Shown here: one piece after another, positions 1 through 64,000 of the stretch
Numbering within the stretch: the first letter of the stretch is position 1
Layout: the number at the start of each line of letters is the position of its first letter
Assembly: GCA_014360805.1 (NCBI GenBank)
Contig: JACIWU010000005.1
Location: 1,206 to 65,205, forward strand
Direction: 5' to 3'
From: Chloroflexota bacterium
GTDB taxonomy: Bacteria; Chloroflexota; Anaerolineae; DTLA01
Length of the DNA stretch: 64,000 bases
Made by a program: the position numbers and the translations under genes
Notes under the pieces: model-generated
Databases searched by the model: none
What the model was told of the DNA's origin: nothing
What the model saw: only the letters and a program-made list of their open reading frames with translations

Positions 1-724
1 TCGGCGCGCCCTCGTAGGCATCCGGCGACCACTGGTGGAAGGGCACCAGCGCGATCTTGAACCCGAACCCCGCCAGGAGCATCACCAGCGCCGGCAGCAT
101 CAGCCATAGCATGTCGCCGGTCAGTTTGCCCGAGGCCAAGGTCTGGGCAATCTGCGCCAGGTTCGTGGTGCCGGTTACGCCGTACACCAGCGACATGCCG
201 TAGAGCATGATTCCCGAAGCCACCGCGCCGTACAGGAAGTACTTGATGGCCCCCTCGTTGGACTTGGGGTCCTCGCGCAGGTAGCCCACCAGGATGTACG
301 AGCCGATGCTCAGGAACTCCATGGACAGGTACACCATGATGAGGTCGGTGGAAGCCGCCGCAAGGGTGATAGCCAGGGCCGCGAGCACCAACAGCCCGTA
401 GAACTCGCCCTCATAGGGCGTCTTGCCCCGAAAATAGTCCCACGATGCCAGGATGACGAGCAGCGTGGACAGCCCCGCCACCACCTTGAAGAACAGGGCG
501 AAACTGTCCACCGCCATCATGTCGCTCAGCAAGGACTCGTGCGTGCCCCAGAGAAAGGAGGTTGCAATCAGGAACACGACGAGGCCGGCGATGGCGACGA
601 AAGGCATCCACTCGCGCCGCCCCTGCCTGCCGTGGAAGGCCATGTCCAGGATGAGCACCAGCAGGCCGGTGGCCAGCAGTATCAACTCCGGCGAAAGAAG
701 ACCTAGCAGGTTCAATGCACAACC
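1..724 (-). CDS. nuoN: NADH-quinone oxidoreductase subunit N (partial; 3' end runs off the window). TTG start at 724, preceded by GGAGG 7 nt upstream
   Basis: My own translation of the reverse strand gives LNLLGLLSPELILLATGLL...DLIMVYLSMEFLSIGSYILVGY...LVPFHQWSPDAYEGAP, a typical NuoN/ND2 antiporter-like subunit. It lies downstream of nuoM in the canonical gene order. Confidence 0.8.
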
Positions 725-783
725 TCCGCAATCCCGTCATTCTGAGCGGAGCGAAGAATCTCGCCTCGCCGAATCCGCGCCCC

Positions 784-2283
784 TTACAGGCCCGACAGCA
801 ACCGCGTCATGGCCGCGTTGATCGTGTCCACAATCAGCGGCGGGTACAACCCGAACAGCACCATGAAGATCACCAGCGGCCACAGCGTGATCTTCTCGTA
901 GGTTTCCATATCGGTCAGATTCGCCCACTTCTCGTTGAACGGGCCCAGGAACACGTGCTGGATGACTTTCCACAGGATGTACGCGGCGGTGAAGACGATG
1001 CCGATGACACCCACCACCGCATAGACCGGCGCGATGGCAAAGGTCCCGCGGAAGACGAAGAACTCGCCCCAGAACCCGGCCAGGCCCGGCAGCCCCAGCG
1101 ACGCCAGGCCGGCCACCAGCATGATGCCGTAGTAGTACGGCACCTTGCTCGCCAGGCCGCCAAACGCCTTCAGGTCGCGCGTGTGCGCCCGCTCGTAGAT
1201 GACGCCCACCAGGAAGAACAAGGCGCCCGTGATGATCCCGTGGTTGAACATCTGGAAGACCGCGCCGTTCATGGCGATGGCCTGGCTGGTGAGCATGTCC
1301 TCGGACCCCAGAGCAAGAGCCGCCGCGGCCAACCCCAGCATTACATATCCCATGTGGCTCACCGAGGAGTAGGCGATGAGTTTCTTGAGATCCCACTGCG
1401 CCATGGAGACCATCGCTCCGTACACGATGCTGATGACCGCAAGGACGGCGATGATGGGCGCGAACCGGTGGAACTGCTCGGGGAACATGGGCAGCAGGAT
1501 GCGGAAGAAGCCGTAGCAGCCCAGTTTCAGCAGGATGCCGGCAAGGATGACGGAGCCGGCCGTGGGCGCTTCCACGTGGGCGTCGGGAAGCCAGGTGTGG
1601 AACGGGAACATGGGAACCTTGATGGCGAACGCCAGGAAGATGGCCCAGAAGGCCAGCGCGCCCAGGGTGAAGTTCTCCACGAACGGGCGCAGCGCCGCCG
1701 CCTGGATGATGTCAAAGGTGCCCGTGTTCAGGTAGATGCCGATGATGGCCAGCAGCATGGCCACGCTGCCCACCAACGTGTAGATAAAGAACTTGATGGC
1801 GGCGTACTCCCTGCGCGGCCCGCCCCACACGCCGATGAGGAAGTACATGGGCACCAGGCCGATCTCCCAGAACACGTAGAACAGCACGAAGTCCAGCGAC
1901 ACGAACACGCCGAACATCCCCATTTCCAGCAACAGGAACAGGAAGAAGAACTCCTTGACCCTGTTCTTGATGGTAAACGACGAGTAGAAGAGGGACAAGG
2001 TGGTGAGCAGCGCCGTCAGGAAGATGAGCGGCACGCTCAGCCCATCGGCCCCCACGTGGTAGTTGACGTGGATGGTCGGAATCCAGGCAACCTGCTCCTC
2101 AAACTGGATGCCGCCGCCCTTCTCCAGGTTCACCCACAGCAGGATGGACAGGATGAGCGGGATGAAGGACACGGCGATGGAGAACTGCTTGATGAGCCGC
2201 TCCTTGTCCTTGGGCATCAGCAGCACGATGAGACTGCCCAGAAGGGGTACGAACGTGATCACGGTCAGTATGGGAAAATCCAT
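784..2283 (-). CDS. nuoM: NADH-quinone oxidoreductase subunit M
   Basis: 499 aa polytopic protein with the FWEIGLVPMYFLIGVWGG and WLPDAHVEAPTAGSVILAGILLKLG motifs of NuoM/ND4. GAGGAGG RBS. Confidence 0.9.
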   Translation of the reverse strand: MDFPILTVITFVPLLGSLIVLLMPKDKERLIKQFSIAVSFIPLILSILLWVNLEKGGGIQFEEQVAWIPTIHVNYHVGADGLSVPLIFLTALLTTLSLFYSSFTIKNRVKEFFFLFLLLEMGMFGVFVSLDFVLFYVFWEIGLVPMYFLIGVWGGPRREYAAIKFFIYTLVGSVAMLLAIIGIYLNTGTFDIIQAAALRPFVENFTLGALAFWAIFLAFAIKVPMFPFHTWLPDAHVEAPTAGSVILAGILLKLGCYGFFRILLPMFPEQFHRFAPIIAVLAVISIVYGAMVSMAQWDLKKLIAYSSVSHMGYVMLGLAAAALALGSEDMLTSQAIAMNGAVFQMFNHGIITGALFFLVGVIYERAHTRDLKAFGGLASKVPYYYGIMLVAGLASLGLPGLAGFWGEFFVFRGTFAIAPVYAVVGVIGIVFTAAYILWKVIQHVFLGPFNEKWANLTDMETYEKITLWPLVIFMVLFGLYPPLIVDTINAAMTRLLSGL

Positions 2284-2346
2284 CTATGCTTCCTCCTCGG
2301 TTCCCCACAAGTTCTCAGCGTAGAATGCGGTGCTCATGAGTTTCAC

Positions 2347-4392
<2,046 letters not shown>

Positions 4393-4574
4393 CGGTGAGT
4401 TCGCTCCCGCTCGGATGTTCACCTGCTGGGCCGTTGGCCGTCAGCCTCTAGCCTTTGGCCGATAGCCTTTAGCCCCTAGCCTCTAGCCCTTGGCACTTCG
4501 CTGGTGGCCAGCCTTTCGGGCTGACCGCTGCCCGCTGACGGCTAACGGCTAATGGCTAACGGCTAGCGGCTCAT

Positions 4575-4883
4575 CTACATCTTCAGCAGATCCACGTCTT
4601 CCACGATGACGGTGTCGCGGGTGCGGTAGATGGCGATGATGAGCGCCAGGCCCACCGCCGCCTCCGCCGCCGCGATGGCCATCACGAACACCGCAAAGAC
4701 CAGCCCCGTGAGTTGGTCGGGCGTGCGATACCGCCAGAAGGCGATCAAGTTCACGTTCACGGCGTTCAGGATGAGTTCCACGCCCATCAGAATGCCGATG
4801 GCGTTCCGACGGGACAGGACGCCATACACGCCGATGCAGAACAGCGCCGCCCCCAGAATCAGAAACCACGACAGAGGAATCAT
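4575..4883 (-). CDS. nuoK: NADH-quinone oxidoreductase subunit K (about 100 aa; the ORF-track N-terminal 35 aa extension is rejected)
   Basis: MIPLSWFLILGAALFCIGVYGVLSRRNAIGILMGVELILNAVNVNLIAF matches NuoK/ND4L. ATG at 4883. Confidence 0.85.
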   Translation of the reverse strand: MIPLSWFLILGAALFCIGVYGVLSRRNAIGILMGVELILNAVNVNLIAFWRYRTPDQLTGLVFAVFVMAIAAAEAAVGLALIIAIYRTRDTVIVEDVDLLKM

Positions 4884-4896
4884 CTCGCTACCCCCG

Positions 4897-5388
4897 CTAT
4901 CGCTCGCGCGCGATGATGATGGCGCCAACCAGCGCCACCAGGAGCACAACGGACACCACCTCAAACGGCAAGGCGTAGGTGCCCACAAACGCCTCGCCCA
5001 GCCCGCCGATGGCGTCCACGCTCAGCGCCTGCTTGGCCGCGGGCCAGGCCGCCTGGAGCGTGAGGTAGGCCAGCACGCCGAACAACGCAACGGCCACGAT
5101 GAGCGACAGAAGCCACTGGCTGTTGCGTTGCACCAGGTCGGGCGCGGCCACCTTGCGGCTCAACATGATGGCGAAGACGATGAGCACCGAGATCGCGCCG
5201 ATGTACACCAGAACCTGGGCTGCGGCCAGGTACGGCGTGTCCAGCAGCACGTACAGCACAGCGACGCCGAAAAAGGTGAGCGCCAGCAGGAACGCGCTGT
5301 GCAGCACGTTTCGGCTGGTTACCACGGCAACCGCCGCCCCCAGCGTAACCGCTCCGACCACGAGAAAGAGAATCTGCGGCACACTCAT
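4897..5388 (-). CDS. nuoJ: NADH-quinone oxidoreductase subunit J
   Basis: NuoJ/ND6-like hydrophobic 160-aa protein. ATG at 5388 overlaps the nuoI stop as ATGA, suggesting translational coupling. An alternative GTG lies at 5403. Confidence 0.85.
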   Translation of the reverse strand: MSVPQILFLVVGAVTLGAAVAVVTSRNVLHSAFLLALTFFGVAVLYVLLDTPYLAAAQVLVYIGAISVLIVFAIMLSRKVAAPDLVQRNSQWLLSLIVAVALFGVLAYLTLQAAWPAAKQALSVDAIGGLGEAFVGTYALPFEVVSVVLLVALVGAIIIARER

Positions 5389-5915
5389 TCGGTAACCCCC
5401 CACGCCTCACCGGTTCTGTGGATGCCGTACTTGTCGCCGATCTTCAGCAGTTCGTCCAACTCCAGGAGGAAGTCCTTCTTGTAGCGCGCGAGTTCGTACT
5501 CGTGGCTCATCTCAATGGCGTTGAAGTTGCACGACTCCACGCACAGGCGGCAGAAGATGCACCGGCCCAGGTCGTACCGGTAGGCGGTAACTTTGCGGTC
5601 TTTGCCCTTGCCCTCGCCCTCCACGCTGATGACGCCATGGGGGCATGCGCGTTCGCACGCGCCGCACGCGGTGCAATTCGGCTCGCCGGTCTCCGGATTG
5701 CGCAGATGCATGAGCGCCCCGCGAAACCGCGGAAACATCTCATACCGCTCCTCCGGGTACTGGAGCGTGAACAGACCGTATAGGTCATAGTCGGGGCGCT
5801 TGGCGATGCCGCCCGGCGCGTAGCGCCTGGGGAACTTCTTGATGTCCTTGGCGTAGGTTCCCCACAGGTGTTTGAGGGTAACCCAGAGGCCTTTTGCGAT
5901 GCCCTTCCCGTACAT
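5385..5915 (-). CDS. nuoI: NADH-quinone oxidoreductase subunit I (2x[4Fe-4S] ferredoxin-like). Start moved to ATG 5915 (MYGKGIAKG...)
   Basis: Two CxxCxxCxxxCP ferredoxin motifs (CTACGACERACP and CIFCRLCVESCN). The 86-aa upstream extension in the track overlaps nuoH and is Arg/Trp/Ser-rich junk. Confidence 0.88.
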   Translation of the reverse strand: MYGKGIAKGLWVTLKHLWGTYAKDIKKFPRRYAPGGIAKRPDYDLYGLFTLQYPEERYEMFPRFRGALMHLRNPETGEPNCTACGACERACPHGVISVEGEGKGKDRKVTAYRYDLGRCIFCRLCVESCNFNAIEMSHEYELARYKKDFLLELDELLKIGDKYGIHRTGEAWGVTE

Positions 5916-5922
5916 ATCCACC

Positions 5923-7110
5923 TCAACGAATCGGACTGCCGTAGTAGCGCCGGATCGCGGCCTCGCCCGCCACCCGCGCCTGCTCCTCGCGCTTGCGGGA
6001 TTGGCGCGACAGGATGGCTCCCGCACCAGCAAGGAGCGCGAGGTTGCTGACGAACAGGACACCCGTGCGCGCCCACCCCGGCTCCAGCACCTTCGCCACC
6101 AGCGCGACCACGAACAGGTTGACCAGCGACAGCGGCACCAGCGCCTTCCAGGCGAAGCCCAGCATCTGGTCAATGCGGAAGCGCGGGATTGTGGAGCGAA
6201 TCCACATCATCAGGAAGATGACGACGATGACCTTGATGAGAAACCACAGCCAGGATGGCAAGATCGGCCACTGCCAGCCCGCCAGGAACAGCGTGGTGAT
6301 CATGCCCGCCACCATGAACAGATTGATGTACTCGGCCAGGAAGAACATGGCGAACTTCATGCCGCTGTACTCAATGAAGTAGCCGGCCACAATCTCCGAG
6401 TCGGCTTCCAACAGGTCAAAGGGCGTGCGGTTGAGTTCGGCCAGCCCCGCCAGCATGTACACCACGAACGCGACAGGCGTAACGAGGGCAAACGGGAATC
6501 TCGCCTGGGCCTCAACGATGCCCACGGTAGACATGGTGCCGGCCAGCAGCACGACGGTGAGCAATGCCACCACCATCGGCACCTCGTAACTGATGAGTTG
6601 GGCCACCGTTCGGAACCCGCCCAGCAGGGCGTACTTGTTGTTGGATGCCCAACCGGCCATCAGCATGGTCAGGATGGGGATGCCGCCCATCGCCACCACA
6701 AACACCACGGCGATGCTGAGATCCACGCCCACCATGCCCCGCCCGAAGGGGAGCACAGCATACAAGAGCACGGCGGGGATGACGATCACGATGGGCGCTG
6801 CCAGGAACATCGCGCGGTCGGCGTTGGTCGGCGTTACGTCTTCTTTGGTGAGCATCTTGATGGCATCGGCGATCGCCTGGAAAATGCCAAACGGGCCGGC
6901 GCGGTTGGGCCCGATGCGGTCTCCGACGCGGGCGATGACCTTGCGCTCCATGTAGGTGAACGCCAGGACAACGACGATGCCCCACACGATGAGGAGCAGA
7001 ATCCCCAGCACGTCCATCACCAACTGGGCGGCCCAGGGCGGAAGGAACGAGTCAAACACGCCGCGAAGCCACTGCGCGATCCTTATCCAGAGGTCGTCTA
7101 GAACTTGCAT
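5923..7110 (-). CDS. nuoH: NADH-quinone oxidoreductase subunit H, with a C-terminal extension of about 60 aa
   Basis: NuoH/ND1 motifs ERKVIARVGDRIGPNRAGPFG and EYSGMKFAMFFLAEY are present. Confidence 0.9.
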   Translation of the reverse strand: MQVLDDLWIRIAQWLRGVFDSFLPPWAAQLVMDVLGILLLIVWGIVVVLAFTYMERKVIARVGDRIGPNRAGPFGIFQAIADAIKMLTKEDVTPTNADRAMFLAAPIVIVIPAVLLYAVLPFGRGMVGVDLSIAVVFVVAMGGIPILTMLMAGWASNNKYALLGGFRTVAQLISYEVPMVVALLTVVLLAGTMSTVGIVEAQARFPFALVTPVAFVVYMLAGLAELNRTPFDLLEADSEIVAGYFIEYSGMKFAMFFLAEYINLFMVAGMITTLFLAGWQWPILPSWLWFLIKVIVVIFLMMWIRSTIPRFRIDQMLGFAWKALVPLSLVNLFVVALVAKVLEPGWARTGVLFVSNLALLAGAGAILSRQSRKREEQARVAGEAAIRRYYGSPIR

Positions 7111-7120
7111 AGTCCCCCCA

Positions 7121-8221
7121 TCAGCGGTCTACGTCAGCAAGGGTGATGTCAATGCTTCCCAGAATCGTTACCACGTCGGCCACCTTGTGCCCGAGGCACA
7201 TCTCGCGCAGCGCCGACAGGTTGATGAGCGACGGCGGACGGTTGCGCCAACGGTACGGGTTGGGCGAACCGTCGCTGACTAGGTAGAAGCCCAGTTCGCC
7301 CTTGGGCGATTCAATGCGGGCGTAGGCTTCGCCCTTGGGTGGGCGCAGGCGCGACGGAACCTTGGTGGCGTACTCCCCGTCGGGGATGCGTTCCACGGCC
7401 TGGCGCAAAATCTTGAGGCTCTCGTCCATCTCGTCCAGGCGCTGGAGATAGCGCGCGTATACATCGCCGGCCACCTGGGTCGGCACGTCAAACTCAAACT
7501 GGTCGTAGATGGAATACGGCTCGGCCTTGCGCACGTCGTACTTCACGCCCGACGCGCGCAGCACCGGCCCCGTGATGCTGTAGGCCACCGCCATGTCCGC
7601 CGGCAGGAAGCCCACGCCCACGGCCCTCGCCTTGAAAATCTCGTTGTCCGAAAGGTAGTCGCGAATCTCCTGGACGAAGTTCTCCAGGTGGGGAATCATC
7701 TGCCGCAGGAGCGGGAGGAACTCCGCAGGGAGATCGCCCGACACGCCGCCCGGCCGGATGTAGTTGCACATCATGCGCGACCCGCTGGCCATCTCAAACA
7801 GGTCCAGGATGCGCTCGCGCTCGCGGAACGCATAGACCACGGGCGTGTACCAGGCCCCCAGGTCGTTGAACAGGAACCCGACGGCCAGCATGTGGTTGAC
7901 CAGACGGGTCAGTTCGGCCATGATGACGCGGATGTATTCGGCGCGGATGGGGACCTCAATGCCCGCCAGTTTCTCCACGGCCACCGCGTAGGCAAAATTG
8001 TTGCTCATGGAGCAGATATAGTCCAGGCGGTCGGTGAAGGGAACGGCCTGAAGGTAGGTTCGGCTTTCGCTGGTCTTTTCCAGCCCTCGGTGCAGGTAGC
8101 CGAACATGGGCTTGAGGTCCACGATGGTCTCCCCGTTGAGGGTCAAAACCATGCGGAAGACGCCGTGCGTGCTGGGGTGTTGGGGCCCCATGTTGATGGT
8201 GATCGTCTCGGTCTTTAGCAT
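7121..8221 (-). CDS. nuoD: NADH-quinone oxidoreductase subunit D (49 kDa)
   Basis: [31 protein letters not shown] is a classic NuoD N-terminus. 366 aa. Confidence 0.92.
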
Positions 8222-8269
8222 TGTTCCCCCGCTGTTCCTCGGAATCAGGCGCTCGGAGCCTCGGCCGCG

Positions 8270-8791
8270 CTACCAGTTGGGCGGTTTGGGACGGGTCGGC
8301 TCCAACTCCTTGTACGTGTACAGGCGGTTCTCAAAATCTTTGCGTAGAGGATGCCCCGGAAAGCCATCCCACAGCATGATGCGGCGCAGGTCGGGATGAT
8401 TCCGGAACGAGATGCCCATGAGGTCATAGACCTCGCGCTCCTGGTAGTTGGCCCCCGGCCAGATGGGCGTTACCGAGTCCACCTCGGGGTGCTCCTTATC
8501 GGGCAGGTGGACTTTCAGCGTCAGGACGCCCCCGCCGCGCTTCATGCTGAACAGGTGGTAAACGACCTCAAATCGGTCGGGATAGTCCACGCTCGTTACG
8601 TCGGAAAGATAGTCAAAATCCAGATGATCGCGCAGGTGAGTCGCCACCTCCACCAATCGTTCCGCGGGGACAATCAGGGTAAAGTCCTTGGTCTCCTCGG
8701 TCTGCACCTGGAACGCGACATCTGGGAACGCGTCTTTCAGCCTTGACAGGATTTCTTCGTTGGTCACTCCTCTACCTCTCCGGACGGTCAT
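8270..8791 (-). CDS. nuoC: NADH-quinone oxidoreductase subunit C (30 kDa)
   Basis: 173 aa. The EVYDLMGISFRNHPDLRRIMLWDGFPGHPLRKDF motif belongs to the NuoC family. Confidence 0.9.
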   Translation of the reverse strand: MTVRRGRGVTNEEILSRLKDAFPDVAFQVQTEETKDFTLIVPAERLVEVATHLRDHLDFDYLSDVTSVDYPDRFEVVYHLFSMKRGGGVLTLKVHLPDKEHPEVDSVTPIWPGANYQEREVYDLMGISFRNHPDLRRIMLWDGFPGHPLRKDFENRLYTYKELEPTRPKPPNW

Positions 8792-8835
8792 TGGCGAACG
8801 CGCCTGCGCCGGCGGCGCGTCGGCGCTAGGCTTCC

Positions 8836-9360
8836 TTACTTCTCCTTGCCGTACCAGCGCACCGTCTTGATGGACTGGGCGCGCACCATCTGGTGGATCT
8901 TGCGGATACCGTCAAACAGCGCCTCGGGGCGCGGGGGGCATCCGGGCACGTACACGTCCACCGGCACGATCTCGTCCACGCCCTGAAGCACGGCGTAGGA
9001 CTTGAAGATGCCGCCGCTAATGGCGCAAGAACCCATGGCCAGGCAATACTTGGGTTCGGGCATCTGATCCCAGATGCGCTTGACCTGCGGCGCCATCTTG
9101 TGGGTAACGGTGCCGGCCACGATCATCAGGTCGGCGTGGCGGGGGGATGCGCGGTAGAACTCCATCCCAAAGCGCGCGATGTCGTAGCGGGCCGTGGACG
9201 CGCCGATCATCTCAATGGCGCAGCACGCCAGACCGAACATCGCCGGCCACATGGAGTATTGGCGTCCCCAGTTGTAAATCCAATCCACGGTGGTAAGAAA
9301 TATGTTGCGGTCAATCTTCTCTACCGGAACAGCGTCGTCTTCAAACATACGATCTCCCAA
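8836..9360 (-). CDS. nuoB: NADH-quinone oxidoreductase subunit B (20 kDa, N2 cluster)
   Basis: [16 protein letters not shown] ... GSCAISGG ... VPGCPPRPE cysteine motifs. Confidence 0.92.
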
Positions 9361-9387
9361 CGCGAACAGATGCGGCGCGCCCTGCCG

Positions 9388-9756
9388 CTACATCCATCGG
9401 AGCGCGCCCTTGCGCCAAGCGTAGGCCAGCCCCGCGACCAGAATGCCCACGAAGATGAACGCCTCCACCAGCGCAAACAGCCCCAGGCGGTTGTAGGCCA
9501 CCGCCCACGGGTACAGGAACACCGTCTCCACATCAAACACAACGAACACGAGCGCGTAGAGATAGTACTGGGCCTTGAACTGCACCCAAGTCTCGCCGAT
9601 GGTCTCAAGGCCGCACTCATATGTGGAGGATTTCACAGGGTCTGGCCGCTTGGGGCGAAGGAGGTACGCCAAGCCCAGCGCCACAAAGGGGAAGGCAATG
9701 GCGATGAGCAGGTACAAGCCGAGGAAGCCGTAGTTGTCTTGCACGCCAACCTCCAT
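9388..9756 (-). CDS. nuoA: NADH-quinone oxidoreductase subunit A
   Basis: 122 aa with 3 TM helices. [10 protein letters not shown] and [12 protein letters not shown] motifs of NuoA/ND3. Confidence 0.9.
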
Positions 9757-9788
9757 CGTTGGTGTCAGGGTTCACAAGCCCTGGCGCG

Positions 9789-9817
9789 ATTATAGCACGG
9801 AAACGCCCAAATGCGAA
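9789..9817 (-). promoter_or_regulatory. Candidate sigma70 promoter of the nuo operon: -35 TTCGCA, 17 bp spacer, -10 TATAAT, embedded in the motif cGTGCTATAATc
   Basis: Read on the minus strand about 30 nt upstream of the nuoA ATG. The same GTGCTATAAT -10 module recurs at 27568 and 41644. Confidence 0.4.
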
Positions 9818-9925
9818 AACAGGCTTCCGCGCGAAAACATGGGCAGAGAGATCAGCAGGGCCAATGCTCTGCCGATCTCTCATCCTATCGCAGGCTATCG
9901 CGCGTTTGCGCGCTTTTTCTCGCTC

Positions 9926-10870
9926 TCATACCAACGGGCGCGGCGCATACAGCTCCGACCCGAGGCGCGACAGAATCGCCGCCCCGACGGCCAACGACGC
10001 AATCGCCGCATAGACAAGCCCGCCCAGGCAGCAGGGCAGATACGTCAGCAGCATCAGCACAAACGCGCCCACCAGCACCGCCACCGCGGGCGCGAACGAC
10101 CGCGCGCCGAAGCCCTTGAGCAGGCGCTCGCCCATCTCCAGCCCCAGCGCCGCCAGCCCCAGCATCCCAACCGCCCACACGGCCGCCCACACGAGCGCCC
10201 CCAAGACGGCCAGGCAAATGATGATGATCAGCAAGAACCCGAGAACCAGAGCCACGAGATAGGCAAGGAACCCCACACCCAGCGACGCCCACGGCGCGAC
10301 ACGCACCGTCTGCCGCACCTTGTGGACGCGGTCGGGGAACAGCACGACGACGAGCACGGCAACCAGCACGCTCAACATCTTGCTGAGGAAGCCGCTGACC
10401 GCATTCCACAGCCAGCCGCCCTCCCATCGCCACTCCCACGGGCGGCCGACGGATGGCAGCGAAGGAATTCCAGCCCCCCTGCCGAGTTCCTCCCAGCCCG
10501 ACCGCACCTCGCCCCGCACGATGGCGAGCGACTCATGATTCACCGCCCCGCCCAGAGCCGACACATCGCCTTCCGTCACCGAGCCAGAGCGGAGCGTTAC
10601 GTCGCCCCCGATCACGAGGACGCTCCCGCGCACGGTGCCCGCGGAGACGACATTCCCGCCCACCACCAGGATGTCCCCCTCGGCAACCCCGCCGAAGGGC
10701 ACGTTGACATCGCCGTCCACCACCACCAGATCCGAACGAAGAGGACTCCCTAGGGCAATGCTTACGTCCCGTCCGATGACGATCTCCAAGCCCCCCTGGG
10801 CGAAGACGGGCGCCGCCGCCGCCACCACCAGCGCGAGCGCAACAACCAGAACCAGGGCCAGACGTTTCAT
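9926..10870 (-). CDS. Secreted/membrane-anchored hypothetical protein: signal peptide, Gly/Val-rich beta-helix repeats (bactofilin/DUF4097-like), C-terminal polytopic membrane domain
   Basis: MKRLALVLVVALALVVAAAAPVFA signal peptide. Repeats GDVNVPFGGVAEGDILVVGGNVVSAGTVRGSVLVIGGDVTLRSGSV. About 5 C-terminal TM segments. Confidence 0.6.
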   Translation of the reverse strand: MKRLALVLVVALALVVAAAAPVFAQGGLEIVIGRDVSIALGSPLRSDLVVVDGDVNVPFGGVAEGDILVVGGNVVSAGTVRGSVLVIGGDVTLRSGSVTEGDVSALGGAVNHESLAIVRGEVRSGWEELGRGAGIPSLPSVGRPWEWRWEGGWLWNAVSGFLSKMLSVLVAVLVVVLFPDRVHKVRQTVRVAPWASLGVGFLAYLVALVLGFLLIIIICLAVLGALVWAAVWAVGMLGLAALGLEMGERLLKGFGARSFAPAVAVLVGAFVLMLLTYLPCCLGGLVYAAIASLAVGAAILSRLGSELYAPRPLV

Positions 10871-11018
10871 GCGCAGCCTCCTTAATCGGGCAATATCGGA
10901 TTCTCCGCCTACCTTTAAATCTACCTGAACCGACAGATTTAAGACGAGCCGTTCTTGACTTTAGGCCCCGAAAGGCTTATCCTAGAAACGCAACCAAATC
11001 CACGGGAAGGGGCTTCAG

Positions 11019-11663
11019 ATGTACCGTCATCCCTACATTGCCATTGAAGGGCCCATCGGCGTAGGCAAGACCACGCTGGCCCGCCTTCTCCAGCCCGAAC
11101 TGGGCGCGTCGCTGCTGCTAGAAGTCTTTGAAGAAAACCCGTTTCTGAAGGACTTCTACCGCGACCGAGAGCGCTACGCCTTCCAGACGCAGATCTTCTT
11201 CCTGCTCAGCCGCTACCACCAGCAACACAAAGCCGTCCCCAAGGCGTTGGAAAAAGGCCCCCTCATCAGCGACTACACCTTCGCCAAAGACCGCATCTTC
11301 GCGCACCTGAACCTGCGCAACGAAGAACTGGCGCTGTACGAGCAACTCCACGCCGCGATGGCCGAGAAGATTCCCGTGCCCACGCTGGTCATCTACCTGC
11401 GCGCATCCTTGGACGCGCTGATGGAACGGATCGCCCTGCGCGACCGCCCCTACGAGCGCAACATGGACCGCGACTACATCCGCGAACTCAGCGAAGCCTA
11501 CGAGCGGTTCTTTGAGCATTATACCCAAAGTCCGGTTTTGACGCTAGACACGGACACCCTGAACTACGTCCGCAATTCCGACGACCTGAACCTGGTCCTG
11601 GAGCGAGTCCGAAGCGCCCTGCGCCACGCGCCGTACCAGCAGCCGCTCATTGAAATCCCGTAG
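11019..11663 (+). CDS. Deoxynucleoside kinase (dAK/dCK/dGK family), paralog 1
   Basis: IAIEGPIGVGKTTLARLL P-loop. dNK-family length and motifs (ERY..FQ, DRI). Confidence 0.8.
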   Translation: MYRHPYIAIEGPIGVGKTTLARLLQPELGASLLLEVFEENPFLKDFYRDRERYAFQTQIFFLLSRYHQQHKAVPKALEKGPLISDYTFAKDRIFAHLNLRNEELALYEQLHAAMAEKIPVPTLVIYLRASLDALMERIALRDRPYERNMDRDYIRELSEAYERFFEHYTQSPVLTLDTDTLNYVRNSDDLNLVLERVRSALRHAPYQQPLIEIP

Positions 11664-11721
11664 CCCCATACCCACCGGCAAGGACAGGTTCATCCAATTC
11701 CTCATGTGAGGCGACGAGAGC

Positions 11722-12357
11722 ATGGGCAAGTTTATCGCAGTGGCGGGGAATGTGGGCGTCGGCAAGTCCACGCTGACACACCTGTTGAGCGCGCGGCTGG
11801 GCTGGGAGCCGTTCTATGAAGCCGTGGACGACAACCCGTATCTGGCGGACTTCTACAGCGACATGCGGCGATGGAGTTTCCACTCGCAGATCTTCTTCCT
11901 GTCGCGCCGCCTGCGCCACCATCGGGAAATCCTCAGCCACCCCAATACGGTGATCCAGGACCGCAGCGTGTACGAAGACGCGGAAATCTTCGCCCGCAAC
12001 CTGTATCTCCAGGGGCACATGCAGGCCCGCGACTACCGCTGCTACCGCGAATTGTACGAGGTGCTGACCCAGTTCCTGCCCCCGCCGGACCTGGTCGTGT
12101 ACCTGCGGGCCTCGGTGCCCACGCTCCAGCATCGCATCGCGCTGCGCGGGCGCGACTTTGAACGCCAGATTCCCGACGAGTACCTGGCCCAGTTGAACAC
12201 CCTGTACGAGGACTGGATTGAAGGCTTCACCCTCTGCCCTGTGCTCACGGTTCCCGCCGACCAGTTGGACTTCGTGAAGTACAACTCGCACCTTGAGTTG
12301 ATCTGCGAGAAAATCCTAGACAAACTTCAGGGGAAGGAAGTCGTCGTCTTTGACTGA
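11722..12357 (+). CDS. Deoxynucleoside kinase, paralog 2 (tandem with 11019..11663)
   Basis: IAVAGNVGVGKSTLTHLL P-loop. About 35% identical to the upstream paralog by eye. Tandem dAK/dGK-like arrangement. Confidence 0.8.
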   Translation: MGKFIAVAGNVGVGKSTLTHLLSARLGWEPFYEAVDDNPYLADFYSDMRRWSFHSQIFFLSRRLRHHREILSHPNTVIQDRSVYEDAEIFARNLYLQGHMQARDYRCYRELYEVLTQFLPPPDLVVYLRASVPTLQHRIALRGRDFERQIPDEYLAQLNTLYEDWIEGFTLCPVLTVPADQLDFVKYNSHLELICEKILDKLQGKEVVVFD

Positions 12358-12374
12358 CCCTCGGCAAGAACGAT

Positions 12375-12810
12375 ACTTCGCGCAGATTCGTACTATTCGT
12401 AGATGCGCATGACCCCGCGCGGGGCTGAACCCCCGCGCTACGTGGGCGAAGCCCCCTCCGGGGGCTAACCCCAGCCCGCAGGGCATCGCCCTCTCAGCCC
12501 GATGCTTCAGCGTCGGGCGGGCACGCCAGCACATCCCCTCTCCCACTGGGAGAGGGCTAGGGTGAGGGGCGACGCGCGGGGCTGAACCCCCGCGCTACGT
12601 GGGCGAAGCCTCCTCCGGGGGCTAACCCCAGCCCGCAGGGCTTCGCCCTCTCAGCCCGATGCTTCAGCGTCGGGCGACAAGGAACCGCGAACCCACGCGA
12701 ATAAACGCGAATTTGCCCCAGCCCGCAGGGCTTCGCCCCTTCAGCCCGATGCTTCAGCGTCGGGCTGAACACCCTTCGCGCAGATTCGTGTGATTCCTGG
12801 ATGCCCATGA
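12375..12810. repeat. Non-coding structured repeat block (family B). Two full ~100-bp copies (12415..12508 and 12574..12676) and one partial copy (12716..12776), bracketed by about 35-bp direct repeats (12376..12413 and 12774..12812)
   Basis: The unit gggctgaacccccgcgctacgtgggcgaagccccctccgggggctaaccccagcccgcagggcttcgccctctcagcccgatgcttcagcgtcgggcg contains nested inverted repeats: gggcgaagcc/ggcttcgccc, ccccctccggggg and cagcccga/tcgggctg. ORFs 12316..12546 and 12557..12808 in the track are artefacts of this block. Confidence 0.8.
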
Positions 12811-12828
12811 CCTGCTTTTTGACAGCAG

Positions 12829-12857
12829 CCCCTCCAAATGGTACAATATGTCAGACA
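12829..12857 (+). promoter_or_regulatory. Consensus sigma70 promoter: TTGACA, 17 bp spacer, TACAAT
   Basis: Exact -35 hexamer (12829..12834) and -10 TACAAT (12852..12857), 65 nt upstream of the 12923 ATG. GGAGG RBS at 12911. Confidence 0.7.
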
Positions 12858-12858
12858 T

Positions 12859-12874
12859 CTGACAAACCTGCCGA
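12859..12874 (+). promoter_or_regulatory. Perfect 7-2-7 palindromic operator-like site TGTCAGA-CA-TCTGACA overlapping the predicted transcription start
   Basis: Begins 2 nt after the -10 box. No matching palindrome elsewhere in the window. Confidence 0.5.
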
Positions 12875-12922
12875 GGACGCATCCGACCGCAAACGGCAGG
12901 AAGCATACCACGGAGGCAAGGC

Positions 12923-14392
12923 ATGATTGACCTGACCCTTCACCCTGAATCTCTGCAACGTTCGGTGCAGCGGGCCCGCGAACGGCACATCATCATCCCC
13001 ACCTTCGCCCAGATGAAAGACCCGTCGCTCATCCCCGACTCCATCAAGGCGCGGCTGAAGAACGTCGGCTTGTGGGACGTGAATCCCCTCAACCTGTTCC
13101 GCATCACGTGGAAGAACGAGCCGGTGCCCTTCGGCGGCGGGTTTGACGGGGTCAACTACGTGGAACTGCCGCCTTCGCTAACGGGGGTGCCCGCCCGCAT
13201 CATCGCCCTCGTGGGCAAATGGTTCCCCACGGGCGCGCACAAGGTGGGCGCCACCTTTGGCTGCCTGGTTCCGCGGCTGGTAACGGGCCAGTTTGACCCT
13301 TCCTACCACAAGGCCGTCTGGCCGTCCACCGGCAACTTCTGCCGGGGCGGGGCGTACAACGCCGCGCTCCTGGGTTGCGAGTCCATCGCCATCCTGCCCG
13401 AGGAAATGAGCCGCGAGCGGTTTGAGTGGCTATCCAAACTCGCCGGCGAGGTGATCGCCACCCCAGGCTGCGAAAGCAACGTCAAGGAAATCTTTGACAA
13501 ATGCTGGGAACTCCGCAGGACCCGCGGCGACAAAGTCTTCATCTTCAACCAGTTTGAGGAGTTCGGCAACTACCTTTGGCATTACGAGGTCACCGGCCAC
13601 GCGATGGAAGAAGTGCTGCGCCAGGTGATGGGGCCGCGCGACGAGTACCGAGGCGTGGTGCTCACCACCGGCTCGGCGGGCACCATCGGCTGCGGCGACT
13701 ACATGAAGCAGGTCTTCCCCGCCAGCAAGGTCGCCGCCAGCGAGGCGCTCCAGTGTCCCACGCTGCTCCTCAACGGCTTCGGCGGACACCGCATTGAGGG
13801 CATCGGCGACAAGCACGTGCCCTGGGTGCACAACATCAAGAACACCGATCTCGTGATGGCCATAGACGACGAAGCGTGCGTCAGCCTGGTGCGCCTATTC
13901 AACGAGCCGGCCGGTCGGGCCTACCTGGTCAAGCGCGGCGTCCCCGAATCCCTCGTCGGGCGGCTGGACCTGCTGGGCATCTCCAGCATCGCCAACGTCC
14001 TGTCGGCCATCAAGTTCGCCAAGTGGTACGAACTCGGCGAGCACGACATCGTGCTGACGGTCTGGACCGACTCCATGGAACTGTACCAGAGCCGCGTGCA
14101 GGAATTGCGCGCCGAGCGCGGCGAGTACACCGAAAAGGACGCCGCGGCCGACTACAGCCGCTACCTGCTGGGGTGCAGCGTGGACTACGTGGAGGAACTG
14201 GGCTACTGGGACCGCAAGCGGGTGCACAACCTCAAGTACTTCACATGGGTAGAGCAGCAGGGCAAGACCGTGGCCGAGATTCAGGCCCAGTGGTACGACC
14301 CGGACTACTGGACCGGGTTCCAGCGCCAGGTTCCGGAGATAGACGCGCTCATCCAGCAGTTCAACGAGATGACGGGATTGCTGAAGGGCTAG
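12923..14392 (+). CDS. PLP-dependent fold-type II enzyme, TrpB-like (tryptophan synthase beta-related) family
   Basis: 489 aa. The FPTGAHKVGA motif resembles the TrpB HTGAHK lysine motif. Gly-rich GSAGTIGCG PLP-phosphate loop. C-terminal extension. Confidence 0.6.
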   Translation: MIDLTLHPESLQRSVQRARERHIIIPTFAQMKDPSLIPDSIKARLKNVGLWDVNPLNLFRITWKNEPVPFGGGFDGVNYVELPPSLTGVPARIIALVGKWFPTGAHKVGATFGCLVPRLVTGQFDPSYHKAVWPSTGNFCRGGAYNAALLGCESIAILPEEMSRERFEWLSKLAGEVIATPGCESNVKEIFDKCWELRRTRGDKVFIFNQFEEFGNYLWHYEVTGHAMEEVLRQVMGPRDEYRGVVLTTGSAGTIGCGDYMKQVFPASKVAASEALQCPTLLLNGFGGHRIEGIGDKHVPWVHNIKNTDLVMAIDDEACVSLVRLFNEPAGRAYLVKRGVPESLVGRLDLLGISSIANVLSAIKFAKWYELGEHDIVLTVWTDSMELYQSRVQELRAERGEYTEKDAAADYSRYLLGCSVDYVEELGYWDRKRVHNLKYFTWVEQQGKTVAEIQAQWYDPDYWTGFQRQVPEIDALIQQFNEMTGLLKG

Positions 14393-14582
14393 CCCGTAGC
14401 CCATCCGTAGGGCAGGTTTCCATACCTGACCTATGGATGGGGGGGCAGCCCGCAGGGGGTTACCCCTCACATCCCCCTGACCCCCTTCTCTCCCCGCAGG
14501 CGGGGCGAAAAGGGGGAATGGGCGCGCGGGGCTGGGCCGTCTCCTCTCCCGCCGAGAGTATGGGCGACGCATGCGGTAGGAG

Positions 14583-14617
14583 CGACACATGTGTCGGGGC
14601 GACACATGTATCGCCCC
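14583..14617. other. Two adjacent ACATGT-centred palindromes (CGACACATGTGTCG perfect 14-mer; GGGCGACACATGTATCGCCC) in a convergent intergenic gap
   Basis: Seen directly in the sequence. Lies between the 3' ends of the TrpB-like gene and the nitroreductase gene. Confidence 0.5.
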
Positions 14618-14638
14618 TACTTTGCGCCGGGCGCGGCA

Positions 14639-15217
14639 TCACTCGCGGCTCCCTGCGCCCTCCCCGAACGTCCAGCGATCCCACGCCACCGTCTCCGCAA
14701 ACGGCTTGCGCGTGCGCGGCTTCTCATCCTTGGCCCGCGTCTCCTCGTCCAGCAGGTCAATGGGGCCTTCGTATCCCAGCGCGACCACCGCCACGACGCT
14801 GTACGCTTCCGGGATGTCCAGGGCCGCCTTCACCTTGGGCGCGCTGTAGCCAGCCATCGGGTGGCCCATCAGCCCCTCCTGCACGGCCGCCAGCAGCAGG
14901 TTCTCCACCCCCAACCCGCACGCGAACAGATGGTACGAGACGGGGTCATCCTTGCGCACATAGTCGTCCTCGGCCCGTGCGCACACCGCGATGAGCACCG
15001 GAGCCTTCCACGCCCAGCGGTTGCCGCGGTTCAGCGCCTCCCGAAATGCCGCCAGGCGCTGCGGGTCGCGCACCACGACAAACCGCCACGGCTGATTGTT
15101 GTTGGCCGAGGGAGCCCAGCGCGCCGCCTCCAAAATGCGCAGCAGGGCATCTTCGGGCACGGGTTTGTCCAGAAAGGACCGCTTGCTATGTCGGCGGAAG
15201 AAAAGAGAGTCCTCCAT
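14639..15217 (-). CDS. Nitroreductase family protein (start placed at MEDSLFF)
   Basis: RHSKRSFLDKPVPEDALLRILEAARWAPSANNNQPWRFVVV is a canonical nitroreductase N-terminus. The 20-aa upstream extension in the track is optional. Confidence 0.75.
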   Translation of the reverse strand: MEDSLFFRRHSKRSFLDKPVPEDALLRILEAARWAPSANNNQPWRFVVVRDPQRLAAFREALNRGNRWAWKAPVLIAVCARAEDDYVRKDDPVSYHLFACGLGVENLLLAAVQEGLMGHPMAGYSAPKVKAALDIPEAYSVVAVVALGYEGPIDLLDEETRAKDEKPRTRKPFAETVAWDRWTFGEGAGSRE

Positions 15218-15284
15218 AAGAACCCCCGAGCGTGGTAATTTGCGCGAAACTATAGGACGGACAGCCGTGGGTGTCAAACCGAGC

Positions 15285-18014
15285 CTAGCGGCCTACTTTG
15301 GGAATCCACAGCCGATAGCGCGGCGTGGGCGTCGGACTTGGAGTCGGGCTAGGGGTTGGGCCGGGCGGCGTGCCCACGCTCACCTGGTCTATGACGGCCA
15401 CGGTGGGCCGCTGCGAGGAGTCCTGCCAGACGTTGAGAATCAACTGCACGGTGCGCCCGCGCCACGGCGAAAGGTCGTACACGAACAGTTGCCAGCCCGG
15501 CGTCGTCTGCCACACCGTGCGCGGCGGCATCGGCTCGTACCGCGTCGTGCCATCAATGAGGAGCACCTCCAGCCAGTCGTGGCCGGCCTCGCTCTCCAGG
15601 GTTACCACCTGGTACACAAGCGACAGGTACACCGGCGATTGCGTCTGCGGTATGGCGATGCTCTGGCTGACGGTGGAATTGCCGCCGCCGCCCAACTCCG
15701 GCTGGCCCACGAAGTCCTTGCCCAGCGCCAGCGACCGCAGGCCGGCGAACCCGGCGGTGTGAACCTGCGCGGGCGTACTCCCGCCAGGGGTCCAGCCCTC
15801 CAGCCCCGCCTCAAAATCCCCGTTGCTGACCAGGTTCACCCCAGGCGCGACGAACACGTCAAACCCCGCCACGCTTCCATCCAGCCGCAGATGGCGCGGC
15901 GACCAGGGGCTATACCCCAGCGCGTAGCCGCGGATGCCGTAGTCGCCCTTCGGAAGCCCCGCCACTTGCCACCAGCCCGACTCGTCGGCGGCGATGGTGC
16001 TCGGCATGCCCCAGGCGTTGGTTACAATCACGCTCCCGCCGGGCACCGGCGTGCCCAGGGGGTTCAGGATGCGCCCGCTGAGGACCGTGCTGGCAATCGG
16101 CGTGGGCGTCGGCGTGGCCGTGGGCTGGGGCGTTGCCGTCGGCGTGCTGGGCAGCGCGATGACGGTCTCGGTCTGCGCGGCGCGAGGCGTCGCTCCGGCG
16201 TTGCCGGCGCGGTCCACGCCGCGCGCCGCGAACCCATACGAATGCCCGGGCACGCCGCTGTAGGTCGCCGACGTGGCTTGCGTGCCCTGCAACCACAACA
16301 CCATCGGCCCGCCGTCCACGGACACGAACACATCGTAGGCGACGACGCCCGACCCCTCATCCGTTCCCTGCCAGGAGACCGTGAAACTCGTCGGGCTGTA
16401 CAGGGGAAGATCTTGCACGGTAACGACTGGCGGCGTAGTGTCCCGCTCCACCAGCATCAGCGGGCGACCGCCGATCATGTAGGTGATATGATCGGGCAGG
16501 TTGCGATTGGTGGCGGCAGGCAGCATCACCGTGTACGCCCCGTTCGTAGGGGTCAGAGGCTGCGCCGAGCCGTCCTGGCCAAGCGCCATAGCCTGGGTTC
16601 CCACCGCGCCCACCTGAACAACGACGGGCGACCCACGCGTGGCCCACAGGAACAGCACGCGCTCGCGCGTGTCGGGGCGATAGTAGGCGATCTCCTCGTG
16701 GTCGCCCTGAAGGTTGCGCCGCCAGAGGGGGATCGCCCCGTTGAGGTACGCGGCCGCCAGTTGGTAAGCCTTGTACGAGGGCCGAGGCGAATTGGGCGAC
16801 GAATGGCTCCGAAAACAGATGGCGTCGGCGGGGTTCCGGTACAGCCCGTAGGCATCGCCCACGTCGTTCGTGCCCGCGGGACTGTTGCCGCAATCGTCGT
16901 ACAATTGGAAATGGAAAATCCGCTCGGCGCCGGCGTAGAACCCGTAGGCGTAGTTCTGGATGATGTAAGCCGCCTGCTCCTCCATCGTGGCGCGGTACAG
17001 GCTGGCAGGGTCCCACGTGGGGCCTGGATAGTCGTTCCAGACCGGCACGCCGCTCTCGTTGATCCAGATGGCCTTCGCCCCCAGGCCGTACTTCTGGAGC
17101 AGCGTGCGCACGCGCCGCACCTGGTAGTATGTCTCATACGACGTGCTGTAGATGTGCAGAGGGAGGACGTCAAAGTACCAGCCATTGGCGTCGCGCTGCG
17201 TCCGCGCGGTGTCGGCCTTCATGACCTCCAGCAGGTTTTCCAGCCAGTTGGGCGTGATGTAGATGGCCAGGCCGCCCAAGAGCACCGTGCAATCCGGATC
17301 GGCGAACTTGGCCGCGATGTACGCCACCTTCAGTAGGCGATAGTAGTCCTGCACCGAGCCGTTCCAGAACAGGGCGTAGTCCGGCTCGTTCCAAATCTCC
17401 CAGTGGCGGATGCGCGGGGTGTAGCGCGCCACAGCCTCGTAAACAAACCTGGCCCACGGGTTGGCAGAGTTGACGCTCTTGCCCGGAGCCGGAATATCCG
17501 TGCCATCGCTGAAGATCGGCGCGTATAGATTCTTGGGCGCGGAACTGGCCGGGCTAATCGGTTGCCGCTCGCTCGGCCCGGATAGGGGCACCGGCCGCTT
17601 GCCCACCTGCGGCAGAGGCGCGCCGCTCTGCCCAGCCGTCGCGTACTGGGAAGGCGTGCCCAGCAGGATGGCGTTGGTCCTGAGTCCGTTGGCCTGATCG
17701 GACGCGACGACGCGGTCCACGGCGCTCCAATCAAAAGCGCCGCTGCTCTGCTCCACGTTCCCCCAGTAGATGGGCCAGCGGTTCCAGGCCGCGCCGGCGG
17801 CAACCGCCTTGCCATACCGCCCCGCGTCCGCGGGAGCCTCGGCGGAACTCACGAAACACAGGCCGAAGCGGTCGTTGAGTGGCACCGTCTGGCCGATGAC
17901 CTCATCCGGCTCGGGCGGGCGGAACGCGCCCACCGCGGCAGGCCCGGGCACCTGCGTGAGGGCCAGGCAGACGACGATGTACAGGAGCCCCAACCGCAAC
18001 CGACGCGATGTCAT
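15285..18014 (-). CDS. Secreted multidomain glycoside hydrolase (clan GH-A TIM barrel, GH5/GH39-like) with FN3-like, Thr/Pro linker and C-terminal carbohydrate-binding-like domains. Start re-placed at ATG 18014 (MTSRRLRLGLLYIVV...)
   Basis: Signal peptide. HWEIWNEPD catalytic-acid motif. Linkers PTPTATPQPTATPTPTPIAS and [14 protein letters not shown]. The 136-codon upstream extension in the track overlaps the next gene and is not coding. Confidence 0.7.
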   Translation of the reverse strand: MTSRRLRLGLLYIVVCLALTQVPGPAAVGAFRPPEPDEVIGQTVPLNDRFGLCFVSSAEAPADAGRYGKAVAAGAAWNRWPIYWGNVEQSSGAFDWSAVDRVVASDQANGLRTNAILLGTPSQYATAGQSGAPLPQVGKRPVPLSGPSERQPISPASSAPKNLYAPIFSDGTDIPAPGKSVNSANPWARFVYEAVARYTPRIRHWEIWNEPDYALFWNGSVQDYYRLLKVAYIAAKFADPDCTVLLGGLAIYITPNWLENLLEVMKADTARTQRDANGWYFDVLPLHIYSTSYETYYQVRRVRTLLQKYGLGAKAIWINESGVPVWNDYPGPTWDPASLYRATMEEQAAYIIQNYAYGFYAGAERIFHFQLYDDCGNSPAGTNDVGDAYGLYRNPADAICFRSHSSPNSPRPSYKAYQLAAAYLNGAIPLWRRNLQGDHEEIAYYRPDTRERVLFLWATRGSPVVVQVGAVGTQAMALGQDGSAQPLTPTNGAYTVMLPAATNRNLPDHITYMIGGRPLMLVERDTTPPVVTVQDLPLYSPTSFTVSWQGTDEGSGVVAYDVFVSVDGGPMVLWLQGTQATSATYSGVPGHSYGFAARGVDRAGNAGATPRAAQTETVIALPSTPTATPQPTATPTPTPIASTVLSGRILNPLGTPVPGGSVIVTNAWGMPSTIAADESGWWQVAGLPKGDYGIRGYALGYSPWSPRHLRLDGSVAGFDVFVAPGVNLVSNGDFEAGLEGWTPGGSTPAQVHTAGFAGLRSLALGKDFVGQPELGGGGNSTVSQSIAIPQTQSPVYLSLVYQVVTLESEAGHDWLEVLLIDGTTRYEPMPPRTVWQTTPGWQLFVYDLSPWRGRTVQLILNVWQDSSQRPTVAVIDQVSVGTPPGPTPSPTPSPTPTPRYRLWIPKVGR

Positions 18015-18037
18015 TTGCCCTTCCCGCTCTCCCTGGA

Positions 18038-18526
18038 TTAGAACTCCACGGTCTCGGCCTCGTGGGTTTCCGTATCGTACAACGCAAAAGTCGGCTTCCC
18101 GAAACGCCCCATCACCTCGCCTGGGTTGAGCACCAGGGTGCGCCCCTCCCACGTGTGGACGGCCTTGTGGGTGTGGCCGAAGAAGACGGCGTCGTACCGT
18201 CCCGACGGGGCGATGGCCGCGGCGATGTGCGGGTAATGGGTCAGCGCGATCTTCCGGCCGCCCAGTTCCAATTCCGCCAGGCCATCCGTGTACAGGCGAA
18301 CGCGCCCGCTCCCCGAGGCCACGCGGAGCAGAAGCGCCACGTCGCCGTCGTTGTTGCCCTGCATGACGTGGATCGGCCCCGCGAACCCGTCGGCCAGCAT
18401 CTTCAGCGAGAACGGCGCGCACAGGTCGCCGCAGAACAGGAGCACATCGGCCCCCTGAACCCGCCGCAGCGCCTTCTCCAGATTCCAGATGTTGTCGTGG
18501 CTATCGGACATGACCGCGATCTTCAT
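18038..18526 (-). CDS. Metallophosphoesterase, YfcE/MJ0936 family (start at MKIAVMSDSHDN)
   Basis: MKIAVMSDSHDN...GDLCAP...GNND...GHTH motifs of the calcineurin-like phosphodiesterase family. 163 aa. Confidence 0.75.
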   Translation of the reverse strand: MKIAVMSDSHDNIWNLEKALRRVQGADVLLFCGDLCAPFSLKMLADGFAGPIHVMQGNNDGDVALLLRVASGSGRVRLYTDGLAELELGGRKIALTHYPHIAAAIAPSGRYDAVFFGHTHKAVHTWEGRTLVLNPGEVMGRFGKPTFALYDTETHEAETVEF

Positions 18527-18763
18527 GCACACCTCCTGCACCGAGAGAGTTGCAGGAAGTATACCACAGCCGTGCGGTGTTGACAGGAGACACCGTGCAA
18601 CTTGCGGGCCAAACCCGCGGCGAAGGCGCGAAGCAAGGCATGCGCGAACCGTGCGCGGCGCCCCGATCCGCCTGGACCTACGTGGGTCCACTTCGCGTCA
18701 GACTCAGTTCCAAACCGGATTGGTCTGTCCCGCACACCGCCTTCCCGCTCCTTGTCATGCTGA

Positions 18764-18897
18764 GCCGAAGGCAGAGGGCAGGTATGGAAACCTGCCCTAC
18801 ACTCGCCATGGGTTGGCGCCGCAATCCCAAGACCCGTAGGGCGGCTTTCCATAGCCGCCCAAGGCAGAAGCCGGGCACGGAAACCTGCCCTACGGCC
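18764..18897. repeat. Family A double-hairpin repeat: one partial copy (18764..18800) and one full copy (18836..18897)
   Basis: cgtagggcggctttccatagccgcc...ggaaacctgccctacgg. Matches copies at 22251, 22359, 32468, 41750, 51890 and 63834. Confidence 0.8.
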
Positions 18898-19036
18898 CAT
18901 TCGTTTCATGCTGCCGCCCGTCGGTCTGCCAAGTTCCCACCGAAATGTACACGGTGCACACTACCCTCAGCGCACCATTTGTCGCACCGCGCCGTGCTGT
19001 GGTACAATTCGGCACGCTTCGGAGGCGCAAGGACGC

Positions 19037-20032
19037 ATGTGGAACATAATCGGGCATGAATGGGCCGTTCGCCTCCTGTCCGGCAGCCTTGCGGACGGGC
19101 GGTTGTCCCATGCGTACCTGTTCACGGGGCCGCCAGGGGTGGGCAAGACCACGCTGGCCCTGAACTTCGCGCAGGCCATCGTGTGCGAGGGCAGCGAGCC
19201 GCCCTGCCAACAATGCGCCCCCTGCCAGCAGGTCGCGCGGCTGACCCATCCCGACGTGCGGCTGGTGGAAGCCGATGGCGCGACGTTCAAGATCGGCCAG
19301 GTGCGCGAACTGGAGCGAGAGGCGGCGCTGGCGCCCCATTCGGCCCGCCACCGCGTGTACATCCTGGCCGAGACCGAGCGCATGTCCAGAGAGGCGGCCA
19401 ATGCGCTCCTAAAGACGCTGGAGGAGCCGCCGGAGCCGGTCGTGCTGATCCTGCTGGCCAGCGATGCGGCCCTGCTTCCGCCGACCATCGTGTCGCGCTG
19501 CCAGTGCCTGGATCTGCGGCCGGTGCCGCTGCGCCAACTGGCGCAGTCGCTGGTGGAGCGCGAGGGGGCCGACCCCGCGCAGGCCGAACTCCTGGCGAGG
19601 GCGAGCGGCGGCAGGCCCGGCTGGGCCATCTCGGCCCTGCGCGACCCGTCGGTCATGCAGGCGCGCATCCGGCATCTGGACGACCTGCAACGCCTGCTGG
19701 GGAGCGACCTAGTAGAGCGGTGGCAATGGGCCGCCGAGGCCTCCACCGACCGGCGCGCCGTGCGCGAACTGCTGGACTTCTGGGTGTCCTGGTGGCGCGA
19801 CGTGCTCCTGGTGGCCGCGGGCCAGGGCGACAACATCGCCAACCTGGACCGCCGCGACGCCTTGCAGGCCGTGGCCGCCTGGTGCCCGGCTGACAGCGCC
19901 CGCGCCTTTCTCGCCCAGGCGCTGCGCACCATGCGGAGCCTGGCGCAAAACGTCAACACGCGGCTGGCGCTGGAGGTTCTGACCATGGACATGCCTTCGG
20001 CGCCCCGACGGCAAGAAACTCACGGAGGGTGA
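19037..20032 (+). CDS. holB: DNA polymerase III subunit delta-prime (start at ATG 19037, MWNIIGHEW)
   Basis: YLFTGPPGVGKTTLA Walker A. CxxCxxC zinc module (CQQCAPCQQ). SRC motif (IVSRCQ). Confidence 0.85.
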   Translation: MWNIIGHEWAVRLLSGSLADGRLSHAYLFTGPPGVGKTTLALNFAQAIVCEGSEPPCQQCAPCQQVARLTHPDVRLVEADGATFKIGQVRELEREAALAPHSARHRVYILAETERMSREAANALLKTLEEPPEPVVLILLASDAALLPPTIVSRCQCLDLRPVPLRQLAQSLVEREGADPAQAELLARASGGRPGWAISALRDPSVMQARIRHLDDLQRLLGSDLVERWQWAAEASTDRRAVRELLDFWVSWWRDVLLVAAGQGDNIANLDRRDALQAVAAWCPADSARAFLAQALRTMRSLAQNVNTRLALEVLTMDMPSAPRRQETHGG

Positions 20033-20058
20033 ACCGTCCGGTTCACGGATGGGAGAAT

Positions 20059-20934
20059 ATGCCAAGAGTTGTAGGAATACGGTTCAAACCGGCTACGAAG
20101 ATTTACTATTTTGACCCGCAAGACCATGACCTGAAAGCGGGGGACTTCGTCGTGGTGGAGACCACCCGCGGCAAAGAAATCGGCCGGGTCGTCATCCCGC
20201 CGACCGATGTCCCCGAAAACGAAGTGGTGGGGCAACTCAAGCCCATAGAGCGCGTGGCCACCGCCTGGGACACGATGCAGATGCACCAGCGGCAGGCTGA
20301 GGAGCCGAAACTCCTCGCCCAGTGCCGCGCCAAGGTGGCCGAATCCCGCCTGCCCATGAAGGTCATCCGCGCCGAGCAGAGTTTTGACGGCACACGCATC
20401 ACCTTCTACTTCACGGCGGAACAGCGTGTGGACTTCCGCCAACTGGTCAAGGACCTGGCCAAAATGTTCAAGGCGCGGATAGAACTGCGACAGGTGGGTG
20501 TGCGGGACGACGCCAAACTCCTGGGCGGCATCGGGATATGCGGTCGGCCCCTGTGCTGCGCCACGTTCCTGTCCGAGTTCCACCAAGTCGCCATCAAGAT
20601 GGCGAAGCAGCAGGACCTGCCGTTGAGCCCCAACGAAATCTCGGGGGTCTGCGGGCGGCTGCTGTGCTGCCTGGCCTACGAGTACGAGACCTACGCGGAA
20701 CTGCGCAAGAACCTGCCCAAGAAGAACGAGATCGTGCAGACGCCCTACGGCCAGGGGAAGGTCGTTGAGGTGCACCCGCTGAAGGAACAGGTGGTCGTCC
20801 TGTTTGAAGACGGCGACACCAAAACCGTCAGCGCCGCGGAACTGGGCCTGAAACCAGGCGCGGGCAGATCATCCGAGCACGAGGAACCCGACGACACGCC
20901 AGAGGCCGATGAGGACGATTGGCCGGCGGACTAA
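20059..20934 (+). CDS. ricT: PSP1 C-terminal domain protein (RicT/YaaT homolog). Start at MPRVVGIRFK
   Basis: N-terminus VVGIRFKPATKIYYFD. PSP1 cysteine motifs GGIGICGRPLCCATF and GVCGRLLCCLAYE. holB-yaaT adjacency as in Bacillus. Confidence 0.8.
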   Translation: MPRVVGIRFKPATKIYYFDPQDHDLKAGDFVVVETTRGKEIGRVVIPPTDVPENEVVGQLKPIERVATAWDTMQMHQRQAEEPKLLAQCRAKVAESRLPMKVIRAEQSFDGTRITFYFTAEQRVDFRQLVKDLAKMFKARIELRQVGVRDDAKLLGGIGICGRPLCCATFLSEFHQVAIKMAKQQDLPLSPNEISGVCGRLLCCLAYEYETYAELRKNLPKKNEIVQTPYGQGKVVEVHPLKEQVVVLFEDGDTKTVSAAELGLKPGAGRSSEHEEPDDTPEADEDDWPAD

Positions 20935-21776
20935 CGCGCGGCCCGCGTCCCATGGAGGGCGCTGCGCCGTTCGTCCAGGGCCTGCACAACCTCCTCGGGC
21001 ACATCCACGGAGCCGATCTCTATCCCCGGCGACACGCACGGCCCGTGGTAGTCGGACCCGCCGGTAACGATGAGGCCGTTGCGTTGCGCGATGACCACAA
21101 TCTGCGCGGACACGTCGGGCGTATAGCCGGGATAGTACGCCTCCAGCCCGTCCAGCCCCTCGCCGGCGAGCCAGCCGATGACATCCACGATGTCCAGCGG
21201 GTGCGCCAGAACGGCCACCCCGCCCGAGTCGTGAATCAGGGCGATGGCCTCCTCGGGAGTCAGTTTGAAGCGCGGGACATAGGCCGGCCCGCCCCGGAAC
21301 AGGTAACGCTCAAAGGCCTCCGCCACGCTCTGCACATACCCGCGAGCGGCCAGCGCCTGGGCCACGTGGGGCCGACCCACGCTTTCGCCGCCCGCAAAGG
21401 CCTCCACCTCGCCCCAGGTCAGGGGCATGCCCAGGCGCGCCAGTTTCTCCAGCATCGCCCGGGCGCGCTCGGCCCGCGACGCGCGAAACCGGGCCAGCAT
21501 CCGCGACAGGGGCGTATCCCTGTCCCAGTCCACGAAATAGCCGAGGAGGTGGACTTCCCCCTCGGCCAACTCGCAGGATATCTCCACAGCCGGAATCAGG
21601 CGCAGGCACACCACATGTGCGCTCCGCATGGCCTGCGGAATCCCGGCCATCGTATCATGATCGGCGATGGCGATGGTGCGCAGCCCTTTGGACGCAGCCT
21701 GCCGCACGACCTCCTCTGGCGGGAACTCGCCGTCCGAACACAGGGTATGAAGGTGCAAATCCACGGTGGACGGCAT
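20931..21776 (-). CDS. PHP-domain phosphoesterase (TrpH/YciV-like). Start at MPSTVDLHLHT
   Basis: DLHLHTLCSDG ... IADHDT ... HP motifs of the PHP family. Confidence 0.75.
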   Translation of the reverse strand: MPSTVDLHLHTLCSDGEFPPEEVVRQAASKGLRTIAIADHDTMAGIPQAMRSAHVVCLRLIPAVEISCELAEGEVHLLGYFVDWDRDTPLSRMLARFRASRAERARAMLEKLARLGMPLTWGEVEAFAGGESVGRPHVAQALAARGYVQSVAEAFERYLFRGGPAYVPRFKLTPEEAIALIHDSGGVAVLAHPLDIVDVIGWLAGEGLDGLEAYYPGYTPDVSAQIVVIAQRNGLIVTGGSDYHGPCVSPGIEIGSVDVPEEVVQALDERRSALHGTRAAR

Positions 21777-21786
21777 GACGTACCCG

Positions 21787-22047
21787 CTAGCGAGGCTCAA
21801 CGACCATCTTTAGTGCCGTTCGCTCCTGTCCTTCAATGTCCACTTCCGCGAACGCCGGGATGCAAACGATGTCCATTCCTTCCAGTGCCAGATATCCTCT
21901 GGCGATAGCCACCGCCTTGATGGCCTGGTTGACGGCTCCAGCGCCAATAGCCTGCACCTCCGCGCGGCCGACCTCCCGGATCACCCCCGCAATGGCTCCC
22001 GCTACCGCAGTGGATCTGGACTTCGCCGAGACCTTGATGATTTCCAT
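21787..22047 (-). CDS. spoVS: Stage V sporulation protein S homolog
   Basis: 86 aa. MEIIKVSAKSRSTAVAGAIAGVIRE...AIGAGAVNQAIKAVAIARGY...CIPAF...ERTALKMVVEPR is near-collinear with SpoVS. AAAGGAGG RBS 8 nt upstream. Confidence 0.85.
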   Translation of the reverse strand: MEIIKVSAKSRSTAVAGAIAGVIREVGRAEVQAIGAGAVNQAIKAVAIARGYLALEGMDIVCIPAFAEVDIEGQERTALKMVVEPR

Positions 22048-22165
22048 GAATGTCGCCTCCTTTGCTACATTCCCGATGCTGAAGTGCCGGGCACTTCATC
22101 GTGCGGAGCCACCCGTTGCAAGACCGACCATGGAAATGTCCCAGCGCCCAACATTCCCTACACAT

Positions 22166-22194
22166 ATTGTACACGATAATTCGCACAAAATCAA
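22166..22194 (-). promoter_or_regulatory. Strong sigma70-type promoter for spoVS: -35 TTGATT, 17 bp spacer, -10 TACAAT, in a locally AT-rich patch
   Basis: Read on the minus strand. About 110-nt leader followed by a strong SD. Confidence 0.55.
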
Positions 22195-22250
22195 TAGGCA
22201 CTTTCCATAAAATTGCAGGGCGCGCGTTGTGGTAAACGCTGTAATTCCCG

Positions 22251-22412
22251 CTGCGGGGCGGCTTCCCATAGCCGCCAACAGGGCAGGTATGGAAACCTGC
22301 CCTACGTATCCACGAATAACACGAATTCACACGAATGGAGAATAGACCCCAAAAGTTTCGTAGGGCGGCTTCCCATAGCCGCCAACAGGGCAGGTATGGA
22401 AACCTGCCCTAC
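22251..22412. repeat. Two tandem family A double-hairpin copies (22251..22310 and 22359..22412) with a conserved cgaataacacgaat flank
   Basis: ggcggcttcccatagccgccaacagggcaggtatggaaacctgccctac occurs twice. Track ORFs 22213..22434 and 22096..22278 are artefacts of this repeat. Confidence 0.8.
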
Positions 22413-22466
22413 TACATTCGCGCGATTCGCGTGATTCGCGGTTACAATTCCCCCATTCGCAGGCGC

Positions 22467-22494
22467 TTGCAAAACTGCAAGACTATGCTATAAT
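22467..22494 (+). promoter_or_regulatory. Candidate promoter: TTGCAA, 16 bp spacer, TATAAT
   Basis: About 100 nt upstream of the 22600 ATG. Confidence 0.45.
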
Positions 22495-22599
22495 CCATGC
22501 GCAAGGTTCCAGGGATGTCGGGCCATGCTGTGGAGATGCCCCCGCGCGAAGGGCGTCGCGTTGTCGCACAGCAAGGACGCGCTATCGGGAAGTTGAGCC

Positions 22600-24153
22600 A
22601 TGACCAGAGGACAAATCGCTCTGCTCGTTGCACTTGGCGCGACGGTGCTGGCCGTATATGTTCTGCTCGGTCTGCTGGTAGCAGGGCGCATCCCCATCGG
22701 CTTGCCGCCCGCCCCCACCGACATGCCCGTGCCGACCCCCACCCTGACCCCCGCCCCCGGCATGAGCCGCCAGAACCCCATGCCCTTCGGCGAGACCATT
22801 GCCACCGACAGCATGGAAATCCACGTCCTTGAGGTGCACCGCCACGCCAATGCGCTCATCTCCCCCCTCAACTCGCCCATCCCAGAAGGCCACGAGGTGG
22901 TCGTGGTCAACGTGGAGGTGCACAACCGTGGAACCGCGCCCATCACCCTAAGCCCGGGGACGTTTCGGCTGACGGGAGACCGCGCCATCCTCTACCAGCG
23001 GCCGCCGCTGCTGCTGGACAACGAACTGCGCGGGGAACTGGCCCCCGGCGAGAGCCGCTCGGGCTACCTGGCCTTCGTCGTGGCCGACGGGGAGGACAAC
23101 CTGGCCCTGGCGTTCATCCCATCGGGGAGCATGTCAGACGAAGGGGCGCGGTGGCTGTGGGCCGACCCCGATGCGAACCCCCAGGCCTTCGCCGTCCAGG
23201 GGGTAGCCCCGACGGCCTCGCCGCGCACCGGCGGGAGCCGCCTCAACCCCGCCCTCATGCGCCAGCCCGCCGTGGCCGACGACCAACTGGAGATCAGCGT
23301 CCTCGCCGTCCAGCGAGACGCCTGGCCCGTCATACGGGAGATGAGCCCACTGAACCAGCCGCCCGAACCCGACAAAGAGTACGTGCTCGTGCGCCTGCGC
23401 GTGCGCTTCGTGGGCCAGATGGATCAACTCCTGTCGGTCAACTGGTGGGCCTTCCGCATGACCGGCGCGGACAACATCCTGTACCCCAACCCGTCGCTCA
23501 TCCTGACGGATGAACTCAAGGGCGACCTGTTCCCGACCGGCACGTTGGAGGGCAACCTGGCGTTCCAGGTGCGGCGCGGGGAAGAGAACCTCATCCTGGC
23601 GTATGACCCTTCGGGCGTGGGGGTGAAAATCGGGCGGGGGGTTCGCTGGTTCTGGGCCACCGAGACGCCCAACCTGGATTTGCTGAAGATGCCGGTGCGG
23701 GCGTCGGCGGCCCTGCCCGCTTCGGGGCGCTCGTCGCAGCAGCCCGCGCCCATTGGCGTGCCCGTGCTGTCCGACGGGCAGATAGAGATCACGGTGGAGG
23801 ACGCGGTTCTCCTGCCCGACGACGCCAGCACCTGGGATCGGTGGACGCTGCCCGTGCCCGAACCGGGGAGGCACTACGTGGTCGTTACGGTGGTGGCGCG
23901 GAACCTGGCGCCGGAGGAGCGCCCCCAGGCGATCCACTGGGATGGCTTCCTGCTGCACGAGCCGGCGGGGGCTTCGGTGTACAAGCCCACCGTGCTGGGG
24001 GGCTGCGAACTTGAGGGCGACGCTTTCACCGGCGCCACGCTGCGGGCCTATCTGGTCTTCCAGGTGGCCAGCGGCCAGCGGTTCCTCCTCTCCTACGACC
24101 CCGCCGGCCTGGGCAACACCATGTCCTACCGGTGGTTCGCCATAGAACTGTAG
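22600..24153 (+). CDS. Membrane-anchored protein with three tandem DUF4352-like (Ig-like) domains of about 150 aa each
   Basis: N-terminal TM helix, Pro/Thr linker, then three repeats sharing the pattern ...EI.VL.V.R...........EYVLV.L.V.N.G.....S..WF.L.G.....Y.P......EL.G.L.PG....G.LAF.V.... Confidence 0.55.
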   Translation: MTRGQIALLVALGATVLAVYVLLGLLVAGRIPIGLPPAPTDMPVPTPTLTPAPGMSRQNPMPFGETIATDSMEIHVLEVHRHANALISPLNSPIPEGHEVVVVNVEVHNRGTAPITLSPGTFRLTGDRAILYQRPPLLLDNELRGELAPGESRSGYLAFVVADGEDNLALAFIPSGSMSDEGARWLWADPDANPQAFAVQGVAPTASPRTGGSRLNPALMRQPAVADDQLEISVLAVQRDAWPVIREMSPLNQPPEPDKEYVLVRLRVRFVGQMDQLLSVNWWAFRMTGADNILYPNPSLILTDELKGDLFPTGTLEGNLAFQVRRGEENLILAYDPSGVGVKIGRGVRWFWATETPNLDLLKMPVRASAALPASGRSSQQPAPIGVPVLSDGQIEITVEDAVLLPDDASTWDRWTLPVPEPGRHYVVVTVVARNLAPEERPQAIHWDGFLLHEPAGASVYKPTVLGGCELEGDAFTGATLRAYLVFQVASGQRFLLSYDPAGLGNTMSYRWFAIEL

Positions 24154-24225
24154 GCGGCGATACGGCCGTCGCGGGAAATGAAAAGGCCCCTCGTCGGAGG
24201 GGCCTTTGGTTTGCCTGCGGTCGGT

Positions 24226-25851
24226 CTAGTACTCGGGCATCGGCGGGGTGCCGGCCTTCTCCTTCTCCGGCAGGTCGGAGATGAGCGCCTCGGTGGTCAG
24301 GATCATGGCCGCGATGCTGGCGGCGTTCTCCACGGCCGAGCGGGTAACCTTGGCCGGGTCAATGATGCCCTTGGCCACCATGTCGCCGTAATCGTTGGCC
24401 AACACGTCGTAGCCGATGTTGAGGTTATTCTGCTCCTTCTGGAGCCGACGCACGGTGTCCAGAACCACGGCGCCGTCCATGCCGGCATTCTCCACGATGC
24501 GGCGCAGGGGCTCCTCCAGGGCGCGGCGCACAATCGCGACGCCGGTCGCTACATCGCCGGTCTCCTGCACCTTGTCCAGCGCCGGGATGGCGTTGATGAG
24601 GGCCACGCCGCCGCCCGGGACAATCCCCTCTTCCACGGCCGCGCGGGTCGCCGAGAGCGCGTCCTCCACGCGGTGCTTCTTCTCCTTCAGTTCAACCTCG
24701 GTCGCCGCGCCCACGCGGATGATCGCGACGCCGCCCGCGAGTTTGGCGAGCCGCTCCTGCAATTTCTCCTTGTCGTAGTCCGACGTGGAGATTTCAATCT
24801 CGGCCTTGATCTGGTCAATGCGGCCCTTGATCTTCTCGGGATCGCCCTTGCCGCCGATGATGGTGGTGTCCTCCTTGGTGGCGACGACGCGGTCGGCCCG
24901 CCCCAGGTCGGCGATGGTTACCGACTCCAACTTGCGGCCCACTTCCTCGCTGATGACGGTCCCGTTGGTCAGGATCGCGATGTCCTGCAGCATAGCCTTG
25001 CGGCGATCACCGAAGCCAGGGGCCTTGATGGCGACGCAGTTGATCATGCCCCGCAGTTTGTTGAGCACGAGGGTCGCCAGCGCCTCGCCGTCCACATCCT
25101 CGGCGATGACGAGCACCTCGCGCTTGCCCACCTGGACCAACTTCTCCAGCACAGGGACGATGTCGGTGGCCGCGGAAATCTTCTTGTCCGTGATGAGGAT
25201 GTACGGCTCCTCCAGGACGGCCTCCATCCGCTCGGGGTTGGTGATGAAATAGGGCGAGATGTAGCCGCGATCCAGTTGCATACCCTCTACGTACTCGGTC
25301 TCAAACTCCAGGCCCTTGGACTCTTCCACCGTGATGACGCCGTCCTTGCCCACCTTGTCCATGACCTCGGCGATGAGCGCGCCGATGGTCTTGTCGGCGG
25401 CGGAAATGGCGGCCACGTTGGCGATGTCGTCCTTGTCCTTGACTTCCTTCGCCTCGGCCTTGATGGCCTCTACCACGGCGGACGTGGCCAGTTCAATGCC
25501 GCGCTTGATGAGCATCGGGTTGGCGCCCGCGGCCACGTTCTTCAGCCCCTCGGTAACGATGGTGTGGGCCAGCACGGTGGCGGTGGTGGTGCCGTCGCCC
25601 GCCACGTCGTTGGTCTTGGTAGCGGCCTCCTTCAGCAGTTGCACGCCCATATTCTGGAAGTGGTCTTCCAGTTCAATCTCCTTGGCGACGGTTACGCCGT
25701 CATGGGTGATGGTGGGGGCGCCGAACTTCTTGTCCAGGGCGACGTTGCGCCCCTTGGGCCCCAGGGTGGTGATGACGGCATTCGCCAGGATGTCCATACC
25801 TAGTTTCAAATTGCGTCGCGCTTCTTCTGCAAAAACCAGTTGTTTCGCCAT
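24226..25851 (-). CDS. groL: Chaperonin GroEL
   Basis: 541 aa. [27 protein letters not shown]-terminal GTPPMPEY. Confidence 0.97.
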
Positions 25852-25902
25852 GCTTTACAACCTCCTTCAAGGGTTTAGGTCAGTCGGATAAAAGGCTGGG
25901 GG

Positions 25903-26199
25903 TTATTCCTCAAAGATCGCCAGAATGTCGCTTTCCTTGAGAATCAGGAGTTTCTTGTCGTTGACCTTGACCTCGGTGCCGGCGTACTTGGCATACAGGA
26001 CCTTGTCGCCCACCTTGACTTCCATGGGGACGCGCTCGTCCTCTTCGCCATAGCGGCCCGGGCCGACTGCGATGACGACGCCCTTCTGGGGCTTCTCCTT
26101 GGCGGTCTCGGGCAAGATGATGCCGCCTGCGGATTTCTCTTCCTGCTCAATGGGTTCCACAACTACACGGTCTGCAAGGGGTTTGAGTTTGACTGTCAT
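25903..26199 (-). CDS. groS: Co-chaperonin GroES
   Basis: 98 aa. [43 protein letters not shown]. Confidence 0.95.
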
Positions 26200-26279
26200 T
26201 GCCTTACCTCCTCACTGAAATTGGATTTGCGAGACTTGGTGGCGCACGGTTGTGGCGGGTTCTGGGCATCAGAACCGCG

Positions 26280-26306
26280 TTAGCACTCTTGCGCCGAGAG
26301 TGCTAA
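26280..26306. promoter_or_regulatory. CIRCE (HrcA operator): TTAGCACTC-N9-GAGTGCTAA, perfect consensus
   Basis: ttagcactcttgcgccgagagtgctaa. The palindrome extends to cgcgttagcactc...gagtgctaacgcg. Sits 9 nt downstream of the -10 box and about 75 nt upstream of groES. Confidence 0.9.
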
Positions 26307-26315
26307 CGCGGCCTT

Positions 26316-26344
26316 ATCATACACAAGGTGCCCCGAAACTGCAA
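26316..26344 (-). promoter_or_regulatory. groESL promoter: -35 TTGCAG, 17 bp spacer, -10 TATGAT
   Basis: Read on the minus strand immediately upstream of CIRCE. Confidence 0.55.
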
Positions 26345-26422
26345 ATTCGCGTCTAGAGGCGTAGAAACGGGTCTATGGCAATTGTCGGCCTATTTTGCCC
26401 GATTTCTCGCGAATGCGCATGA

Positions 26423-27535
26423 TTACTTCTCCGGACACATCCGGAGACCTTCCAGCGCCGGCTGCGATGAGGGGTTGATTTCCAGCGCCTTCTGGAGCCA
26501 CGGGCGCGCCTGGTCGCACTGGTCCAGGTACGCATACGAGAGGCCGATTTCGTACAGGACCTCTTCCGTCTGCCATCCCAGTTCCACCGCTTTCTGCAGG
26601 TTCTCTATCGCGCCCTCGTAGTTGCGCAGGACGTAGTACGTGATCCCCAGGTGAGCGTGGGCGCTGCCGAACTCGGGGTCAGCCTGGATGGCGGACATGA
26701 ATTCGGGGATCGCGCGGTCGTAATCCTGAAGATAGAAGTAGGTCCACCCAATCTGGTCGTAGGCCTCGGCGTTGTCGGGATCCAGCGCCACAGCCTTCTC
26801 CAGGTAGGCGATGGCCCCGTCGTAGTCGCCCAGGGCGCGCAGGTTGCGGGCCGCGTCCAGGTACAGGTAACTCAGCCGCGGGTGCAACTCAATCGCTCGC
26901 TTGTAACTCTCCAACGCGCCGCGGTAGTCGCCCTGCGCCTCCAGGACGTACCCGTAGTTCCGCCAAGCGTCCACATTGGCGTCGCTCAAGTCCAGGGCCT
27001 GGTTGGCCTCGTCCTCGGCCTGCCGCCAGAAGCCCTTGTCGGCGTACACTTCGGCCAGGTAGGCATGGGTTTCGGGGGTGTTAGGGCCGAGTCGGGCTGC
27101 CTTGAGCGCCGCCTCCAGCGCCTGGTCGTAGCGGCCCATCCAGTCGTACACGCGCGCCAGCGTAGCGAGGGCCAGCGGGCTATCGGGCGCGAGGGCCGTC
27201 GCCTGCTGGGCCATTTGCAGGGCCTGGCCGAGTTTGTGGCGCATCATGAGCAGGCGCGCCGCCCGGATCAGCGGCTCCGGGTTGCCGGGGTCAGCCTGGG
27301 CCGCCTGGGTGTACGCCGCGATGGCTGCGGTCAGTTCGCCGTTCTGGTAGTGCTCGTCCGCCTCGGCAAGCCACTCGGCTGCCGGCTTCTGCGGCGTGGG
27401 CGTCGGGCCCGGCTGGGGCAGCATGGGCAACTCGGGGCGCTTGACGATGAGGTACGAGAAAAACGCGATGAGGATGAGATAGATTGTGATGCGCGCCGGA
27501 GAAGAGCGCCGCCTTCGCCGAGGGCCTAGATACAT
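26423..27535 (-). CDS. Membrane-anchored TPR-repeat protein
   Basis: N-terminal TM (ITIYLILIAFFSYLIV), Pro-rich linker, then at least 7 TPR units (AEAYDQIGWTYFYLQDYDRAIPEF etc.). Confidence 0.75.
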   Translation of the reverse strand: MYLGPRRRRRSSPARITIYLILIAFFSYLIVKRPELPMLPQPGPTPTPQKPAAEWLAEADEHYQNGELTAAIAAYTQAAQADPGNPEPLIRAARLLMMRHKLGQALQMAQQATALAPDSPLALATLARVYDWMGRYDQALEAALKAARLGPNTPETHAYLAEVYADKGFWRQAEDEANQALDLSDANVDAWRNYGYVLEAQGDYRGALESYKRAIELHPRLSYLYLDAARNLRALGDYDGAIAYLEKAVALDPDNAEAYDQIGWTYFYLQDYDRAIPEFMSAIQADPEFGSAHAHLGITYYVLRNYEGAIENLQKAVELGWQTEEVLYEIGLSYAYLDQCDQARPWLQKALEINPSSQPALEGLRMCPEK

Positions 27536-27567
27536 ACATTCGCCTCCGCCACCGCCGTGCCTGGCCG

Positions 27568-27596
27568 ATTATAGCACAGGGCGGGTGCCATCCCAA
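27568..27596 (-). promoter_or_regulatory. Candidate promoter for the TPR gene: -35 TTGGGA, 17 bp spacer, -10 TATAAT, within cTGTGCTATAATcgg
   Basis: Shares the gattatagcac...cccaaatgc module with the nuo promoter region. Confidence 0.4.
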
Positions 27597-27659
27597 ATGC
27601 ACGGGAGACCCCGAATCGGTTCCAAAGCACGGAGCGCCCGAAGCAATCGCCGTCGGGCC

Positions 27660-27950
27660 GGCGGGGCGCACACCCCACCCCAACCCCATTCGCGTGGATT
27701 CGCGCGATTCGCGATGACGGTTGGGGGCGACAACGTGCGCCGCACCTTCGCCTCCGCCGCAGGCAGGGAATGTAGAGCAAATTGGCAATTTGCTCTACAC
27801 GCGCGGGGCTAACCCCAGCCCGCAGGGCTTTGCACCTTCAGCCCGATGCTTTAGCGTCAGGCCGGCGGGGCGCACACCCCACCCCAACCCCCATTCGCGT
27901 GGATTCGCGCGATTCGCGATGACGGTTGGGGGCGACAACGTGCGCCGCAA
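27660..27950. repeat. Composite repeat region: an approximately 85-bp direct repeat (27660..27745 and 27862..27950) flanking a partial family B copy (27801..27862)
   Basis: ggcgcacaccccaccccaaccccattcgcgtggattcgcgcgattcgcgatgacggttgggggcgacaacgtgcgccgca occurs twice. Between them, gctaaccccagcccgcagggctttgcaccttcagcccgatgctttagcgtcagg matches the 12.4-kb repeat unit. Confidence 0.8.
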
Positions 27951-28085
27951 GTAACCGCCTTCGCGCGAATTCGTGCGATTCGCAGACGTCCATCGCCCTG
28001 GCGAGGCGGCGCGATGGCCCGTCGGAACCGAGCCCAGGGCGCGCGGGATTTTTCAGTATCGGGCAGGTATGGTAAAATATGCGAC

Positions 28086-31027
<2,942 letters not shown>

Positions 31028-31037
31028 CGGCGACGGT

Positions 31038-31075
31038 AACCGCGAATGGACGCGAATTCGCGCCCATTCGCGGTT
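31038..31075. terminator. Near-perfect 38-bp palindrome (aaccgcgaatggacgcgaattcgcgcccattcgcggtt) followed by a T-rich tract. Likely the gyrB intrinsic terminator, possibly bidirectional with convergent sigA
   Basis: Starts 11 nt after the gyrB stop and is followed by tctctttgcc. Confidence 0.6.
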
Positions 31076-31165
31076 TCTCTTTGCCATGCCGAGCGAAGCA
31101 TCTCGTTTGGCGAGACTCTTCGCCGCCCCGCGGCCCAGAATGGCAGGGAGCCCGCCCCCGCGCCC

Positions 31166-32260
31166 CTACCGCAGATAGTCCCGCAGTTTGCTGCTGCGGC
31201 GCGGATGGCGCAACCGCATGAGCGCCTGGGCCTCTATCTGGCGGATGCGCTCGCGGGTCAGGCCGAACTTGCGCCCCACCTCTTCCAGCGTGTGGGTCTG
31301 CCCGTCCACCAGGCCGAACCGCATCTGGAGGATGCGCACCTCCCGCTGGCTGAGCGCGCACATGAGTTCCTCCAGTTGCTCGCGCAGGAGCGAATGCGAG
31401 GCCGCCGTGCTCGGGCTGACCGACGTCTCGTCCTTGATGAACTCGCCCAACTCGCTGTCGCCATCCTCGCCGACGGGAGCCTCCAGCGACAGGATTCGGG
31501 TGGCGGCCTTCATGATGCGGCGGACTTTGTCCTCCGGAAGGTTGAGCCGCTCGGCCAGTTCCTGGTGGGTCGGCTCGCGCCCCAATTCCTGGGCCATGTC
31601 CTGCGAAATGCGGGCCACGCGGGCGATCTGGTCGTGCATGTGGATGGGCACGCGGATGGTGCGGCTCTGATCGGCCACGGCACGCGCCACCGCCTGGCGA
31701 ATCCACCACGTGGCGTAGGTGCTGAACTTGTAGCCGCGCCGGTAGTCAAACTTCTTCACCGCACGGATCAGGCCGATGTTGCCCTCCTGGATGAGGTCCA
31801 GGAACGGCACGCCCCTGCCGATGTACTTCTTGGCGATGCTGACGACCAGCCGCGAGTTGGCGCGGATGAGGTGATCGCGGGCCTCCTCCCCCTCGCGCAC
31901 CCAGGCCTCCAGCCGTTCCCGACGCGCCGGCGAGAGATTGGTCTGCTCCAGCATGCGCCGCGCCTTCTGGCCGCGCTCCATGCGCTTCGCTAGGGTTACT
32001 TCGTCCTCGGCGGTCAGCAGCGGCACGCGGCCGATCTCCCGCAAGTACAGATTGATGGGATCGCTCACGTCGGCCGGAGACTCGTCAATGTCAAGGATGT
32101 GTCTGGCTTCCAAATCGGGGACGTCTTCGTCGGCCGAATCTTGCTCCGCAGGCCATGGGGACTCATCGTCAAGGGGACAGAGGGCAAAATCCTCTTCGGG
32201 TTCCGTGAATGCAGCAACCTCGTCGTCCGTCTCGCCGATTGGTAGGCGGTTGAGATTCAA
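31166..32260 (-). CDS. sigA: RNA polymerase principal sigma factor (sigma-70 family), with an acidic N-terminal region
   Basis: Regions 1.2-4.2 present: [37 protein letters not shown] and [24 protein letters not shown]. Confidence 0.93.
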
Positions 32261-32467
32261 GTTGCCTCCTCACTCTATTATCTATTATATGAAACGTGCA
32301 AACGTAACGCTCGGTTCCGCTGGAGCCCGCGACACTACTCGTGAGTTTCAAACCCTTCCCATTATTATACCACAGTTTTCATAAATTGGCACACCCAATT
32401 TTCTTAAAACATACGTTTCCACCTTCTACGAGCCCTCTCCCCGTGGAGTTGGAACTGCGAATCGCGC

Positions 32468-32528
32468 GCGTAGGGCAGGTTTCCATACCTGCCCCCTGCG
32501 TCCGGCGGCTATGGAAAGCCGCCCTACG
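32468..32528. repeat. Family A double-hairpin repeat, inverted orientation
   Basis: cgtagggcaggtttccatacctgccccctgcgtccggcggctatggaaagccgccctacg. Confidence 0.8.
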
Positions 32529-32638
32529 AACTCGGAAAAGGTCGCTTCGGATGCTGCGCGCCCTCGCAACGCCGCGCCAACGGACGTTGGAACCGAGCCT
32601 TCCCCAGCCCCGCACAAAGCCCGCGCCCCAAGCCCCCA

Positions 32639-33250
32639 TCAGGGCGTCGGCGTGGGTGTGGCGGATGGGATGGGCGTTGCCGACGGCGTAGGCGTTACCG
32701 TCGGCGTCGGTGTAGGCGTCGGCTTCCGTGGCGGCTCGGCGATCATCTGCTCCAGCGTGTTGATGCTCCAGGCATACACCAGGTGCACCTCCGGACGGTC
32801 GTCGGCGATGGCGTACCGGTACGTCCCCGTGGGGTTCTGGTCGCCCACCCGCAAGGTATGATGCTCGCCGCTCGCCAGCGTGAGCGTTACCGTGAGAGTC
32901 GGTGCCGCAAGCCCGTAGTCCGACAGGTTCAGCGTGTCGCTGAGCGCGCGGGTGGAACGCAGGCTGCTCAAGTCGCTCACGACGCCCCCCACGCGGCTCC
33001 CGTCCGCTTCGTACACAAACGGCGCGCGTATCCACCAGGTCTGGCCTTCCGCGCGCTCCAGGACAAGCGCCTGGCCGTCGCTCTTGGCCGCTTCCAGGCG
33101 CACAACCTGATCCTGCGGAATCTCCCAGAGCGGAGCCGCCCCGACCTGCTCCTGTGGCGACTGCTTGGACTTGGGCACCTCCACCAGGAACACGTAGCCC
33201 GTCAGCGCCAGGAGAATGACGAACAGGATGAGCGTGTTGCGCAGTCTCAC
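32639..33250 (-). CDS. DUF4340-like auxiliary protein of the GldG-type ABC system. N-terminal TM and C-terminal Pro/Thr tail
   Basis: Position and size match the DUF4340 partner usually found downstream of gldG-like genes. PTPTPTPTVTPTPSATP tail. Confidence 0.5.
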   Translation of the reverse strand: MRLRNTLILFVILLALTGYVFLVEVPKSKQSPQEQVGAAPLWEIPQDQVVRLEAAKSDGQALVLERAEGQTWWIRAPFVYEADGSRVGGVVSDLSSLRSTRALSDTLNLSDYGLAAPTLTVTLTLASGEHHTLRVGDQNPTGTYRYAIADDRPEVHLVYAWSINTLEQMIAEPPRKPTPTPTPTVTPTPSATPIPSATPTPTP

Positions 33251-33271
33251 CTCAACCCTCCGAACCCGGCG

Positions 33272-34795
33272 TTATCGCCGCCGCCACCAGACCAGCAGCC
33301 CCACAAACAGTACCATCGCCGGCAACACGAGGGCGCTGCTGTACAGGATGAGCCGCATCTGCGACGGCGTGAGGAACACGGTGCGCACGTCCCCTGTCTT
33401 CGGGCCGATGGCGATCAGCGACTCCTCCTCGGCCAGCCAGTTTATGGCATTGACGAACAGGTCCGCGTTGCCAAAAGCACCGCGCACCGAGTTCAGCACG
33501 TTGTTGGCGGCGAAATCCGAATCGCCCACGAGCACGAGCCGCGTTTTGCCCTTCTGCACCTGCGCCACAAGGGTCAGCGGGCCAGGAGTGTCGGCGGCGT
33601 CCTTCTGCACCTGGCGCTGGGTCAGGTTGGTCTCGCCCCAACTCTGGTCGCTGGTGGTTACCAGGTCGGTAATCGTCGCGCCCTCCGGCGCGGTGCCCAG
33701 CCGCTCTATGGACCGCGCGTATGGGAAGAAACTGGTCAGCCCCGTCATGTCCTTGGTGATCATGCTGTACGGATAGCGCGCGGTCAACGGCGTCAGCGGG
33801 TCGCCGAAGAAACTGCTGTAGATGTCCACCACCAGGTCGTTGCGGAAGCGCACGCCGTAGGTCTCCAGGACCGAATTGAGGTCGACGCCCGAGGCGGGGT
33901 CCAGCAGCACCATGAGTTTGCCGCCGCCGTTCAGGTAGGTGGCCAGAGTCTGGCGCTCGTCCTCGGCGTAGGCGGTCTGCGGGCCGGCGACGACCAGGGC
34001 CGCCGTATCCGACGGGATGGTGCTGGTCATGGCCAGGTTTAGCGTGCCCACCTTGTAGTTGTTCTTCTCCAGCAGGGCCTTGATGGCGCTGAAGCCATCG
34101 TCGGCATAGCCCTCGGGGTCTCGCTCCTTGTGGCCGGTGAGGAAGTAGATGCCCTTCTGCTCGTCGCGCGAGACCTTGAGGATGGCGCTGGTGATGCTCT
34201 GCTCGTCGGTGCCGAAGGTGTCTTGACGGCGCGCGCCGCGCTCAAACACGATGGTGCCGTAACTGGTGATGCCGTACTGCCGCGCCACCGCGGGCTTCTG
34301 GTCCGGGTCCACGAATTCCACCGACAGTTTGTCCGTGTGGTACGTGTACTCGGCCAGCAGGTCCTTCAGCGTGGCCTGGGCGCTGTCGGCGGGCGAGAAG
34401 AACGCCGTGATCTTGATGGGTTCCTTCAGATCCTTGAGAATCTGAATCGTCTGGCTGGACAGCGAGTACTGCTTCGCGCTTGTCAAATCCCACCGCGCAT
34501 GATGTCGGTTGGCCAAGAAGTTGACCAGCGCCAGGATGGCCAACAGGATGAGGCTCATGGCCACGGCGTTGGAGCCGTAGCGCGCCCGCCTGCCCGTCAG
34601 CGCCCTGCGCACCTCGGCGGGGCGACCCAGCGCGGCCGCCACGAGCAGCACCGCCCCAACGGCCAGGATGGCCCCCGGAACCCAGCCCATCTTGCCCATG
34701 AACAGCGCCGCGACAAGCCCCGCGGCAATGGCAAACAGACCCGCGTAGGCCAGCGTGTTGCTCCAGCGGGAGAGTCGTTCGCGCATCATCGCCAC
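33272..34795 (-). CDS. GldG-like ABC-type uncharacterised transport system component (large extracytoplasmic domain, N- and C-terminal TM)
   Basis: 507 aa. N-terminal and C-terminal TM helices. The FLTGHKERDPEGYADDG and LVLVGDSDFAANNVL motifs resemble GldG / ABC_transp_aux. Confidence 0.65.
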   Translation of the reverse strand: MAMMRERLSRWSNTLAYAGLFAIAAGLVAALFMGKMGWVPGAILAVGAVLLVAAALGRPAEVRRALTGRRARYGSNAVAMSLILLAILALVNFLANRHHARWDLTSAKQYSLSSQTIQILKDLKEPIKITAFFSPADSAQATLKDLLAEYTYHTDKLSVEFVDPDQKPAVARQYGITSYGTIVFERGARRQDTFGTDEQSITSAILKVSRDEQKGIYFLTGHKERDPEGYADDGFSAIKALLEKNNYKVGTLNLAMTSTIPSDTAALVVAGPQTAYAEDERQTLATYLNGGGKLMVLLDPASGVDLNSVLETYGVRFRNDLVVDIYSSFFGDPLTPLTARYPYSMITKDMTGLTSFFPYARSIERLGTAPEGATITDLVTTSDQSWGETNLTQRQVQKDAADTPGPLTLVAQVQKGKTRLVLVGDSDFAANNVLNSVRGAFGNADLFVNAINWLAEEESLIAIGPKTGDVRTVFLTPSQMRLILYSSALVLPAMVLFVGLLVWWRRR

Positions 34796-35496
34796 CTCCT
34801 GGTTTCCAGCACTCGCGTGGCAAGGAACAGCGCCGCCCCGATGACGCTGAGGTAGTAGAGCACGTCCTTGGTGTCAATCACGCCTTTGAAGAAATCGTAG
34901 AAGTGCTCCGACAGCGCCAGGTACTGGAACACGCCGGACAGCGGGGCTCCCGTTACATCCCCCAGCGCGCCGACAAGCCACAGCAGGACGATGAGCACCA
35001 CGCCCAGCACCGCCGACACAATCTGGTTCTGCGTCAGCGACGAGGTCAGCACGCCCAGGCTGAGCAGCGCCCCGCCCAGCAGGAGCATCCCCAGATAGCC
35101 CGAAACGATGGGGCCGAAATCGGGATTGCCAACGATGCTGAGGACGAACGGGAAGTACAAACTCACGCCCAACATGCAGGCGTACAGCGTGAGGGAGCCG
35201 AGAAACTTCCCCAGCACCACCTCCCAATCATTCACAGGGGCGGTGAGCAGCAACTCTATGGTGCCCATGCGCTGCTCCTCGGCCAGCAGGCGCATGGTCA
35301 GGATGGGCGCCACGAACAAAAGCACCGTCGTCATGTTGCCCAGTGTGTAGCGCATGGTGGCCTCGCGCGAGTAATACAGGATCATGGCGAAGAAGTAGCC
35401 CATGATCGCCAGGAACGCCGCGGCCACCACATAGGCAATCGGCGACACGAAGTATGCCTGAATCTCTCTGCGCGCGATGGTCAGGGTGTTCTTCAT
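34786..35496 (-). CDS. ABC-2 family permease (GldF-like)
   Basis: 236 aa, 6 TM. N-terminus TIARREIQAYFVSPIAYVVAAAFLAIMGYFF is typical of ABC-2/GldF permeases. Confidence 0.75.
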   Translation of the reverse strand: MKNTLTIARREIQAYFVSPIAYVVAAAFLAIMGYFFAMILYYSREATMRYTLGNMTTVLLFVAPILTMRLLAEEQRMGTIELLLTAPVNDWEVVLGKFLGSLTLYACMLGVSLYFPFVLSIVGNPDFGPIVSGYLGMLLLGGALLSLGVLTSSLTQNQIVSAVLGVVLIVLLWLVGALGDVTGAPLSGVFQYLALSEHFYDFFKGVIDTKDVLYYLSVIGAALFLATRVLETRRWR

Positions 35497-35508
35497 GGGG
35501 AACCTCCG

Positions 35509-36423
35509 CTACTCCGTGGTGAGTTTCAGGAAGATTTCCTCCAGGCTCATGCCCACCGGCCGGAGTTCCAGCAGGCTCCAGCCGCGGCCCACGACCTCAC
35601 GGGCGATCTCCGGGCGCTTGTCAGTGCCCAGCGCGCACTCCACCTCGTAGGCGCCGTCGCCCTTCTCGTCCACGGCCAGGATGCCATCCAGCGAGCGGAA
35701 CAGATGCAGCGCCTCGTCGTCTTTCGCGCCCGCCAGTTGGACGAAGATACGCTCGGCGCCCTTGAGCCGCGCCATGAGCCGTTCGGGCGTGCCCTCGGCC
35801 ACGATCTCGCCCTCGTTGATGATGAGGACGCGCGTGCACGTCTGGCTCACCTCGGGCAAGATGTGGGTGCTCAGAATCACCGTGTGATCCTGCGCCAGGC
35901 CGCGAATCAACTCGCGCACCTCAATGATCTGGCGCGGGTCAAGCCCGATGGTGGGTTCATCCAGAATCAGCACCTCGGGGTCGTGCAGCAGCGCCTGCGC
36001 CAGGCCCAGCCTCTGCCGGTAGCCCTTGGACAATTTGCCGATCATCATGTCCGCGTGGTCGGCGATCCGCACCTTCTCCATGGCCTCGCCGATGCGGCGC
36101 TCCCGCTTGTCCACGCCCCGCAGGCGCGCCATGAAGTCCAGGTAGCCCCACACCGTCATTTCGGGATACAACGGCACGGTCTCCGGCAGGTAGCCGAGGC
36201 GCTTTCGCACCTCCAGCGAATCCGTCGTTACGTCAAACCCCGCCACGGTTACCGTGCCGGACGTGGGCGGCAGGTAGCCGGTGAGGATCCGCATCGTGGT
36301 GGTTTTGCCCGCGCCGTTGGGGCCGAGGAAGCCGAGAATCTCCCCCTTCGCCACGTCAAAACTGACGTTCTTCAGCGCCTGAAAATCCCCATAGTGCTTG
36401 GTGAGGTTGCTTACGTGAATCAT
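35509..36423 (-). CDS. ABC transporter ATP-binding protein (GldA-like)
   Basis: GPNGAGKTTTMRIL Walker A. LSKGYRQRLGLAQAL signature. ILDEPTIGLD Walker B. Confidence 0.9.
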   Translation of the reverse strand: MIHVSNLTKHYGDFQALKNVSFDVAKGEILGFLGPNGAGKTTTMRILTGYLPPTSGTVTVAGFDVTTDSLEVRKRLGYLPETVPLYPEMTVWGYLDFMARLRGVDKRERRIGEAMEKVRIADHADMMIGKLSKGYRQRLGLAQALLHDPEVLILDEPTIGLDPRQIIEVRELIRGLAQDHTVILSTHILPEVSQTCTRVLIINEGEIVAEGTPERLMARLKGAERIFVQLAGAKDDEALHLFRSLDGILAVDEKGDGAYEVECALGTDKRPEIAREVVGRGWSLLELRPVGMSLEEIFLKLTTE

Positions 36424-36576
36424 CCTCCTCGCTCCTATGTCGGATTGTTCAGCCAGGTACTATAACGCAAGAAGATTAACGGGACATTAGAATCGGTTTA
36501 GAGTACGGCGAAAAGTTAGGCCAAGCGCCTTTGACGTGAGAGGGCGTTCTCGGTACAATGCGAGCGAGGTGAAGGC

Positions 36577-37371
36577 ATGGGCATTATCACGCTGATGACG
36601 GATTTCGGTGAGGAGGACAGTTACGTGGCGGAGATGAAGGGGGTGATCCTCTCCATCTGCCCCAACGCCACGCTGGTGGACATCACCCATCACGTGCGGC
36701 CGCAGGACATCCGCCAGGGAGCCTTCGTCCTGGCCGCATCCAGTCGCGCGTTCCCGATGGGGACGGTGCATCTGGCGGTGGTGGACCCAGGCGTGGGCAC
36801 CGAGCGACGGCCCATCGCCGTCCAGACCGACCGCGGGTTCTTCGTGGCGCCGGACAACGGCCTGCTGTCCTTCGTGCTGGCGGATGCGGCGGATCACCAT
36901 GCAGTGGTCCTGTCCAACCAGGCGTACTACCGCCAGCCGGTGAGCCAGACGTTCCACGGGCGCGACATCTTCGCCCCCGCCGCGGCCTACATCCACAACG
37001 GCGTGCCGCTGCAGGCTTTTGGCCCCGACGCGGGCACGCTGGCGCTGTTTCCGGTGCCGCGCCCGCGCTGGATTCGCGAGCATCTGCTCGCCGGCGAGGT
37101 GCTCCACACCGACGCGTTCGGCAACGTCATCACCAACATTCGGCAGCAGGACGCGGACTGGGCGCGCTTTGCCCACGTGCAGGTGGGCCGCCACAAGATC
37201 CGCCGTCTCTGCCGCACCTATGCCGAAGGTGGGCCACGCGAGGTCATCGCCCTGTTCGGCAGTTCGGGCTATCTGGAACTGGCCCAGCGCGATGGGTGCG
37301 CCGCCCGCCGCCTTCGGGCAGGGCCGGGGACGCCCGTTCGGGTGGCCTTCCGGGAACCCGCGCAGTCCTAG
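36577..37371 (+). CDS. SAM hydroxide adenosyltransferase family protein (DUF62 / fluorinase-chlorinase fold)
   Basis: [27 protein letters not shown]-terminus and the DAFGN motif are characteristic of the SAM-hydroxide adenosyltransferase family. Confidence 0.75.
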
Positions 37372-37462
37372 CGAGCGTCTTTCATACAGGCAGGCGCGCC
37401 CCACACGGCCCCGACCGGAAAGGCAGCGCGGCCATCTCCCTGACCAAGATAAGGAGCGCAAC

Positions 37463-38740
37463 GTGGCGAAATTCATCATAGAGGGTGGGAACCGCCTACA
37501 CGGGCGGGTAACTCCGAGCGGCAACAAGAACGCGGCGCTGCCCATCATGGCGGCGTCGCTGCTGACGGATGAGCCTCTGATCCTGCACAACGTCCCCCGC
37601 ATCCGCGATGTGGAGACCATGCTCCAATTGCTGGTGGCGTCGGGTGTGGATGCCGAATGGATCGGCGAGCACGACCTGCGGCTTCACGCGCGGGATGTGC
37701 GGTCTGCCCATCTGGATCCCGTGCTGTGCAAGGAGATTCGCGCGTCCATCCTGCTGGCGGGACCCATGCTGACGCGGCTGGGCAGGGTGGAACTGCCGCC
37801 GCCGGGGGGCGATGTTATCGGGCGCAGGCGGGTGGACACGCACTTCGTGGGCCTGGGGTCGCTGGGGGCCGAGTTCGCCATTGGCCAGACGTTCCGCCTG
37901 TCCACCACGGGCCTGCGCGGCGCCGACATCTTCCTGGACGAGGCCAGCGTTACCGGCACCGAGAACGTGCTCATGGCCGCCAGCCTGGCCAAAGGCACCA
38001 CCATCATCCGCAACGCGGCGTCGGAACCGCACGTGCAGGACCTGGCCCGCTGCCTGAACCAGATGGGCGCCCAGGTGCAGGGCATCGGCACCAACACGCT
38101 CTTCATCCAGGGCGTGGACCGTCTCCACGGGGCCGAATTCACCATCGGCTCCAGCCACGTGGAGGTGGGGAGTTTCATCGGCCTGGCGGCGGCCACCAAG
38201 AGCGAACTGACCATCACCGACGCCGTCCCCGACGACCTGCGCATGATTCGGCTCATGTTTGAGCGGCTCGGCGTGCACATAGAAATTCGCGACAACGAGG
38301 TCTTCGTGCCGGCGGATCAGCCGCTGGAGATCATGCCCGACCTGGGCGGGGCGATTCCGAAAATAGACGATGCGCCCTGGCCCGGCTTCCCCGCCGACCT
38401 GATGAGCATCGCCCTGGTGGTCGCGACACAGGCGAAGGGCACGGTCCTTTTCCACGAGAAGATGTTTGAGAGCCGCCTGTACTTCGTGGACAAACTCATC
38501 AGCATGGGCGCGCACATCATCCTGTGCGACCCGCACCGCGCCGTCGTCGTGGGGCCGGCCCAGTTGCACGGCGAGCGGCTGGAAAGCCCAGACATCCGCG
38601 CCGGCATGGCGTTGCTCATCGCCGCCCTGTGCGCCGAAGGGCAGAGCGAGATTCGCAACATCGGCCAGATAGACCGCGGCTACGAGCGCATTGAGGAGAA
38701 ACTCCAGGCCCTGGGGGCGAACATCCGCCGCATAGAGTAG
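37463..38740 (+). CDS. murA: UDP-N-acetylglucosamine 1-carboxyvinyltransferase. GTG start at 37463 with AAGGAG 7 nt upstream; the track's 148-codon upstream extension is rejected
   Basis: [33 protein letters not shown]. The catalytic Cys region is replaced by Asp (MurA families vary). 425 aa, EPSP-synthase fold. Confidence 0.88.
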
Positions 38741-38746
38741 CCGCGC

Positions 38747-39409
38747 CTACGGCTCCTGATAGCGGATGACCTTGGCCGGGACGCCGACCACCACGGCGTT
38801 GTCGGGCACATCGTCTATGACGACCGCGCCGATGCCGATCACCGCGTTGTCGCCAACGCGCAGGCGCGCGCCTGGCCCCCATTCGGGCGTCATCACCGAC
38901 GCGCCAAGCCCCACCAGCACGTTCCGCCCGATGTCAATCCGCGCGCCGATAGTTGCGCCCGACGAGATGAGCGCGTTGTCGCCGATGACCGTGTCGTGCG
39001 TTACGATGGCGCCGGCGTCTATGTACACGTTGTTGCCGATGACCGGGTCCACGTACAGCGTAACCCCGGCGCCGATGATATTCCCCCGCCCCATCCGCAC
39101 GTCCTTAGAAATGTGGGCCGTCGGGTGGATGGCGTTGATGATCTCAAACCCCATCTGGGCCATCCATTCGGACAGGCGACCGCGCGCCTTGTTGTCGCCG
39201 ATGGCGCAGATGGCGCCCGCCACGCCATCGGCCAGGAGCGCGGGGAGCCTGTCGGGCCCGCCGACAACCGGCACGCCCCGCACTTCCTTGCCCCACATGT
39301 CGCGGTTGTCGTCCACCATCGCCACGACCCGAACGTCTTCTCGGTAACTGAGGATGTAGGCCACCATCTTGCCCACATTCCCCGCTCCGTACACGACAAC
39401 GCGCATCAC
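38747..39409 (-). CDS. Sugar N/O-acyltransferase, NeuD/PglD family (left-handed beta-helix)
   Basis: N-terminal Rossmann-like VVVYGAGNVGKMVAYIL followed by hexapeptide repeats. NeuD/PglD architecture. Confidence 0.7.
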   Translation of the reverse strand: MMRVVVYGAGNVGKMVAYILSYREDVRVVAMVDDNRDMWGKEVRGVPVVGGPDRLPALLADGVAGAICAIGDNKARGRLSEWMAQMGFEIINAIHPTAHISKDVRMGRGNIIGAGVTLYVDPVIGNNVYIDAGAIVTHDTVIGDNALISSGATIGARIDIGRNVLVGLGASVMTPEWGPGARLRVGDNAVIGIGAVVIDDVPDNAVVVGVPAKVIRYQEP

Positions 39410-39561
39410 CGCATCACCTCGGGCATGGATTCTATCGCGAAGGCAACGGGCCGGGCCGACTCGCCGTCATGTACCCGCAGAGCGCGCGAAGCACGCAGAA
39501 AATCCCTCAAGACTTCTCGGCGGTCTCTGCGCGCTCAGCGGTTGAGAGGGAACCCGCCGAC

Positions 39562-40179
39562 TCACCCCGTCTGCGAAATCTCGTCGGGGACGCCGTCGTT
39601 GTACACGCCCTCGCGCCGAAGCACGACCCCCACCGTCTGCCACAGGATTTTCAGATCAAGGGCGTAGGACCAATGATCCACGTACCAGACATCGCGCTCT
39701 ATGCGCTGGGGCCAGGTGAGTTGATTCCTGCCGTTGACCTGGGCCAGGCCGGTTACGCCCGGGCGCACCAGCAGTCGCCGCCGCTGGAAGTCGTTGTACT
39801 TCTCCACCTGGTAGGCCAGCGTGGGCCGCGGCCCCACCAGGCTCATGTCGCCCACCAGGATGTTGAAGAACTGCGGCAGTTCGTCCAGGCTGTACTGGCG
39901 CAGGAAGCGGCCCACCCTCGTTACGCGGGGGTCGTTGTCGTGGGTGTGATACCCCAGCGGGTGCGCGGTGGCGTTCTGCACCATGGTGCGAAACTTGAAG
40001 ATGCGGAAGATGCGCCCATCCTTGCCCACGCGCTCCTGCCGGAAGAAGACCGGGCCGGGCGAATCCAACTTGATCGCAACCGCGATGACGAGGAACACCG
40101 GCGCCAGGAGCGCCAGGCCGACGACCGAGACCACGATGTCCGTCGCCCGTTTGAGAAACCGCTGAAACGCCACGCTCAT
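39562..40179 (-). CDS. Undecaprenyl-phosphate sugar phosphotransferase, small PglC/WbaP-C-terminal type (bacterial sugar transferase family). Start at MSVAFQ, abutting the upstream gene's stop
   Basis: Single N-terminal TM. KFRTM...[21 protein letters not shown] catalytic motifs. Confidence 0.8.
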
Positions 40180-41597
40180 CGCCTGCAACCGTACTGCGCC
40201 ACGCACCGGAAGCCCTCGTAGGCGCTGGAGTTGTCCACGGCGCTGTCCAGTTTCACCTGATTCACGATGGCCACCAACTCGTCGCCGGGCGCGCCTTCCA
40301 CGACCACGGAGTACTGGGCGTTGTTGGCCAGGTCGGCGTCGCTATACGTCCAGGGCCGCTCGGCCACCGACCGTCCCGGAGCCAGGGCGTAGTTCTTGAG
40401 GCCGGCGTTGGGCCACTCGGTGCCGGTGTTGAAGTCGTAGTAACGCACTGTTACCGTGGCCGTAACCGCGCCCACGTTCTGGATGATGATGGGCGTGATG
40501 TAGCCGTAGTAGCCCTTGACCACGTTGGGCAGGAACACGTACTGCGCGCCTTCGTTGAAGCCGTTGTAGGCCGAGCCGTCCTTGTGATCGGCCAGGTTGC
40601 GGTTCTGATTGACGATGGCCACCAGTTCGTCGCCCGGCTGCCCCCGCACCACGACGGAATACTGCTTGTTGGGCGGCAGAACGTTGTCGGGGTAGGTCCA
40701 CGGGCGCTCGGGCAGGGAGCGGCCCGGCTTCAGTTCGTAGTTCTTCTTGCCGGCCAGCGGGTAGAACGTGCCATCAAACCCGTAGTACTCCACGTTGACG
40801 TAGGCCGTTGTCGTGCCGACATTCTGGATGATGGCGGGGGTGATGTAGCCCGCGTACCCCTTGACCATATTGGGCAGGTACACATTCGGCCCGCCCGACG
40901 GGAAGCCCGAATAGGCCAGGTCGGTGTCGCGCCCGACCTGGTTCACCGCGCCGACGATGGACTGCCCGACGTCCGCCGTCGCCACCACCGCGTACTGTTT
41001 GTTGGTGGGCAGTTCGGAGTTGGGGGCAACCGCCGGGTCGTACTCGTAACTAACGTTGGGCGGCAGGACGATCACGCGCTTGGCGCTCTCAATGGGGTTG
41101 CCGGTATTGAAGTCAAAGAACTCAATGGTAACCGTGGCGTCGGTGTCGCCGCTGTTCTGGATGTAGAACGGCGTGCTGAAGCCATAGTAGTGCTTGGTGA
41201 TGTTGGGCAGGAAGACCTTGCGCGTGCCCGGTTCCAGGGCGTTGTAGGCCATCTCGCGGCCCGTGGCCAGTTCGTTGACCACCCCCGCCAGCGGACGGGT
41301 GCCGTGGATGACCATGGAGTACATGCCGTCGGTGAGAGCGGGGTCGGGGTTGAGATAGGGGCGGACGGCGCGCGCGCGGCCCGGCTCCAACTGGAAGGTC
41401 TCGCGGGCCGAGGGGATGTACGCGCTGTCGGACATGCGGTAGTAGTCCACGAAGACCGTGGCCGTAGCGTCGCCCATGTTCTGCACGACGACCGGCGAGC
41501 GCCAGACCATCCCCGGCGGGTAACTGCCCTGTCCCTGCGCCGCGATGGGGAGGAGCAGGACGATCACGGCCACGGCGACGACCAGCGACTTTCTCAT
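40176..41597 (-). CDS. Secreted hypothetical protein with four tandem repeats of about 95 aa. Start at ATG 41597 (MRKSLVVAVAVIVLLLPIAAQG), with AAGGAGGG RBS
   Basis: Signal peptide. Repeat core (V/F)(F/Y)LPN(I/M/V)(T/V)K.Y.G..TP..IQN.G...A.V.(I/V)E(F/Y)(F/Y).F. The 56-codon upstream extension in the track is rejected. Confidence 0.65.
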   Translation of the reverse strand: MRKSLVVAVAVIVLLLPIAAQGQGSYPPGMVWRSPVVVQNMGDATATVFVDYYRMSDSAYIPSARETFQLEPGRARAVRPYLNPDPALTDGMYSMVIHGTRPLAGVVNELATGREMAYNALEPGTRKVFLPNITKHYYGFSTPFYIQNSGDTDATVTIEFFDFNTGNPIESAKRVIVLPPNVSYEYDPAVAPNSELPTNKQYAVVATADVGQSIVGAVNQVGRDTDLAYSGFPSGGPNVYLPNMVKGYAGYITPAIIQNVGTTTAYVNVEYYGFDGTFYPLAGKKNYELKPGRSLPERPWTYPDNVLPPNKQYSVVVRGQPGDELVAIVNQNRNLADHKDGSAYNGFNEGAQYVFLPNVVKGYYGYITPIIIQNVGAVTATVTVRYYDFNTGTEWPNAGLKNYALAPGRSVAERPWTYSDADLANNAQYSVVVEGAPGDELVAIVNQVKLDSAVDNSSAYEGFRCVAQYGCRR

Positions 41598-41643
41598 GAC
41601 GCCCTCCTTGTGTGCGCCCCCCAAGTTCCCCCTTGCCGCGCCA

Positions 41644-41672
41644 TTATAGCGTGCCCCGCGAAAAATGACAAC
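41644..41672 (-). promoter_or_regulatory. Candidate promoter for the repeat-protein gene: -35 TTGTCA, 17 bp spacer, -10 TATAAT, within cGTGCTATAATgg
   Basis: About 40-nt leader to the RBS and ATG. Confidence 0.5.
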
Positions 41673-41700
41673 TGGGTGCGGGCTGCGCGAGCGTTCCCAC

Positions 41701-41729
41701 CTGCGACGCACCTCGGAGGTGCGTCGCAG
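41701..41729. repeat. Family C palindrome ctgcgacgcacctcggaggtgcgtcgcag
   Basis: 12-bp perfect arms around a ctcgga loop. Related copies at 43567, 47952 and 56558. Confidence 0.7.
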
Positions 41730-41749
41730 GTTGAGCCGCATAGCGAGCA

Positions 41750-41803
41750 CAGGGCGGGTTCCCATTACCTGCGCCCCCGGCGGCTATGGAAAGCCGCCCT
41801 ACG
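41750..41803. repeat. Family A double-hairpin repeat (inverted orientation, first hairpin degenerate) with the shared cgaataacacgaat flank to 41850
   Basis: cagggcgggttcccattacctgcgcccccggcggctatggaaagccgccctacg. Confidence 0.75.
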
Positions 41804-41855
41804 TGCCCACATTTATTCCCATTCGCGTGGATTCGTGTTATTCGTGGATAAGCGC

Positions 41856-43124
41856 CTACCGAATCACCTCCACCCCGCCCATGTACGGGCGCAGCACCTC
41901 GGGCACCACAATGCTCCCGTCGGCCTGCTGGTAGTTTTCCATCACCGCGATCATGACGCGGGGCAGCGCCAGTCCCGACCCGTTGAGCGTGTGCACGTAC
42001 TCGGGTTTTGCGCCCGCCTCGCGGCGGAAGCGAATGTTGGCGCGCCGCGCCTGGAAGTCCAGGAAGTTGGAGCATGAGGAGACCTCCAGCCACTCGCCGC
42101 AGCCCGGCGCCCACATCTCCACGTCGTACTTGGCAGCGGCGGTGAAGGACAAATCTCCCGTGCACATCTGCACCACGCGGTGCGGAATGCCCAGTTTCCG
42201 GCACACGTCCTCGGCGTTGTCAATCAGGGTTTCCAGTTCCTGCATGGACGTTTCGGGCGCGACGATCTTCACCATCTCCACCTTGTCAAACTGATGGCCG
42301 CGCTTGATGCCCCTCACGTCGCGGCCCGCGCTCATCTTCTCGCGTCGCCAGCACGGCGTGTACGCCACATAGTACAGAGGCAGCGTGCCGGGGTCCAGGA
42401 TCTCCTCGCGGTGCAGGTTGGTTACCGGCACCTCGGCGGTGGGCACCCACCATAGGTCGTCCTCCACGTCGTGGTAGAGGTTCTCGCCGAACTTGGGCAA
42501 CTGCCCCGTGCCCCACAGGCACTTCTCGTTGACCACGAACGGCGGATAGACCTCGGTATAGCCGTGTTCGTTCACGTGCAAATCCAGCATCCACGCGATG
42601 AGGGCGCGCTGGAGCCGAGCGCCCAGTCCCCTGAGCACGTAGAACCGCGCGCCGGCGATCTTCACGCCGCGCTCAAAGTCCAGGATGCCCAGCGCAGGCC
42701 CCAAATCCCAGTGGGGCAGCGGCTGGAAGTCAAACTGCCGCGGCTCGCCCACGGTGCGGACGATCACGTTGTGGGTCTCGTCGGGGCCCACGGGGACGCC
42801 GGGCGCCGGCATGTTGGGCACTTCGTACAGCGCCGCCGTCAGCCGTTCGTCCACGGCCTTCAGTTCCGTTTCCAGTTCGCGGATTTGGTCGCCCACCTGG
42901 CGCATCTCGGCCACCAACTGCTCCCGCTGGGCGGCGTCCTTGATGCGGGGAATCTCCCTGGACACCGCGTTGCGCCGCGCCCGCAGGCTTTCCACCACCT
43001 GCAGCAGTTCGCGCCTGCGCCGGTCCAGTTGCAGGATTTCGTCAATGGGCGCGGTGGTGTTCAAGTCCACCAGCGCCTGCTTCACCTCGTCGGCGTGCTC
43101 GCGTATGAAGTTGAGGTCTAGCAT
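41856..43124 (-). CDS. serS: Seryl-tRNA synthetase. Start at ATG 43124 ([15 protein letters not shown]) with AAGGAGGG RBS; the 155-codon in-frame upstream extension is rejected
   Basis: Class II aaRS motifs 1-3. N-terminal coiled-coil arm. 423 aa. Confidence 0.93.
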
Positions 43125-43198
43125 TTTCTCCCTCCTTGACACAACGACTCTCCGGATTGTCCATGCCGCACGGCGCGGCCCCGAAAAACGAAAAGGCC

Positions 43199-43216
43199 CC
43201 CATCCGAAAGGACGGG
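43199..43216 (-). terminator. Leader hairpin CCCGUCC-UUUC-GGAUGGG (extendable to 9 bp) followed by GGCCUUUUCGUUUUUC, about 60 nt upstream of the serS ATG. Candidate attenuator/terminator
   Basis: Read on the minus-strand transcript. Confidence 0.45.
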
Positions 43217-43484
43217 AGCCTCGGCTACCGTGTTGCCACCTTCCTGCGCCTGCCCCTCGCGGAGCAGACCTCAGTGGGTCGGCGCGCGTCCGACCCTGCC
43301 CTGTAACGGGGGCCACCGGCTCGGCATACTCCGGGCGGATGCCTCCGCCCGTTTCCGCCTGCGACTCCGGAGTGCTTTTCGGCCGGGCCGTGCTGCCGCT
43401 TTCCACCTGCTGCGGCTCTCTGGGAGCCGTGCGCCGCGACCTACTCGTCTCCATCACCGTCGTTGCTATACGCTTGTTGTCAAC

Positions 43485-43513
43485 ATTATGGCGCGAACCC
43501 GCGTCGGTGTCAA
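43485..43513 (-). promoter_or_regulatory. Candidate serS promoter: -35 TTGACA, 17 bp spacer, -10 CATAAT. Implies a 5' leader of about 350 nt
   Basis: Read on the minus strand. Confidence 0.45.
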
Positions 43514-43566
43514 ATCGGCCCCGCGCCAGGCCGGGTTCTATTTTGTGTTGGCGTGCGAGGTGCGAC

Positions 43567-43602
43567 GCACTTCCGGAAGTGCGTCGCACCTCGGATCAGG
43601 GT
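43567..43602. repeat. Family C: perfect 36-bp palindrome gaggtgcgacgcacttccggaagtgcgtcgcacctc
   Basis: Exact reverse-complement identity over 36 nt, checked by hand. Confidence 0.85.
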
Positions 43603-43634
43603 CTCGGAGACTCTTGGGGTCTTGGAGATGCCAC

Positions 43635-44939
43635 TTATCGCCCGCCCGCGCCGCGGACGTCGCTAGGAGCCTCTGGCGCCGGAGGCGTTCGCGCGGACGC
43701 CCAGGGGACGTAGATTTCCCAGCGCTCGCGCAGGTAGGGGCGCTGGCGGATGAACGCCTCCGCCTGGCGCGCCACCACCCGCTCGGTCTCCTCAACGGAC
43801 ATCCCTTCCGTCTCCTGAAGGAACGCCAGTTGTCGGGCGGCGCATAGCGGGATGAGGGATTCCACCACCCGGTCGGGGTCGGCCTCTCCCTTGTTGTACA
43901 CGGTAACGAAGTCGTACACACAGCGCGCCCAAAGGTCGTCGGGGAAGCGGAAGCCCTCGGCCGGTTGATTCTGCAGTTCGCGTATCGCGTCCAGGTGCTC
44001 CGGGGTCAGAGCCACCTGCCACAGGCGGCGGTGGCGCTTGGATGGCTGGCGGAACCGCTCGCCAAGGTACGCCTCGGTGAGGATGCCCCGGTCCGGCGCT
44101 TCCAGCGGCGTGCTGCCGAGGACGGGCGTGGGCTGCACCGCCGGGAAGGTAAGCCACGTCTTGCGGAACACGTATGCTATGCGGAACAGCGTCCCCGCCA
44201 TCTGCGCGAACGCCTGATCGGTGGTGGAGGACGGTTCGCGCGATTCGTGCCTGCGCGTGCCCAGCGCGACCTGGCCGATGCGTCGCCCCTCCTGGACGGC
44301 GACGGCGGTCATCCAGACGCCCACGCCCGCCCTGGCCACCTCCGTCTCCCAGACATCCTTGTCGGCGAAGTGGCCTGCCAGTTCGCCCGACACGCCCAGC
44401 ACATCGGCGGTGGGCTGGCGCACATCGCGCCCCAGGAGCGCACGGAGGAGGGGATAGGCGATGAGGTCTATGGGGCCGCTCTCGGTGCGCGGATAGGTGT
44501 AGTACGGGGTAACGTATTCGTACTCGCCCGAGAGGATGGGGCCGGCGAGAGCCTGCACCCACCAGGGCGGCACGCCCTTCAACTCTCCGTCCAGGATGAT
44601 GCAGGCGTCGGCCTCCAGGGCCATGGTCATCTGGAAGATGGCGCGCACTGCGCTGCCCCGCCCCGTAACGCCGTGGTAGCCGGTTACGATGCGCTTCACG
44701 TTGTCGGGCATGGGCGGGGCCGATGCCGCCGCCACGGTGTCGTCGGTGGAACCCCCATCGGCCACCACGAGCACCGTACGCAGGTCCGGATAGTGCGCGG
44801 CGAGGCCCATGGACACCTGTTGCACAAGGGCGGCAATCGTTTTCGCGTTGCGGTAGGCAGGGATGCCTGCGACAAGGTCTGCCCTGCCGATCTGCCGGAT
44901 GCGCCGCCTGGCGTCGGCCCTGAGGGCTGTCTCAAACAT
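43635..44939 (-). CDS. GT-A fold glycosyltransferase (family-2-like / glycosyl-3-phosphoglycerate-synthase-like)
   Basis: N-terminal LVAGIPAYRNAKTIAALV...LVVADGGSTDDT is the nucleotide-sugar binding part of GT-A enzymes. 434 aa. Confidence 0.55.
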   Translation of the reverse strand: MFETALRADARRRIRQIGRADLVAGIPAYRNAKTIAALVQQVSMGLAAHYPDLRTVLVVADGGSTDDTVAAASAPPMPDNVKRIVTGYHGVTGRGSAVRAIFQMTMALEADACIILDGELKGVPPWWVQALAGPILSGEYEYVTPYYTYPRTESGPIDLIAYPLLRALLGRDVRQPTADVLGVSGELAGHFADKDVWETEVARAGVGVWMTAVAVQEGRRIGQVALGTRRHESREPSSTTDQAFAQMAGTLFRIAYVFRKTWLTFPAVQPTPVLGSTPLEAPDRGILTEAYLGERFRQPSKRHRRLWQVALTPEHLDAIRELQNQPAEGFRFPDDLWARCVYDFVTVYNKGEADPDRVVESLIPLCAARQLAFLQETEGMSVEETERVVARQAEAFIRQRPYLRERWEIYVPWASARTPPAPEAPSDVRGAGGR

Positions 44940-44968
44940 GACGGTTCCTCCTCAGTGCATCGCGTAGT

Positions 44969-46351
44969 CTAGCCCACGAGGACAAACGCAAGGTCGTTCA
45001 CGTTCGTTCCCGTGGGGCCGGTTATCACAGGATCTCCCAGAGCCTGGAAGAATCGGTACGAGTCATTGTTGCGCAGGAAGTCCTTGGCCACGAGGCCGGC
45101 TGCGCGGGCGCGGGCCACCGTCTCGCCGGTAACAAAAGCGCCCGCCGCATCGGTGGGGCCGTCGCCGCCGTCGGTCGCCAGAGTGGCCAAAGCGACGCCG
45201 CTCCACCCCTCCAGGGCGATGGCCGCCGCCAGGGCCAGTTCCTGATTGCGGCCGCCTGTGCCGTCGCCCGTTACGGTAACGGTGGTCTCGCCGCCGGTGA
45301 CGATGCACGCAGGGAGCGGGACCGGATTACCGCTGTGCACGCACTCCTTGGCGATGGCCGCCAAGACACGGGCCACATGGCAGGCCTCGCCTTCCAGGTA
45401 CGTCGTCAGCAGGAGCGCGTTGTATCCCCGGCTGCGCGCCTCGGCCACCGCCGCCGACGCCGCGATTTCGTTGCTGCCGATGATGACATTGTGCACGTTG
45501 CGGAAGGCGATGTCGCCCTCCTTGGGGGTTTCGGGGATAGCGCCCGCCAGCCCCGCTTGCAGGCGCCCCCGGATGCTCGGATTCAGGCCGCGGATGAGGT
45601 TGTAACGCTCCAGAATGTCCCAGGCATCCGAAAACGTGGTCGGGTCGGACACCGTCGGGCCCGAGGCGACGACATCCAGCGGGCTGCCCACCACATCCGA
45701 CAGGATGAGCGAGATAGTCGTGGCCGGATACGCCAGCCGCGCCAGTTGGCCTCCCTTGACCAGCGACAAATGCTTGCGCACGCAGTTGATTTCGTTGATG
45801 GTCGCGCCCGACTTCAGCAGAGCCTGGGTCAGTTCCTGCAAGTCGGCCAGGTGTATGCCGCTGGCGGGAAGGGTCAACAGCGCCGACCCGCCCCCGGAGA
45901 TGAGGCAGATGACAAGGTCGCGAGGCCCAAGCGGCTCCAACAGGTCGGCGATTCGCTGCGCTCCGTGAAGCCCCGCCTCATCGGGCGTCGGATGGCTCGC
46001 CTCCACGATCTGGATGCGGCGGCCTTTGCCCCCAAAGACCTGCCCCCGCTTGGCGATCACCAGGCCCTCCGCGATGCGGTCGCCCAGGATCTCTTCCACC
46101 GCCTCGGCCATGGATGGCGTCGCCTTGCCCGCCCCGACCACCACAATCTTGCGAAACTGCCCCAGGTCATAGGCTCGGTCCTGCACGTAAAGCGTATCAT
46201 CGGCGAGGCGCAGCGCGGTCCGTATCGCCAGGCGGGGATCCACCGCGTCCAGCGCCGCGCGCATCAGCGCGGCCGCGTCCTCGCGGTGGCGGGTCTCCGT
46301 AGGGTTCTCTGCAATGGGGCGCACAAACCCGAAGGGCGTTGCCACGTTCAC
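44969..46351 (-). CDS. Glycerate 2-kinase, MOFRL family
   Basis: 460 aa. IVVVGAGKATPSMAEA, ICLISGGGSALL, VASGPT. Length and motifs fit GckA/TtuD-type glycerate kinase. Confidence 0.8.
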   Translation of the reverse strand: MNVATPFGFVRPIAENPTETRHREDAAALMRAALDAVDPRLAIRTALRLADDTLYVQDRAYDLGQFRKIVVVGAGKATPSMAEAVEEILGDRIAEGLVIAKRGQVFGGKGRRIQIVEASHPTPDEAGLHGAQRIADLLEPLGPRDLVICLISGGGSALLTLPASGIHLADLQELTQALLKSGATINEINCVRKHLSLVKGGQLARLAYPATTISLILSDVVGSPLDVVASGPTVSDPTTFSDAWDILERYNLIRGLNPSIRGRLQAGLAGAIPETPKEGDIAFRNVHNVIIGSNEIAASAAVAEARSRGYNALLLTTYLEGEACHVARVLAAIAKECVHSGNPVPLPACIVTGGETTVTVTGDGTGGRNQELALAAAIALEGWSGVALATLATDGGDGPTDAAGAFVTGETVARARAAGLVAKDFLRNNDSYRFFQALGDPVITGPTGTNVNDLAFVLVG

Positions 46352-46352
46352 C

Positions 46353-47693
46353 TCACTGCTGCCGGATTTTGTTCAGAGCCTGCTCGGCGGCCTGTCGGGG
46401 CGCGAGTTGGCCCTTGAGCACCTGACTGAGGGCGGTGTGCAGCGCCGACGCAACGGCGGGCGTCCTCAACGTCGATGGGCATGGGGTAGCCGCCTGGGCC
46501 ATGCCTAGCAAGAACTCGCTGTGGGCGGCGGACAGCCCTGCCAGAGGCCACGCGCCGGCCTGAGTGGGCACCAAATGGGCGGCCTCGCACCACGCCGATT
46601 GCGGCCCGACCTGGAGCACCCACGCCAGGAACTGGACAGCGGCCTGCTGCCTTTCGGGCGTCGGCGATACGATGGCCCACGACCACACGCGCGCCAGGGC
46701 GATGGGGCGCCCGTCGGCAGTGGGAAGGGCCGCCAAGTCCGCGTCGGCCAAGGCGGATGGATGGCCCCAAACCTGCGACGCCCAGACCTCGGCGAAATCG
46801 GCCCCGCCGGCCCTGTACAGATCCCAGACCTCGTCGCGATCCAAAGACAGCACCTGCGGGGCCAGCACGCCCTGATCGGCCAGCCCCCGATACGCCTCCA
46901 GAACGCGCGCGAGAAGCCGACTGTCCAGTGCCGCCTTGCCCTCTTCATCCACGAGCGCCCCGCCCAGGCCCACGTACTGGGCCAGCAGCGACCGCACCGC
47001 GGCATCCTCATCGCCGACGGCGAAGGCGTAGCGGCCCCCGCTTTCGGCGATGGCGCCCAAGGTGAGGGGCAAGGGCAGCGTCATGGGAGTACGATACACA
47101 AGGAGCGGGAAGTCCATCGCGAACGGGACGCCGCTCCCTGCCGCCTGGACATTCGCGAACAGCGCCCCGCGCACAGAGGGCGCCAGCACGTCCACGGGCT
47201 GGACGAGGCCCAGAGCCGCAACCTGCTCCAGGCTATCTTCGTCCAGCAGGATCAAGTCGGGGAGATAGGCCGGGGCAACCCGGCTGGCCCCAGCCAGCAA
47301 ATCCACCATGCCACCTTTGCCGTAGGTCTCCTTGACCGAGACGTGCACGCGAATGCCGGGATAGGCCTCGGCGAACCCCTGCAGGAGCGCGGCGTTGTCG
47401 GGCTGGGCAGCAAAGGCGAATTCGGACGACACCCAGATGTACAGGGTCATCTGCGATTGCACAGGCGTGGGCGAAGCCTGGCGCGCCGGAGAGGTGGGCA
47501 CCGTCGGCGCGGGGCCGGGGGCCGGCGTCTGGGTCGGCGCGGGGGCCGCCCCGCCACGACACGCGGCCAGCGCCACTGCCAGCGCGAGAGCCGCCACCGT
47601 CGTCAGCACGCTCGTGCGCGCCCCTCTGTTGGAGGCCGCGCAAATCGTGGGTTTCGGTTCCAACGCACTCCCAACCGCGCAATCCTGAGTCAT
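46353..47693 (-). CDS. Extracellular solute-binding lipoprotein (ABC transporter SBP, family-1-like)
   Basis: Lipobox LALAVALAAC. Pro/Thr/Ala linker. Alpha/beta core with a TLYIWVSSE start typical of SBP_bac_1. Confidence 0.55.
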   Translation of the reverse strand: MTQDCAVGSALEPKPTICAASNRGARTSVLTTVAALALAVALAACRGGAAPAPTQTPAPGPAPTVPTSPARQASPTPVQSQMTLYIWVSSEFAFAAQPDNAALLQGFAEAYPGIRVHVSVKETYGKGGMVDLLAGASRVAPAYLPDLILLDEDSLEQVAALGLVQPVDVLAPSVRGALFANVQAAGSGVPFAMDFPLLVYRTPMTLPLPLTLGAIAESGGRYAFAVGDEDAAVRSLLAQYVGLGGALVDEEGKAALDSRLLARVLEAYRGLADQGVLAPQVLSLDRDEVWDLYRAGGADFAEVWASQVWGHPSALADADLAALPTADGRPIALARVWSWAIVSPTPERQQAAVQFLAWVLQVGPQSAWCEAAHLVPTQAGAWPLAGLSAAHSEFLLGMAQAATPCPSTLRTPAVASALHTALSQVLKGQLAPRQAAEQALNKIRQQ

Positions 47694-47951
47694 GCTTCTG
47701 CCTTTATCCGAACGAGTGTCCTGCGAGCAGCCACCAAAAAGAAGGCTTCTTTGGCTTGGCGACGAGCATCCGCAGATTCCGCAGGGTTTCCGTGTCGTGC
47801 AAAACGGGTCAACCAGAGGCGCCCAGAAGATCCATCAAGGGCCCTGCGTTCATTATATCACACTTTTCCGCTTCTGGAGCAAGGAGTTTTGCATCGTTTT
47901 GGTTCAGGGCGCGCGGGCCATTCCCACGGGCACGCCTCACGCCATGGGCAT

Positions 47952-47984
47952 GAGTGCGACACACTTTCGGAAGTGCGTCGTGCC
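47952..47984. repeat. Family C imperfect palindrome gagtgcgacacactttcggaagtgcgtcgtgcc
   Basis: Shares the gtgcgtcg core and ttcgga loop with the other family C copies. Confidence 0.6.
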
Positions 47985-48021
47985 TTCGGTCGCTAACACA
48001 AGACGGAGCCGAATGCGAAAC

Positions 48022-48050
48022 TTGCATTTTCGTTGCACGTCGTGTAAACT
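48022..48050 (+). promoter_or_regulatory. Candidate recA promoter: TTGCAT, 17 bp spacer, TAAACT, with the overlapping imperfect palindrome TGTAAACTAATGTACA (48042..48057)
   Basis: About 45 nt upstream of the recA ATG. Confidence 0.4.
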
Positions 48051-48095
48051 AATGTACAGGTGCGATAGGCGATTGTGCACCGGGAGGAAGGACGT

Positions 48096-49175
48096 ATGCC
48101 AGAAGCAGGGCGAGAGAAAGCGCTAGAAACGACGCTCTTGGGGTTGCGGAAGCGGTTTGGGGATGGGGTCATCATGCGGCTGGGCGAAAGCACCGGCCTC
48201 AACGTGGATGCCATACCCACAGGCTCCATCGCACTGGACATCGCGCTTGGGGTGGGGGGCATCCCGCGCGGGCGCATCACCGAAATCTACGGCCCTGAAG
48301 CGTCGGGGAAGACGACCCTGTGCCAGCACATCATCGCCGAAGCACAAAAGCGAGGAGGCATTGCAGCATTTATTGACGTGGAGCACGCCCTGGATCCGGC
48401 GTATGCCCGCCGCTGCGGGGTGAACATTGACGAGTTGTACATCTCGCAGCCGGACACTGGCGAGCAGGCGCTGGAAATCGCGGAGGCGCTGGTGCGCAGC
48501 GGAGCGGTGGATGTCATCGTGGTTGACTCCGTTGCCGCGCTGGTGCCACGCGCCGAGATTGAAGGCGAAATGGGCGATGCTCACATGGGGTTGCAGGCAC
48601 GGCTGATGTCGCAGGCCCTGCGGAAACTCGCGGGCGCCATCAAGCGATCCAACACAGCCGTCGTGTTCACCAACCAGTTGCGGATGAAAATAGGAGTGCT
48701 TTTCGGCAATCCAGAAACCACGCCTGGCGGGAATGCCCTGAAGTTCTACGCGTCGGTGCGGCTGGACATGCGCCGACTGGAAGCCATCAAGCAAGGCGGC
48801 GCGGTGGTCGGAAACCGCGTCAAGGTGAGCGTCAAGAAGAACAAGGTAGCGCCGCCGTTCCGAGTGGCCGAATTTGAAATCATGTTTGACGAGGGCATCT
48901 CCCGCACGGGAGACCTCCTGGATGTGGCAACGGCGCTGGGCGTCGTGGAAAAGCGCGGCGCCTTCTACTCCTATGGCGACTTGCGACTGGGACAGGGACG
49001 CGACAACGCGAAAGCGTTCTTGGCCGAGAACCCCGACCTGTTTGCAGAAATAGACCACAAAGTCCGTGACATCGCAGGCTTGACACGGCAGGGAGGTGCA
49101 GCGTCGGGGCCCTTCTCCGCAGAAGGGGATGAAGACTTAGAAGACATAGAAGGCACAGAAGAAAGCGACGAATAA
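48096..49175 (+). CDS. recA: Recombinase RecA (start at MPEAG; GGAGG 8 nt upstream)
   Basis: [17 protein letters not shown] Walker [20 protein letters not shown]. Acidic C-terminal tail. Confidence 0.97.
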
Positions 49176-49540
49176 TCACCTGGCTGAGTGCAACACCGTT
49201 GCTGATTTTCACCGAGACAGGACGCCATGCGTTCACGAGCCGCCGCGACAGCAGGCGACTCGTGTGAGCGACGCAATGCGGGCTTCGCCCACAGGCAGGG
49301 CAAGCCCTGGCAAGCAAAGAGGTCTATATGGAAAACCCTTTGCCCGACCATTGTGAGCAGGGCAAGGTCTGTGTACAACATCTGAACAGCGCGGTGCGGA
49401 TGGGGAGCGACGCCAGACCGTAGCGCGGTCTCGCAGGCCCCCTATCCGCCAATTCCATATACTTCTTTTTCCGAGTCAGTGCGAAAATCAGCCATGGCAC
49501 TCCGCCATGGCTGCTTGCGTTTCAGGGGTCTGCCAGAAAA

Positions 49541-50194
49541 GTGAGCATGCACGAAATCACGGCGCTGGAGGCGCAAAAGCGCAACAAAGAGCGGGTCAAC
49601 CTGCACCTGGACGGGACCTATGCATTCAGCATCACCGCCCTGGAGGCGGCCCGCCTGAAGGTGGGGCAACGCCTGTCCGACGCCGAAGTGGCGCGACTGA
49701 GGGCGCAGGCCGAGGTTGACCGCGCCTACGACCGCACCCTGCGCTTCCTGACGTACAGGCCCAGAAGCGAGGCGGAGGTCGCCAAGTACTTGGCATCCAA
49801 AGGCGTGGATGAGAGCGTGCGGGCCGAGATCATGGCGAAACTGCGCCGCCTGAACTTGGTGGACGACGAGGCGTTCGTCCGCTTCTGGGTGGAGAGCCGC
49901 GAGCAGAGCCATCCCCTGGGCCGCATGGCGCTTCGGGCCGAACTGCGGCTCAAGGGAGTGCGCGACGAGACGATAGAACGCGCCCTGCAGGCGCTGGACG
50001 AAGAGGAAAGCGCCTACCGCGCCGCGCGCAAGCAGGCCCGACGCTACGCAGATTTGAACGACGAACAGGCCCAAGCCAAACTTGGCGCATTCTTGGTTCG
50101 CAGAGGTTTCCCCTACACGGTGGCCAGGGCCACCGTGAAGCGGCTGGTGGAAGAATCGGCCGCTGAGGGTACACTAGAGGAAAGAGAGGACTGA
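49541..50194 (+). CDS. recX: Regulatory protein RecX
   Basis: Three-helix repeat RecX family, about 215 aa (YALRLLSYRPRSEAE-like motif: RTLRFLTYRPRSEAEV). recA-recX linkage. Confidence 0.8.
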   Translation: MSMHEITALEAQKRNKERVNLHLDGTYAFSITALEAARLKVGQRLSDAEVARLRAQAEVDRAYDRTLRFLTYRPRSEAEVAKYLASKGVDESVRAEIMAKLRRLNLVDDEAFVRFWVESREQSHPLGRMALRAELRLKGVRDETIERALQALDEEESAYRAARKQARRYADLNDEQAQAKLGAFLVRRGFPYTVARATVKRLVEESAAEGTLEERED

Positions 50195-50197
50195 AAT

Positions 50198-51739
50198 ATG
50201 AACGGTGGAGGACGAGTCATCTGGATCGCTGTGGAGGTCATTGTTGCGGCACTCCTGGGCGGCGGCCTGGGCTATCTCGTCGCCCAGTACCTGAACAAGA
50301 CCCGCATGCGCGAAAAGGAAGAACGCGCCCAGATGCTCATCGCCGAGGCCGAGGCCAAGGCGAAGGATATCATCATCCAAGCGAAAGACGCCGCCCTGAA
50401 ACTCCGCGAGAGCGCTGAGGCGGAGATAGAAAGGCGGCGCCAGGACTTGCAACGCCAGGAGGAGCGGCTCCAGCAACGACGCGAGTCGCTGGATCGGCGC
50501 ATGGAGAACTTGGAGAACCGCGAGCGGAAACTGGATCAGCGTCAGAGCAGAATTGACAAGATGGAAAGCGAGATCCAGCAGTTGCATGACCAGCGGATCA
50601 AGGAACTGGAGCGCATCGCCGCCATGACCCAAGAGGAGGCCAAGCAGTTGCTCCTGGAAATGGTGGAGCAGAGCGCGCGCCAGGACGCCGCTCGCATCAT
50701 CCGCGAGGTGGAGGCCGAAGCGCGAGAGCAGGCCGAGGAGAAGGCGCGGGAAATCATCACCGTTGCCATCCAGCGCCTGGCATCCGACCAGGTGTCGGAG
50801 ACAACCGTCTCCGTCGTGCCGCTGCCCAACGATGAGATGAAGGGGCGCATCATCGGGCGCGGCGGCCGCAACATCCGCGCCATTGAGAACGCCACGGGCG
50901 TTGACCTCATCGTGGACGACACGCCCGAGGCCGTAACCATCTCCAGTTTTGATCCTGTGCGACGCGAAATCGCGCGCCTCGCCTTGAGCAAGTTGATCAC
51001 CGACGGCCGCATTCATCCCGCCCGCATTGAGAAACTGGTGAAAAAGGCCGAGCAGGAAGTGGAAGCCATCATCCGCGAGGACGGCGAGCGCGCCGCCCTG
51101 GAGGTGGGCGTGCACGGGCTGCGGCCCGAACTCATCAACCTCATCGGGCGGCTGCGCTACCGCACCAGTTACGGGCAGAACGTGTACCTGCACTCGCTGG
51201 AGTCGGCCCACCTGGCGGGCATGATGGCGGCGGAACTGGGCGCGAACGTGCAGGTCGCCAAGATGGGCGCCCTGCTCCACGACATCGGCAAGGCCGTGGA
51301 CCACGAAGTGGAAGGGCCTCATGCCATCGTGGGCGCCGAGATCGCCCGCCGCTACGGCGTCAGCCCTGATGTGGTGAACTGCATCGCAGGCCACCATAAT
51401 GAAGAAGAGCCGCAGAGCCTGGAAGCCATCATCGTCCAGGCCGCGGACGCCATCTCCGGCGCACGGCCCGGCGCTCGCCGCGAGAGCCTGGAAGCCTACG
51501 TGAAGCGTATCAAGGCGCTGGAAGAAGTGGCCAACTCCTTCCCGGGCGTGGCGCAGTCCTTCGCCATCCAGGCCGGCCGCGAAATCCGTATCATCGTGAA
51601 GCCGGAGGAGATAGACGACCTGGCGGCGATTGAACTGTCCAAGAACATCGCCCGGAAGATAGAGGAGAGCCTGGAATACCCCGGGCAAATCAAAATCTCC
51701 GTGATCCGCGAAACGCGCGCGGTGGAGTACGCCAAGTAG
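50198..51739 (+). CDS. rny: Ribonuclease Y
   Basis: N-terminal TM, coiled coil, KH domain ([15 protein letters not shown]), HD domain ([11 protein letters not shown]). Confidence 0.93.
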
Positions 51740-51889
51740 CCCATCGCCGCCACGCACTGCGCGGCCAAGACCTTGAGGGCATCCGAGGCCCTCAAGGTCT
51801 CTGTCCCCGCCCGCGCACTCGGTTCCAAACTCCGTTGGTCGCAGCACAGGTACAAGTGCGTCGCGCCTCGCTCACCAACACAATAGACA

Positions 51890-51943
51890 CGTAGGGCGGC
51901 TTTCCATAGCCACCGAAGGGCAGGTATGGAAACCTGCCCTACG
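51890..51943. repeat. Family A double-hairpin repeat (canonical orientation)
   Basis: cgtagggcggctttccatagccaccgaagggcaggtatggaaacctgccctacg. Confidence 0.8.
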
Positions 51944-52022
51944 CTCTTTGCCTTTCATGCTGCCGCCCATCGTTCCGACAAGTTTGCACCGAAAGGTATA
52001 CACACCCCCTCCCCGGAAAGCC

Positions 52023-52052
52023 TTGACGCCGTCTTCCAACATGTGCTATAAT
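52023..52052 (+). promoter_or_regulatory. Candidate promoter: TTGACG, 18 bp spacer, extended -10 TGcTATAAT
   Basis: About 50 nt upstream of the 52110 ATG. GGAGG RBS at 52097. Confidence 0.5.
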
Positions 52053-52109
52053 CCTACTGCACGTGGGGAAAGCGGTTGGAGGGCTTGCATGCGCAGAGGA
52101 GGTGGCACC

Positions 52110-52475
52110 ATGTGGCAATTCCTGGCCGGTCTTGTTGTGGGTCTTGCCCTGGGCTGGTGGCTGGACTGGTACCTGGGCCGCGAAGACGCGCGTGCGCTGC
52201 GCGCCGAGGTCGCCGAAAAGAATGCCACCATCGCCAAACTCCAAAAGGAACTCCTGGCATCCAAGCAGGGCGAGGTACGCGCAGCACCCAAGCCGGAGGC
52301 GGCGCCCCCTGCGCCTGCGGCGGCGGAAGGCACCGTTACCGCCTACTGCGTGAAGTGCCGCGCCAAGCGACCCATGCAGAACCCCCGCCGCGTTACCTTG
52401 AGCAACGGGCGGCCCGCGCTCAAGGGCACCTGCCCCGTCTGCAACACCGGCATGTTCCGCACCATCAAGTTGTAG
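52110..52475 (+). CDS. Small membrane protein with a C-terminal zinc-ribbon (DUF5679-like). Start at MWQFLAG
   Basis: N-terminal TM (FLAGLVVGLALGWWL), coiled coil, Ala/Pro linker. C-terminal module YCVKCRAKRPMQNPRRVTLSNGRPALKGTCPVCNTGMFR. Confidence 0.6.
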   Translation: MWQFLAGLVVGLALGWWLDWYLGREDARALRAEVAEKNATIAKLQKELLASKQGEVRAAPKPEAAPPAPAAAEGTVTAYCVKCRAKRPMQNPRRVTLSNGRPALKGTCPVCNTGMFRTIKL

Positions 52476-52522
52476 GTGCGGTTACCGCACCGAGAGCGGG
52501 CTGGATTGCGAGGAGAACAACT

Positions 52523-53443
52523 TTGGAACAGGGCGTAGTAGGCGAAATCTACTTCGCAGATAACCTGGACGTGCTTGAGGCGCTGCCCTCCGGCTCCATT
52601 GGTCTCATCTACATTGACCCGCCGTTCAACACGGGTAAGGTCCAGCAGCGGACACAACTCAGGACTGTGCGCTCCGACGCAGGGGATCGGGTCGGGTTCC
52701 AGGGCCGCCGCTACCAGAGCATCGCCGTGGGAACCAGGCGGTTCAGCGACCTCTTTGACGACTACCTGGCCTTTCTGGAGCCGAGGCTCGTGGAAGCCCA
52801 CCGCGTTCTAGCAGATCATGGCAGTCTGTACCTGCACGTGGACTATCGGGAGGTCCACTACTGCAAGGTGCTGTTGGACGCGATTTTCGGCAGGGAGTGC
52901 TTTCTCAACGAGATTATCTGGGCGTATGACTATGGGGGACGGCCGAAGAACAAATGGCCCCCCAAGCACGACAACATCCTCCTGTACGTCAAGAACCCAT
53001 CCGACTACGTCTTCAACACCGACGAAATTGAGCGGATTCCCTATATGGCGCCCGGCCTCGTGGGCCCCGAAAAGGCGGCGCGCGGCAAACTGCCAACCGA
53101 CACGTGGTGGCACACGATTGTTCCCACCAACAGCGCCGAGAAGACCGGCTACCCAACCCAAAAACCATTGGGGGTTCTGCGACGCATTATCCAGGCCTCC
53201 TCCCGCCCCAACGCGATCGTGCTGGACTTCTTCGCGGGGAGCGGCACAACGGGAATCGCAGCCCTTGAAAAGGGGCGGCGCTTCATCCTGGTGGACAACA
53301 ATCCCGAAGCCCTGGAGATCATGGCGCGCCGCTTTGATGGCGTTGACGGCATCCGGTGGGTTGGCTTTGACCCATCTCCCTATCAAAGCCGCTATAGGCA
53401 GGGCATGCTCGTGACGGCGAGCACGGAGACCCTGTTAGAATAA
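52523..53443 (+). CDS. DNA methyltransferase, beta-class (PF01555-type), probably N6-adenine. TTG start at 52523 with AGGAG 7 nt upstream
   Basis: Motif IV IYIDPPFN near the N-terminus and motif I DFFAGSGTTG near the C-terminus (CcrM/HinfI-like order). No cognate restriction endonuclease in the window. Confidence 0.75.
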   Translation: MEQGVVGEIYFADNLDVLEALPSGSIGLIYIDPPFNTGKVQQRTQLRTVRSDAGDRVGFQGRRYQSIAVGTRRFSDLFDDYLAFLEPRLVEAHRVLADHGSLYLHVDYREVHYCKVLLDAIFGRECFLNEIIWAYDYGGRPKNKWPPKHDNILLYVKNPSDYVFNTDEIERIPYMAPGLVGPEKAARGKLPTDTWWHTIVPTNSAEKTGYPTQKPLGVLRRIIQASSRPNAIVLDFFAGSGTTGIAALEKGRRFILVDNNPEALEIMARRFDGVDGIRWVGFDPSPYQSRYRQGMLVTASTETLLE

Positions 53444-53491
53444 CCGTTTGTGTATCCGGTTCCATCCATACTTCGTGTGAAGGAGGTTTCC

Positions 53492-53899
53492 ATGGCAAGT
53501 CTTCTGGACATTGAAGGCATCGGCGAGCATTACGCAGAAATCCTCAAGACCAAGGCGGGCATCCGCACCACCGAGGCGCTGCTCAAGGCTTGCGCCACAC
53601 CCGCCGCGCGGCAGGAACTGGCCGAGAAGACCGGCATCTCCCCCAAGTTGATCCTGGAGTGGGCCAACCTGGCCGACCTCATGCGCATCAAGGGCATCGG
53701 CGAGGAATACTCGGACCTCCTGGAAGAGGCCGGCGTGGACACCGTCAAGGAACTCAAGACGCGGGTGCCCAAGCACCTGCACGAGAAAATGGCCGAGATC
53801 AACGCCGAGAAGCGCCTGGTGCGGCGACTGCCCACCCTCCACATGGTAGAGTCATGGGTGGAGCAGGCCAAGTATCTGCCTCCGGCGCTGGAGTACTAG
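53492..53899 (+). CDS. DUF4332-like helix-hairpin-helix protein (start at MASLLDIEGIG, with GGAGG RBS)
   Basis: Two HhH-like units: LLDIEGIGEHYAEILKTKAGIRTTEALL and LMRIKGIGEEYSDLLEEAGVDTVKEL. Confidence 0.55.
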   Translation: MASLLDIEGIGEHYAEILKTKAGIRTTEALLKACATPAARQELAEKTGISPKLILEWANLADLMRIKGIGEEYSDLLEEAGVDTVKELKTRVPKHLHEKMAEINAEKRLVRRLPTLHMVESWVEQAKYLPPALEY

Positions 53900-54048
53900 C
53901 CCCGGAGTTCGCGTCCGGCCCTCGCGCCGGATATCCCTTGCCATAGGCAACCCACCGCGCGATCCGCGAGTAGCGCGAAGACCGCGAACCACGCTTCGCG
54001 TCTATTCGCGTGCTCCGCGGGTCGCGCATTCTGGGGCGGAGGTGGACC

Positions 54049-56556
54049 GTGCAGGAACGGTTAGGCGAGTTCTACCTGGGCAAGAAATACGACATCCACT
54101 CGCGGCAAGTCCTGGATGAGCCGGTGCTGTACGACGCCCGCGACCTGACGACCCATGCCGTGTGCATCGGCATGACCGGCAGCGGCAAGACCGGCCTGTG
54201 CATAGACCTCCTGGAAGAGGCCGCGCTGGATGGCATTCCCGTCGTCGCCATTGACCCCAAAGGCGACCTCACCAACATGCTGTTGACCTTCCCCGACCTG
54301 CAACCTTCGGACTTCCTGCCCTGGATCAACGTGGACGACGCGCGCAGAAAGGGTCTGACCGAAGAAGCCTACGCCGAGCGCACGGCCAAGCAGTGGGCCG
54401 AGGGGCTGGCCCAGTGGGGCCAAGGCCCCGACCGCATTCGGCGACTGCGCGAGGCCGCCGAGTTCGTCATCTTCACCCCAGGCAGCGATGCGGGCATTCC
54501 GGTGAACGTGCTCCGCAGCCTGCAAGCGCCAGGCTCCGCCATCGCCAACGACCCCGAGGCGATGGTGGACCGCGTGGAGGGCACGGTGTCGGCCCTCCTG
54601 GGGCTGGCGGGCATCAAGGCCGACCCCATCAAGAGCCGCGAGCACATCCTCCTGTCCACCATATTCCAGGACGCCTGGCAGAAGGGGCAGGACATGGACA
54701 TCGCCAAACTCATCGCGGCCATCCAGAACCCTCCGGTGCGCACCATCGGCGTCTTTGACGTGGATACCTTCTTCCCGCCCAAGGATCGGTTCGGCCTGGC
54801 GATGGCCCTGAACAACATCATCGCGGCCCCCAGTTTCCAATCGTGGACGCGGGGCGTGCCGCTCAGCCTCGCCGACATCCTCACCACGCCGGAGGGCAAG
54901 CCGCGCGTGTCCATCTTCTACATCGCCCACCTGAGCGACGCCGAGCGCATGTTCTTCGTTACCCTCCTGCTGGAAGAGGTGCTCAATTGGGTGCGGCAAC
55001 AGACGGGCACCACCAGCCTGCGCGCCATCCTGTACTTTGACGAGGTCTTCGGCTACTTCCCGCCGATTGAGAACCCGCCGTCCAAGAAACCCCTGCTGAC
55101 GCTGATGAAGCAGGCGCGGGCCTTCGGATTCGGCATGATGCTCACGACCCAGAACCCCGTAGACTTGGACTACAAGGGCCTGACCAACGCCGGCACGTGG
55201 ATGATCGGGAAACTCCAGACCGACCGCGACAAGATGCGCGTGCTGGAAGGGCTACAGTCCGCCTCGGCCACCGCGGGCCAGATGACCGACCCCTCGTACC
55301 TGGACAAACTCATCTCGTCGCTGGACTCGCGGGTATTCATCCTGCACAACGTGCACGCCGCCGGCCCGGAAGTATTCATGACGCGCTGGGCCATGGCCTA
55401 CCTGCGCGGCCCGCTGACCAAGCCACAGGTGAAGGCGCTCATGGACCCCGTGCGCGACCGGATACTAGCGAAGGCGGCAGTCGCCCCGTCGCCCGCCGTC
55501 GCCGCGCCCACAGCCGCTCCCGCGACTGCCCGCGGCCTCCAGGCGCAGCCCCCGCCGGTGGAAGCCGGCGTTACGCAGGTATTCCTCCCCGTGGACATCT
55601 CGCCGCAACAAGCGGTCTCCGCCTATTCGGCCACGGCCGTGCGCCCGCTGGTGATGAAAACCAGCGTGCTGCGCTTCACCCCGATGGCATTGGGGCACGC
55701 GATGGTGCGCTTCGTGGCCACCGCTCGGGGCGTGGACACGCAGAAGGAGTACTGCCTACTGCTGGAACCTCCCGTTGAGGGCCGGGGCGTGGACTGGCAG
55801 GCGGCCACCGAGTGCACGGCGGACGTGCGAAAGTTGCCCTCGTATCCGCCGCAGGAAGCCGCCTTTGAACCGGTTCCATCGTCGCTGGCGCAGGCCGCCG
55901 ATTTCAAGGCGCTGGCGACTTCGCTCCAGGACTACCTGTACCGCACGGCCACCCTCACCCTACCCTACAACCGCGCGCTGAAACTCTACTCGCGCCCCGA
56001 CGAATCGGAACGCGAATTCGTTGCCCGATGCCGGGATGCCGCGCGACAGAAGCGCGACGAGGAAGTCGCCAAGTCCAACGCGGCCTACGAGCGGAAGTTG
56101 GACCAACTGCGCGACAAGTTGCGCCGCGAGGAACAGAAACTCGCCAAAGACGAGGCTACCTATAGCGGGCGGAAGACCGAGGAAATCCTCACGGTGGGCG
56201 AGTCGGTCGTCGGGTTCCTGCTCGGGCGGCGCTCCACCCGCGTCCTCTCCACCGCCAGCCGCAAGCGGCGCATGACCGCCGAGGTCAAGGCGCGCATGGA
56301 GCAGACCAAGCAGACCATCGCGCTGCTGCAAAAGGAAATCGCCGAGATGGAGCAGGAGCGCGACCAGGCGGCCAAGTCCATCTCAGATCGGTGGGCGGCC
56401 ATCGCCGAGCAGACCGAGACCACCGACATACGCCCGCGCAAGGCCGACGTGCTGGTGGATCTCGTGGCGCTGGCATGGGCGCCGCAGTGGATCATCCGCG
56501 GCGAGACACCCGACGGGACGGAACAAGAGGTGATCCTGCCCGCGCGGCGCGATTAG
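54049..56556 (+). CDS. HerA/FtsK-superfamily P-loop ATPase, DUF853 (YjgR)-like, with a long C-terminal coiled-coil extension. GTG start at 54049
   Basis: HAVCIGMTGSGKTGLCIDLLEEAALDGIPVVAIDPKGDL: an H..GxTGSGKT Walker A followed by the DUF853-type D.KGDL motif. LYFDEVF Walker B. C-terminal charged coiled coil (residues about 690-800). Confidence 0.6.
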   Translation: MQERLGEFYLGKKYDIHSRQVLDEPVLYDARDLTTHAVCIGMTGSGKTGLCIDLLEEAALDGIPVVAIDPKGDLTNMLLTFPDLQPSDFLPWINVDDARRKGLTEEAYAERTAKQWAEGLAQWGQGPDRIRRLREAAEFVIFTPGSDAGIPVNVLRSLQAPGSAIANDPEAMVDRVEGTVSALLGLAGIKADPIKSREHILLSTIFQDAWQKGQDMDIAKLIAAIQNPPVRTIGVFDVDTFFPPKDRFGLAMALNNIIAAPSFQSWTRGVPLSLADILTTPEGKPRVSIFYIAHLSDAERMFFVTLLLEEVLNWVRQQTGTTSLRAILYFDEVFGYFPPIENPPSKKPLLTLMKQARAFGFGMMLTTQNPVDLDYKGLTNAGTWMIGKLQTDRDKMRVLEGLQSASATAGQMTDPSYLDKLISSLDSRVFILHNVHAAGPEVFMTRWAMAYLRGPLTKPQVKALMDPVRDRILAKAAVAPSPAVAAPTAAPATARGLQAQPPPVEAGVTQVFLPVDISPQQAVSAYSATAVRPLVMKTSVLRFTPMALGHAMVRFVATARGVDTQKEYCLLLEPPVEGRGVDWQAATECTADVRKLPSYPPQEAAFEPVPSSLAQAADFKALATSLQDYLYRTATLTLPYNRALKLYSRPDESEREFVARCRDAARQKRDEEVAKSNAAYERKLDQLRDKLRREEQKLAKDEATYSGRKTEEILTVGESVVGFLLGRRSTRVLSTASRKRRMTAEVKARMEQTKQTIALLQKEIAEMEQERDQAAKSISDRWAAIAEQTETTDIRPRKADVLVDLVALAWAPQWIIRGETPDGTEQEVILPARRD

Positions 56557-56557
56557 G

Positions 56558-56590
56558 CGTCGTCTTCACGTGCGACGCATCCCCGAGGGT
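56558..56590. repeat. Family C imperfect palindrome cgtgcgacgcatccccgagggtgtgtcgcacg between convergent genes
   Basis: Begins 2 nt after the ATPase stop. Could serve as a bidirectional terminator. Confidence 0.55.
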
Positions 56591-56604
56591 GTGTCGCACG
56601 GCAA

Positions 56605-57432
56605 TCACGGCCTGCAATTCTTGCACGGCCTGTACCCCTGCGCGATCGCTTCCTCTCGGGTGGCAAAGCACACCTTGTTGGCGGGGTTCATCTGCGCGAC
56701 GGAACTGCACCAGGCGTGGTGGAACACTTTGGAGTTCTTGTTGCCGATATAGGGACAGTCGCCGGCCTGCTGCGCAGTCGGGGCCGGTTCCGCTCCCCAG
56801 AAGCCACGGCCTGCTTCGCGCGCCTCCCGCTCGCACGCCAGGAAGATGTCCTGGTACTTGACATCGGGCGGATACGTGGCGACCGTCGCGTAGCCCTGGC
56901 AGACCAGTTCGCGGTTGATCATCCTGCCGCCAATCCAGACGTAGCGCAGCAACCGGCCGTACCGGTCCACCTCGGACACGTCTTTCTCCAGTTCCACCGT
57001 CTGGCCGCTCACCAAATCGGCGTTTCGCTCCGCCGCCTCGCGGCCAAAGGGTTCATCGGGCTCCGGCGTGTCTATGCCGATGTAGCGCAGGGAATAGGTC
57101 CGCCCGTTGAGTTCCACAACGATGGTGTCGCCGTCTATGACCCGCACGACACGCGCGACCTCAACGTGGCCTTTGCTGGGCGTTGCCTGCGTGCTCGTGG
57201 GCGGAACTTGGGGCATGATCGGAGGCTGGGGCGACACGGCGACGCCACGCGTAGCCGTCGCGGGGATGCGAGAGGACGTCGCGGCGGGGAGATGCGTCGC
57301 GGCCTGGGCAGGCGACGTGGCGTACTGCCCAGGGGCGGGAGCACCCGAACAGGACAATAGCCCACCCGCCAGGGCGAGCGCGACGCAAATCATCAGGCCG
57401 ATTGCAGATGCAGCGCGTCTCACCTTTGTCAT
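56605..57432 (-). CDS. Secreted thermonuclease (SNase/micrococcal-nuclease-like) lipoprotein with a C-terminal Cys/His-rich metal-binding module
   Basis: Lipobox LLSCSG. SNase core VIDGDTIVVELNGRTYSLRYIGIDTPE...REA..A. C-terminal CPYIGNKNSKVFHHAWCS...YRPCKNC. Confidence 0.75.
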   Translation of the reverse strand: MTKVRRAASAIGLMICVALALAGGLLSCSGAPAPGQYATSPAQAATHLPAATSSRIPATATRGVAVSPQPPIMPQVPPTSTQATPSKGHVEVARVVRVIDGDTIVVELNGRTYSLRYIGIDTPEPDEPFGREAAERNADLVSGQTVELEKDVSEVDRYGRLLRYVWIGGRMINRELVCQGYATVATYPPDVKYQDIFLACEREAREAGRGFWGAEPAPTAQQAGDCPYIGNKNSKVFHHAWCSSVAQMNPANKVCFATREEAIAQGYRPCKNCRP

Positions 57433-57542
57433 GTGCTAGTAAACCCAAGTACCCGCCAGCCGCCCCTCGGGGTCGTACAAATGTGCCTCGTCGCGGCTTC
57501 GCCGTTCAGAATGACAGCCCTCGGAGTTCGCGTAGATTCGTG

Positions 57543-58202
57543 TTATCCGTGGATATGTCGCGGCGCGGTGTCGCCCTGCGGCTCCTCTCCCCGCTTGTCC
57601 CAGCCTTCCGGCTCCAGCAGGTAGCGCAGCGCCACCGCGCCGATGACCGACACCACCGAGAACAGGAACAGCGCCGCCAGCACGCCCGACAGCACCATGA
57701 CCCCCGCCATCACAACCACGATGACCAGCAGAACCAGATTGAACAGCGGTCGGGACACGGCCAGGATGGCCGCGTTCTTGAAAAGCGCCCTCACGCTCTT
57801 GTCCCGTTGGTACACCAGCAGCGGGAACAGGTAGAACTGGAGCGCCAGCCACACGAACCCCACGAACGCCCACAGGATGACCAGCAGCCGCAGATAGGGA
57901 TCCGTCTGCCGACTGTAGAAAAGCAGGTTGATGAGCAGCAGGAACCACCCCACCAGCGAGGGAATGGCAACTTTCCAACTGTGCCATAGGTACATGCGAA
58001 AGCCAGCCCAGAAATCGCGCGGCGCAAAGGCCAGGCCGTGGGCCACGCGGTGCGCGACGAAGGCCGCCCCCGCCAGCGCGGGCGGAATCGTAACGACGGG
58101 CAGGCACATGAGCAGGGTAAACGAATTGACCCCCATGAGCATGAACATGTCGTCGTACACGTCGCGCAGGCTTCGCCACACGACGCGAAACGCATCAACC
58201 AC
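57543..58202 (-). CDS. Hypothetical polytopic membrane protein
   Basis: 219 aa, at least 5 TM. No recognisable motif. Overlaps the upstream gene by 8 nt. Confidence 0.5.
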   Translation of the reverse strand: MVDAFRVVWRSLRDVYDDMFMLMGVNSFTLLMCLPVVTIPPALAGAAFVAHRVAHGLAFAPRDFWAGFRMYLWHSWKVAIPSLVGWFLLLINLLFYSRQTDPYLRLLVILWAFVGFVWLALQFYLFPLLVYQRDKSVRALFKNAAILAVSRPLFNLVLLVIVVVMAGVMVLSGVLAALFLFSVVSVIGAVALRYLLEPEGWDKRGEEPQGDTAPRHIHG

Positions 58203-59088
58203 GGCGCGGCTCCCGCTCAGCCAAACCGAGGACGACGAACAGCCACGGCGCCAGCAAGCCGGCCCACACGCCCACCAGGGCGTAGCGCACGAAGCGGAAC
58301 AGGTCGCCTTCGGGGAACACGAGTTTCAGCCCCAGGTACAGGGCGAGCAGGGGAATCACCCCGACGATGAACCGCACGACCCGCTTCCACCACACGCCAT
58401 CGCTGCGGAACCGCACGAAGTGCTCCTCCACCACGAACCCAGGCAACATGCCAAAGGCCACGCCCGTAATCAACGCCGAGCCTTCCGAGGGATGGAGCGC
58501 GAACAGAAGCAGCGGCACCACCAGCGCAATGCCGAGTTGAATCCCCAGCGACAGAATCACCCCTCGCACCATGCGCCGCGCCCAGAAGTACAGCGCCAAG
58601 AGCACAAGCCCAACCACCCAGCCGCCCAGAACGTCCTGGGGAAAGTGCACGCCCAGGTAGATGCGCGACAGGGAAATCAACAGGATGAGCACGACGGAGA
58701 CTACCCACATCCACTTCCGGCGCACCAGGGCCGCCATCGTGCCCCAGAAGACCAGCGACCCCTGCGCGTGCCCGCTGGGGAAGGACGGGCTGGTCTCCGG
58801 CAGGGGCGCGCGGATGCGGGGGTCAAACTCGTTAGGGCGGGGCAGACCGAAAGCGTCCTTCAGGATGCCGTTGACGTACTCGGACAGGAGAAAGACGATG
58901 GACAGCGCCCTACCCAAATGCTTGTGGATACACCAGTACAGGACGGGGAGGAACAGGATGTAGAACTGCTCCCTGCCCAGATAGGTGGCAACGGTGAACA
59001 GAACGTCCAGCGCGCCGTTGGAGAACCCCTGCACCCAGACGATGACATCGGCCCCCCAGGGCATCAGCGACCTCAGAAGTTCGGCCAT
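58195..59088 (-). CDS. PAP2-family membrane phosphatase
   Basis: KDAFGLPRP ... PSGHA ... SRIYLGVHFPQD: the three PAP2 acid-phosphatase motifs. Confidence 0.8.
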   Translation of the reverse strand: MAELLRSLMPWGADVIVWVQGFSNGALDVLFTVATYLGREQFYILFLPVLYWCIHKHLGRALSIVFLLSEYVNGILKDAFGLPRPNEFDPRIRAPLPETSPSFPSGHAQGSLVFWGTMAALVRRKWMWVVSVVLILLISLSRIYLGVHFPQDVLGGWVVGLVLLALYFWARRMVRGVILSLGIQLGIALVVPLLLFALHPSEGSALITGVAFGMLPGFVVEEHFVRFRSDGVWWKRVVRFIVGVIPLLALYLGLKLVFPEGDLFRFVRYALVGVWAGLLAPWLFVVLGLAEREPRRG

Positions 59089-59113
59089 CTCGCTACCTCC
59101 CGCTGCTCGTGGA

Positions 59114-60193
59114 CTAGAGCGCCGTTACCACGGCGTAGACCAAGTCGGCTGCGCCCAGCAAGTCGGCAATGGCGATCTGTTCGGCGGTTGTGTGCACGTT
59201 GCTCATGCCCGTGCTCGTAACCACGCACTGAATCCCCTTGGCGTTGTACACATTGGCATCGCTGCCGCCGCCCGACGACACCAAGATTGGCTCAACGCCC
59301 AGGCGCTTGCAGATGCCGACGAGGTGGCGAACCCACGGGTGATCGTTGGGGAGATGGTAGGCTTCGTAGGAACGGGTAACGTGAATCTCGGCCCTGGCCC
59401 CGTGGCGGGCTGCGGCGGCTTCAAATGCCTTCACCATGCGGCTCGTCTGGGCCGCCAGTTTCTCGCCCTTGAGGCTCCGCGCCTCACCGGCAATCTCCAC
59501 GCGATCTGGCACGATGTTCGTGGCGACCCCGCCCGCGATCTTGCCCACGTTGGCCGTCGTCTCGGCGTCTATGCGGCCCAGCGGCATCTGCGCGATGGCC
59601 TCGGCGGCGACGACAATGGCGTTGATGCCCTTCTCCGGGTCCGTGCCGGCGTGGGCCGCCTTGCCGTGGATCGTTACCGCCAGCGAGTCCTGGCACGGAG
59701 CCTGGCGCACCAACGTCCCGATAGGCCCGCCCGAATCCAGCACCAGCCCGACCCTGGCGCGGACCGCCGACACGTCCAGCCGCTTGGCTCCGATTAGCCC
59801 GCCTTCCTCGCCCACGCTGAAGACGATGTCCAGAGGGCGGTGGCGCGCGCCTGTGGCCTTGAGCCTGCGCAGAACCTCCAGCACGACCGCGATGCCCGAC
59901 TTGCAGTCGCTGCCCAGAATCGTCGTGCCATCGCTGGTGATGATGCCGTCCTGGATGCGCGGCTTGATTCCCCGCCCTGGCTCCACCGTGTCCATGTGCG
60001 CCGACAGCAGGATGGGTTCACCCTCGCCGTCCAGCGCGGTGATGACGTTGCCCGCAGCGTCCGTGTGCGCCTGCGCCCCCAGGTCGCGGAGCATCCCGAG
60101 GAGCGTCTCCGCCAACTGCTGCTCATGGCCCGTCGGGCTGTCAATCTGAATCAGGTGCAGGAACGTCTCAACAATGGGAGGATTGTCGGTCAT
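59114..60193 (-). CDS. M20-family metallopeptidase (peptidase T-like tripeptidase)
   Basis: HMDTV, GSDCKSG, GEEGG metal-ligand motifs. 359 aa. Confidence 0.7.
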   Translation of the reverse strand: MTDNPPIVETFLHLIQIDSPTGHEQQLAETLLGMLRDLGAQAHTDAAGNVITALDGEGEPILLSAHMDTVEPGRGIKPRIQDGIITSDGTTILGSDCKSGIAVVLEVLRRLKATGARHRPLDIVFSVGEEGGLIGAKRLDVSAVRARVGLVLDSGGPIGTLVRQAPCQDSLAVTIHGKAAHAGTDPEKGINAIVVAAEAIAQMPLGRIDAETTANVGKIAGGVATNIVPDRVEIAGEARSLKGEKLAAQTSRMVKAFEAAAARHGARAEIHVTRSYEAYHLPNDHPWVRHLVGICKRLGVEPILVSSGGGSDANVYNAKGIQCVVTSTGMSNVHTTAEQIAIADLLGAADLVYAVVTAL

Positions 60194-60236
60194 CGTCGCT
60201 TCGCCCTCCTATGCATTGTGCGCCGCGAAAGGGCCG

Positions 60237-61958
60237 CTAGCGGCACTCGGATTTCACGCGCTCCAGCATTTCCTGCGCGCTTTCGCGGGTGGTGTCGGTA
60301 ACGCTGCCCAGCATCTGGGCAATCTCGTCCACGCGGCGCGCATCGCGGATTTCCTCCACCCGCGTAACCGTGCGGCCCGCCACCACCTCCTTGCGGATGG
60401 CCAGGTGTCGGTCTGCATACGCCGCGATCTGCGGCAGGTGCGTTACGCACAAGACCTGGTGCCGACTCGCCAGCGTCCAAAGTTTGCGGCCCACGGCCAC
60501 ACCCACCCTGCCGCCGATGCCCGTGTCAATCTCGTCAAAGATCAGCGTGGGGGTCTGGTCGGCCTCCGACAGGACGGTTTTCAGCGCCAGGAGCAACCGC
60601 GAGGTCTCGCCGCCCGACGCGATCCGAACCATCGGCTTGAGCGGCTCGCCCACGTTCGGCGCCACGAGGAACTCCACGCGGTCAATCCCTGTCGCGTCAA
60701 AGGCCAGCCGTGCGCCGTTCACAGGCACGCCGTCGGGGGCCTCGTCCTGCGCCACATCCACCACAAACCGCGCCTTCTCCATGGCCAGGTCGGCCAGTTC
60801 GCGCTCCACCTCGGCCGACAGTCGTTGCGCGGCCTCCTTGCGCGCGGCGGACAGGCGCGCCGCCTTCTCGCCGATTCGCTGCAACAGGCGCTGCTCCTCC
60901 GCTTGCAGTTCGGCGATGCGCTCCTCGCTATGGGTGATGGTCTCCAACTCGTGGGCCGCGCGCCTGCAGAACTCCAGCACCTCCTCTACGGTGTCGCCGT
61001 ACTTCCGTTTCAGGTTGAAGTACAGGTTGAGGCGCTCTTCCACCCGCGCCAGTTTGCTCGGGTTGTACTCTATGCGATCGCCGTAGTCGCGCAGTTCACG
61101 CGCCAGGTCGTCCAACTGATACTGCACATCCCGCACCGCCTGAAGCCAGGTTTCCCATCGCACGTCGTAGCGGCACAGGCCCGCCAGGCTCTGCTCCACC
61201 TGGCCCAGCAGGTCGGTGGCCGACAGTTGCTCTTCGCCGCCCTCGTACAGGCGGTGGTAGGCTTCCTCGGCGAGGGACTGCAATTGCTCGGCGTTGGCCA
61301 GGCGCGTGCGCTCCTGGAGGAGTTCCTCTTCTTCGCCCACGCGGAGGGCCGCCGCGTTGATTTCGCTCACCTGGTAATGGAGCAGTTCCACCCGCCGCGC
61401 CAGTTCGCGCTCGTCCTGCTGGAGTTCCCGCAGTTCCCTCCGCACGCCGCGCAGTTCGTGCACCAGGTCGGCCACTTCGCGCCGCGCGTCCATCAGGCCG
61501 CCGTAGCGGTCCAGGAAGTTGATGTGCTCCTGCACCCGCAGCAGGCTCAGGTGGTCGCCCTGGCCGTGAATGTCTATCAGGCGCTCGCCCACCATCTGGA
61601 ACTGGCGCAACGTTACGGCGCGGCCGTTGATACGGCAGATATTACGGCCCTCGCGCCGCACCTCCCGCGAGAGGATGAGCGTCTCGCCTTCGCTTTCCAG
61701 CCCGCCTTCGGCCAGGATGGGGGCGATTTCGGCCTGGGCGGCCGCATCCAGGGTGAACGTCCCTTCCACCAGCGCGAAGTCGGCCTCAGCGCGGACGACC
61801 TCGGTATCGGCGCGCCCGCCGAGGAGAAGCGCCACCGCGTCCACGATGATGGACTTGCCCGCGCCCGTCTCGCCCGTGAGGATATGCAGGCCCGCGCCCA
61901 GGCGAAGGGTGAGTTCATCTATAATCGCGAAATTGCGGATGTGGAGTTCAGACAGCAA
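60237..61958 (-). CDS. recN: DNA repair protein RecN
   Basis: 573 aa SMC-like. ILTGETGAGKSII Walker A. C-terminal LIFDEIDTGIGG. Confidence 0.93.
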   Translation of the reverse strand: MLSELHIRNFAIIDELTLRLGAGLHILTGETGAGKSIIVDAVALLLGGRADTEVVRAEADFALVEGTFTLDAAAQAEIAPILAEGGLESEGETLILSREVRREGRNICRINGRAVTLRQFQMVGERLIDIHGQGDHLSLLRVQEHINFLDRYGGLMDARREVADLVHELRGVRRELRELQQDERELARRVELLHYQVSEINAAALRVGEEEELLQERTRLANAEQLQSLAEEAYHRLYEGGEEQLSATDLLGQVEQSLAGLCRYDVRWETWLQAVRDVQYQLDDLARELRDYGDRIEYNPSKLARVEERLNLYFNLKRKYGDTVEEVLEFCRRAAHELETITHSEERIAELQAEEQRLLQRIGEKAARLSAARKEAAQRLSAEVERELADLAMEKARFVVDVAQDEAPDGVPVNGARLAFDATGIDRVEFLVAPNVGEPLKPMVRIASGGETSRLLLALKTVLSEADQTPTLIFDEIDTGIGGRVGVAVGRKLWTLASRHQVLCVTHLPQIAAYADRHLAIRKEVVAGRTVTRVEEIRDARRVDEIAQMLGSVTDTTRESAQEMLERVKSECR

Positions 61959-61983
61959 CCCCGCCCTCCCCGCTCATGCCGTA

Positions 61984-62823
61984 TCATCGCAGTCGGGCGA
62001 TGGCCGCGCCCACGCCCAGCACCAGGTATAGCCCCACGGCCAGCAACTCATAGGGCGACAGAAGCGCCCGAAAGTCCCGCGCCAGCAGCGCGATGCTGAC
62101 CAACGGCAGCAACGCCCCGATGACCATTGCCGCGCCCGTTACTGCCCACAGTTGGCGTCCCCGCCGGCGGCGCACCGCCCGAAAGATGATTTCGCCCAGC
62201 AACCCGCCCGCGGCAGGGCCGATGAAGAGCATGAAGAACCAGCCCACCAGCGAAGCCAGCAAACCTACCCCCGCGGAAAAGATCAGCGCCACGACCGCGG
62301 CGACAACATAGTCGGTCCAAACCGCGTTGTAGAATACGGCGCTCTGGGCGCGGACGCAGTCGGGACACCGAAACCCCACGGGCGTCTGGATGGCGCAGCG
62401 TGGGCAGATGGGCGTGCCGCACCGATTGCAGCGCAGCGTGGTTTCCACGTCGGGGTGGCGCGCGCAATGCAGAATCTCCTCGGTTTCGGCGACGGCGCTC
62501 TCGGGTGCGGGGGCCAGCCTGGACGGGGGCTTGTACGCCTCGGGCACCTGTCCCCGGGCGATCAACTCGGCTTCGTGGCGCCGCACCCAGGCCAGGGCCG
62601 CTTTCACCTCCTCGTTGGCAGGGTCCAACGCAGCGGCGCGCTCCAGGCAGCGGCGCTTCTCGCCCATGTCGTGCGTTACGCCGCTGAGTTCCAACCACAC
62701 GTCGGCACGGTCGGGCGCGATCTCGGAAGCGCGGCGGAACAACGACTCCGCCACCGCATCCTCGCCCGCGCGGTGCGCCGCCCGTCCCTGCTGCAACAGT
62801 TCCCGAACCTCGTCCGCGGTCAT
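61984..62823 (-). CDS. Membrane-anchored protein with an N-terminal TPR-like region and a B-box/zinc-ribbon (C-x2-H ... C-x2-C ... C-x2-C ... C-x2-C), then 3-4 TM helices
   Basis: HCARHPDVETTLRCNRCGTPICPRCAIQTPVGFRCPDCV, followed by hydrophobic segments. Confidence 0.5.
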   Translation of the reverse strand: MTADEVRELLQQGRAAHRAGEDAVAESLFRRASEIAPDRADVWLELSGVTHDMGEKRRCLERAAALDPANEEVKAALAWVRRHEAELIARGQVPEAYKPPSRLAPAPESAVAETEEILHCARHPDVETTLRCNRCGTPICPRCAIQTPVGFRCPDCVRAQSAVFYNAVWTDYVVAAVVALIFSAGVGLLASLVGWFFMLFIGPAAGGLLGEIIFRAVRRRRGRQLWAVTGAAMVIGALLPLVSIALLARDFRALLSPYELLAVGLYLVLGVGAAIARLR

Positions 62824-63689
62824 TCTCCCGTCTCTTCGCCGTGGTTGATGGTGAGCCGCTTCATCAGGCTGCGATAGAAATACGTGCGCTCGCGGGTGCG
62901 GATGAAACGGGCCACGTGCGCGCTCGCCGTTACGCGGACGTTGTCGCCGTCCATGACCGCCACCTCAAACTGCCCGTCCACGGTGAGCATGGCCCTGTGG
63001 TCCGTGGAGACCTCAATGCGCACCGAAGCCCCCTGCGACAGGACGATGGCGCGATCCAGGCTCAAGTGCGGGGCGATGGGAATCACCAGGATGTTCTTGA
63101 GTTCGGGCGGGAGGATGGGGCCGCCCACCGCCAGCGCGTAGGCCGTAGAACCCGTGGGCGTGGCCACGATGATGCCGTCGGCCGCGTAGGTGGTCATGTA
63201 CCCGCCGTCAATGTACGTGGCCAGGCGCACGATGCGGGCCAGCGCCCCCCGACTGACGACGACTTCGTTCAGGGCCTCGTAGGAGTTCAGGTGGTTGTCG
63301 CCCCGCAGCACCTCGGCGTGGAGCATCATCCGCTCCTCTATCCAGAAGTTGCCCTCCAGGATCGCGGGAAGCCGCTCGCGCCAGACGGCAGGCTCAAACT
63401 CGGAGAGGAAACCCAGGCGGCCCACCTTCATCGCCAGGATGGGCACGCCCATGCGCGCAGCCATACGCGCCGCCCGCAGGACGGTGCCATCGCCGCCCAG
63501 CGTGAGCAGCAAGTCCAGGTCGCAGACGCGGCTCTTCACCTCGTCCTCGTCCCAGGCCGAACACAGCCAGGGCGACAGGCCCCGCTCGCGCAGGAACGCC
63601 GCGATCTCCTCACCCAGGGGCAGCGAAGCGGGCAGTTTTGGGTGAAAGAGAATGCCTATGCGCTTGAAGGCAACCTTCTCATTGGCCAC
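62820..63689 (-). CDS. nadK: NAD kinase
   Basis: GGDGT motif (LTLGGDGTVLRAARM). NGxxxATPTGSTAYALAVGGPIL. nadK-recN linkage. Confidence 0.9.
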   Translation of the reverse strand: MANEKVAFKRIGILFHPKLPASLPLGEEIAAFLRERGLSPWLCSAWDEDEVKSRVCDLDLLLTLGGDGTVLRAARMAARMGVPILAMKVGRLGFLSEFEPAVWRERLPAILEGNFWIEERMMLHAEVLRGDNHLNSYEALNEVVVSRGALARIVRLATYIDGGYMTTYAADGIIVATPTGSTAYALAVGGPILPPELKNILVIPIAPHLSLDRAIVLSQGASVRIEVSTDHRAMLTVDGQFEVAVMDGDNVRVTASAHVARFIRTRERTYFYRSLMKRLTINHGEETGE

Positions 63690-63833
63690 GTGCGCGGTCT
63701 CGCATTCCTCTCGGATTCACAGGGTCATTATAGCCAAAGGCGGCGCGGGCGCAAGGGACGGGCGCAAACGATAGTGTATACATTTCGGTGGAGACTTACC
63801 AGACCGATGAGCGGCAGCATGAAACGCATAGAG

Positions 63834-63895
63834 CGTAGGGCGGGTTTCCATACCTGCCCCCTCTGCCTTCGGCGGCTATGGAAAGCCGCCCTACG
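63834..63895. repeat. Family A double-hairpin repeat (inverted orientation); a degenerate partial copy follows at about 63915..63960
   Basis: cgtagggcgggtttccatacctgccccctctgccttcggcggctatggaaagccgccctacg. Confidence 0.8.
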
Positions 63896-64000
63896 TGTCT
63901 CGGCATTGCGCCGCCCACCCATGGCGAGCACGGGATCGGTTTCCATGCCTGGCCCCAACATCTGTGGTCTGCGTTACGCAATTCTTACCGAAAAAGACAC

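Follow-up and report, generated by a model that had tools for sequence, protein, structure and literature searches.

The block at 12.4–12.8 kb of the window – the whole 64,000-nucleotide stretch of Chloroflexota DNA analysed here – is probably a mosaic cluster of non-coding hairpin modules derived from a mobile element, with a BIME-like organisation and an origin in the cargo of an IS1595-type MITE. One core of four hairpins, A to D, occurs both as the cargo of active-looking IS1595-type MITEs and as satellite-like arrays, which makes it an example of mobile-element fragments turning into REP/BIME-like mosaics. Our literature search found no description of this hairpin repeat family, nor of IS1595 MITEs in Chloroflexota; the family appears to be undescribed so far, and in kind it belongs to known classes, namely MITEs and REP/BIME-like mosaics. 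The analysis also provides an annotation for repeats that clutter the intergenic DNA of uncultured Anaerolineae and break their short-read assemblies, as illustrated by the Logan contigs that end in them.

The array and its surroundings

The array fills the 565-nt intergenic spacer (12358–12922) that runs from the stop codon of a deoxynucleoside kinase gene (11722–12357; PF01712), the second of a tandem pair and the 5′ neighbour of the array, to the gene for a PLP-dependent enzyme on its 3′ side (12923–14392; PF00291). Both genes lie on the plus strand, as do all the modules of the array. The 64-kb window is a housekeeping region, containing nuo genes, groES/EL, gyrB, a sigma-70, recA/recX, RNase Y, serS and recN, and a Pfam scan of its 52 predicted genes detected no transposase, Y1_Tnp or cas domain. 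The genes flanking the array have a GC3 of 0.85–0.88, the units within it are spaced 157 and 90 nt apart (157 not being a multiple of 3), and the antisense ORFs that cross it are without Pfam match; on these grounds, the array can be regarded as intergenic and non-coding.

Read from 5′ to 3′, the array begins with a 39-nt module referred to as D9 (12376–12414), in which three TTCGCG/ATTCGT heptamers with a period of ~10 nt are followed by a tail ending in CATGACC (nhmmer E = 3e-8). Next comes the first full unit (12415–12519; 105 nt; 101.4 bits with covariance model R1, described below), separated from the second (12572–12676; 105 nt; R1 106 bits) by a 52-nt spacer module (12520–12571), which contains the palindrome CCCTCTCCCA-C-TGGGAGAGGG at 12536–12556 and then AGGGTGAGGGG. 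According to a repeat search, the two full units are 98% identical over 104 nt and lie 157 nt apart (12416–12519 and 12573–12676). A 39-nt linker (12677–12715), in which three CGCGAA(T) heptamers suggest an inverted D9-like module, although the D9 HMM gives no match there, leads to a half unit consisting of the 3′ half only, hairpins C and D (12716–12768; 96% over the 50 nt at 12716–12765; nhmmer E = 1e-11). The last module is a second 39-nt copy of D9 (12774–12812), 7 nt upstream of the -35 box of a sigma-70-type promoter-like site (12819–12847, plus strand; TTGACA-17-TACAAT with TG; 11/12 consensus matches). This putative promoter would serve the PLP-enzyme gene and, lying outside the repeat, would mark the boundary of the array. 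TRF did not report the array, in which the 157-nt period is present in only ~1.7 copies.

Parts of this layout are found in other genomes: the composite of unit and CCCTCTCCCA-C-TGGGAGAGGG palindrome recurs in MAG H111_75 (locus L003), and the junction of hairpin D with GACAAGGAACCGCGAA recurs in tandem units of 90–91 nt (L024, L027, L035, L037 and L053). As for the window itself, two contigs of the independent Logan short-read assembly (SRR11866725) match it at 100% identity (10967–12445 and 12738–18793) and run across both junctions between array and unique DNA, which are therefore real. Both contigs stop inside the repeat, one ending at 12445 and the other restarting at 12738, and so cover the edges of the array, not its inner unit number.

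A further copy lies at 27.8 kb, between divergent genes, and is likewise embedded in other modules. A diverged D-type hairpin, GCCCGA-N11-TCGGGC (27636–27658, plus strand; read from the sequence), stands 5′ of the first of two copies of an 89-nt composite module, X (27656–27744, plus strand), which forms a palindromic stem around three ATTCGCG heptamers, with a D9-like match at 27689. A REP-like GTAG...CTAC palindrome, GTAGAGCAAATTGGCAATTTGCTCTAC, follows (27772–27798, no strand assigned); it also adjoins a unit in L001. The unit itself (27800–27862, plus strand; 88% over the C–D half) is internally deleted: 38 nt are missing between two GGGGCT repeats, fusing the 5′ arm of A to the 3′ end of B, and C–D carries three substitutions, one of which breaks a stem pair of D. 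Behind it come the second copy of module X (27860–27949, plus strand; 94% to the first, with one indel) and a copy of D9 (27959–27997, plus strand; nhmmer E = 1.4e-6). D-type hairpin and 89-nt module are thereby duplicated together, with a period of 204 nt (27636–27744 and 27839–27949).

A preliminary description of this DNA had proposed a family of hairpin-rich units of ~100 nt, lacking ORFs and running head-to-tail, as borne out by the two 98% identical units, the half unit and the antisense ORFs lacking Pfam matches. The units lie where it had placed them, apart from small corrections of coordinates; unit 1, for one, had been ended ~11 nt early, at 12508 rather than at the 12519 given by the covariance model. 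The nested inverted repeats it had listed (GGGCGAAGCC/GGCTTCGCCC, CCCCCTCCGGGGG and GCCCGA..TCGGGC) were all found, as were the palindrome between the units and the partial unit near 27.8 kb. The ~35-nt direct repeats said to bracket the array exist too, as the two D9 copies at 12376–12414 and 12774–12812 (39 nt, 85% identity), but they do not mark an insertion, since D9 is a dispersed module with about nine copies in the window. Similarly, the 85-bp repeats at 27.7–27.95 kb are present (~89 nt, 94%), yet they form a second-order tandem repeat with a 204-nt period rather than a bracket. Its rejection of a CRISPR array stands, the units being 105 nt long, the ‘spacers’ being repeated modules and the 52 window genes containing no cas domain.

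The four-hairpin unit and its MITE form

Covariance model R1, built from an alignment of 24 copies from different genomes, describes the unit as four hairpins. In unit 1, on the plus strand, these are A (12417–12438; 8–9 bp, loop CUGAA), B (12450–12466), C (12473–12485) and D (12497–12518; 9 bp including a U.G pair, loop UUCA), with a weak closing stem, P2 (12444–12449/12486–12491), that is only 78% paired. Hairpin D is an invariant 24-nt sequence, GCCCGAUGC-UUCA-GCGUCGGGC (as DNA, the 24-mer CAGCCCGATGCTTCAGCGTCGGGC); with up to three mismatches allowed, the window contains it four times, where 0.00 occurrences are expected. Hairpin A is its inverted counterpart (38-nt arms, 74% complementary), so that the whole unit is an imperfect palindrome. 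We considered and rejected a ‘kissing’ interaction between the P1 and D loops (UGAA versus UUCA): the loops do not covary among variants, and their match is a trivial consequence of A inverting D. Shortened forms of the unit are frequent – ABD, CD, D alone and the GGGGCT internal deletion – and break at hairpin or short-repeat boundaries. Against Rfam 15, the window array gave no match at the gathering score, the best sub-threshold hits having E values of at least 0.17, and permissive searches (E ≤ 10) with the window array and the low-GC MITE described below yielded nothing significant. A weak match to CRISPR-DR28 (22.6 bits; gathering score 35) involves the GC hairpin B only.

When one genome of each species was searched for exact matches to the hairpin D 24-mer, 53 loci turned up in 15 MAG species, all of them Chloroflexota (labelled Chloroflexota, Anaerolineae or Caldilineae), and hairpin D had no match in viral contigs. 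The window and these 53 loci from 15 MAGs contain 59 family sites. The family thus recurs beyond the array, both in the 27.8-kb copy and in the 53 loci of other genomes. Conserved positions of the arrays, which had been suggested as a check, were not seen: in a tblastn comparison of the window proteins with the 53 loci, the elements lie in unrelated gene contexts, and the sole recurrent match, an ABC-transporter ATPase from a large family, was treated as chance and not as conserved synteny. Hairpin D is exact across loci of 52–68% GC, in which the GC content of the unit ranges from 53 to 76%, and it is exact in three of the four copies that were recovered via inverted repeats instead of via D.

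In lower-GC MAGs, the A–D core sits inside a discrete ORF-less element of ~180–215 nt that is bounded by terminal inverted repeats of ~23 nt, GGCTCatgATGngTTTCAAGGAG (GGCTC..TTTCAAGGAG). The core lies between these 23-nt repeats at seven genome loci and at three complete metagenome loci (L100, L120 and L131), while metagenome locus L076 holds a fourth core-carrying MITE, cut at the contig end. Target duplications of 8 bp, matching at 7–8 of the 8 positions, accompany nine of the 10 low-GC copies, including all three complete metagenome MITEs, and are AT-rich (e.g. GAAATTTT, TTGATTTA, TTTTTGTT and TAATTATT). The direct repeats that flank the window array, for which a comparison with target-site duplications had been proposed, are 39-nt D9 modules and not such duplications; true 8-bp duplications are found only in the lower-GC relatives, around IS1595-type inverted repeats.

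The link to IS1595 comes from a metagenome scan by inverted-repeat pattern, which returned 120 loci, ~40 of them with an adjoining IS1595-type transposase. Elements of ~1.07 kb with the MITE inverted repeat at both ends (L080 and L135) contain ORFs with Zn_ribbon_IS1595 and DDE_Tnp_IS1595 domains; the MITE core is unrelated to the insertion sequence’s own sequence. An HMM made from the A–B–C part of GC-rich copies alone matches the low-GC cores with E values of 1e-9 to 1e-2 (in 0.5 Mb), so that searching with hairpin D cannot account for the homology between GC-rich and low-GC cores. The same inverted repeats also enclose short, palindromic MITEs of 132–140 nt, in which a GCTTCAGC centre is flanked on either side by three ACGAAT heptamers. 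Their layout recalls the succession of CGCGAAT triplet, C–D and D9 at 12677–12812 of the window, an unproven resemblance that concerns architecture only.

In the GC-rich form, to which the window belongs, a search for the inverted repeat GGCTCWWNATGNRTTTCARGGAG had no match in the window, with up to 3 mismatches allowed, or in any GC-rich locus, with up to 4. No short duplications were seen at the unit edges of GC-rich copies, the window included, and an IS1595 transposase was detected by tblastn neither in the window nor in loci L001–L053. These absences weigh against the MITE-derived reading, and in this genome the cluster would change by recombination, not by demonstrable transposition. Arrays of two to five units are present at 29 of the 59 sites, invariably head-to-tail and in GC-rich genomes only. 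Their composite periods are 89 nt (C–D plus D9), 90–91 nt (C–D plus an inverted triplet), 107 nt (A–D), 157 nt (A–D plus the CCCTCTCCC palindrome, common to the window and L003) and 172–183 nt. Orthologous sites differ in content: between L006 and L013, the flanks of which are 93–95% identical, the difference is a 164-nt block with a perfect 58-nt direct repeat of C–D at its borders, and L003 and L044 have C–D in common while all their other modules differ. These differences in modules and copy number, with breakpoints inside repeats, point to slippage or recombination among the repeats.

From these observations we infer the following course. In lower-GC relatives, an IS1595-family DDE transposase, acting in trans, would insert the core-bearing MITE and thereby generate the 8-bp target duplications. 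In GC-rich genomes, the core is carried without terminal inverted repeats, joined head-to-tail to D9, the CCCTCTCCC palindrome and GTAG-type REPs, in arrays that probably grow, shrink and exchange modules through slippage during replication or through homologous recombination of their near-identical modules. The data show that the copies form one family with the structure given above, that the core has a MITE form with target duplications, that this form is tied to IS1595, and that copy number and modules turn over at orthologous sites; the origin of the copies lacking terminal inverted repeats is inferred, as is the lack of a function. The direction may be either of two: loss of the inverted repeats from a MITE, or capture of a host module by one.

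Hairpin conservation and alternative readings

A point against a MITE-derived mosaic, and its main puzzle, is hairpin D, whose conservation far exceeds that expected of a MITE interior and which is the single feature possibly pointing to a function. One functional reading, which we think rather unlikely, takes the A–D unit to be a structured RNA – a cis-acting 3′-end stabiliser, terminator or insulator, or else a multicopy small RNA – that spread by selection and not by selfish amplification. Some REP and BIME elements, as well as some ERIC elements, do act in transcripts as 3′-end stabilisers, terminators or insulators. In the 45 full forward-strand copies that score at least 70 bits with R1, base pairing holds in 93% of cells and both partners have changed at 10 pairs, which exceeds shuffled and slid controls (the counts come from an alignment fitted to R1, and the copies are mutually related); the compensatory changes fall in hairpins A, B and C. 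Hairpin A combines a conserved loop (CUGAA/CUAAA) with a covarying stem, which hints at sequence-specific recognition or function; conservation is also seen at the CGAAGCC junction. Strandedness favours an RNA too: the fixed U.G wobble in hairpin D would be an A–C mismatch on the opposite strand, the plus strand folds better (-71 kcal/mol, z = -4.9 against dinucleotide shuffles, versus -3.0 for the other strand), and the window array is sense-oriented, directly 3′ of a gene.

Across the family, however, orientation to genes is random, with 10 sense, 11 antisense, 5 convergent and 4 divergent cases among the 30 sites with callable neighbours, as counted with a home-made, crude GC3 ORF caller, and this argues against a strand-specific RNA role. 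Once the fixed pair in D is set aside, G.U pairs (59) show no excess over A.C (52). A functional RNA would also sit awkwardly with the absence of a consistent promoter or U-tract terminator, with units arbitrarily shortened to CD, D or ABD and fused to other modules, with the poorly paired P2, and with the lack of an Rfam match even at E ≤ 10. The array is most likely without a dedicated host function; if transcription of the kinase gene continues into it, the stable hairpins could, as a side effect, stop 3′ exonucleases or shield the promoter that follows.

Hairpin D also lends itself to a broader formulation, in which purifying selection would maintain the A–D unit, and above all hairpin D, as a functional element – a binding site or a structured RNA or ssDNA – that a conserved Anaerolineae protein recognises; IS1595-type MITEs would have captured it as cargo, and GC-rich genomes would keep it in arrays. 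We hold this to be distinctly unlikely; if it were true, the arrays would be a lineage-specific system of cis elements and not junk.

The D9 modules raise the question of binding at the DNA level. D9, with three TTCGCG/ATTCGTG heptamers at a ~10-nt period, is a separate, dispersed module: the HMM places about nine copies in the window (at 12376, 12774, 22306, 22417, 27689, 27894, 27959, 41822 and 57527), and other genomes contain dozens. It is frequently found 3′ of unrelated hairpins, such as GTAG-type REPs, and frequently just upstream of promoter-like sites; it also occurs at gene 3′ ends, in both orientations. The idea that D9 is the GC-rich counterpart of the IS1595 inverted repeat, or of the short MITEs’ ACGAAT triplets, was rejected, the D9 HMM giving no significant match and the insertion sequence having no triplets. 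It is quite improbable that the modules are binding sites for a nucleoid or regulatory protein of the host, made up of hairpin D and the helically phased TTCGCG/ATTCGTG triplets, in the way that REP and BIME elements bind gyrase and IHF. The invariant sequence of hairpin D would suit such a role, as would the helical (~10-nt) spacing that the heptamers of D9 share with those of related CGCGAAA modules from different genomes, and the position of many D9 copies next to promoter-like sites; some copies, moreover, end in GTGGATAA, an 8/9 match to the complement of what we take to be the DnaA box, TTATCCACA. Yet no binding protein is known, the occurrence of D9 in both orientations and at gene 3′ ends fits poorly, and module content varies between orthologous sites.

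Mobilisation by a different enzyme seems very improbable as well. On this account, the units would be REPIN-like elements moved as single-stranded hairpins by a RAYT (an IS200/IS605-type tyrosine transposase), the GTAG REPs supplying the machinery. GTAG...CTAC palindromes are indeed abundant in the window, where they adjoin the modules, GTAG REPs are documented in Chloroflexi (PMC3733652), and the GC-rich units resemble IS200/605-type elements in having neither inverted repeats nor target duplications. The hairpins, however, have no unpaired GTAG or CGTC tag (a CGTC is paired inside the D stem), the units are always head-to-tail and never form inverted dimers as REPINs typically do, the unit edges show no conserved target tetranucleotide, and the 52 window genes contain no Y1_Tnp domain.

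That the array is a collapsed or mis-joined repeat is scarcely credible: the short-read assembly of the same sample does break in it and so speaks for the edges only, not for the number of full units, but it reproduces both junctions to unique DNA at 100% identity, and the combinations of unit with CCCTCTCCC palindrome, of C–D with CGCGAAT linker and of D with D9 are also found in independently assembled MAGs.

Relation to known repeat systems

Seen as a MITE-derived, BIME-like mosaic, the family can be set beside several described systems. It differs from CRISPR in its 105-nt units, compared with repeats of 21–48 nt and similarly long unique spacers, and in the absence of a cas domain from the window. 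The Chloroflexi-1 RNA motif (Rfam; Chloroflexus aggregans) is likewise a tandem, hairpin-rich non-coding unit from Chloroflexota, but it has no match to the window array at the gathering score, nor a significant one at E ≤ 10. The SNR/SRE repeats of Deinococcus radiodurans and ERIC/RUP-type MITEs are intergenic mosaic hairpin repeats of 60–215 nt, some of them with terminal inverted repeats; unlike these, with which it is compared by description only, the present family spans many species and has an IS1595-type packaged form.

Closer in build are IS1595-type MITEs, an example of which, the 165-bp, ISHwa6-related element of Haloquadratum walsbyi, has inverted repeats of 25 nt and a direct repeat of 8 bp (PMC3852290). 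The low-GC A–D core matches this pattern, being part of an ORF-less element of 180–215 nt with ~23-nt inverted repeats and 8-bp duplications, and the units of the window share with MITEs that they are short (105 nt), non-coding, multicopy (four in the window) and dispersed. The window and all GC-rich copies depart from it in having neither inverted repeats nor duplications and in forming tandem head-to-tail arrays; unusual, too, are a core that is cargo unrelated to the insertion sequence and an interior hairpin, D, that is over-conserved.

REPs are defined as palindromes of 20–40 nt, one end of which bears an unpaired GTAG or CGTC tag (PMC3733652), whereas the units described here are ~104-nt composites of four hairpins without an unpaired tag, and all 29 arrays are direct, not alternating or made of inverted dimers. 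In other respects, the family resembles the BIME/REP clusters of Enterobacteria and the mosaics of Neisseria (dRS3, Correia and RS; PMC3733652): all are extragenic, assemble several short palindromic modules in variable order and are dispersed species-wide, and in the present case GTAG-type REPs coexist with the family in the same genome.

Genes and further repeat families around the array

The array (12376-12812), a non-coding cluster of hairpin repeats, is preceded immediately upstream by tandem paralogous deoxynucleoside kinase genes (PF01712; 11019-11663 and 11722-12357). A further mosaic cluster lies at 14400-14625, directly downstream of a PLP-enzyme gene, and combines a GTAG REP with the palindrome CCCCTTCTCTCCCCGCAGGCGGGG, a fragment resembling an arm of hairpin A (GCGCGCGGGGCTGG) and – as detected by TRF – three tandem copies of the 17-nt GGGGCGACACATGTGTC. 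A third palindromic repeat family, GTGCGACGCACTTCCGGAAGTGCGTCGCAC, occurs at 43560-43591, 47954-47985 and 56570-56601; it is also found in H111_75, one of the Chloroflexota MAGs carrying the exact hairpin-D 24-mer, and in the Caldilineae MAG loci L020, L031, L036 and L053.

Repetition also extends into coding sequence: the minus-strand gene 40176-41765 contains intragenic repeats (40257-41497) that recur every ~345 nt and are 70-74% identical. Its 529-aa ORF, for which there was no Pfam match, probably encodes a protein with tandem ~115-aa domains, and a homologue (63% identical) is present in a Caldilineae MAG (L031).

Repeat copies and IS1595-family elements at other loci

Among the relatives, copies consisting of hairpins C and D, or of D-type, fall within long ORFs at L028 6358-6402 and L007 7261-7295, as placed by a crude ORF caller, and may represent intragenic insertions, which have been described for some REPs. 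In two genomes with 93-95% identity in the flanking genes, the sequence that separates the stop codon from the first C-D unit (~70 nt; L006 ~4480-4560 versus L013 ~4440-4510) is strongly diverged, which points to a hairpin module that evolves fast or has been replaced.

The metagenome loci, retrieved by their IS1595-type inverted-repeat pattern, abound in an IS1595-family insertion sequence group of ~1.07 kb (L135 1-1087, L080 1-1066 and ~40 other loci). In L080 and L135, both read directly, the transposase is split into a Zn-ribbon ORF and a DDE ORF; tblastn fragments suggest the same for other copies of the group, and either programmed frameshifting or widespread pseudogenisation may account for the split. 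Short MITEs of 132-140 nt (L068 652-783, L097 2203-2342, L112 726-865 and L124 199-338) share these IS1595-type inverted repeats, and their cargo is a palindrome with three ACGAAT heptamers on either side of a GCTTCAGC centre. Target duplications of 8 bp are perfect at the L068, L097 and L112 elements, and none is evident at L124.

The D9 module and GTAG-tagged palindromes

D9, a dispersed 39-nt module of three TTCGCG/ATTCGTG heptamers with a helical period of ~10 nt, occurs in the window at 12376, 12774, 22306 (minus strand), 22417, 27689, 27894, 27959, 41822 and 57527, usually 8-20 nt past a hairpin module, which is either a REP or hairpin D. Some copies end in GTGGATAA, a putative near-match to the complement of a DnaA box; related modules with a CGCGAAA period are also present in other MAGs.

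Separate from the hairpin A-D units is an abundant family of GTAG...CTAC-tagged palindromes (14406-14446, 18764-18893, 22256-22412, 32469-32528, 41753-41803, 51890-51943 and 63834-63895), which take two sequence forms, GTAGGGCAGGTTTCCATACCTGCCCTAC and the variant GGCGGCTATGGAAAGCCGCC. Upstream of the 22600 gene, a 50-nt REP-pair segment is duplicated within the divergent spacer (22256-22305 and 22363-22412; 100% identical, 107 nt apart), with both copies flanked by D9 in inverted orientation and adjoined by a promoter-like TTGCAA-N17-TATAAT. No RAYT gene was found within the 64-kb window. Inverted pairs are frequent among the GTAG palindromes, and this arrangement is the one classically seen in GTAG-REP/REPIN systems (PMC3733652).

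Follow-up and report, generated by a model that had tools for sequence, protein, structure and literature searches.

Organization of the promoter and operator

The stretch of DNA analysed here (the window, 64 kb) carries on its + strand a gene for a 489-aa fold-type-II PLP enzyme (PF00291; 12923-14392) that is CysK/CBS-like. The gene is monocistronic in the window: two deoxynucleoside-kinase genes and a repeat block lie upstream, and a convergent nitroreductase gene lies downstream. The letters of the promoter region, read directly from the window (...cttttTTGACAgcagcccctccaaaTGgTACAATaTGTCAGAcaTCTGACAaacc...), include the -35 hexamer TTGACA (12819-12824; also returned by a promoter scan), a 17-nt spacer between -35 and -10 (12825-12841) and an extended -10 element, TGgTACAAT (12839-12847), with TG at 12839-12840 and TACAAT at 12842-12847, all on the + strand. 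The scan scored this as a sigma-70-type promoter, with 11 of 12 hexamer positions matched, 17-nt spacing and the TG extension. An earlier note on this DNA had claimed TTGACA-17-TACAAT together with a 7-2-7 palindrome, and both are present on direct reading (promoter score 11/12); the feature as then drawn, however, began at 12829 and so clipped the -35 hexamer, the true span being 12819-12864. Transcription is predicted to start at 12853-12855, some 6-8 nt past the end of the -10 at 12847. The 5' leader (12865-12922, + strand) holds a GC-rich hairpin, in which CCTGCCG (12867-12873) pairs with CGGCAGG (12894-12900), and a ribosome-binding site, GGAGG (12912-12916), ahead of the ATG at 12923 that opens the 489-codon reading frame (12923-14392). 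A scan of the whole window against Rfam gave no matches at the gathering score, and thus no riboswitch or known RNA leader family.

Promoters with at least 11 of 12 matches occur five times in the 64-kb window, compared to 0.04 times in shuffled sequence: near-consensus promoters are real features and normal for the source genome. The argument of the earlier note – that a consensus promoter is rare and hence tightly gated – does not follow, because with five such promoters in 64 kb a match alone implies no special gating.

Immediately after the -10 lies the 7-2-7 palindrome TGTCAGAcaTCTGACA (12849-12864, + strand), made up of TGTCAGA (12849-12855), CA and TCTGACA (12858-12864). Within it two sites can be recognized on the + strand. 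Site 1, the operator core TGTC-A-GACA (12849-12857, centre 12853), sits inside a wider symmetry, ATGTCAGACAT (12848-12858), and inside a near-perfect 7-1-7 arrangement, ATATGTCAGACATCT (12846-12860). Site 2 is a degenerate copy, caTC-T-GACA (12856-12864, centre 12860), 7 bp on from site 1; given this offset the two sites lie on different faces of the helix. Together they make up both GTCAGAC|ATCTGAC (12850-12863) and the 7-2-7 palindrome at 12849-12864. The second heptamer has T at its centre where the first has A, and the 7-2-7 symmetry is for this reason a by-product of tandem self-complementary heptamers. The centre of site 1 falls 6 nt after the -10, approximately at the predicted transcription start, and an operator that overlaps the core promoter and the predicted start is in a position that fits repression. 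At 12849-12857 the letters T-GT-CAG-AC-A agree with the GntR-family consensus NyGTNxACNy.

A palindrome of this kind is not in itself unusual. The perfect 16-mer TGTCAGAcaTCTGACA occurs once in the window by pattern search, which also found no second operator copy in the 64 kb. Perfect 7-2-7 palindromes number 10 in the window, where shuffles give 6.5, and the 7-2-7 pattern with up to three mismatches is matched twice, against 1.3 expected. As these counts are close to those of the shuffles and to expectation, the 7-2-7 palindrome is by itself not significant: it is set apart from a chance occurrence by being centred 6 nt after the -10 and by being conserved in other genomes.

Conservation of the operator in related genomes

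Conservation was assessed in 80 orthologous loci on one-genome-per-species contigs; a further locus, L001, a Logan-assembly copy of the window itself, brings the set to 81. The closest relatives encode PLP enzymes 95-96% (L002, L031) and 84% (L009) identical to that of the window. In these three lineages and the window the block ATGGTAnAATATGTCAGAC.TC.GACAAA is invariant, as is ATGGTAnAAT, and the -35 is kept as TTGACA or TTGACG in the three relatives; the rest (spacer, upstream DNA and leader) has diverged. A leader hairpin is found in L002 and L031 as well, there with different sequence. A distant clade (L038, L046, L055, L064, L069, L071 and L077; 72-75% protein identity) has TATAAT-N5 (N4 in L069)-[G/T]TTGTC(A/T)GACAAC before the PLP gene, 35-50 nt from the ATG. 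From the comparison of close relatives with this distant clade the shared element is seen to be the odd palindrome TGTC-W-GACA. The conserved unit is this odd palindrome, followed in the window by a degenerate second copy, rather than a 7-2-7 operator as the earlier note had it: the palindrome is real, but the unit on which the genomes agree is TGTC-W-GACA.

The 958 kb of ortholog loci and window contain 18 exact copies of TGTCWGACA, where about 7 would be expected, and 15 of the 18 lie 1-7 nt past a -10 box, on the coding strand, before the PLP gene or its GT2 partner. The element takes two forms. In the clades outside Anaerolineales the operator consists of self-complementary heptamers repeated every 7 bp: GTCAGAC, ATCTGAC in the window; GTCAGAC, CTCAGAC in L009; GTCAGAC, ATCAGAC in L016; GTCAGAC, GTCAGAT, GACTGAC in L010; and GTAAGAC, GTCAGAC in L021. 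Anaerolineales have one extended 7-1-7 palindrome, AGTTGTC-W-GACAACT. Matches to the tandem-heptamer pattern GT[CAT]WGAC-N-TCWGA[CT] number 12 in 1.04 Mb, compared to some 0.75 expected by our own estimate; each of the 12 lies on the coding strand immediately ahead of a PALP, GntR or thrC gene, and they come from seven lineages.

The operator also precedes thrC (L016, L041) and GT2 (L041, L070, L081), and in L108 it lies between GntR and the first carbamoyltransferase; judged by these positions, it accompanies whichever gene heads the transcription unit. Where the PLP gene stands apart from thrC and upstream sequence is present, the operator lies directly before it in 11 of about 20 loci. About half of the stand-alone PLP genes are without the motif (for example L004, L007, L012 and L074). 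Viewed across these loci, the palindrome has every appearance of a genuine GntR-type operator, conserved and placed on a strong promoter.

A wider search, of metagenomes, used the pattern TATAAT-N4-6-GTTGTCWGACAAC; its figures cover the matches listed. At least 123 sites were obtained, in at least 114 distinct upstream contexts and on at least 120 contigs. Among the 123 matches listed an orthologue of the PLP gene is downstream in 101, and a GntR-family gene in 13: six of HutC type (about 260 aa; L108, L117, L123, L136, L147, L177), one other GntR/UTRA gene (L092) and six of FCD type on human-gut contigs. One more match listed, in L152, is an additional promoter copy some 1.2 kb ahead of a PALP gene, which bears a site of its own, and the eight with an unrelated gene downstream are probably chance occurrences. 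Two of the HutC-type genes (L123, L147) have a second operator copy over the -35. The gut FCD-type GntR gene is preceded by GTTGTCAGACAAC, the very same operator, and the motif alone therefore does not name the GntR subfamily. A search for further copies of the site had been proposed in the earlier note, and among relatives and metagenomes it yielded a small regulon and a candidate regulator.

A candidate regulator of the HutC subfamily

The candidate regulator has a GntR winged helix (PF00392) and a UTRA domain (PF07702), as seen in the L108, L177, L092 and L010 proteins; with GntR at the N-terminus and UTRA at the C-terminus it has the arrangement that defines the HutC subfamily. Its best NCBIfam matches are PhnF (76 bits; cut-off 157) and HutC (69 bits; cut-off 220): scores this far below the equivalog cut-offs mean that it is neither PhnF nor HutC. 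Homologues are numerous (6862 in a profile search). By tblastn a HutC-type homologue lies directly upstream of thrC-PALP in L010, L011 and L021, and in L008, L017 and L057 GntR matches precede the cluster, the L008 and L017 genes ending at the contig edge. GntR stands directly before thrC-PALP or PALP in L010, L011, L021, L206-L208 and the P0207 and P0239 contigs, while in L108, L202 and L204 it is the first gene of the part of the cluster with carbamoyltransferases and carbamate kinase.

The operator was also sought from the side of the protein. Four regulator homologues were found by protein similarity and picked solely on the length of their contigs: in all four the operator comes right after the gene's own -10. 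The regulator promoters of L202/L203 and L204/L205 read TTGACA-17-TATAAT-N4-5-GTTGTCAGACAAC, and those of L206/L207 and L208 read GGTyAGACGTCAGATGAC. On all six regulator contigs (the four checked and two for which the gene table only was used) the regulator is followed by carbamoyltransferase/carbamate kinase/ABC transporter genes or by thrC-like/PALP genes. The tandem-heptamer operator of the window matches the operators that the L010-type HutC regulators carry on their own promoters.

Within the 64-kb window tblastn found no GntR homologue. The earlier note had described a strong promoter with an overlapping operator and no adjacent repressor, a description that the conservation of the operator and this search support. 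Among the neighbours of the motif-bearing loci, all-vs-all clustering and Pfam found no conserved regulator; what they returned was a MerR-GNAT fusion in L064, PlsY, DUF255 and similar. Since the operator site is conserved, a regulator is presumably present in the source genome.

The PLP enzyme and its gene cluster

The earlier note had called the enzyme TrpB-like and unusual. No TrpB model is among its NCBIfam matches at E <= 0.001; the best matches are cysK, cysKM, CBS, SbnA and CysM, all far under their cut-offs. It scores 96 bits with cysK (cut-off 351) and 26-33 bits with CysM (cut-off about 400), below what the cysteine-synthase equivalogs demand. Each of the best 60 PDB sequence matches is a cysteine synthase, a beta-cyanoalanine synthase or CBS, and the nearest solved structures, O-acetylserine sulfhydrylases and CBS, align at E of about 1e-15 over residues ~80-390. 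From these profile and PDB matches the label 'TrpB-like' holds only at the level of the superfamily (PF00291). While CysK/CysM, CBS and SbnA have PF00291 in common with the window enzyme, the extensions of about 100 aa at each end belong to the latter. Its lysine motif is TGAHK, as opposed to SVKDR of the CysK type. The enzyme is thus CysK-like without being CysK, and forms a distinct family. Nor is it unusual: homologues exceed 8000. The best 120 of these are at least 81% identical, those with a named source coming from Chloroflexi or Anaerolineae, and the Chloroflexota/Anaerolineae relatives among the matches listed are 70-100% identical. AlphaFold2, run on 27 close homologues, gave a poor model (mean pLDDT 45).

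In most relatives the PLP gene is part of a conserved catabolic cluster, the order of which is GntR, two carbamoyltransferases, carbamate kinase, Bmp/ABC transporter, thrC-like, (GT2), PLP enzyme, a 198-aa protein and D-hydantoinase. In 53 of the 81 loci the PLP gene is preceded, within 2.5 kb, by a thrC-like gene that passes the thrC model TIGR00260, with GT2 between the two in 36/81. Downstream, the uncharacterised 198-aa protein is found in 36 of 81 loci and a D-hydantoinase/dihydropyrimidinase (TIGR02033, 550 bits) in 33 of 81. Farther upstream are a Bmp-type ABC transporter, carbamate kinase and one or two OTCase-type carbamoyltransferases. The L010 cluster runs on into a xanthine-dehydrogenase-type FAD/2Fe-2S protein, and another contig carries a 1094-aa Fer4_20/Pyr_redox_2 protein that we interpret as YgfK/DPD-like. 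None of the partner genes was found in the 64-kb window by tblastn.

By its gene content the cluster looks like a pathway of purine or ureide fermentation. The reductive uric-acid cluster of E. coli comprises xdhD-ygfM, ygfK, ssnA, hyuA, ygeW, yqeA, ygeY and ygeX. Both have a D-hydantoinase (HyuA family), OTCase-type carbamoyltransferases (YgeW in E. coli), a carbamate kinase (YqeA) and PALP enzymes, to whose Pfam family YgeX belongs, and in some Chloroflexota genomes an Xdh-type or YgfK/DPD-like protein is added. Unlike that of E. coli, the Chloroflexota cluster – known from genes alone – has two carbamoyltransferases, PALP enzymes that are thrC-like and CysK-like rather than YgeX orthologues, and in addition a Bmp/ABC transporter, GT2 and uncharacterised proteins, with no M20 peptidase or SsnA in the loci read. 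A Chloroflexota variant of the reductive uric-acid cluster is mentioned by the authors who described the latter (PMC12507026). Our literature search on this gene combination in Chloroflexota found only E. coli and gut purine papers.

Comparison with known GntR operators

Sites with the same letters have been footprinted in proteobacteria. AlkR of P. aeruginosa SJTD-1, a GntR/VanR protein of the FCD subfamily, is a dimeric repressor of alkB2 that is released by acyl-CoA, and its DNase I footprint at the alkB2 promoter is 5'-ATTGTCAGACAAT-3' (PMC12042122). The AlkR site has 6-1-6 symmetry about the same core, TGTCAGACA, overlaps the target promoter and serves a metabolite-released repressor; by contrast, AlkR has an FCD and not a UTRA domain, comes from a proteobacterium and controls an alkane monooxygenase, and its single site lies over -10 boxes, whereas the window has tandem heptamers at the predicted start site. 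LhgR of Pseudomonas putida W619 protects TAGTCTGACAA at its target promoter and TTGTCTGACAA at its own, sites which its authors call the GntR consensus NyGTNxACNy, citing Rigali 2002 (PMC8206213). In binding its own promoter and a catabolic target, LhgR mirrors the distribution of the operator in Chloroflexota. It differs in serving L-2-hydroxyglutarate catabolism in another phylum, in having no UTRA domain reported, and in adjoining its target, whereas the candidate regulator for the window would act in trans. The window motif is letter-for-letter equal to the AlkR and LhgR footprints, both of which agree with the GntR-family consensus and are bound by proteins of FCD type and not of HutC type.

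The regulators of HutC/PhnF type are alike in having GntR and UTRA domains, and the candidate, too, heads a catabolic operon with the operator on its own promoter. The classical HutC-type operator, as set out by Rigali in 2002, is reportedly an even palindrome, GT-N-TA-N-AC. The window operator is unlike it in being odd, GTC-W-GAC, with FadR-like spacing.

Proposed mechanism and alternatives

We consider it probable that a trans-encoded, autoregulated repressor of GntR/HutC type gates the PLP promoter at the transcription start. The sigma-70-type promoter (TTGACA, 17 nt, TGnTACAAT) would drive a single-gene transcript for the PLP enzyme. A repressor dimer would recognise TGTC-A-GACA, centred at 12853, with a second dimer perhaps on the copy centred at 12860, and once bound would occlude RNA polymerase, or else block open-complex formation or promoter escape. 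The likeliest regulator would be the HutC-subfamily protein that heads and, as its own operator suggests, autoregulates the cluster in related Chloroflexota. In the source genome the PLP gene would have left the cluster, keeping or acquiring its own promoter and operator, while the regulator would be encoded elsewhere and repress its own promoter too. Release would come about when a small-molecule intermediate of the purine- or ureide-like pathway binds the UTRA domain.

The most serious alternative accepts the operator as a genuine GntR site and assigns it to a different binder, either an FCD/VanR-type protein like AlkR or LhgR or some other GntR paralogue; the HutC-type protein at the cluster head would then not be what regulates the gene in the source genome. 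The only footprinted sites identical to that of the window do belong to FCD-type proteins, the FCD-type GntR of gut contigs has GTTGTCAGACAAC before its gene, and no regulator is seen in the 64-kb window. Yet every regulator gene found in Chloroflexota that carries the operator or adjoins the PLP gene encodes GntR plus UTRA, and the tandem heptamers of the window match the L010-type HutC operators at those genes' own promoters; we thus regard a different binder as unlikely. Much less probable is that the palindrome is a chance feature, or a functionless relic, beside a strong constitutive promoter. The near-random number of 7-2-7 palindromes, the one copy in 64 kb and the lack of a regulator nearby are what such a reading would predict, but it hardly accounts for a site that stays invariant in four lineages while all the flanking non-coding DNA has diverged, for its presence in at least 114 distinct promoter contexts of the metagenome scan, mostly before the same gene family, or for a tandem-heptamer form that occurs solely before PALP, GntR or thrC. 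Of all the readings considered we give this one the least credence.

Only slightly better placed, and very improbable in our judgement, is an action of the palindrome in RNA, either as a 5' hairpin that stabilises the mRNA or as a leaderless mini-ORF encoding MSDI and a stop (ATG TCA GAC ATC TGA, 12848-12862). A transcript of the whole palindrome, UGUCAG-ACAU-CUGACA, would fold at -7.1 kcal/mol (z = -3.2). The motif furnishes the ATG of GT2 (M-S-D-N) in L070 and L081 and is in frame with GT2 in L041, and the central W is synonymous in the frame of the mini-ORF (TCA and TCT both encode Ser). The expected start at 12853-12855, however, falls inside the left arm, which would leave both the hairpin and the ATG at 12848 off the RNA, and the Anaerolineales form GTTGTC-W-GACAAC, with a loop of 1 nt, can form no stable hairpin: on these two grounds the RNA hairpin was rejected. 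The motif is found, moreover, in untranscribed places, ahead of the -10 or overlapping the -35 (L041 position 147; L123, L147), and in the distant clade it does not keep a constant reading frame with the gene that follows. The mini-ORF was rejected together with the related idea of a relic of the GT2 start (MSDN / LSDI), the motif occurring also before thrC, over -35 boxes and on GntR promoters. A trans-encoded GntR/HutC-type repressor remains our preferred explanation.

Significance

As regulation, a GntR repressor on a start site is textbook; the PLP enzyme and its cluster are the more interesting lead. A narrow literature search found no paper that describes the operator, the regulator or the cluster in Chloroflexota. 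A common PLP family (more than 8000 homologues) is here tied to a cluster that resembles the recently solved reductive uric-acid pathway, a link that narrows the search for both the substrate of the PLP enzyme and the inducer of the repressor. A more far-reaching suggestion, which we put forward tentatively and think somewhat doubtful, is that the operator marks the regulon of an uncharacterised anaerobic route of purine/ureide breakdown in Chloroflexota, with phosphorolysis, new PLP steps and a ureide-sensing GntR. If so, two phosphorolytic carbamoyltransferases and carbamate kinase would draw ATP from both ureido groups; the thrC-like and CysK-like enzymes would replace the YgeY/YgeX steps with new chemistry (for example albizziin, 2,3-diaminopropionate); the HutC-type GntR would sense a ureide intermediate; and the solitary operator-bearing PLP copy of the source genome would represent a salvaged step under the same signal.

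What the comparison offers is a testable triad of cis-element, regulator and target in Anaerolineae, a widespread and mostly uncultured class. The element itself, whether as TGTC-W-GACA or as tandem GTCWGAC heptamers, lends itself to following one regulon over thousands of metagenomic contigs.

Operator copies outside Chloroflexota

The operator found at the PLP-gene promoter also occurs in human-gut metagenome contigs (L094, L113, L115, L163, L188 and L196), where a 232-aa FCD-type GntR gene lies behind TTGACA-17-TATAAT-ataa-GTTGTCAGACAAC. Since the host of these copies of GTTGTCAGACAAC is an unrelated, low-GC organism, their presence shows that the motif is a general GntR half-site solution and not specific to Chloroflexota. 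The window has a second near-consensus promoter (TTGACA-17-TATAGT; 15277..15249, minus strand) ahead of the nitroreductase gene, which occupies 14639-15277 on the minus strand and runs convergently to the PLP gene. This promoter lacks a GTCWGAC-type palindrome.

Several of the genes downstream of the operator appear leaderless or nearly so, namely those at 5012 in L070 and 5015 in L081 (both orthologue loci), at ~10001 in L204 (the contig of a GntR-regulator homologue) and in the metagenome contig L136. In these cases the operator and the start codon overlap, and no Shine-Dalgarno sequence is present. The GT2 gene of Pelolinea has the arrangement TACAAT-ataaat-ATG, and a GntR example reads TATAAT-N4-GTTGTCAGACAAC-ATG.

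Additional elements and rearrangements at PLP-gene promoters

In the metagenome contigs L131, L141 and L167 an extra long palindrome, GTTGTCACAAATTTCACAATTTGTGACA, lies over the -35 region of the PLP-gene promoter, ~30 nt upstream of TATAAT, and many other such promoters (many soil contigs) carry direct repeats, TTGTGAG-N9-TTGTGAG, over the same region. Both types of element suggest that a second regulator may act on the same promoters. Three further contigs (L129, L152 and L200) contain two operator-bearing promoters on the same strand, ~0.9-1.2 kb apart: the first is followed by an apparently truncated copy of the 5' end of the PLP gene and the second by a PLP gene, which suggests a local duplication of promoter and gene start.

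The promoter in the window is preceded by a GC-rich repeat block (12415-12773) that contains 2-3 copies of 104-nt and 50-nt units and numerous inverted arms. The block is flanked by a 39-nt direct repeat (12376-12414 and 12774-12812; 85% identity between copies) and its end is separated from the -35 of the PLP gene by 7 nt. In the close relatives L002 and L031, the sequence immediately upstream of the -35 is unrelated. The block has the appearance of an insertion, specific to this strain, in which REP/MITE-like units are accompanied by a long target-like duplication.

Genes neighboring the regulator and the PLP gene

Very large proteins (1055-1096 aa) matching both SHMT (PF00464) and GCV_T (PF01571) are encoded in the regulator contigs L202 (3222-6512) and, duplicated, L204 (2724-5990 and 6693-9860), at distances of 3.5 kb (L202) to ~140 nt (L204) from the downstream autoregulated GntR gene. 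Such a fusion is not known to have been described. The PLP-gene cluster itself includes a xanthine-dehydrogenase-type FAD/2Fe-2S protein (L010, 10806-12314) and, on the contig of protein P0239, a 1094-aa Fer4_20/Pyr_redox_2 protein: together these support a putative catabolic role of purine or pyrimidine type for the cluster.

Follow-up and report, generated by a model that had tools for sequence, protein, structure and literature searches.

A conserved module ahead of holB in an Anaerolineae genome is probably the promoter-proximal arm of a mobile mosaic repeat built around REP hairpins

Introduction

REP-type mosaic repeats are best known from Proteobacteria. By the published definition, a REP begins with a 5'-terminal GT[A/G]G tetranucleotide and continues as a palindrome (PMC3686654). 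REPINs, or head-to-head REP dimers, have also been defined (PMC3686654, PMC3733652), and tandem REPIN clusters with conserved flanks occur in Pseudomonas fluorescens (PMC3116915). The mosaic intergenic regions of Neisseria contain REPs that alternate with repeats of other families (PMC3733652, section 7). A REP family has been described from one Chloroflexi genome, namely GTAG-23 of Thermomicrobium roseum (PMC3733652), and our literature search found no description of REPs in Anaerolineae. The closest description of the element reported here is that of the palindrome-embedded REP dimers of Di Nocera et al. 2013 (PMC3733652). In these elements, GTAG-15 of Anabaena variabilis and CGTC-1 of Halothiobacillus neapolitanus, REP dimers lie inside longer palindromes (PMC3733652, section 7), and the palindromic halves were never found without REPs (PMC3733652).

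We analysed a stretch of 64,000 nucleotides (hereafter the window) from an Anaerolineae genome (contig JACIWU010000005.1). The element that it contains resembles those of Di Nocera et al. in being intergenic and in holding GTAG REP dimers between the halves of a longer imperfect palindrome. In contrast to them, its arms are longer (~50 nt), imperfect and unrelated in sequence, its left arm is often missing, and the enclosed REPs vary, from one to at least four dimers; moreover, it shows an oriented, promoter-proximal placement that was not reported there. With REPINs, REPIN clusters and the BIMEs of Escherichia coli (PMC3116915, PMC3337134, PMC3686654), it shares inverted doublets, short spacers and tandem units with conserved flanks (f1/f2), as well as a mosaic of short motifs and a rapid turnover from strain to strain. 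Unlike them, its module-bearing form has a low apparent copy number (at least five in a relative metagenome-assembled genome, or MAG), and no cognate RAYT was found in the scanned DNA. BIMEs and REPs classically lie at the 3' ends of genes, whereas the module elements are mostly found upstream of promoters. The sequence family itself is new for Anaerolineae; the mosaic REP-in-palindrome kind has already been described.

Correia elements can supply promoter hexamers together with an IHF site, and they duplicate a TA target. Like MITEs such as these Neisseria elements (PMC10969869, PMC3184786), the element described here is small and non-coding, has what may be inverted-repeat ends and occurs in multiple intergenic copies, with presence/absence polymorphism and a location near promoters. 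It differs from Correia elements in that the promoter is host-derived, REP hairpins occupy the interior and no target duplication is definable.

Results

The module is a stretch of about 51 nt with the consensus TTTCATGCTGCCGCyCrTCGGTCTGnCAAGTTTCCACCGAAATGTATACAC, of which the window holds three full copies. Copy 1, a right arm, lies at 18904..18961 on the plus strand (TTTCATGCTGCC...CACCGAAATGTACAC; nhmmer E=1e-18), copy 2 at 51953..52003 on the same strand (nhmmer E=6e-19), and copy 3, complete and inverted, at 63774..63824 on the minus strand (nhmmer E=4e-20). These copies were found without any search pattern, and the 14-mer TTTCATGCTGCCGC is identical in all three; copy 1 carries a 7-nt insertion (CGGTGCA) ahead of the terminal ACAC. 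An earlier note, made from the sequence alone, had aligned 18905..18955 with 51950..52005 over about 50 nt. This alignment was reproduced and extends without gaps over 79 nt at 80% identity (18874-18952 versus 51923-52001). The inverted partial copy that the same note had placed at 63815..63835 turned out to be a whole module (63774-63824, minus strand) and not just a 13-mer. Indeed, copy 3 shows 3 mismatches to the 51-nt consensus, a match found in 0 of 100 shuffles, and is 82-87% identical to copies 1 and 2 over 79-86 nt. When the three copies were aligned, the shared block ran from a REP dimer through a 10-nt junction (GCTCTATGCG) into the module, and the similarity broke off sharply after ...GTATACAC. 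The 18.9k and 63.8k copies are alike further upstream, over 93 nt (84%) that take in the REP dimer, the 34-nt linker and a partial REP.

A GTAG-type REP dimer, referred to as Family A, immediately adjoins the 5' side of every copy in the window. The Family A unit is made of GTAG and a palindrome, either GGCGGCT-TTCCATA-GCCGCC or GGCAGGT-TTCCATA-CCTGCC, and the window contains 15 such sites where chance would give 0. These sites mostly form inverted heterodimers whose GTAG ends face outward and whose halves are 4-12 nt apart; doublets were located at 18836-18893, 22253-22305, 22360-22412, 32470-32527, 51891-51942 and 63835-63894. Family A fits the published REP definition, with its GT[A/G]G tetranucleotide, its palindrome and its closely spaced inverted doublets. 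The strict REPIN class also needs a cognate RAYT flanked by the same REPs, and it is by its repeat features that Family A may be placed. A six-frame scan of the window and the related loci for the HUH...Y..NP motif of a RAYT or transposase gave no match.

Self-alignment of the window together with a REP motif scan delimited the REP part of composite 1 to 18764..18903 (plus strand), which comprises a partial REP dimer (18764-18800), the 34-nt linker (18801-18835), a GTAG REP heterodimer (18836-18893) and the junction (18894-18903). The REP part of composite 2 (51891..51952, plus strand) consists of a GTAG REP heterodimer at 51891-51942 and the junction. Next to copy 3, the interior of a full-length element extends over 63825..63949 (minus strand), with the junction, the REP heterodimer at 63835-63894, the linker and a degenerate REP. 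Other REP sites of the window occur in varied contexts, such as a convergent gene pair at 14407 and a gap between same-strand genes at 41779. A different flank had been noticed at the 22310 and 41803 copies, and it is present there as a 32-nt repeat (22307-22338 and 41819-41850, 94% complementary). This flank belongs to a CACGAAT-like iterated family (TATCCACGAATAACACGAATTCACACGAATGG), which borders these other REP dimers at 22307-22338 and 41819-41850, is also found at 12376, 12774, 27959 and 57526, and recurs in relatives (L126, L132; related loci are numbered with L).

On the far side of the full-length element, the left arm (63950..64000, minus strand; GTGTCTTTTTCGGTAAGAATTGCGTAACGCAGACC...; E=2e-15) extends to the window end and repeats the module imperfectly in inverted orientation. 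A left arm of ~50 nt (GTGTCTTTTTCGGTGGGAATTGCGTAACGCAGACC...) is found at three of the eight independent loci described below (NAD kinase, L088/L124 and L131) and is absent from the other five. Its core, TTTCGGTGGrAAyTTG, is the inverted repeat of the 3' half of the module, CAArTTyCCACCGAAA, and the inverted-repeat core measures 17-26 nt at the NAD kinase and L088/L124 loci. The arm-match score was significant in two loci, where 6 of 2000 and 0 of 2000 shuffles reached it; at L131 the arm match alone was not significant in the shuffle test. For the complete NAD kinase element, the fold obtained is one long hairpin (-53.6 kcal/mol, DNA z = -4.5), whose stem joins the left arm to the whole module, with the REPs enclosed. 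The module alone showed no excess folding relative to shuffles (z = +1.2).

The element ranges in size from ~125 nt (L131, with one REP) to ~235-245 nt (~235 at the NAD kinase locus). The interior of the NAD kinase copy contains a degenerate REP, the 34-nt linker and a REP dimer, and that of L001 contains at least four dimers with a period of ~92 nt. In L129, a linker-plus-dimer unit is bordered on both sides by a copy of the junction with the first module bases, suggesting that tandem duplication at the REP-module junction is how arrays lengthen. At the five loci without a left arm, the upstream parts hold a GTGCGACGCACTTCGGAAGTGCGTCGCAC palindrome, a CGCCAACACAAG motif and CACGAAT repeats instead; this mosaic of repeat families bears out the proposal that the family is modular. 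Candidate direct repeats at the three complete copies disagree, and no target-site duplication is definable. The small size, the non-coding nature, the multiple copies and the presence/absence pattern fit the MITE class; the terminal inverted repeats are imperfect, and such an assignment, made without a target duplication, would be incomplete.

Copies were then sought beyond the window. A first scan, which used the pattern CATGCTGCCGCN{19,21}CACCGAAA on one genome per species, returned at least 120 matches, mostly due to chance; among the matches listed, five were real loci by nhmmer, all from the MAG Anaerolineae bacterium H111_75. This relative holds at least five module copies, a lower bound per genome. 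One H111_75 locus, L053, is the ortholog of window 61351-64000 (96% identity); tandem ~63-nt repeats (CTCACCCCCTCGGTCCCCCTCTCCGCGAGCGGCGAGGGGGAAGCGGA...) were observed there at 2700-3000, directly upstream of the full-length element and beyond the window end at 64000. A stricter scan of metagenomes yielded 11 further loci. Once orthologs were merged, eight independent loci were counted, three in the window and five elsewhere.

The eight loci lie at holB, a DUF5679 gene, an NAD kinase gene, a DUF4258-like/DUF2283-like pair, a membrane protein gene, an MNT-type nucleotidyltransferase gene, a gene of 1207 aa (in a lower-GC relative) and a convergent-gene locus, gene assignments outside the window being our reading of the translations. 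Mean pairwise identity across them is 83% in the module and 25%, the random level, in the next 40 nt. The search patterns themselves required TTCATGCTGCCGC, TCG and CACCGAAA, which partly accounts for the invariance of these parts outside the window. L142 was found via a protein and not via the module pattern; its module, at the DUF5679 locus, is decayed, with ~73% identity to the window copy as counted by eye from the sequences. In L001/L130 the module adjoins a convergent gene, with no promoter. The eight unrelated loci, the sharp 3' boundary, the inverted left arm at three of them and the presence or absence of the element in relatives support the claim that it is mobile and MITE-like.

We next considered the promoters and genes that follow the module. 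The holB gene (DNA polymerase III delta'; 19037..20032, plus strand; PF13177, E=5e-51) is preceded by a promoter-like site, TTGTCG-18-TACAAT, at 18979..19008 (plus strand), and the DUF5679 gene downstream of copy 2 (52110..52475, plus strand; PF18930) by TTGACG-18-TATAAT at 52023..52052 (plus strand), both called by a promoter scan. The module does precede holB and the 52110 gene, and a -35/-10 pair does follow both forward copies, as had been claimed. The NAD kinase gene downstream of copy 3 (62820..63689, minus strand; PF20143, PF01513) has a promoter-like site, TTGCGC-16-TATAAT, at 63727..63754 (minus strand), which was read by eye; the scanner missed it because its -35 fits at just 3 of 6 positions. 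In all three window copies, the -35/-10 pair starts 17-19 nt past the module and is followed by a co-oriented gene. Upstream of composite 2, directly after rny, we observed a 16-bp near-perfect hairpin without a T-run (51768-51800), a possible terminator or processing site. A 24-nt motif, ACTCrGTTCCAAAC....TTGGTC, occurs at 18704-18727 and 51816-51839 (19/24 identical), 130-190 nt upstream of copies 1 and 2 only, among the loci examined, and is partly like a permuted piece of the module; a degenerate pattern derived from it matched nowhere in the window, its own two sites included, which differ in length by 1 nt.

The three promoters are also present in relatives without the module. At holB, L134 and L135 (80% protein identity) keep the divergent metallophosphoesterase/holB arrangement with a 192-nt intergenic region that contains neither REP nor module, and they still hold catTTGTCG-18-TACAAT upstream of holB; L132 (89% identity) has another repeat family upstream of holB and the same TTGTCG-18-TACAAT. 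At the NAD kinase gene, the intergenic region of L136, L137 and L139 is just 71-78 nt long, with CTTGCG-N17-TATAAT and no element, and 4-13 nt separate the upstream stop codon from the -35. At the DUF5679 gene, L143 keeps rny upstream and TTGACG-18-TATAAT ahead of the gene, with no REP or module, L142 holds the decayed orthologous module at the same distance, and in L141 the REP dimers are accompanied by no more than a remnant of the module. The element is absent from the orthologous sites in L134, L135, L136, L137, L139 and L143. Since the promoters are kept in relatives without the module, they predate the element, which comes and goes. The element therefore does not carry the promoters at the three window loci (3/3).

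This turnover extends to very close strains. A cassette of ~300 nt upstream of holB (18673..18972, plus strand) is strain-variable. L144-L148, which belong to the same 90% protein cluster and have flanks ~99% identical to the window, hold a different ~100-nt cassette at this place, and homology with the window resumes a few bases upstream of the holB -35. Among the relatives compared, none that is near-identical offers a true empty site; at holB this is because the near-identical relatives hold another cassette there. In L144-L148, the place that the REP/module cassette takes upstream of holB is occupied by a palindromic repeat family (GTGCGACGCACTTCCGGAAGTGCGTCGCAC) that is also seen in the window at 43558-43589 and 47954-47985, and in L105 at 7058-7108.

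The placement of the module relative to promoters is regular. In seven of the eight loci it lies 8-20 nt upstream of the -35 and points at the gene; measured from the CACCGAAA anchor, the best -35 starts 29, 29, 29, 26, 34, 34 and 40 nt downstream at these seven loci, the eighth being without promoter. The module end faces the downstream gene in 7/8 loci (two-sided p = 0.07). Short intergenic regions limit the insertion sites that are tolerated, and thus explain part of the placement. They do not account for the orientation, nor for the DUF5679 locus, where several hundred bases are free, and a purely selfish model predicts neither the facing bias nor the -35 spacing of 26-40 nt from CACCGAAA.

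Discussion

From the comparison of copies and relatives, the module is probably the right, promoter-proximal arm of a mobile mosaic repeat that is small and non-coding, is arranged around REP hairpins and sits beside pre-existing promoters. The complete form would be a long imperfect palindrome, in which a ~50-nt left arm and the module enclose GTAG-type REP hairpins or dimers, and tandem repeat units would be separated by the 34-nt linker. We propose that copies spread and reshuffle within one Anaerolineae lineage, with cassettes that differ even between near-identical strains, and that the element lands in the short gap just upstream of host sigma-70-type promoters, which it would neither supply nor be required for. 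The mobilising enzyme may be of the RAYT/HUH type, with the REPs as its substrate, or a DDE transposase that works on the arms. What is established here is the repeat family with its boundaries and arm pairing, its varying presence among relatives, and that three promoters are ancestral. Most copies are probably maintained as neutral or selfish DNA. There is a small chance that the element has a targeted placement or a function upstream of promoters, with insertion or selective retention 10-20 bp ahead of the -35 of sigma-70-type promoters, always in one orientation, and with exchange between near-identical strains, which would then differ in what directly precedes otherwise identical promoters. 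If so, expression might be tuned via upstream-DNA contacts, cruciform extrusion or insulation; alternatively, a bacterial transposition system might target promoter-upstream DNA.

The regularities of position can be read in several ways. The module or hairpin cassette might be an exapted cis-regulatory or architectural site, kept because it modulates promoters, whether it binds a nucleoid-associated protein or a regulator, insulates from upstream read-through, or extrudes a cruciform under transcription-driven supercoiling. Such a role would agree with the gene-facing module found 8-20 nt upstream of the -35 in 7/8 loci, with the exact 29-nt spacing from CACCGAAA to the -35 that three loci share, and with the invariance of TTTCATGCTGCCGC in the three window copies; some E. 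coli BIMEs also carry IHF sites. We nevertheless consider it unlikely. Relatives and near-identical strains have the same promoters but not the module, and the genes downstream of it are not related to one another (holB, NAD kinase, the DUF5679 gene, toxin-antitoxin-like pairs and a membrane protein). The orthologous copy in L142 has decayed to ~73%, and another copy, at the end of a convergent gene, has no promoter beside it. Moreover, short intergenic regions such as that of NAD kinase (71-78 nt, with a stop 4-13 nt before the -35) leave few tolerated sites. The more specific suggestion of an UP/regulatory element, made in the earlier note, is unlikely and found no support beyond the regular position and orientation beside promoters: the module spans about -55 to -105 instead of -40 to -60, its sequence is not rich in A/T, close strains with the same promoter do without it, and the genes that it precedes are functionally unrelated. 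An UP element would be an A/T-rich tract at -40 to -60; the base composition of the module is mixed. The same regularities of position and orientation (7/8 loci) would also arise if the insertion machinery preferred DNA upstream of active promoters, with the orientation set by transcription, in which case the association would be mechanistic and functionless. For instance, an HUH/RAYT-type enzyme could use single-stranded or negatively supercoiled DNA. IS200/IS605-type enzymes do use single-stranded DNA (PMC6006769), and the REP hairpins bear the GTAG tag of RAYT substrates (PMC3686654). This is a decidedly unlikely account, as the pattern comes from just eight loci, no RAYT appeared in the motif scan of the window and related loci, other REP sites of the window lie in varied contexts (14407, 41779), and selection against insertions elsewhere could yield the same pattern.

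The leading idea of the earlier note was that the composite may be a mobile promoter-carrying MITE; it would then donate its own outward-facing -35/-10 to downstream genes. Mobility and modularity stand, and a -35/-10 pair is indeed found at a similar distance past the module in 7/8 loci, but the promoter-carrying part is contradicted at the three window loci and very improbable: all three window promoters are present in relatives without the module, and the linker or spacer sequences between module and promoter are unrelated among copies (25% identity). The scanner called nothing but host promoters, and the candidate -35 positions fall on variable columns; a promoter inside the module (a CTGACA-18-TACACT-like match) was likewise on variable columns, was not called by the scanner and was set aside. 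It is just as hard to believe that the module encodes a small peptide (MLPLIGL..FHRNVYT) or a structured RNA. The module ATG opens a frame in every copy, and at two loci this frame reaches the downstream gene (ORF 18908-20032, and ORF 51948-52475 in frame with the DUF5679 start at 52110). Against this, no Shine-Dalgarno sequence precedes the ATG, a 1-nt deletion in L027 shifts the frame, the peptide ends vary, and the third window copy meets stop codons before the gene. The module also lies upstream of the -35, and hence outside the downstream transcript. The small-ORF reading was rejected for its lack of a ribosome-binding site, its one frameshifted copy and its variable peptide ends, and the structured-RNA reading in view of the folding of the module alone, no better than shuffles, and of Rfam, where no match was found at gathering thresholds for the window and the eight loci, and none at E <= 1 for the full element.

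The reading that we prefer, a mobile mosaic repeat beside host promoters, would imply that REP-type mosaic repeats also shape intergenic regions in uncultured Anaerolineae and turn over there between near-identical strains. It also carries a warning for annotation: the frames opened by the module ATG (18908-20032 and 51948-52475) run into holB and the DUF5679 gene and may give rise to false N-terminal extensions. The holB promoter offers a natural allele series, with a 300-nt REP/module cassette, a different 100-nt cassette or none, which suits testing whether the DNA just upstream of the -35 matters. If the oriented, promoter-proximal placement were true genome-wide, it would point to a targeting mechanism or to a regulatory use.

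Several observations concern other repeats and neighbouring genes. A stretch of ~1 kb that holds a methylase gene (N6/N4 DNA methylase, PF01555) lies downstream of the DUF5679 gene at 52480-53480 and is missing from the 95%-identical L129, where 748->782 joins window 52479 to 53481; the more distant L141 and L143 have a methylase there. A direct repeat family, CCCCAGCCCGCAGGGCTTCGCCC...CAGCCCGATGCTTCAGCGTCGGGC, of 50-104 nt, is present at 12416-12519, 12573-12676, 12716-12765 and 27760-27863, with copies 88-98% identical, and also in L001, L105 and L141. Finally, periodic repeats of ~345 nt (70-74% identical) run through 40257-41497, inside a 529-aa ORF (40176-41765, minus strand), and a 73%-identical homolog of this region adjoins the module locus L027.

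Follow-up and report, generated by a model that had tools for sequence, protein, structure and literature searches.

The locus analysed here lies in a 64-kb stretch of Chloroflexota DNA (the window) and raises the question of whether a repeat protein encoded beside two glycan enzymes carries a surface glycan or binds one. The original prediction had put forward the former as a hypothesis, with the repeat protein as an S-layer-type surface glycoprotein and the two enzymes, of PglC and PglD type, starting its attached glycan. An exact-sequence look-up identified the protein as MBC7257950.1, a 'hypothetical protein' of a Chloroflexi bacterium MAG, and a Pfam scan found no catalytic domain in its 473 aa. 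It is called the tetrad below. The features of the module, in the direction of its transcription, are as follows:

41703..41727, no strand: palindrome GCGACGCACC-TCSGA-GGTGCGTCGC, in the interval from the serS stop to the promoter
41643..41671, minus: sigma-70-type promoter, TTGTCA-17 nt-TATAAT (direct reading and promoter scan)
41603..41609, minus: RBS AAGGAGG, 5 nt ahead of the ATG at 41597 (direct reading)
40176..41597, minus: tetrad CDS, 473 aa (ORF)
41529..41597, minus: predicted Sec signal peptide, about aa 1-23 (sequence features)
41223..41528, minus: repeat 1, aa 24-125, hallmark Asn N40 (alignment and AF2)
40890..41222, minus: repeat 2, aa 126-236, LPNITKHYYG...IQNSG, hallmark Asn N148 (alignment and AF2)
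40545..40889, minus: repeat 3, aa 237-351, hallmark Asn N259 (alignment and AF2)
40200..40544, minus: repeat 4, aa 352-466, hallmark Asn N374 (alignment)
39562..40179, minus: phosphoglycosyltransferase CDS, 205 aa, PglC-size, polyprenyl-phosphate type (PF02397, TIGR03025)
39410..39561, minus: 152-nt intergenic gap between phosphoglycosyltransferase and acetyltransferase (direct reading and scan)
38747..39409, minus: acetyltransferase CDS, 220 aa, NeuD/PglD/VioB family (PF17836 and PF00132, TIGR03570)

The promoter and strong RBS proposed for the repeat gene were both found on the minus strand, with the −35 TTGTCA at 41671-41666, the −10 TATAAT at 41648-41643 and a 17-nt spacer. The site matches the consensus at 11 of 12 positions and was the sole promoter-like site in a scan of 38600-42000. 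The −35 (TTGCCA in relatives), spacing, −10 and 5′UTR are kept in L010-L012, where the flanks diverge, and the AAGGAGG is invariant across five relatives. Together, the consensus promoter and strong RBS suggest an abundant protein, as would be more usual for one with a structural role. The co-orientation and abutment claimed for the module hold for the phosphoglycosyltransferase, whose ATG (40179-40177) overlaps the tetrad stop TGA (40178-40176) as ATGA on the minus strand, but not for the acetyltransferase, which lies 152 nt away. A scan of that gap (57 to 206 nt in relatives) found no promoter-like or terminator-like site. As predicted, murA and a SAM_HAT/DUF62 gene lie just beyond the module, with murA on the plus strand and convergent with the acetyltransferase gene. 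The palindrome, which recurs at 43562-43587, could be either a REP-like element or the serS terminator hairpin and is outside the module proper; it is found in L010 and L012 and missing from L011 and L001. An Rfam scan of the whole window at the gathering threshold gave no match, and there is therefore no recognised leader or riboswitch.

The tetrad begins with MRKSLVVAVAVIVLLLPIAAQG, in which an MRK n-region is followed by a 16-residue hydrophobic core and AQG. No lipobox Cys was seen on reading this N-terminus, and the AF2 pLDDT of the region is below 50. Secretion through Sec is thus predicted. Internal alignment confirmed the four repeats, although the measured unit is about 102-115 aa rather than the ~95 aa first proposed. 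Repeats 3 and 4 are 62% identical to each other and 41-42% identical to repeat 2, while repeat 1, which lacks the first strand, is the most divergent (25-36% to the others). A lineage-specific tail follows repeat 4.

The repeats had been said to match no nameable family, but they belong to the ASRT/TM1070 (ASRAH) superfamily by Foldseek, profile and hallmark Asn. In Foldseek, the AlphaFold (AF2) model of the protein (pLDDT 93.6, pTM 0.90) reached probability 1.00 with 1nc7, 2ii8 and 2ii9 only, at TM 0.63-0.72. DSSP assigned eight strands to each of repeats 2-4 and seven to repeat 1, and both results fit an eight-stranded beta-sandwich of TM1070/ASRT topology. An enzymatic fold would have counted against the original prediction; the predicted fold is not enzymatic. 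When a single-repeat profile was run against 177,635 PDB sequences, its matches were confined to TM1070 (E 0.0016) and ASRT (E 0.09). The hallmark of the superfamily is a nearly invariant Asn that ends strand 2 and fixes a tight turn to strand 3 (PMC2739507). In an alignment of 48 repeats, the sole nearly invariant columns are an Asn and the Gly two residues on (the QN.G motif); this Asn aligns with TM1070 N32, is present in all four repeats, and as N40, N148, N259 and N374 is invariant or nearly so among 65 homologues. The superfamily has a conserved Trp where strand 1 begins; by sequence, repeats 2-4 open this strand with VF/VY-LPN, in which an aromatic residue other than Trp is the candidate counterpart. 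With Pfam the similarity is marginal: PF07100 (ASRT) scores 20.3 bits, under its gathering cut-off of 25 for family membership, the sub-threshold match covers aa 146-210 in repeat 2, and only 3 of the 65 homologues match at E ≤ 0.01.

Solo ASRAH proteins are tetramers, in which the dimer interfaces wall the clefts, and the non-solo families are dyads or tetrads (PMC2739507). Four tandem domains in one chain follow this pattern, and the pTM of 0.90 indicates that in the model they have a fixed mutual arrangement, probably packed as a compact single-chain pseudo-tetramer. The tetrad shares with TM1070 (PDB 1NC7) and ASRT (PDB 2II7/2II8; PF07100, formerly DUF1362) the (I/L)PN..K.GY lead-in, the Asn-x-Gly turn after strand 2 and four domains per functional unit. 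Those proteins, however, are cytoplasmic, single-domain homotetramers of about 125 aa, whereas the tetrad consists of four diverged copies in one predicted secreted chain, and the His and Cys of the ASRT ligand signature SHEshChhN are replaced. On the model, then, we regard the repeat protein as four ASRT/TM1070-like beta-sandwich domains joined in a single exported chain. Binding of a sugar or small molecule in the cleft on the sheet face is a prediction, and sugar binding is the sole function that has been predicted in print for the fold (PMC2739507). Our literature search found no later paper using the term 'ASRAH' and none on this tetrad protein in Chloroflexi. The reported partners of ASRT are a rhodopsin and DNA, and we know of no ASRAH domain with demonstrated sugar binding.

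Two extracytoplasmic families also resemble the tetrad. In Roseiflexus, Chloroflexus and Herpetosiphon, an N-acetylmuramoyl-L-alanine amidase is joined to secreted tetrads of ASRAH domains (family 2 of De Souza, Iyer and Aravind 2009). By description these proteins are from the same phylum, secreted, built of four tandem domains and in a cell-wall context, but the 473-aa protein of the window is a tetrad alone, with no amidase domain by Pfam. An Amidase_2 neighbour in L023 was considered as a link to them and rejected, its repeats being unrelated (hhalign probability 0.6%). An actinobacterial ASRAH dyad lipoprotein has links to WhiB, an inactive zincin and a glycosyltransferase, and its proposed ligand is the polysaccharide that this last enzyme makes (De Souza et al. 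2009, family 3). This dyad is probably Pfam DUF5719, which weakly matches 11 of the 65 tetrad family members. Like the tetrad it is extracytoplasmic and genetically tied to glycosyltransferases, and its zincin association recurs in the tetrad family as Peptidase_MA_2 fusions; it differs in being a dyad with a lipobox Cys rather than a tetrad with a plain signal peptide, and in its partner genes.

The tetrad family comprises 1,920 clusters at E ≤ 1e-30, annotated as hypothetical only, and 6,710 clusters of 50% identity at E ≤ 0.001. Among the best 150 representatives the commonest architecture is a stand-alone tetrad of ~430-500 aa; fusions to Peptidase_MA_2 (zincin), a PD40 propeller and CarboxypepD_reg also occur. 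In the main subfamily, all 35 informative metagenome loci (those flanked by 2.5 kb or more) place the gene in a cassette of GT4-GT4-GT2-methyltransferase-methyltransferase-UPF0104 (LPG_synthase_TM), and the gene set is kept after rearrangement in L025, L089 and L103. Other subfamilies lie in PMT_2/GT2/GT4 clusters, following two PMT/PMT_2 GT-C genes, in clusters of three GT4 with GT2 and methyltransferase, or after the peptidoglycan hydrolases SpoIID and Amidase_2. All stand-alone subfamilies sampled beyond the close relatives are accompanied by envelope-glycan or peptidoglycan genes, and across Chloroflexota the relatives sit almost always inside cell-envelope glycan clusters. By contrast, the neighbours of a paralog that shares 63% identity and occurs in the same MAGs are unrelated genes (PHP, M28 peptidase). 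The functional link between the tetrad and glycan biosynthesis is strongly backed by gene neighbourhoods conserved across the family. Three residues ahead of the Asn, a cleft-facing position carries a hydrophobic residue in the window group but a polar one in the main subfamily, and a shared ligand therefore cannot be assumed for the two.

The regularity of these neighbourhoods could also mean that the tetrad is a factor for extracytoplasmic glycan assembly or export rather than a static wall-bound protein; it could, for example, act as a chaperone, read chain ends or work with the membrane UPF0104 or ABC-transporter component. In the main subfamily its neighbours are always the LPG_synthase_TM-like membrane protein on one side and a small lipoprotein on the other, in a cassette order that is stable over 43-92% identity, and in L022 (wzm-PAP2-tetrad-wzt-methyltransferase-GT4) it is set between wzm/PAP2 and wzt with gaps of only 24 and 29 nt. 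Such a role has no precedent for the ASRAH fold, however, and we consider it unlikely, as the promoter and RBS suggest the abundance of a structural protein, stand-alone paralogs occur without any glycan genes, and the peptidase and propeller fusions suggest a targeting module. The small lipoprotein itself gave only sub-threshold CarboxypepD_reg matches in Pfam (E 6e-4 and 1e-6), and BLASTP against the CarboxypepD_reg domain of Limnocylindria tetrads gave nothing; the former is a hint of a gene-fusion link between the two.

The enzymes of the window bear on whether the tetrad is itself glycosylated. The 205-aa phosphoglycosyltransferase has a full Bac_transf domain (PF02397, E 8.6e-73, profile positions 1-178 of 179), exceeds the TIGR03025 cut-off (311 against 295.6 bits, over the C-terminal catalytic part of the model only) and has a hydrophobic stretch at aa 8-46; with its length of ~200 aa and N-terminal hydrophobic segment, it is a predicted small monotopic enzyme of the PglC type. 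The 220-aa acetyltransferase, in which PglD_N (PF17836, E 2.4e-12) is joined to a left-handed beta-helix (Hexapep, PF00132, E 6.8e-17), scores 184.2 bits with TIGR03570 (NeuD/PglB/VioB; cut-off 160.8) and is a predicted NeuD/PglD/VioB sugar N-acetyltransferase. A monotopic phosphoglycosyltransferase is likewise paired with a NeuD/PglD-family acetyltransferase in Campylobacter (PglC/PglD) and in the Neisseria PglB fusion, where the pair serves protein glycosylation. S-layer structural genes adjoin their glycosylation clusters in Geobacillus and Paenibacillus, and in the G. stearothermophilus SgsE/WsaP and P. alvei slg clusters the gene for an abundant secreted protein adjoins either wall-glycan genes or one for an initiating enzyme of Bac_transf type, a 'surface protein plus its glycan' logic that the tetrad module shares. 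These parallels favour the glycoprotein, as do the predicted secretion of the tetrad, its strong conserved promoter and RBS, its overlap with a PglC-size enzyme next to a PglD-family one, and the subfamily that follows PMT/PMT_2 genes, members of a family that O-mannosylates proteins.

The remainder of the Campylobacter pathway (PglE/F, further glycosyltransferases, flippase and oligosaccharyltransferase) is nevertheless absent from the window. A Pfam scan of its roughly 50 ORFs over 64 kb found no aminotransferase, dehydratase or oligosaccharyltransferase, in line with the original prediction, which had placed PglE/F and the oligosaccharyltransferase outside it, and no other glycosyltransferase except a weak GpgS-like gene; nor does the window hold an O-antigen-ligase-like gene or a Campylobacter-type pgl locus (PglB, PglE, PglF and further glycosyltransferases). 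S-layer systems use SLH domains for anchoring to wall polysaccharide and have an O-oligosaccharyltransferase in their glycosylation clusters, whereas the tetrad has an ASRT-like fold with no SLH or other S-layer domain (Pfam, NCBIfam) and no Ser/Thr-rich linkers. Judged by domains and ligase, it would not be classed as an S-layer (glyco)protein. None of its three N-X-S/T sites has D/E at −2 (the D/E-X-N-X-S/T sequon), and the sequon residue N132 is structural and common to cytoplasmic TM1070. For O-glycosylation, the count of such sites is uninformative either way. The pairing with PglC/PglD is confined to close relatives, and in other proteins of the family the tetrad is an accessory part attached to enzymes. 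Of the proposed glycoprotein module, the link to glycan biosynthesis thus stands, while an S-layer-type protein whose attached glycan is started by PglC/PglD is improbable. Carrying a glycan and binding one are not mutually exclusive.

The history of the pairing raises a further alternative, that adjacency is meaningless here and a deletion placed a wall or secreted protein of unrelated function beside a stray PglC/PglD pair. The ATGA abutment is the product of a recent deletion of ~92 nt, as in L001 the two genes are still 120 nt apart and a separate promoter-like site, TTGACA-17-TACAAT, precedes the phosphoglycosyltransferase; coupling of that gene to the tetrad is therefore not ancestral. 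In the window the PglC/PglD genes are an isolated pair among housekeeping genes and not part of a larger LPS/EPS locus, which would have spoken against the original prediction, and the module's isolation, like the paralog found elsewhere without glycan genes, would fit chance. Even so, none of the six genomes at 83-97% identity departs from the order tetrad, phosphoglycosyltransferase, acetyltransferase, the pairing being found in close relatives only (at least 83%), and the distant stand-alone subfamilies sampled are all accompanied by envelope-glycan or peptidoglycan genes, a repeated independent re-association that is hard to obtain by chance. We therefore consider a meaningless adjacency very unlikely.

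For the tetrad, binding to a surface glycan is more probable than carrying one, because its fold is predicted to bind sugar and its relatives lie in envelope glycan clusters. The recurrence of the four-domain unit as a non-catalytic part of proteins with a zincin peptidase or a PD40 propeller likewise fits a binding module better than an acceptor. With about even confidence, we propose that it is a non-catalytic envelope carbohydrate-binding protein that recognises the polyprenol-built glycan of its companion genes; the gene order, promoter conservation, fold, hallmark Asn, family size and conserved neighbourhoods are shown, whereas secretion, pseudo-tetramer packing, sugar binding and the identity of the ligand as the neighbouring genes' product are inferred. 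Its own strong promoter would place the tetrad and the PglC-size phosphoglycosyltransferase in one transcript, probably with the NeuD/PglD-type acetyltransferase. The two enzymes would make an N-acetylated amino-sugar and commit it to undecaprenyl phosphate, and the tetrad, exported by Sec, would fold into a four-domain ASRAH pseudo-tetramer. Glycan binding could then retain or organise the tetrad on the glycan, or escort the glycan outside the membrane. The module in the window is an ordinary small envelope operon and not a new glycosylation pathway.

More tentatively, and with doubt prevailing, the secreted stand-alone tetrads may belong to an undescribed Chloroflexota envelope system and act in it as a dedicated receptor or scaffold for the glycan. 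GT4-GT4-GT2, two methyltransferases, the UPF0104 protein, the tetrad and the small lipoprotein would form this conserved system, in which a methylated surface glycan or glycolipid would be built and then decorated with an abundant single-chain 'tetrameric lectin'. The window would show a derived form of the system, rewired to a glycan that PglC/PglD initiate. If true, this would be a wall-anchoring principle unlike SLH, LysM or choline-binding modules.

Sediments, hot springs and wastewater all harbour abundant Chloroflexota, whose cell envelope is poorly understood. A large protein family annotated as hypothetical only now has a structural identity, and the secreted stand-alone tetrad adds a fourth architecture to the ASRT superfamily, one that is tied to a sharply conserved glycan-biosynthesis cassette. 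It provides a testable handle on the ligand of the ASRT fold, a question since 2009, and on the organisation of Chloroflexota surface glycans.

Three genes lie in the same orientation on the minus strand at 38747-41672, as originally predicted: a repeat protein of 473 aa (hereafter the tetrad), a phosphoglycosyltransferase (PGT) of 205 aa and an acetyltransferase (AcT) of 220 aa. The features of the tetrad gene are as follows.

40176-41597, minus strand: tetrad coding sequence, 473 aa, N-terminus MRKSLVVAVAVIVLLLPIAAQG
41671-41666 (TTGTCA), 17-nt spacer, 41648-41643 (TATAAT), minus strand: promoter, 11 of 12 consensus positions
5 nt upstream of the tetrad ATG, minus strand: ribosome-binding site AAGGAGG, read from the sequence
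40178-40176 (tetrad stop TGA) and 40179-40177 (PGT ATG), minus strand: ATGA overlap, read from the sequence

The N-terminus looks like a Sec signal peptide and has no lipobox. The TTGTCA-17-TATAAT site was the only promoter-like site found in a scan of 38600-42000. Its −35/−10 pair, the spacing and the 5′UTR are kept in three related MAGs despite diverged flanks, which supports a real promoter. Translational abutment, predicted for the whole module, was found for PGT but not for AcT, which follows after a 152-nt gap in which no promoter-like or terminator-like site was seen.

Judging from the overlap, the coupling of tetrad and PGT in the window is real. In L001, a related metagenome locus (83% identity), the tetrad ends in ...GFGRTP and a stop, and PGT follows after a 120-nt gap carrying TTGACA-17-TACAAT (junction alignment; L001 9390-9525). 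The window and three closer relatives lack about 92 nt at this junction (window 40176-40206). This deletion removed the original stop and the intergenic TTGACA-17-TACAAT site, and extended the tetrad frame into the ATGA overlap by a C-terminal tail that holds the protein's only two Cys. The coupling is thus recent, rather than a conserved design feature.

PGT matched Bac_transf (PF02397, E 8.6e-73, Pfam) and exceeded the NCBIfam TIGR03025 cut-off; because this match is confined to the C-terminal catalytic part of a longer model, PGT is a small, PglC-size enzyme. AcT contains PglD_N and hexapeptide regions and scored above the TIGR03570 (NeuD/PglB/VioB) cut-off. Both enzymes are typical of their families, and no new glycosylation pathway was evident within the window. 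In a Pfam scan of the entire 64 kb (about 50 likely genes), the expected murA was found on the plus strand, convergent with the module, with the SAM_HAT (DUF62) gene beyond it. Housekeeping genes surround the module: nuo, deoxynucleoside kinases, holB, groEL, gyrB, sigA, an ABC transporter, serS, recA, recX and RNase Y. The same scan found no aminotransferase, dehydratase or oligosaccharyltransferase, again as predicted, and no further glycosyltransferase except a weak GpgS-like gene. Four other genes in the window deserve mention.

43635-44939, minus strand: GpgS-like protein
44969-46351, minus strand: glycerate-2-kinase-like (DUF4147/MOFRL) gene
46353-47693, minus strand: solute-binding protein
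15285-18422, minus strand: 1,045-aa protein with a GH39-like region and a CarboxypepD_reg domain

The GpgS-like protein (434 aa) matched glucosyl-3-phosphoglycerate synthase NF010496 only below cut-off (E 6e-13). Its gene and the glycerate-2-kinase-like gene are kept in L001 and in a second related locus, L011, and L001 also has the solute-binding protein; they may form a candidate glucosylglycerate-type pathway, with no established tie to the tetrad module. The 1,045-aa protein may be a secreted glycoside hydrolase. A palindrome, GCGACGCAC-N7/8-GTGCGTCGC, occurs twice (41703-41727 and 43562-43587), each copy just 3′ of a stop, that of serS or that of the 434-aa gene; shuffled sequence gave 0 matches. 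The copy at 41703-41727 is present in the related loci L010 and L012 and absent from L011 and L001. The palindrome could be a REP-like sequence, or a terminator hairpin that lacks a T-run. A leader of about 360-400 nt precedes serS, 3′ of TTGACA-17-CATAAT (43125-43512, minus strand); no T-box or other known RNA was found in the whole window at the Rfam gathering threshold.

The repeats had been described as about 95 aa long and as matching no nameable family. They measured about 102-115 aa, and structure and profile comparisons placed them in a known superfamily. Pfam gave sub-threshold matches only, to Mannosidase_ig and ASRT (20.3 bits vs a cut-off of 25). An AlphaFold2 model built with 65 homologues was very confident (mean pLDDT 93.6, pTM 0.90) and all-beta, with eight strands in each of repeats 2-4, the high pTM indicating a fixed mutual arrangement of the four domains. 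Foldseek returned a probability of 1.00 for TM1070/ASRT structures only, and a profile of 48 single repeats, run against 177,635 PDB sequences, found only TM1070 (E 0.0016) and ASRT (E ~0.09). The only near-invariant residues across all repeats are an Asn and a Gly two residues later, in a QN.G motif. This Asn (N40, N148, N259 and N374) aligns with TM1070 N32, and is the hallmark of the 'ASRAH' superfamily of De Souza, Iyer and Aravind (PMC2739507).

Fold and superfamily were thus already known, from structures of 2003 and 2007 and the 2009 analysis (PMC2739507). According to the latter, solo ASRAH members are tetramers whose dimer interfaces form cleft walls, all other members are dyads or tetrads, and sugar binding is predicted on the basis of context and of a pocket seen in 1NC7. 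The same analysis describes a secreted Chloroflexi family in which a tetrad is fused to muramoyl-alanine amidase and, from Actinobacteria, a dyad lipoprotein with a link to a glycosyltransferase (PMC2739507). Within this framework, the fold, the sequence profile and the hallmark Asn identify the window protein as a superfamily member: an ASRAH tetrad that stands alone, is predicted to be secreted and most likely reproduces the TM1070 tetramer within one chain. It belongs to none of the three described families: unlike the solo family (Pfam ASRT), it falls below threshold and lacks the His/Cys ligand signature, and, unlike the amidase-fused Chloroflexi tetrads, it carries no amidase.

When 1.84 billion cluster representatives were searched exhaustively with HMMER, 6,710 proteins reached E<=0.001; the number reaching E<=1e-30 was 1,920. 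The window tetrad is identical to MBC7257950.1, a 'hypothetical protein' of a Chloroflexi MAG, and all its named relatives are likewise 'hypothetical'. Most members stand alone at 430-500 aa. Limnocylindria members carry an N-terminal CarboxypepD_reg domain, fusions of about 835 aa have a Peptidase_MA_2/zincin region C-terminal to the tetrad (P0149-P0156; L024 139-2646), and in a 34%-GC MAG labelled Actinomycetota a PD40 propeller precedes a C-terminal tetrad (L018 7868-11317). At another locus, L008, a separate PD40/Tricorn gene lies directly 3′ of the tetrad. All named members are Chloroflexota except P0107, which NCBI lists as 'Candidatus Methanomethylicaceae archaeon'; a binning error or a transfer may explain this label.

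Orthologs of 83-97% identity retain the order serS, tetrad, PGT, AcT and convergent murA. At 43% identity the tetrad is preceded by PMT_2, GT2, PMT and GT4 genes. One such cluster (L006) has a second, shorter ASRAH-repeat gene (11274-12305, 353 aa) 2 kb 3′ of the tetrad, with a B12-binding radical SAM gene between them. At 35% identity, three GT4 genes, a GT2 and a methyltransferase lie upstream and another GT4 downstream. In the main subfamily (25-29% identity), the tetrad follows GT4-GT4-GT2-methyltransferase-methyltransferase-LPG_synthase_TM; 80 more metagenome loci were retrieved, and tblastn detected cassette members in all 35 that had at least 2.5 kb of flank. The gene set is identical but rearranged in orientation in three loci (L025, L089 and L103). 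In this subfamily the membrane protein of the cassette usually lies about 1 kb 5′ of the tetrad, and a small gene lies about 0.3 kb 3′. The three small products examined (L004 9481-10053, L009 9419-10021 and L025 8525-8974; 149-200 aa) look lipoprotein-like: each has a signal peptide with a lipobox-like LVGC, FSSC or LYSC, then a linker rich in Pro and Thr, and at the C-terminus a beta-rich domain. Pfam found only sub-threshold similarity to CarboxypepD_reg. The small protein may anchor the tetrad to the membrane or act as its partner. The Limnocylindria tetrad has wzm/PAP2 on one side and wzt, then a methyltransferase and GT4, on the other, with gaps of 24-29 nt; a 597-aa subfamily has SpoIID and an Amidase_2 protein upstream in two unrelated contigs.

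There are exceptions. MAGs carrying the window orthologs have, at a second locus, a 59-63%-identical paralog (L014 9878-11353; L015; L016; L021 8001-9398) located between PHP/ASCH genes and an M28 peptidase, and the sequence available on either side holds no glycan genes; the enzyme-fused tetrads also depart from the glycan-gene context. Even so, the neighbourhoods conserved across subfamilies make the tie to envelope-glycan or peptidoglycan genes a property of the family. Partner genes vary by subfamily; only the window lineage pairs the tetrad with PglC/PglD. That the pairing is a meaningless adjacency in this genome is very unlikely, since tetrads have become associated with glycan genes repeatedly and independently.

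The link to glycan biosynthesis in the original prediction is therefore real. Its other part, that the tetrad is a glycoprotein substrate or S-layer protein, is unproven and, in our view, improbable: the PglC/PglD pair and the PMT genes beside one subfamily speak for it, but no transferase to protein, S-layer domain or acceptor-like sequence feature was found. It is compatible with glycan binding, and is less likely than a glycan-binding envelope protein. The latter, which we hold with about even confidence, would be exported, fold into a compact four-domain pseudo-tetramer and bind the envelope glycan produced by the genes it travels with. In the window genome this glycan would be a polymer whose synthesis the co-transcribed PglC-size enzyme starts on undecaprenyl phosphate, with an N-acetylated amino-sugar that the NeuD/PglD-type AcT would help to supply. 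The fold, the hallmark Asn, the tandem arrangement of four domains and the conservation of promoter and neighbourhoods are observed; export, tetramer-like packing, sugar binding and the nature of the ligand are inferred. Reuse of the tetrad beside or fused to wall-acting enzymes, zincin peptidases here and amidases in the literature (PMC2739507), is the pattern expected if the module serves in targeting or binding. At a position that faces the cleft, three residues ahead of the Asn and equivalent to C29 of TM1070, the window group has hydrophobic residues (V, Y, I and I) and the main subfamily has polar ones (Q/N); this might reflect a separate ligand for each set of partner genes. That the tetrad is instead an export or assembly factor, and not a static wall-bound protein, we consider doubtful.

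The tetrad module is not a categorically new system. The searchable literature held no description of the stand-alone secreted tetrad, its family size or its near-obligate GT4/GT2/methyltransferase/UPF0104 cassette. With the present work, a large dark family of Chloroflexota has a solid assignment by structure and gene context, which opens a way to test what ASRT-like domains bind.

Follow-up and report, generated by a model that had tools for sequence, protein, structure and literature searches.

Does the long untranslated leader of serS in this Chloroflexota contig act as a T-box, and if so, which tRNA would it read? The window (the whole 64,000-nucleotide stretch of contig JACIWU010000005.1 that was analysed) carries serS on its minus strand, and a first-pass annotation had suggested T-box control from a handful of short words in front of the gene; all the motifs that it quoted are found on the minus strand where it had placed them. 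The leader has every sequence-level feature that defines a T-box save a curated Rfam score, with a discriminator core that carries two unusual bases, and it is, in our reading, very probably a transcription-attenuating, serine-specific T-box riboswitch controlling serS.

The serS gene, its leader and its surroundings

The coding sequence of serS runs from an ATG at 43124 to a stop at 41856 (minus strand; 422 amino acids, with Pfam matches), behind a Shine-Dalgarno sequence, AAGGAGGG, at 43137..43130 of the same strand. Residues 1-106 of the product correspond to positions 1-108 of the Pfam profile Seryl_tRNA_N, the class II core (tRNA-synt_2b) is also matched, and all 160 SerRS homologues fetched align from residue 1 or nearby. 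That the product is a seryl-tRNA synthetase beginning at ATG 43124 is secure. The frame stays open upstream for a further 155 codons (465 nt), up to a GTG at 43589. The first-pass annotation was right to deny that this frame (41856..43589) represents a longer protein, but not in ascribing its openness to GC3 bias: GC1/2/3 is flat in the extension, at 0.66/0.67/0.65, against 0.69/0.39/0.89 in the serS coding sequence. The extension thus does not code, and its frame is open by chance. A longer SerRS protein is ruled out by the start of the Pfam match at ATG 43124 together with this flat upstream profile; to read the 465 nt as coding would give serS a false N-terminus.

The intergenic region on the minus strand measures 510 nt, from the stop of the upstream ORF (43635) to the serS ATG (43124). 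It contains, as had been claimed, a sigma-70-type promoter (43485..43513, minus strand), with TTGACA at 43513..43508, a 17-nt spacer and CATAAT at 43490..43485, which agrees with the consensus at 11 of 12 positions; two such sites were found in 2.5 kb, against 0.4 expected from shuffles. Comparable TTGACA/TATAAT promoters stand immediately upstream of the homologous leaders at loci L008 and L006. Transcription would start near 43478 and give a leader of about 354 nt, in keeping with the length of about 350 nt first proposed, and a promoter scan of the stretch between the terminator described below and the serS ATG found no alternative promoter-like site.

Two related and nearly perfect palindromes flank the serS unit, at 43555..43594 and at 41700..41730. 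The upstream one is CGAGGTGCGACGCACTTCCGGAAGTGCGTCGCACCTCG; the other, a shorter copy just past the serS stop, has the same TGCGACGCAC...GTGCGTCGCA core, and no U tract is found at either. The palindrome 14-mer, with up to 2 mismatches allowed, occurs 10 times in the window where 1.4 would be expected, an excess that comes mostly from the two sites themselves. They resemble intergenic hairpins of the REP type or factor-independent structures at transcript ends. The ORF at 40176..41765 (minus strand), downstream of serS, has no Pfam family above the cut-off; it begins with a hydrophobic N-terminal segment, MRKSLVVAVAVIVLLLPIAAQG, and contains about four internal repeats of some 100 amino acids each with the motif ...PN..KGYYGYITP.IIQN.G...A.V.V.YY.F..., and its product is probably secreted. 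On the other side, the 434-amino-acid ORF upstream of the leader (43635..44939, minus strand) has no Pfam match at E <= 0.001.

A T-box below the Rfam cut-off

Under an E-value threshold, the Rfam T-box model RF00230 matches the minus strand at 43466..43205 over its full length (model positions 1-219 of 219) with 53.7 bits. The E-value is 8.4e-11 when the 851-nt region is searched and 6.3e-9 when the search covers all 64 kb, both strands and 4227 families, and this is the sole Rfam match with E <= 0.01 in the window. The RF00230 check that the first-pass annotation had put forward thus gives a significant match, and a default scan gives nothing: at the gathering threshold, which stands at 93 bits in the Rfam copy used, the window has zero matches, and the T-box becomes visible only under an E-value threshold. 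Other Rfam families yield only chance-level miRNA or CRISPR-like matches, on the neighbouring palindrome.

The score falls 39 bits under the gathering threshold because the Stem II distal helix enters the alignment as a 16-nt insertion, a further 19 nt are inserted behind the F box, and the helices are GC-rich where the consensus is AU-rich. That threshold is a threshold for annotation pipelines and no biological feature, and it is divergence from the family consensus that puts the serS T-box under the standard database cut-off. A real T-box missed by the default gathering-threshold scan is a practical point for annotation, and high-GC T-boxes of Chloroflexota are probably under-counted for the same reason.

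A score under the gathering cut-off, with a CM bias term as high as 24.8 bits, might also be produced by a leader that is structured and GC-rich, or by an attenuator of unrelated kind, with short T-box-like words in it by chance; GC-rich sequence folds well anyway, and the folding z-score of the whole leader is only -2.3. We give such a chance resemblance next to no probability, since the match covers the entire model at E = 6.3e-9, the modules all stand in canonical order with a Ser codon in the exact specifier columns, and compensatory changes are found in three separate helices among the serS-locus leaders of 63 relatives. These relatives are other Chloroflexota with homologous leaders at their serS loci, 60 of them directly upstream of serS. 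The RF00230 E-value, the homologous leaders and the covariation together effectively refute chance resemblance.

Stem I and the specifier codon

Stem I, the arm that recognises the tRNA body and anticodon in a T-box, occupies 43364..43460 (minus strand; Rfam model positions 7-104), and its structure in the window leader was verified base by base. It has a GA/K-turn motif at its base (ACGGUGAUGGAG ... CUCCGGAGU), an AG bay, CCCAGAGA, at 43424..43417, which overlaps the AG box, CCAGAGAG, at 43423..43416, and a distal loop, AGCAGGUGGAAA, at 43411..43400, all on the minus strand. In the Rfam alignment the consensus stretches UGA..GGA, AGAGA and UUGGUGaaA are matched by UGAUGGAG...CUCCGGAG, CAGAGAG and GGUGGAAAG respectively, and CAGAGA is invariant, being present in all 27 of the seed sequences (27/27).

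The specifier, which at first could not be placed with confidence, is located by the Rfam alignment and by the columns of the 63 relatives: it is the serine codon AGC at 43376..43374 (minus strand), in agreement with the regulated gene, serS. The loop in which it lies is ACGAGUA / GAA-A-AGC-A (GAAAAGCA), with its 3' side at 43380..43373, AGUA and GAA being the two S-turn halves and the A at 43373 the conserved purine after the specifier. Read one position to either side, the frame would give AAG (Lys, -1) or GCA (Ala, +1) in place of AGC (Ser, frame 0). Bacterial tRNA-Lys and tRNA-Ala normally have the discriminator A73, whereas the bulge of this leader, discussed below, is UGGC, and for this reason the Lys and Ala frames do not fit.

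At the specifier columns the 63 relatives have UCC in 61 cases, UCG in one, and UCC offset by one column in one; AGC is found in the window leader only. No closer relative with an AGC specifier was found among the best SerRS relatives (73% identity for genomes, 77% for metagenome contigs), all of those with the leader using UCC. In the window's high-GC3 ORFs, AGC accounts for 31% of serine codons and UCC for 25%. To go from UCC to AGC takes two substitutions, via a Thr or a Cys codon, and that the specifier has changed at two positions yet is again a Ser codon argues for continuing selection on the reading of the tRNA by the specifier. In an otherwise uniform clade, the specifier of this leader has clearly crossed from one serine codon box to the other (UCC to AGC), although the two boxes are unconnected.

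Stem II, the pseudoknot and Stem III

In Stem II (43323..43359, minus strand; Rfam positions 106-150) an internal loop of the S-turn type, GGAAA / GAGUAU, separates the lower helix, GGC/GCC, from a distal helix of 8 bp, CGGGCGGA-GGCA-UCCGCCCG; the distal helix accounts for the 16-nt insertion relative to RF00230 and is recovered in both the MFE and the centroid folds. The Stem IIA/B pseudoknot follows at 43298..43319 (minus strand), with CGG/CCG as IIA and, as IIB, GCCC at 43313..43310 paired with GGGC at 43301..43298. The CCGUUA that had been equated with the conserved F box is exactly that, the Rfam alignment setting it inside this pseudoknot at 43309..43304 (minus strand), and CCG(U/A)UA is present in 63/63 relatives.

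An extra hairpin, GGGUCGG-ACGCGCG-CCGACCC (43276..43296, minus strand), separates the pseudoknot from the purine-rich GAGG in front of Stem III; it is the 19-nt insertion of the RF00230 alignment and forms in the MFE structure. Loci L002, L081, L082 and L100 have a hairpin of other sequence at this position; judged from these sequences, the hairpin is a lineage-specific expansion of a sub-clade and not unique to the window. Stem III itself, UCUGCUCC-GCGA-GGGGCAGG, lies at 43249..43268 (minus strand; Rfam positions 164-183, and folds), flanked by CUGAGG on the 5' side and GCA on the 3' side, the 5' RAGG being common to the relatives. When the whole leader is folded, Stem II, the extra hairpin, Stem III and the terminator all appear in the MFE structure.

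Antiterminator, terminator and the tRNA 3' end

The antiterminator, with its discriminator helices, is at 43206..43244 (minus strand; Rfam positions 188-216) and consists of helix A1 (GGAAGG/CCUUUC), a 7-nt bulge (UGGCAAC) and helix A2 (ACGG/CCGU). Its T-box sequence is AAGGUGGCAACACGG, at 43242..43228 of the minus strand. The description of this core as one G short does not hold, for it aligns ungapped to AGGGUGGUACCGCG: the leader has A in place of the first G of A1, with a change in the partner too (AAGG...CCUU), the first pair of the helix being A-U instead of G-C.

The UGGC of the bulge is complementary to 5'-GCCA-3', and the proposal that it matches the GCCA end of tRNA-Ser is borne out by the tRNA genes of relatives: in related Chloroflexota four tRNA-Ser(GCU) and five tRNA-Ser(UGA) genes all have G as the discriminator, followed by a genome-encoded CC or CCA. 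No tRNA gene was found within the 64-kb window, and from the relatives we infer that the source genome would have a tRNA-Ser(GCU) with G73.

The intrinsic terminator (43183..43222, minus strand) is a 13-bp stem, GAGGCUCCCGUCC-UUUC-GGAUGGGGGCCUU, at 43222..43193, followed by a U tract, UUCGUUUUUC, at 43192..43183, which ends 58 nt before the serS ATG. The hairpin CCCGUCC-UUUC-GGAUGGG and U tract reported by the first-pass annotation at about 60 nt before the ATG are thus present, though the stem, at 13 bp, is larger than was described. In its 5' arm the terminator takes up the 3' strands of both A2 and A1. In folding the two alternatives, as had been advised, we find that their strands overlap and that they are mutually exclusive, the terminator at -24.7 kcal/mol and the antiterminator at -7.6 to -12.9 kcal/mol. 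A weak antiterminator combined with a stronger terminator is the arrangement to be expected of a switch that would need tRNA to hold the antiterminator. Each leader was folded separately, the register of the 3' arm in MAFFT alignments varying among sequences, and of the 63 leaders scanned, 62 (that of the window and those of 61 relatives) have in this position a hairpin of -10 kcal/mol or below that ends at a U-rich tract.

T-boxes that act on translation by sequestering the Shine-Dalgarno sequence, as in actinobacterial ileS, are known outside the Firmicutes (PMC7583486, PMC11297988), and the U tract in the window is imperfect; that the serS leader works in this manner and not by termination is nevertheless extremely improbable. 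The helix that competes with the antiterminator is a 13-bp GC-rich hairpin with UUUUCGUUUUUC directly after it, the Shine-Dalgarno AAGGAGGG lies about 45 nt past the U tract and in neither of the alternative helices, and hairpin-plus-U-tract terminators are found in 61 of the 62 relatives scanned.

In transcription attenuation as we propose it for serS, Stem I, aided by Stem II and the IIA/B pseudoknot, would bind tRNA-Ser, with the AGC specifier pairing with the GCU anticodon and the platform formed by AG bay and distal loop touching the tRNA elbow. If the tRNA is uncharged, its GCCA 3' end would pair with the UGGC bulge and stabilise the weak antiterminator, and while the antiterminator is held RNA polymerase would read through into serS; if it is charged, the far more stable terminator would form and transcription would end about 60 nt before the ATG. 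The regulatory response predicted for the leader is thus one to the charging of tRNA-Ser.

Homologous leaders at other serS loci

The SerRS relatives are Chloroflexota, mostly Anaerolineae, the best of which reach 73% identity in species-representative genomes and 77% in metagenome contigs. With a covariance model of Stem I, built from the hand-checked structure of the window leader and iterated once, homologous leaders are recovered at 42 of the 80 genome loci and 21 of the 80 metagenome loci. Alignment by sequence served less well: a two-sequence MAFFT alignment was mis-registered, the single-sequence covariance model being used instead, and MAFFT with RNAalifold on 27 Stem I sequences returned the distal helix only, with the other helices out of register. 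The T-box core is recognisable in 62 of the 63 relatives. At the orthologous position the Rfam T-box scores are 111.5 bits for L002, 95.6 for L008 and 79.5 for L006, so that the window leader, at 53.7, has the lowest RF00230 score of the four leaders scored (53.7 vs 79.5-111.5).

The pairing in these leaders far exceeds that of controls in which the partners were slid, at 93.9% of cells vs 31-51% for Stem I (43 sequences), 88.9% vs 14-53% for helix IIB (64 sequences) and 99% vs 35-54% for the antiterminator (43 sequences), though the alignments are partly structure-fitted or anchored on conserved words and the percentages lean towards the model accordingly. All five helices of Stem I covary, 18 of its 19 pairs having changes on both sides, and the pair types of helix IIB include GC, UA, AU and CG. 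Given the slid controls and the variety of pair types, chance pairing is untenable.

The element is by no means universal. At L003 (SerRS identity 73%) and L001 (71%), the nearest genomic relatives, no T-box was found, and the leaders are short; that of L003, behind a TTGACA/TATAAT promoter, measures about 120 nt and contains a single small hairpin. The regions without a T-box are 2400..3000 in each of L001 and L003. As these nearest genomic relatives do without it, the element is dispensable in the clade, and since the T-box leader was likewise not found at the Dehalococcoidia loci, its presence is patchy. It has therefore been repeatedly gained or lost in Anaerolineae-like lineages.

Several of the loci have features of their own. 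In L005 (4342..4643), L007 (4342..4720) and L038 (4405..4701), a cluster of genes for tRNA-Ser(UGA), tRNA-Ser(GCU) and tRNA-Arg(GCG) comes directly after serS, and in L005 and L007 there is no T-box upstream of serS. In L019 (1471..1777), L021 (1713..1975) and L036 (609..849) a distance of 1-2.4 kb separates the Ser (UCC) T-box from the serS downstream of it, which implies operons with other genes ahead of serS. In the metagenomic locus L150, at about 1290..1400, Stem I (UCC) and the F box are normal and the T-box core is aberrant, AGGUGACGCCACG, UGGC being replaced by UGAC and the A2 loop having an insertion; the discriminator of L150 may be a truly degenerate or variant one.

Two substitutions in the discriminator

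Of particular concern in the window leader is the discriminator, whose helices and UGGN are present but which differs from that of all the relatives at two places. The bulge is UGGC-AAC, with A at 43233, where 61 of 62 relatives have ACC and one, L096, has AUC; and the 3' flank of Stem III is CA, with C at 43246, where 62 of 62 relatives have AA. Both the AAC bulge and the CA flank are unique when set against the 63 relatives. The ACC of the bulge and the AA 3' of Stem III have been described as stabilising the discriminator (review PMC7583486), and the two changes could weaken the sensing of the tRNA 3' end. They are the only real reason to doubt the full function of the serS T-box.

If the doubt were justified, the leader would be an eroding or impaired descendant of a Ser T-box that no longer senses charging properly, serS being expressed through leaky termination or in response to some other input. 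Besides the two unique substitutions (43233 and 43246) in conserved discriminator elements, whose function is reviewed in PMC7583486, the lowest RF00230 score among the four leaders scored and a U tract that is interrupted (UUUUCGUUUUUC) would be in keeping with such decay, and the near relatives L001 and L003 have lost the element or never had it. Against this, every helix of the leader is intact and the terminator is strong (-24.7 kcal/mol); a terminator that could not be relieved should be counter-selected in front of serS, assuming this to be the sole serS of the genome, and there is no alternative promoter-like site between terminator and ATG. The specifier, altered at two positions and still Ser, speaks for continued selection on the reading of the tRNA, and L096, with its AUC, also varies at the same position of the bulge. 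We consider erosion very unlikely on this balance, and the serS leader to be an ordinary Ser T-box, almost certainly functional in transcription attenuation.

The AGC specifier and both discriminator substitutions occur together in one leader alone among the 64 homologous serS T-boxes. It might be supposed that the two are linked, retargeting from tRNA-Ser(GGA) to tRNA-Ser(GCU) through the change of UCC to AGC having gone with a remodelling of the discriminator, either as a compensatory swap in a tertiary contact or in adapting to the new isoacceptor's acceptor end; such a link is unlikely, in our estimation, if not quite so unlikely as erosion. Whatever its origin, the leader is a natural double variant of a conserved discriminator core, and as such open to testing.

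Comparison with known T-boxes

Ser T-boxes on serS in Chloroflexi and AGC specifiers have both been published already, and the finding of the serS T-box leaves knowledge of how T-boxes work unchanged. T-boxes are established in the Chloroflexi (PMC2494555, PMC3766115), as the first-pass annotation had said, and Ser T-boxes have been listed on serS operons of Herpetosiphon aurantiacus (Haur_4345-43-serS) and Roseiflexus castenholzii (Cagg_1428-mutT-serS) in RegPrecise (Sun et al. 2013, PMC3766115, Additional file 2). The window leader shares with these its phylum, the RF00230 family, the Ser specificity and the regulated enzyme, and the Herpetosiphonaceae locus L036 has a leader homologous to that of the window. 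In Herpetosiphon and Roseiflexus other genes follow the T-box and serS is distal in the operon, as is also the case in L019, L021 and L036, whereas in the window the T-box stands directly before a monocistronic serS. The specifier differs too, being UCC or UCG in the 63 members of the clade, the Herpetosiphonaceae L036 included, and AGC in the window.

Its statement on T-box control of serS in Firmicutes likewise agrees with the literature: serS is among the genes most consistently regulated by T-boxes there, and in at least 29 of 34 Firmicutes its T-box leader is conserved (Wels et al. 2008, PMC2494555). The window leader resembles these in its architecture (Stem I, Stem II, Stem IIA/B with the F box, Stem III and the antiterminator/terminator pair), in the gene and in the logic of attenuation, and differs from them in its very GC-rich helices, the longer distal helix of Stem II and the extra hairpin before Stem III. 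The base pair of A2 that adjoins the bulge is A-U in the window and G-U in the Rfam consensus.

An AGC specifier has been validated experimentally in the serA T-box of Paenibacillus polymyxa (PMC8002221), which is a serine T-box, addresses tRNA-Ser(GCU) via AGC and acts by means of an intrinsic terminator, all of which would hold for the window leader too. That T-box, from a Firmicute, belongs to the serine biosynthesis gene serA, is without Stem IIA/B, and has the bulge UGGU (PMC8002221). For six-codon amino acids in general, NNC specifiers are preferred (TBDB preprint).

The ileS T-boxes of the Actinobacteria (Mycobacterium, Nocardia) are like the window leader in being non-Firmicute elements with Stem II and Stem IIA/B that precede an aminoacyl-tRNA synthetase gene (PMC7583486, PMC11297988). 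In these the Stem I is shortened and it is the Shine-Dalgarno sequence that becomes sequestered (PMC7583486, PMC11297988), whereas the window leader has a full-length Stem I, complete with AG bay and distal loop, and a terminator whose U tract lies far from the Shine-Dalgarno sequence of serS.
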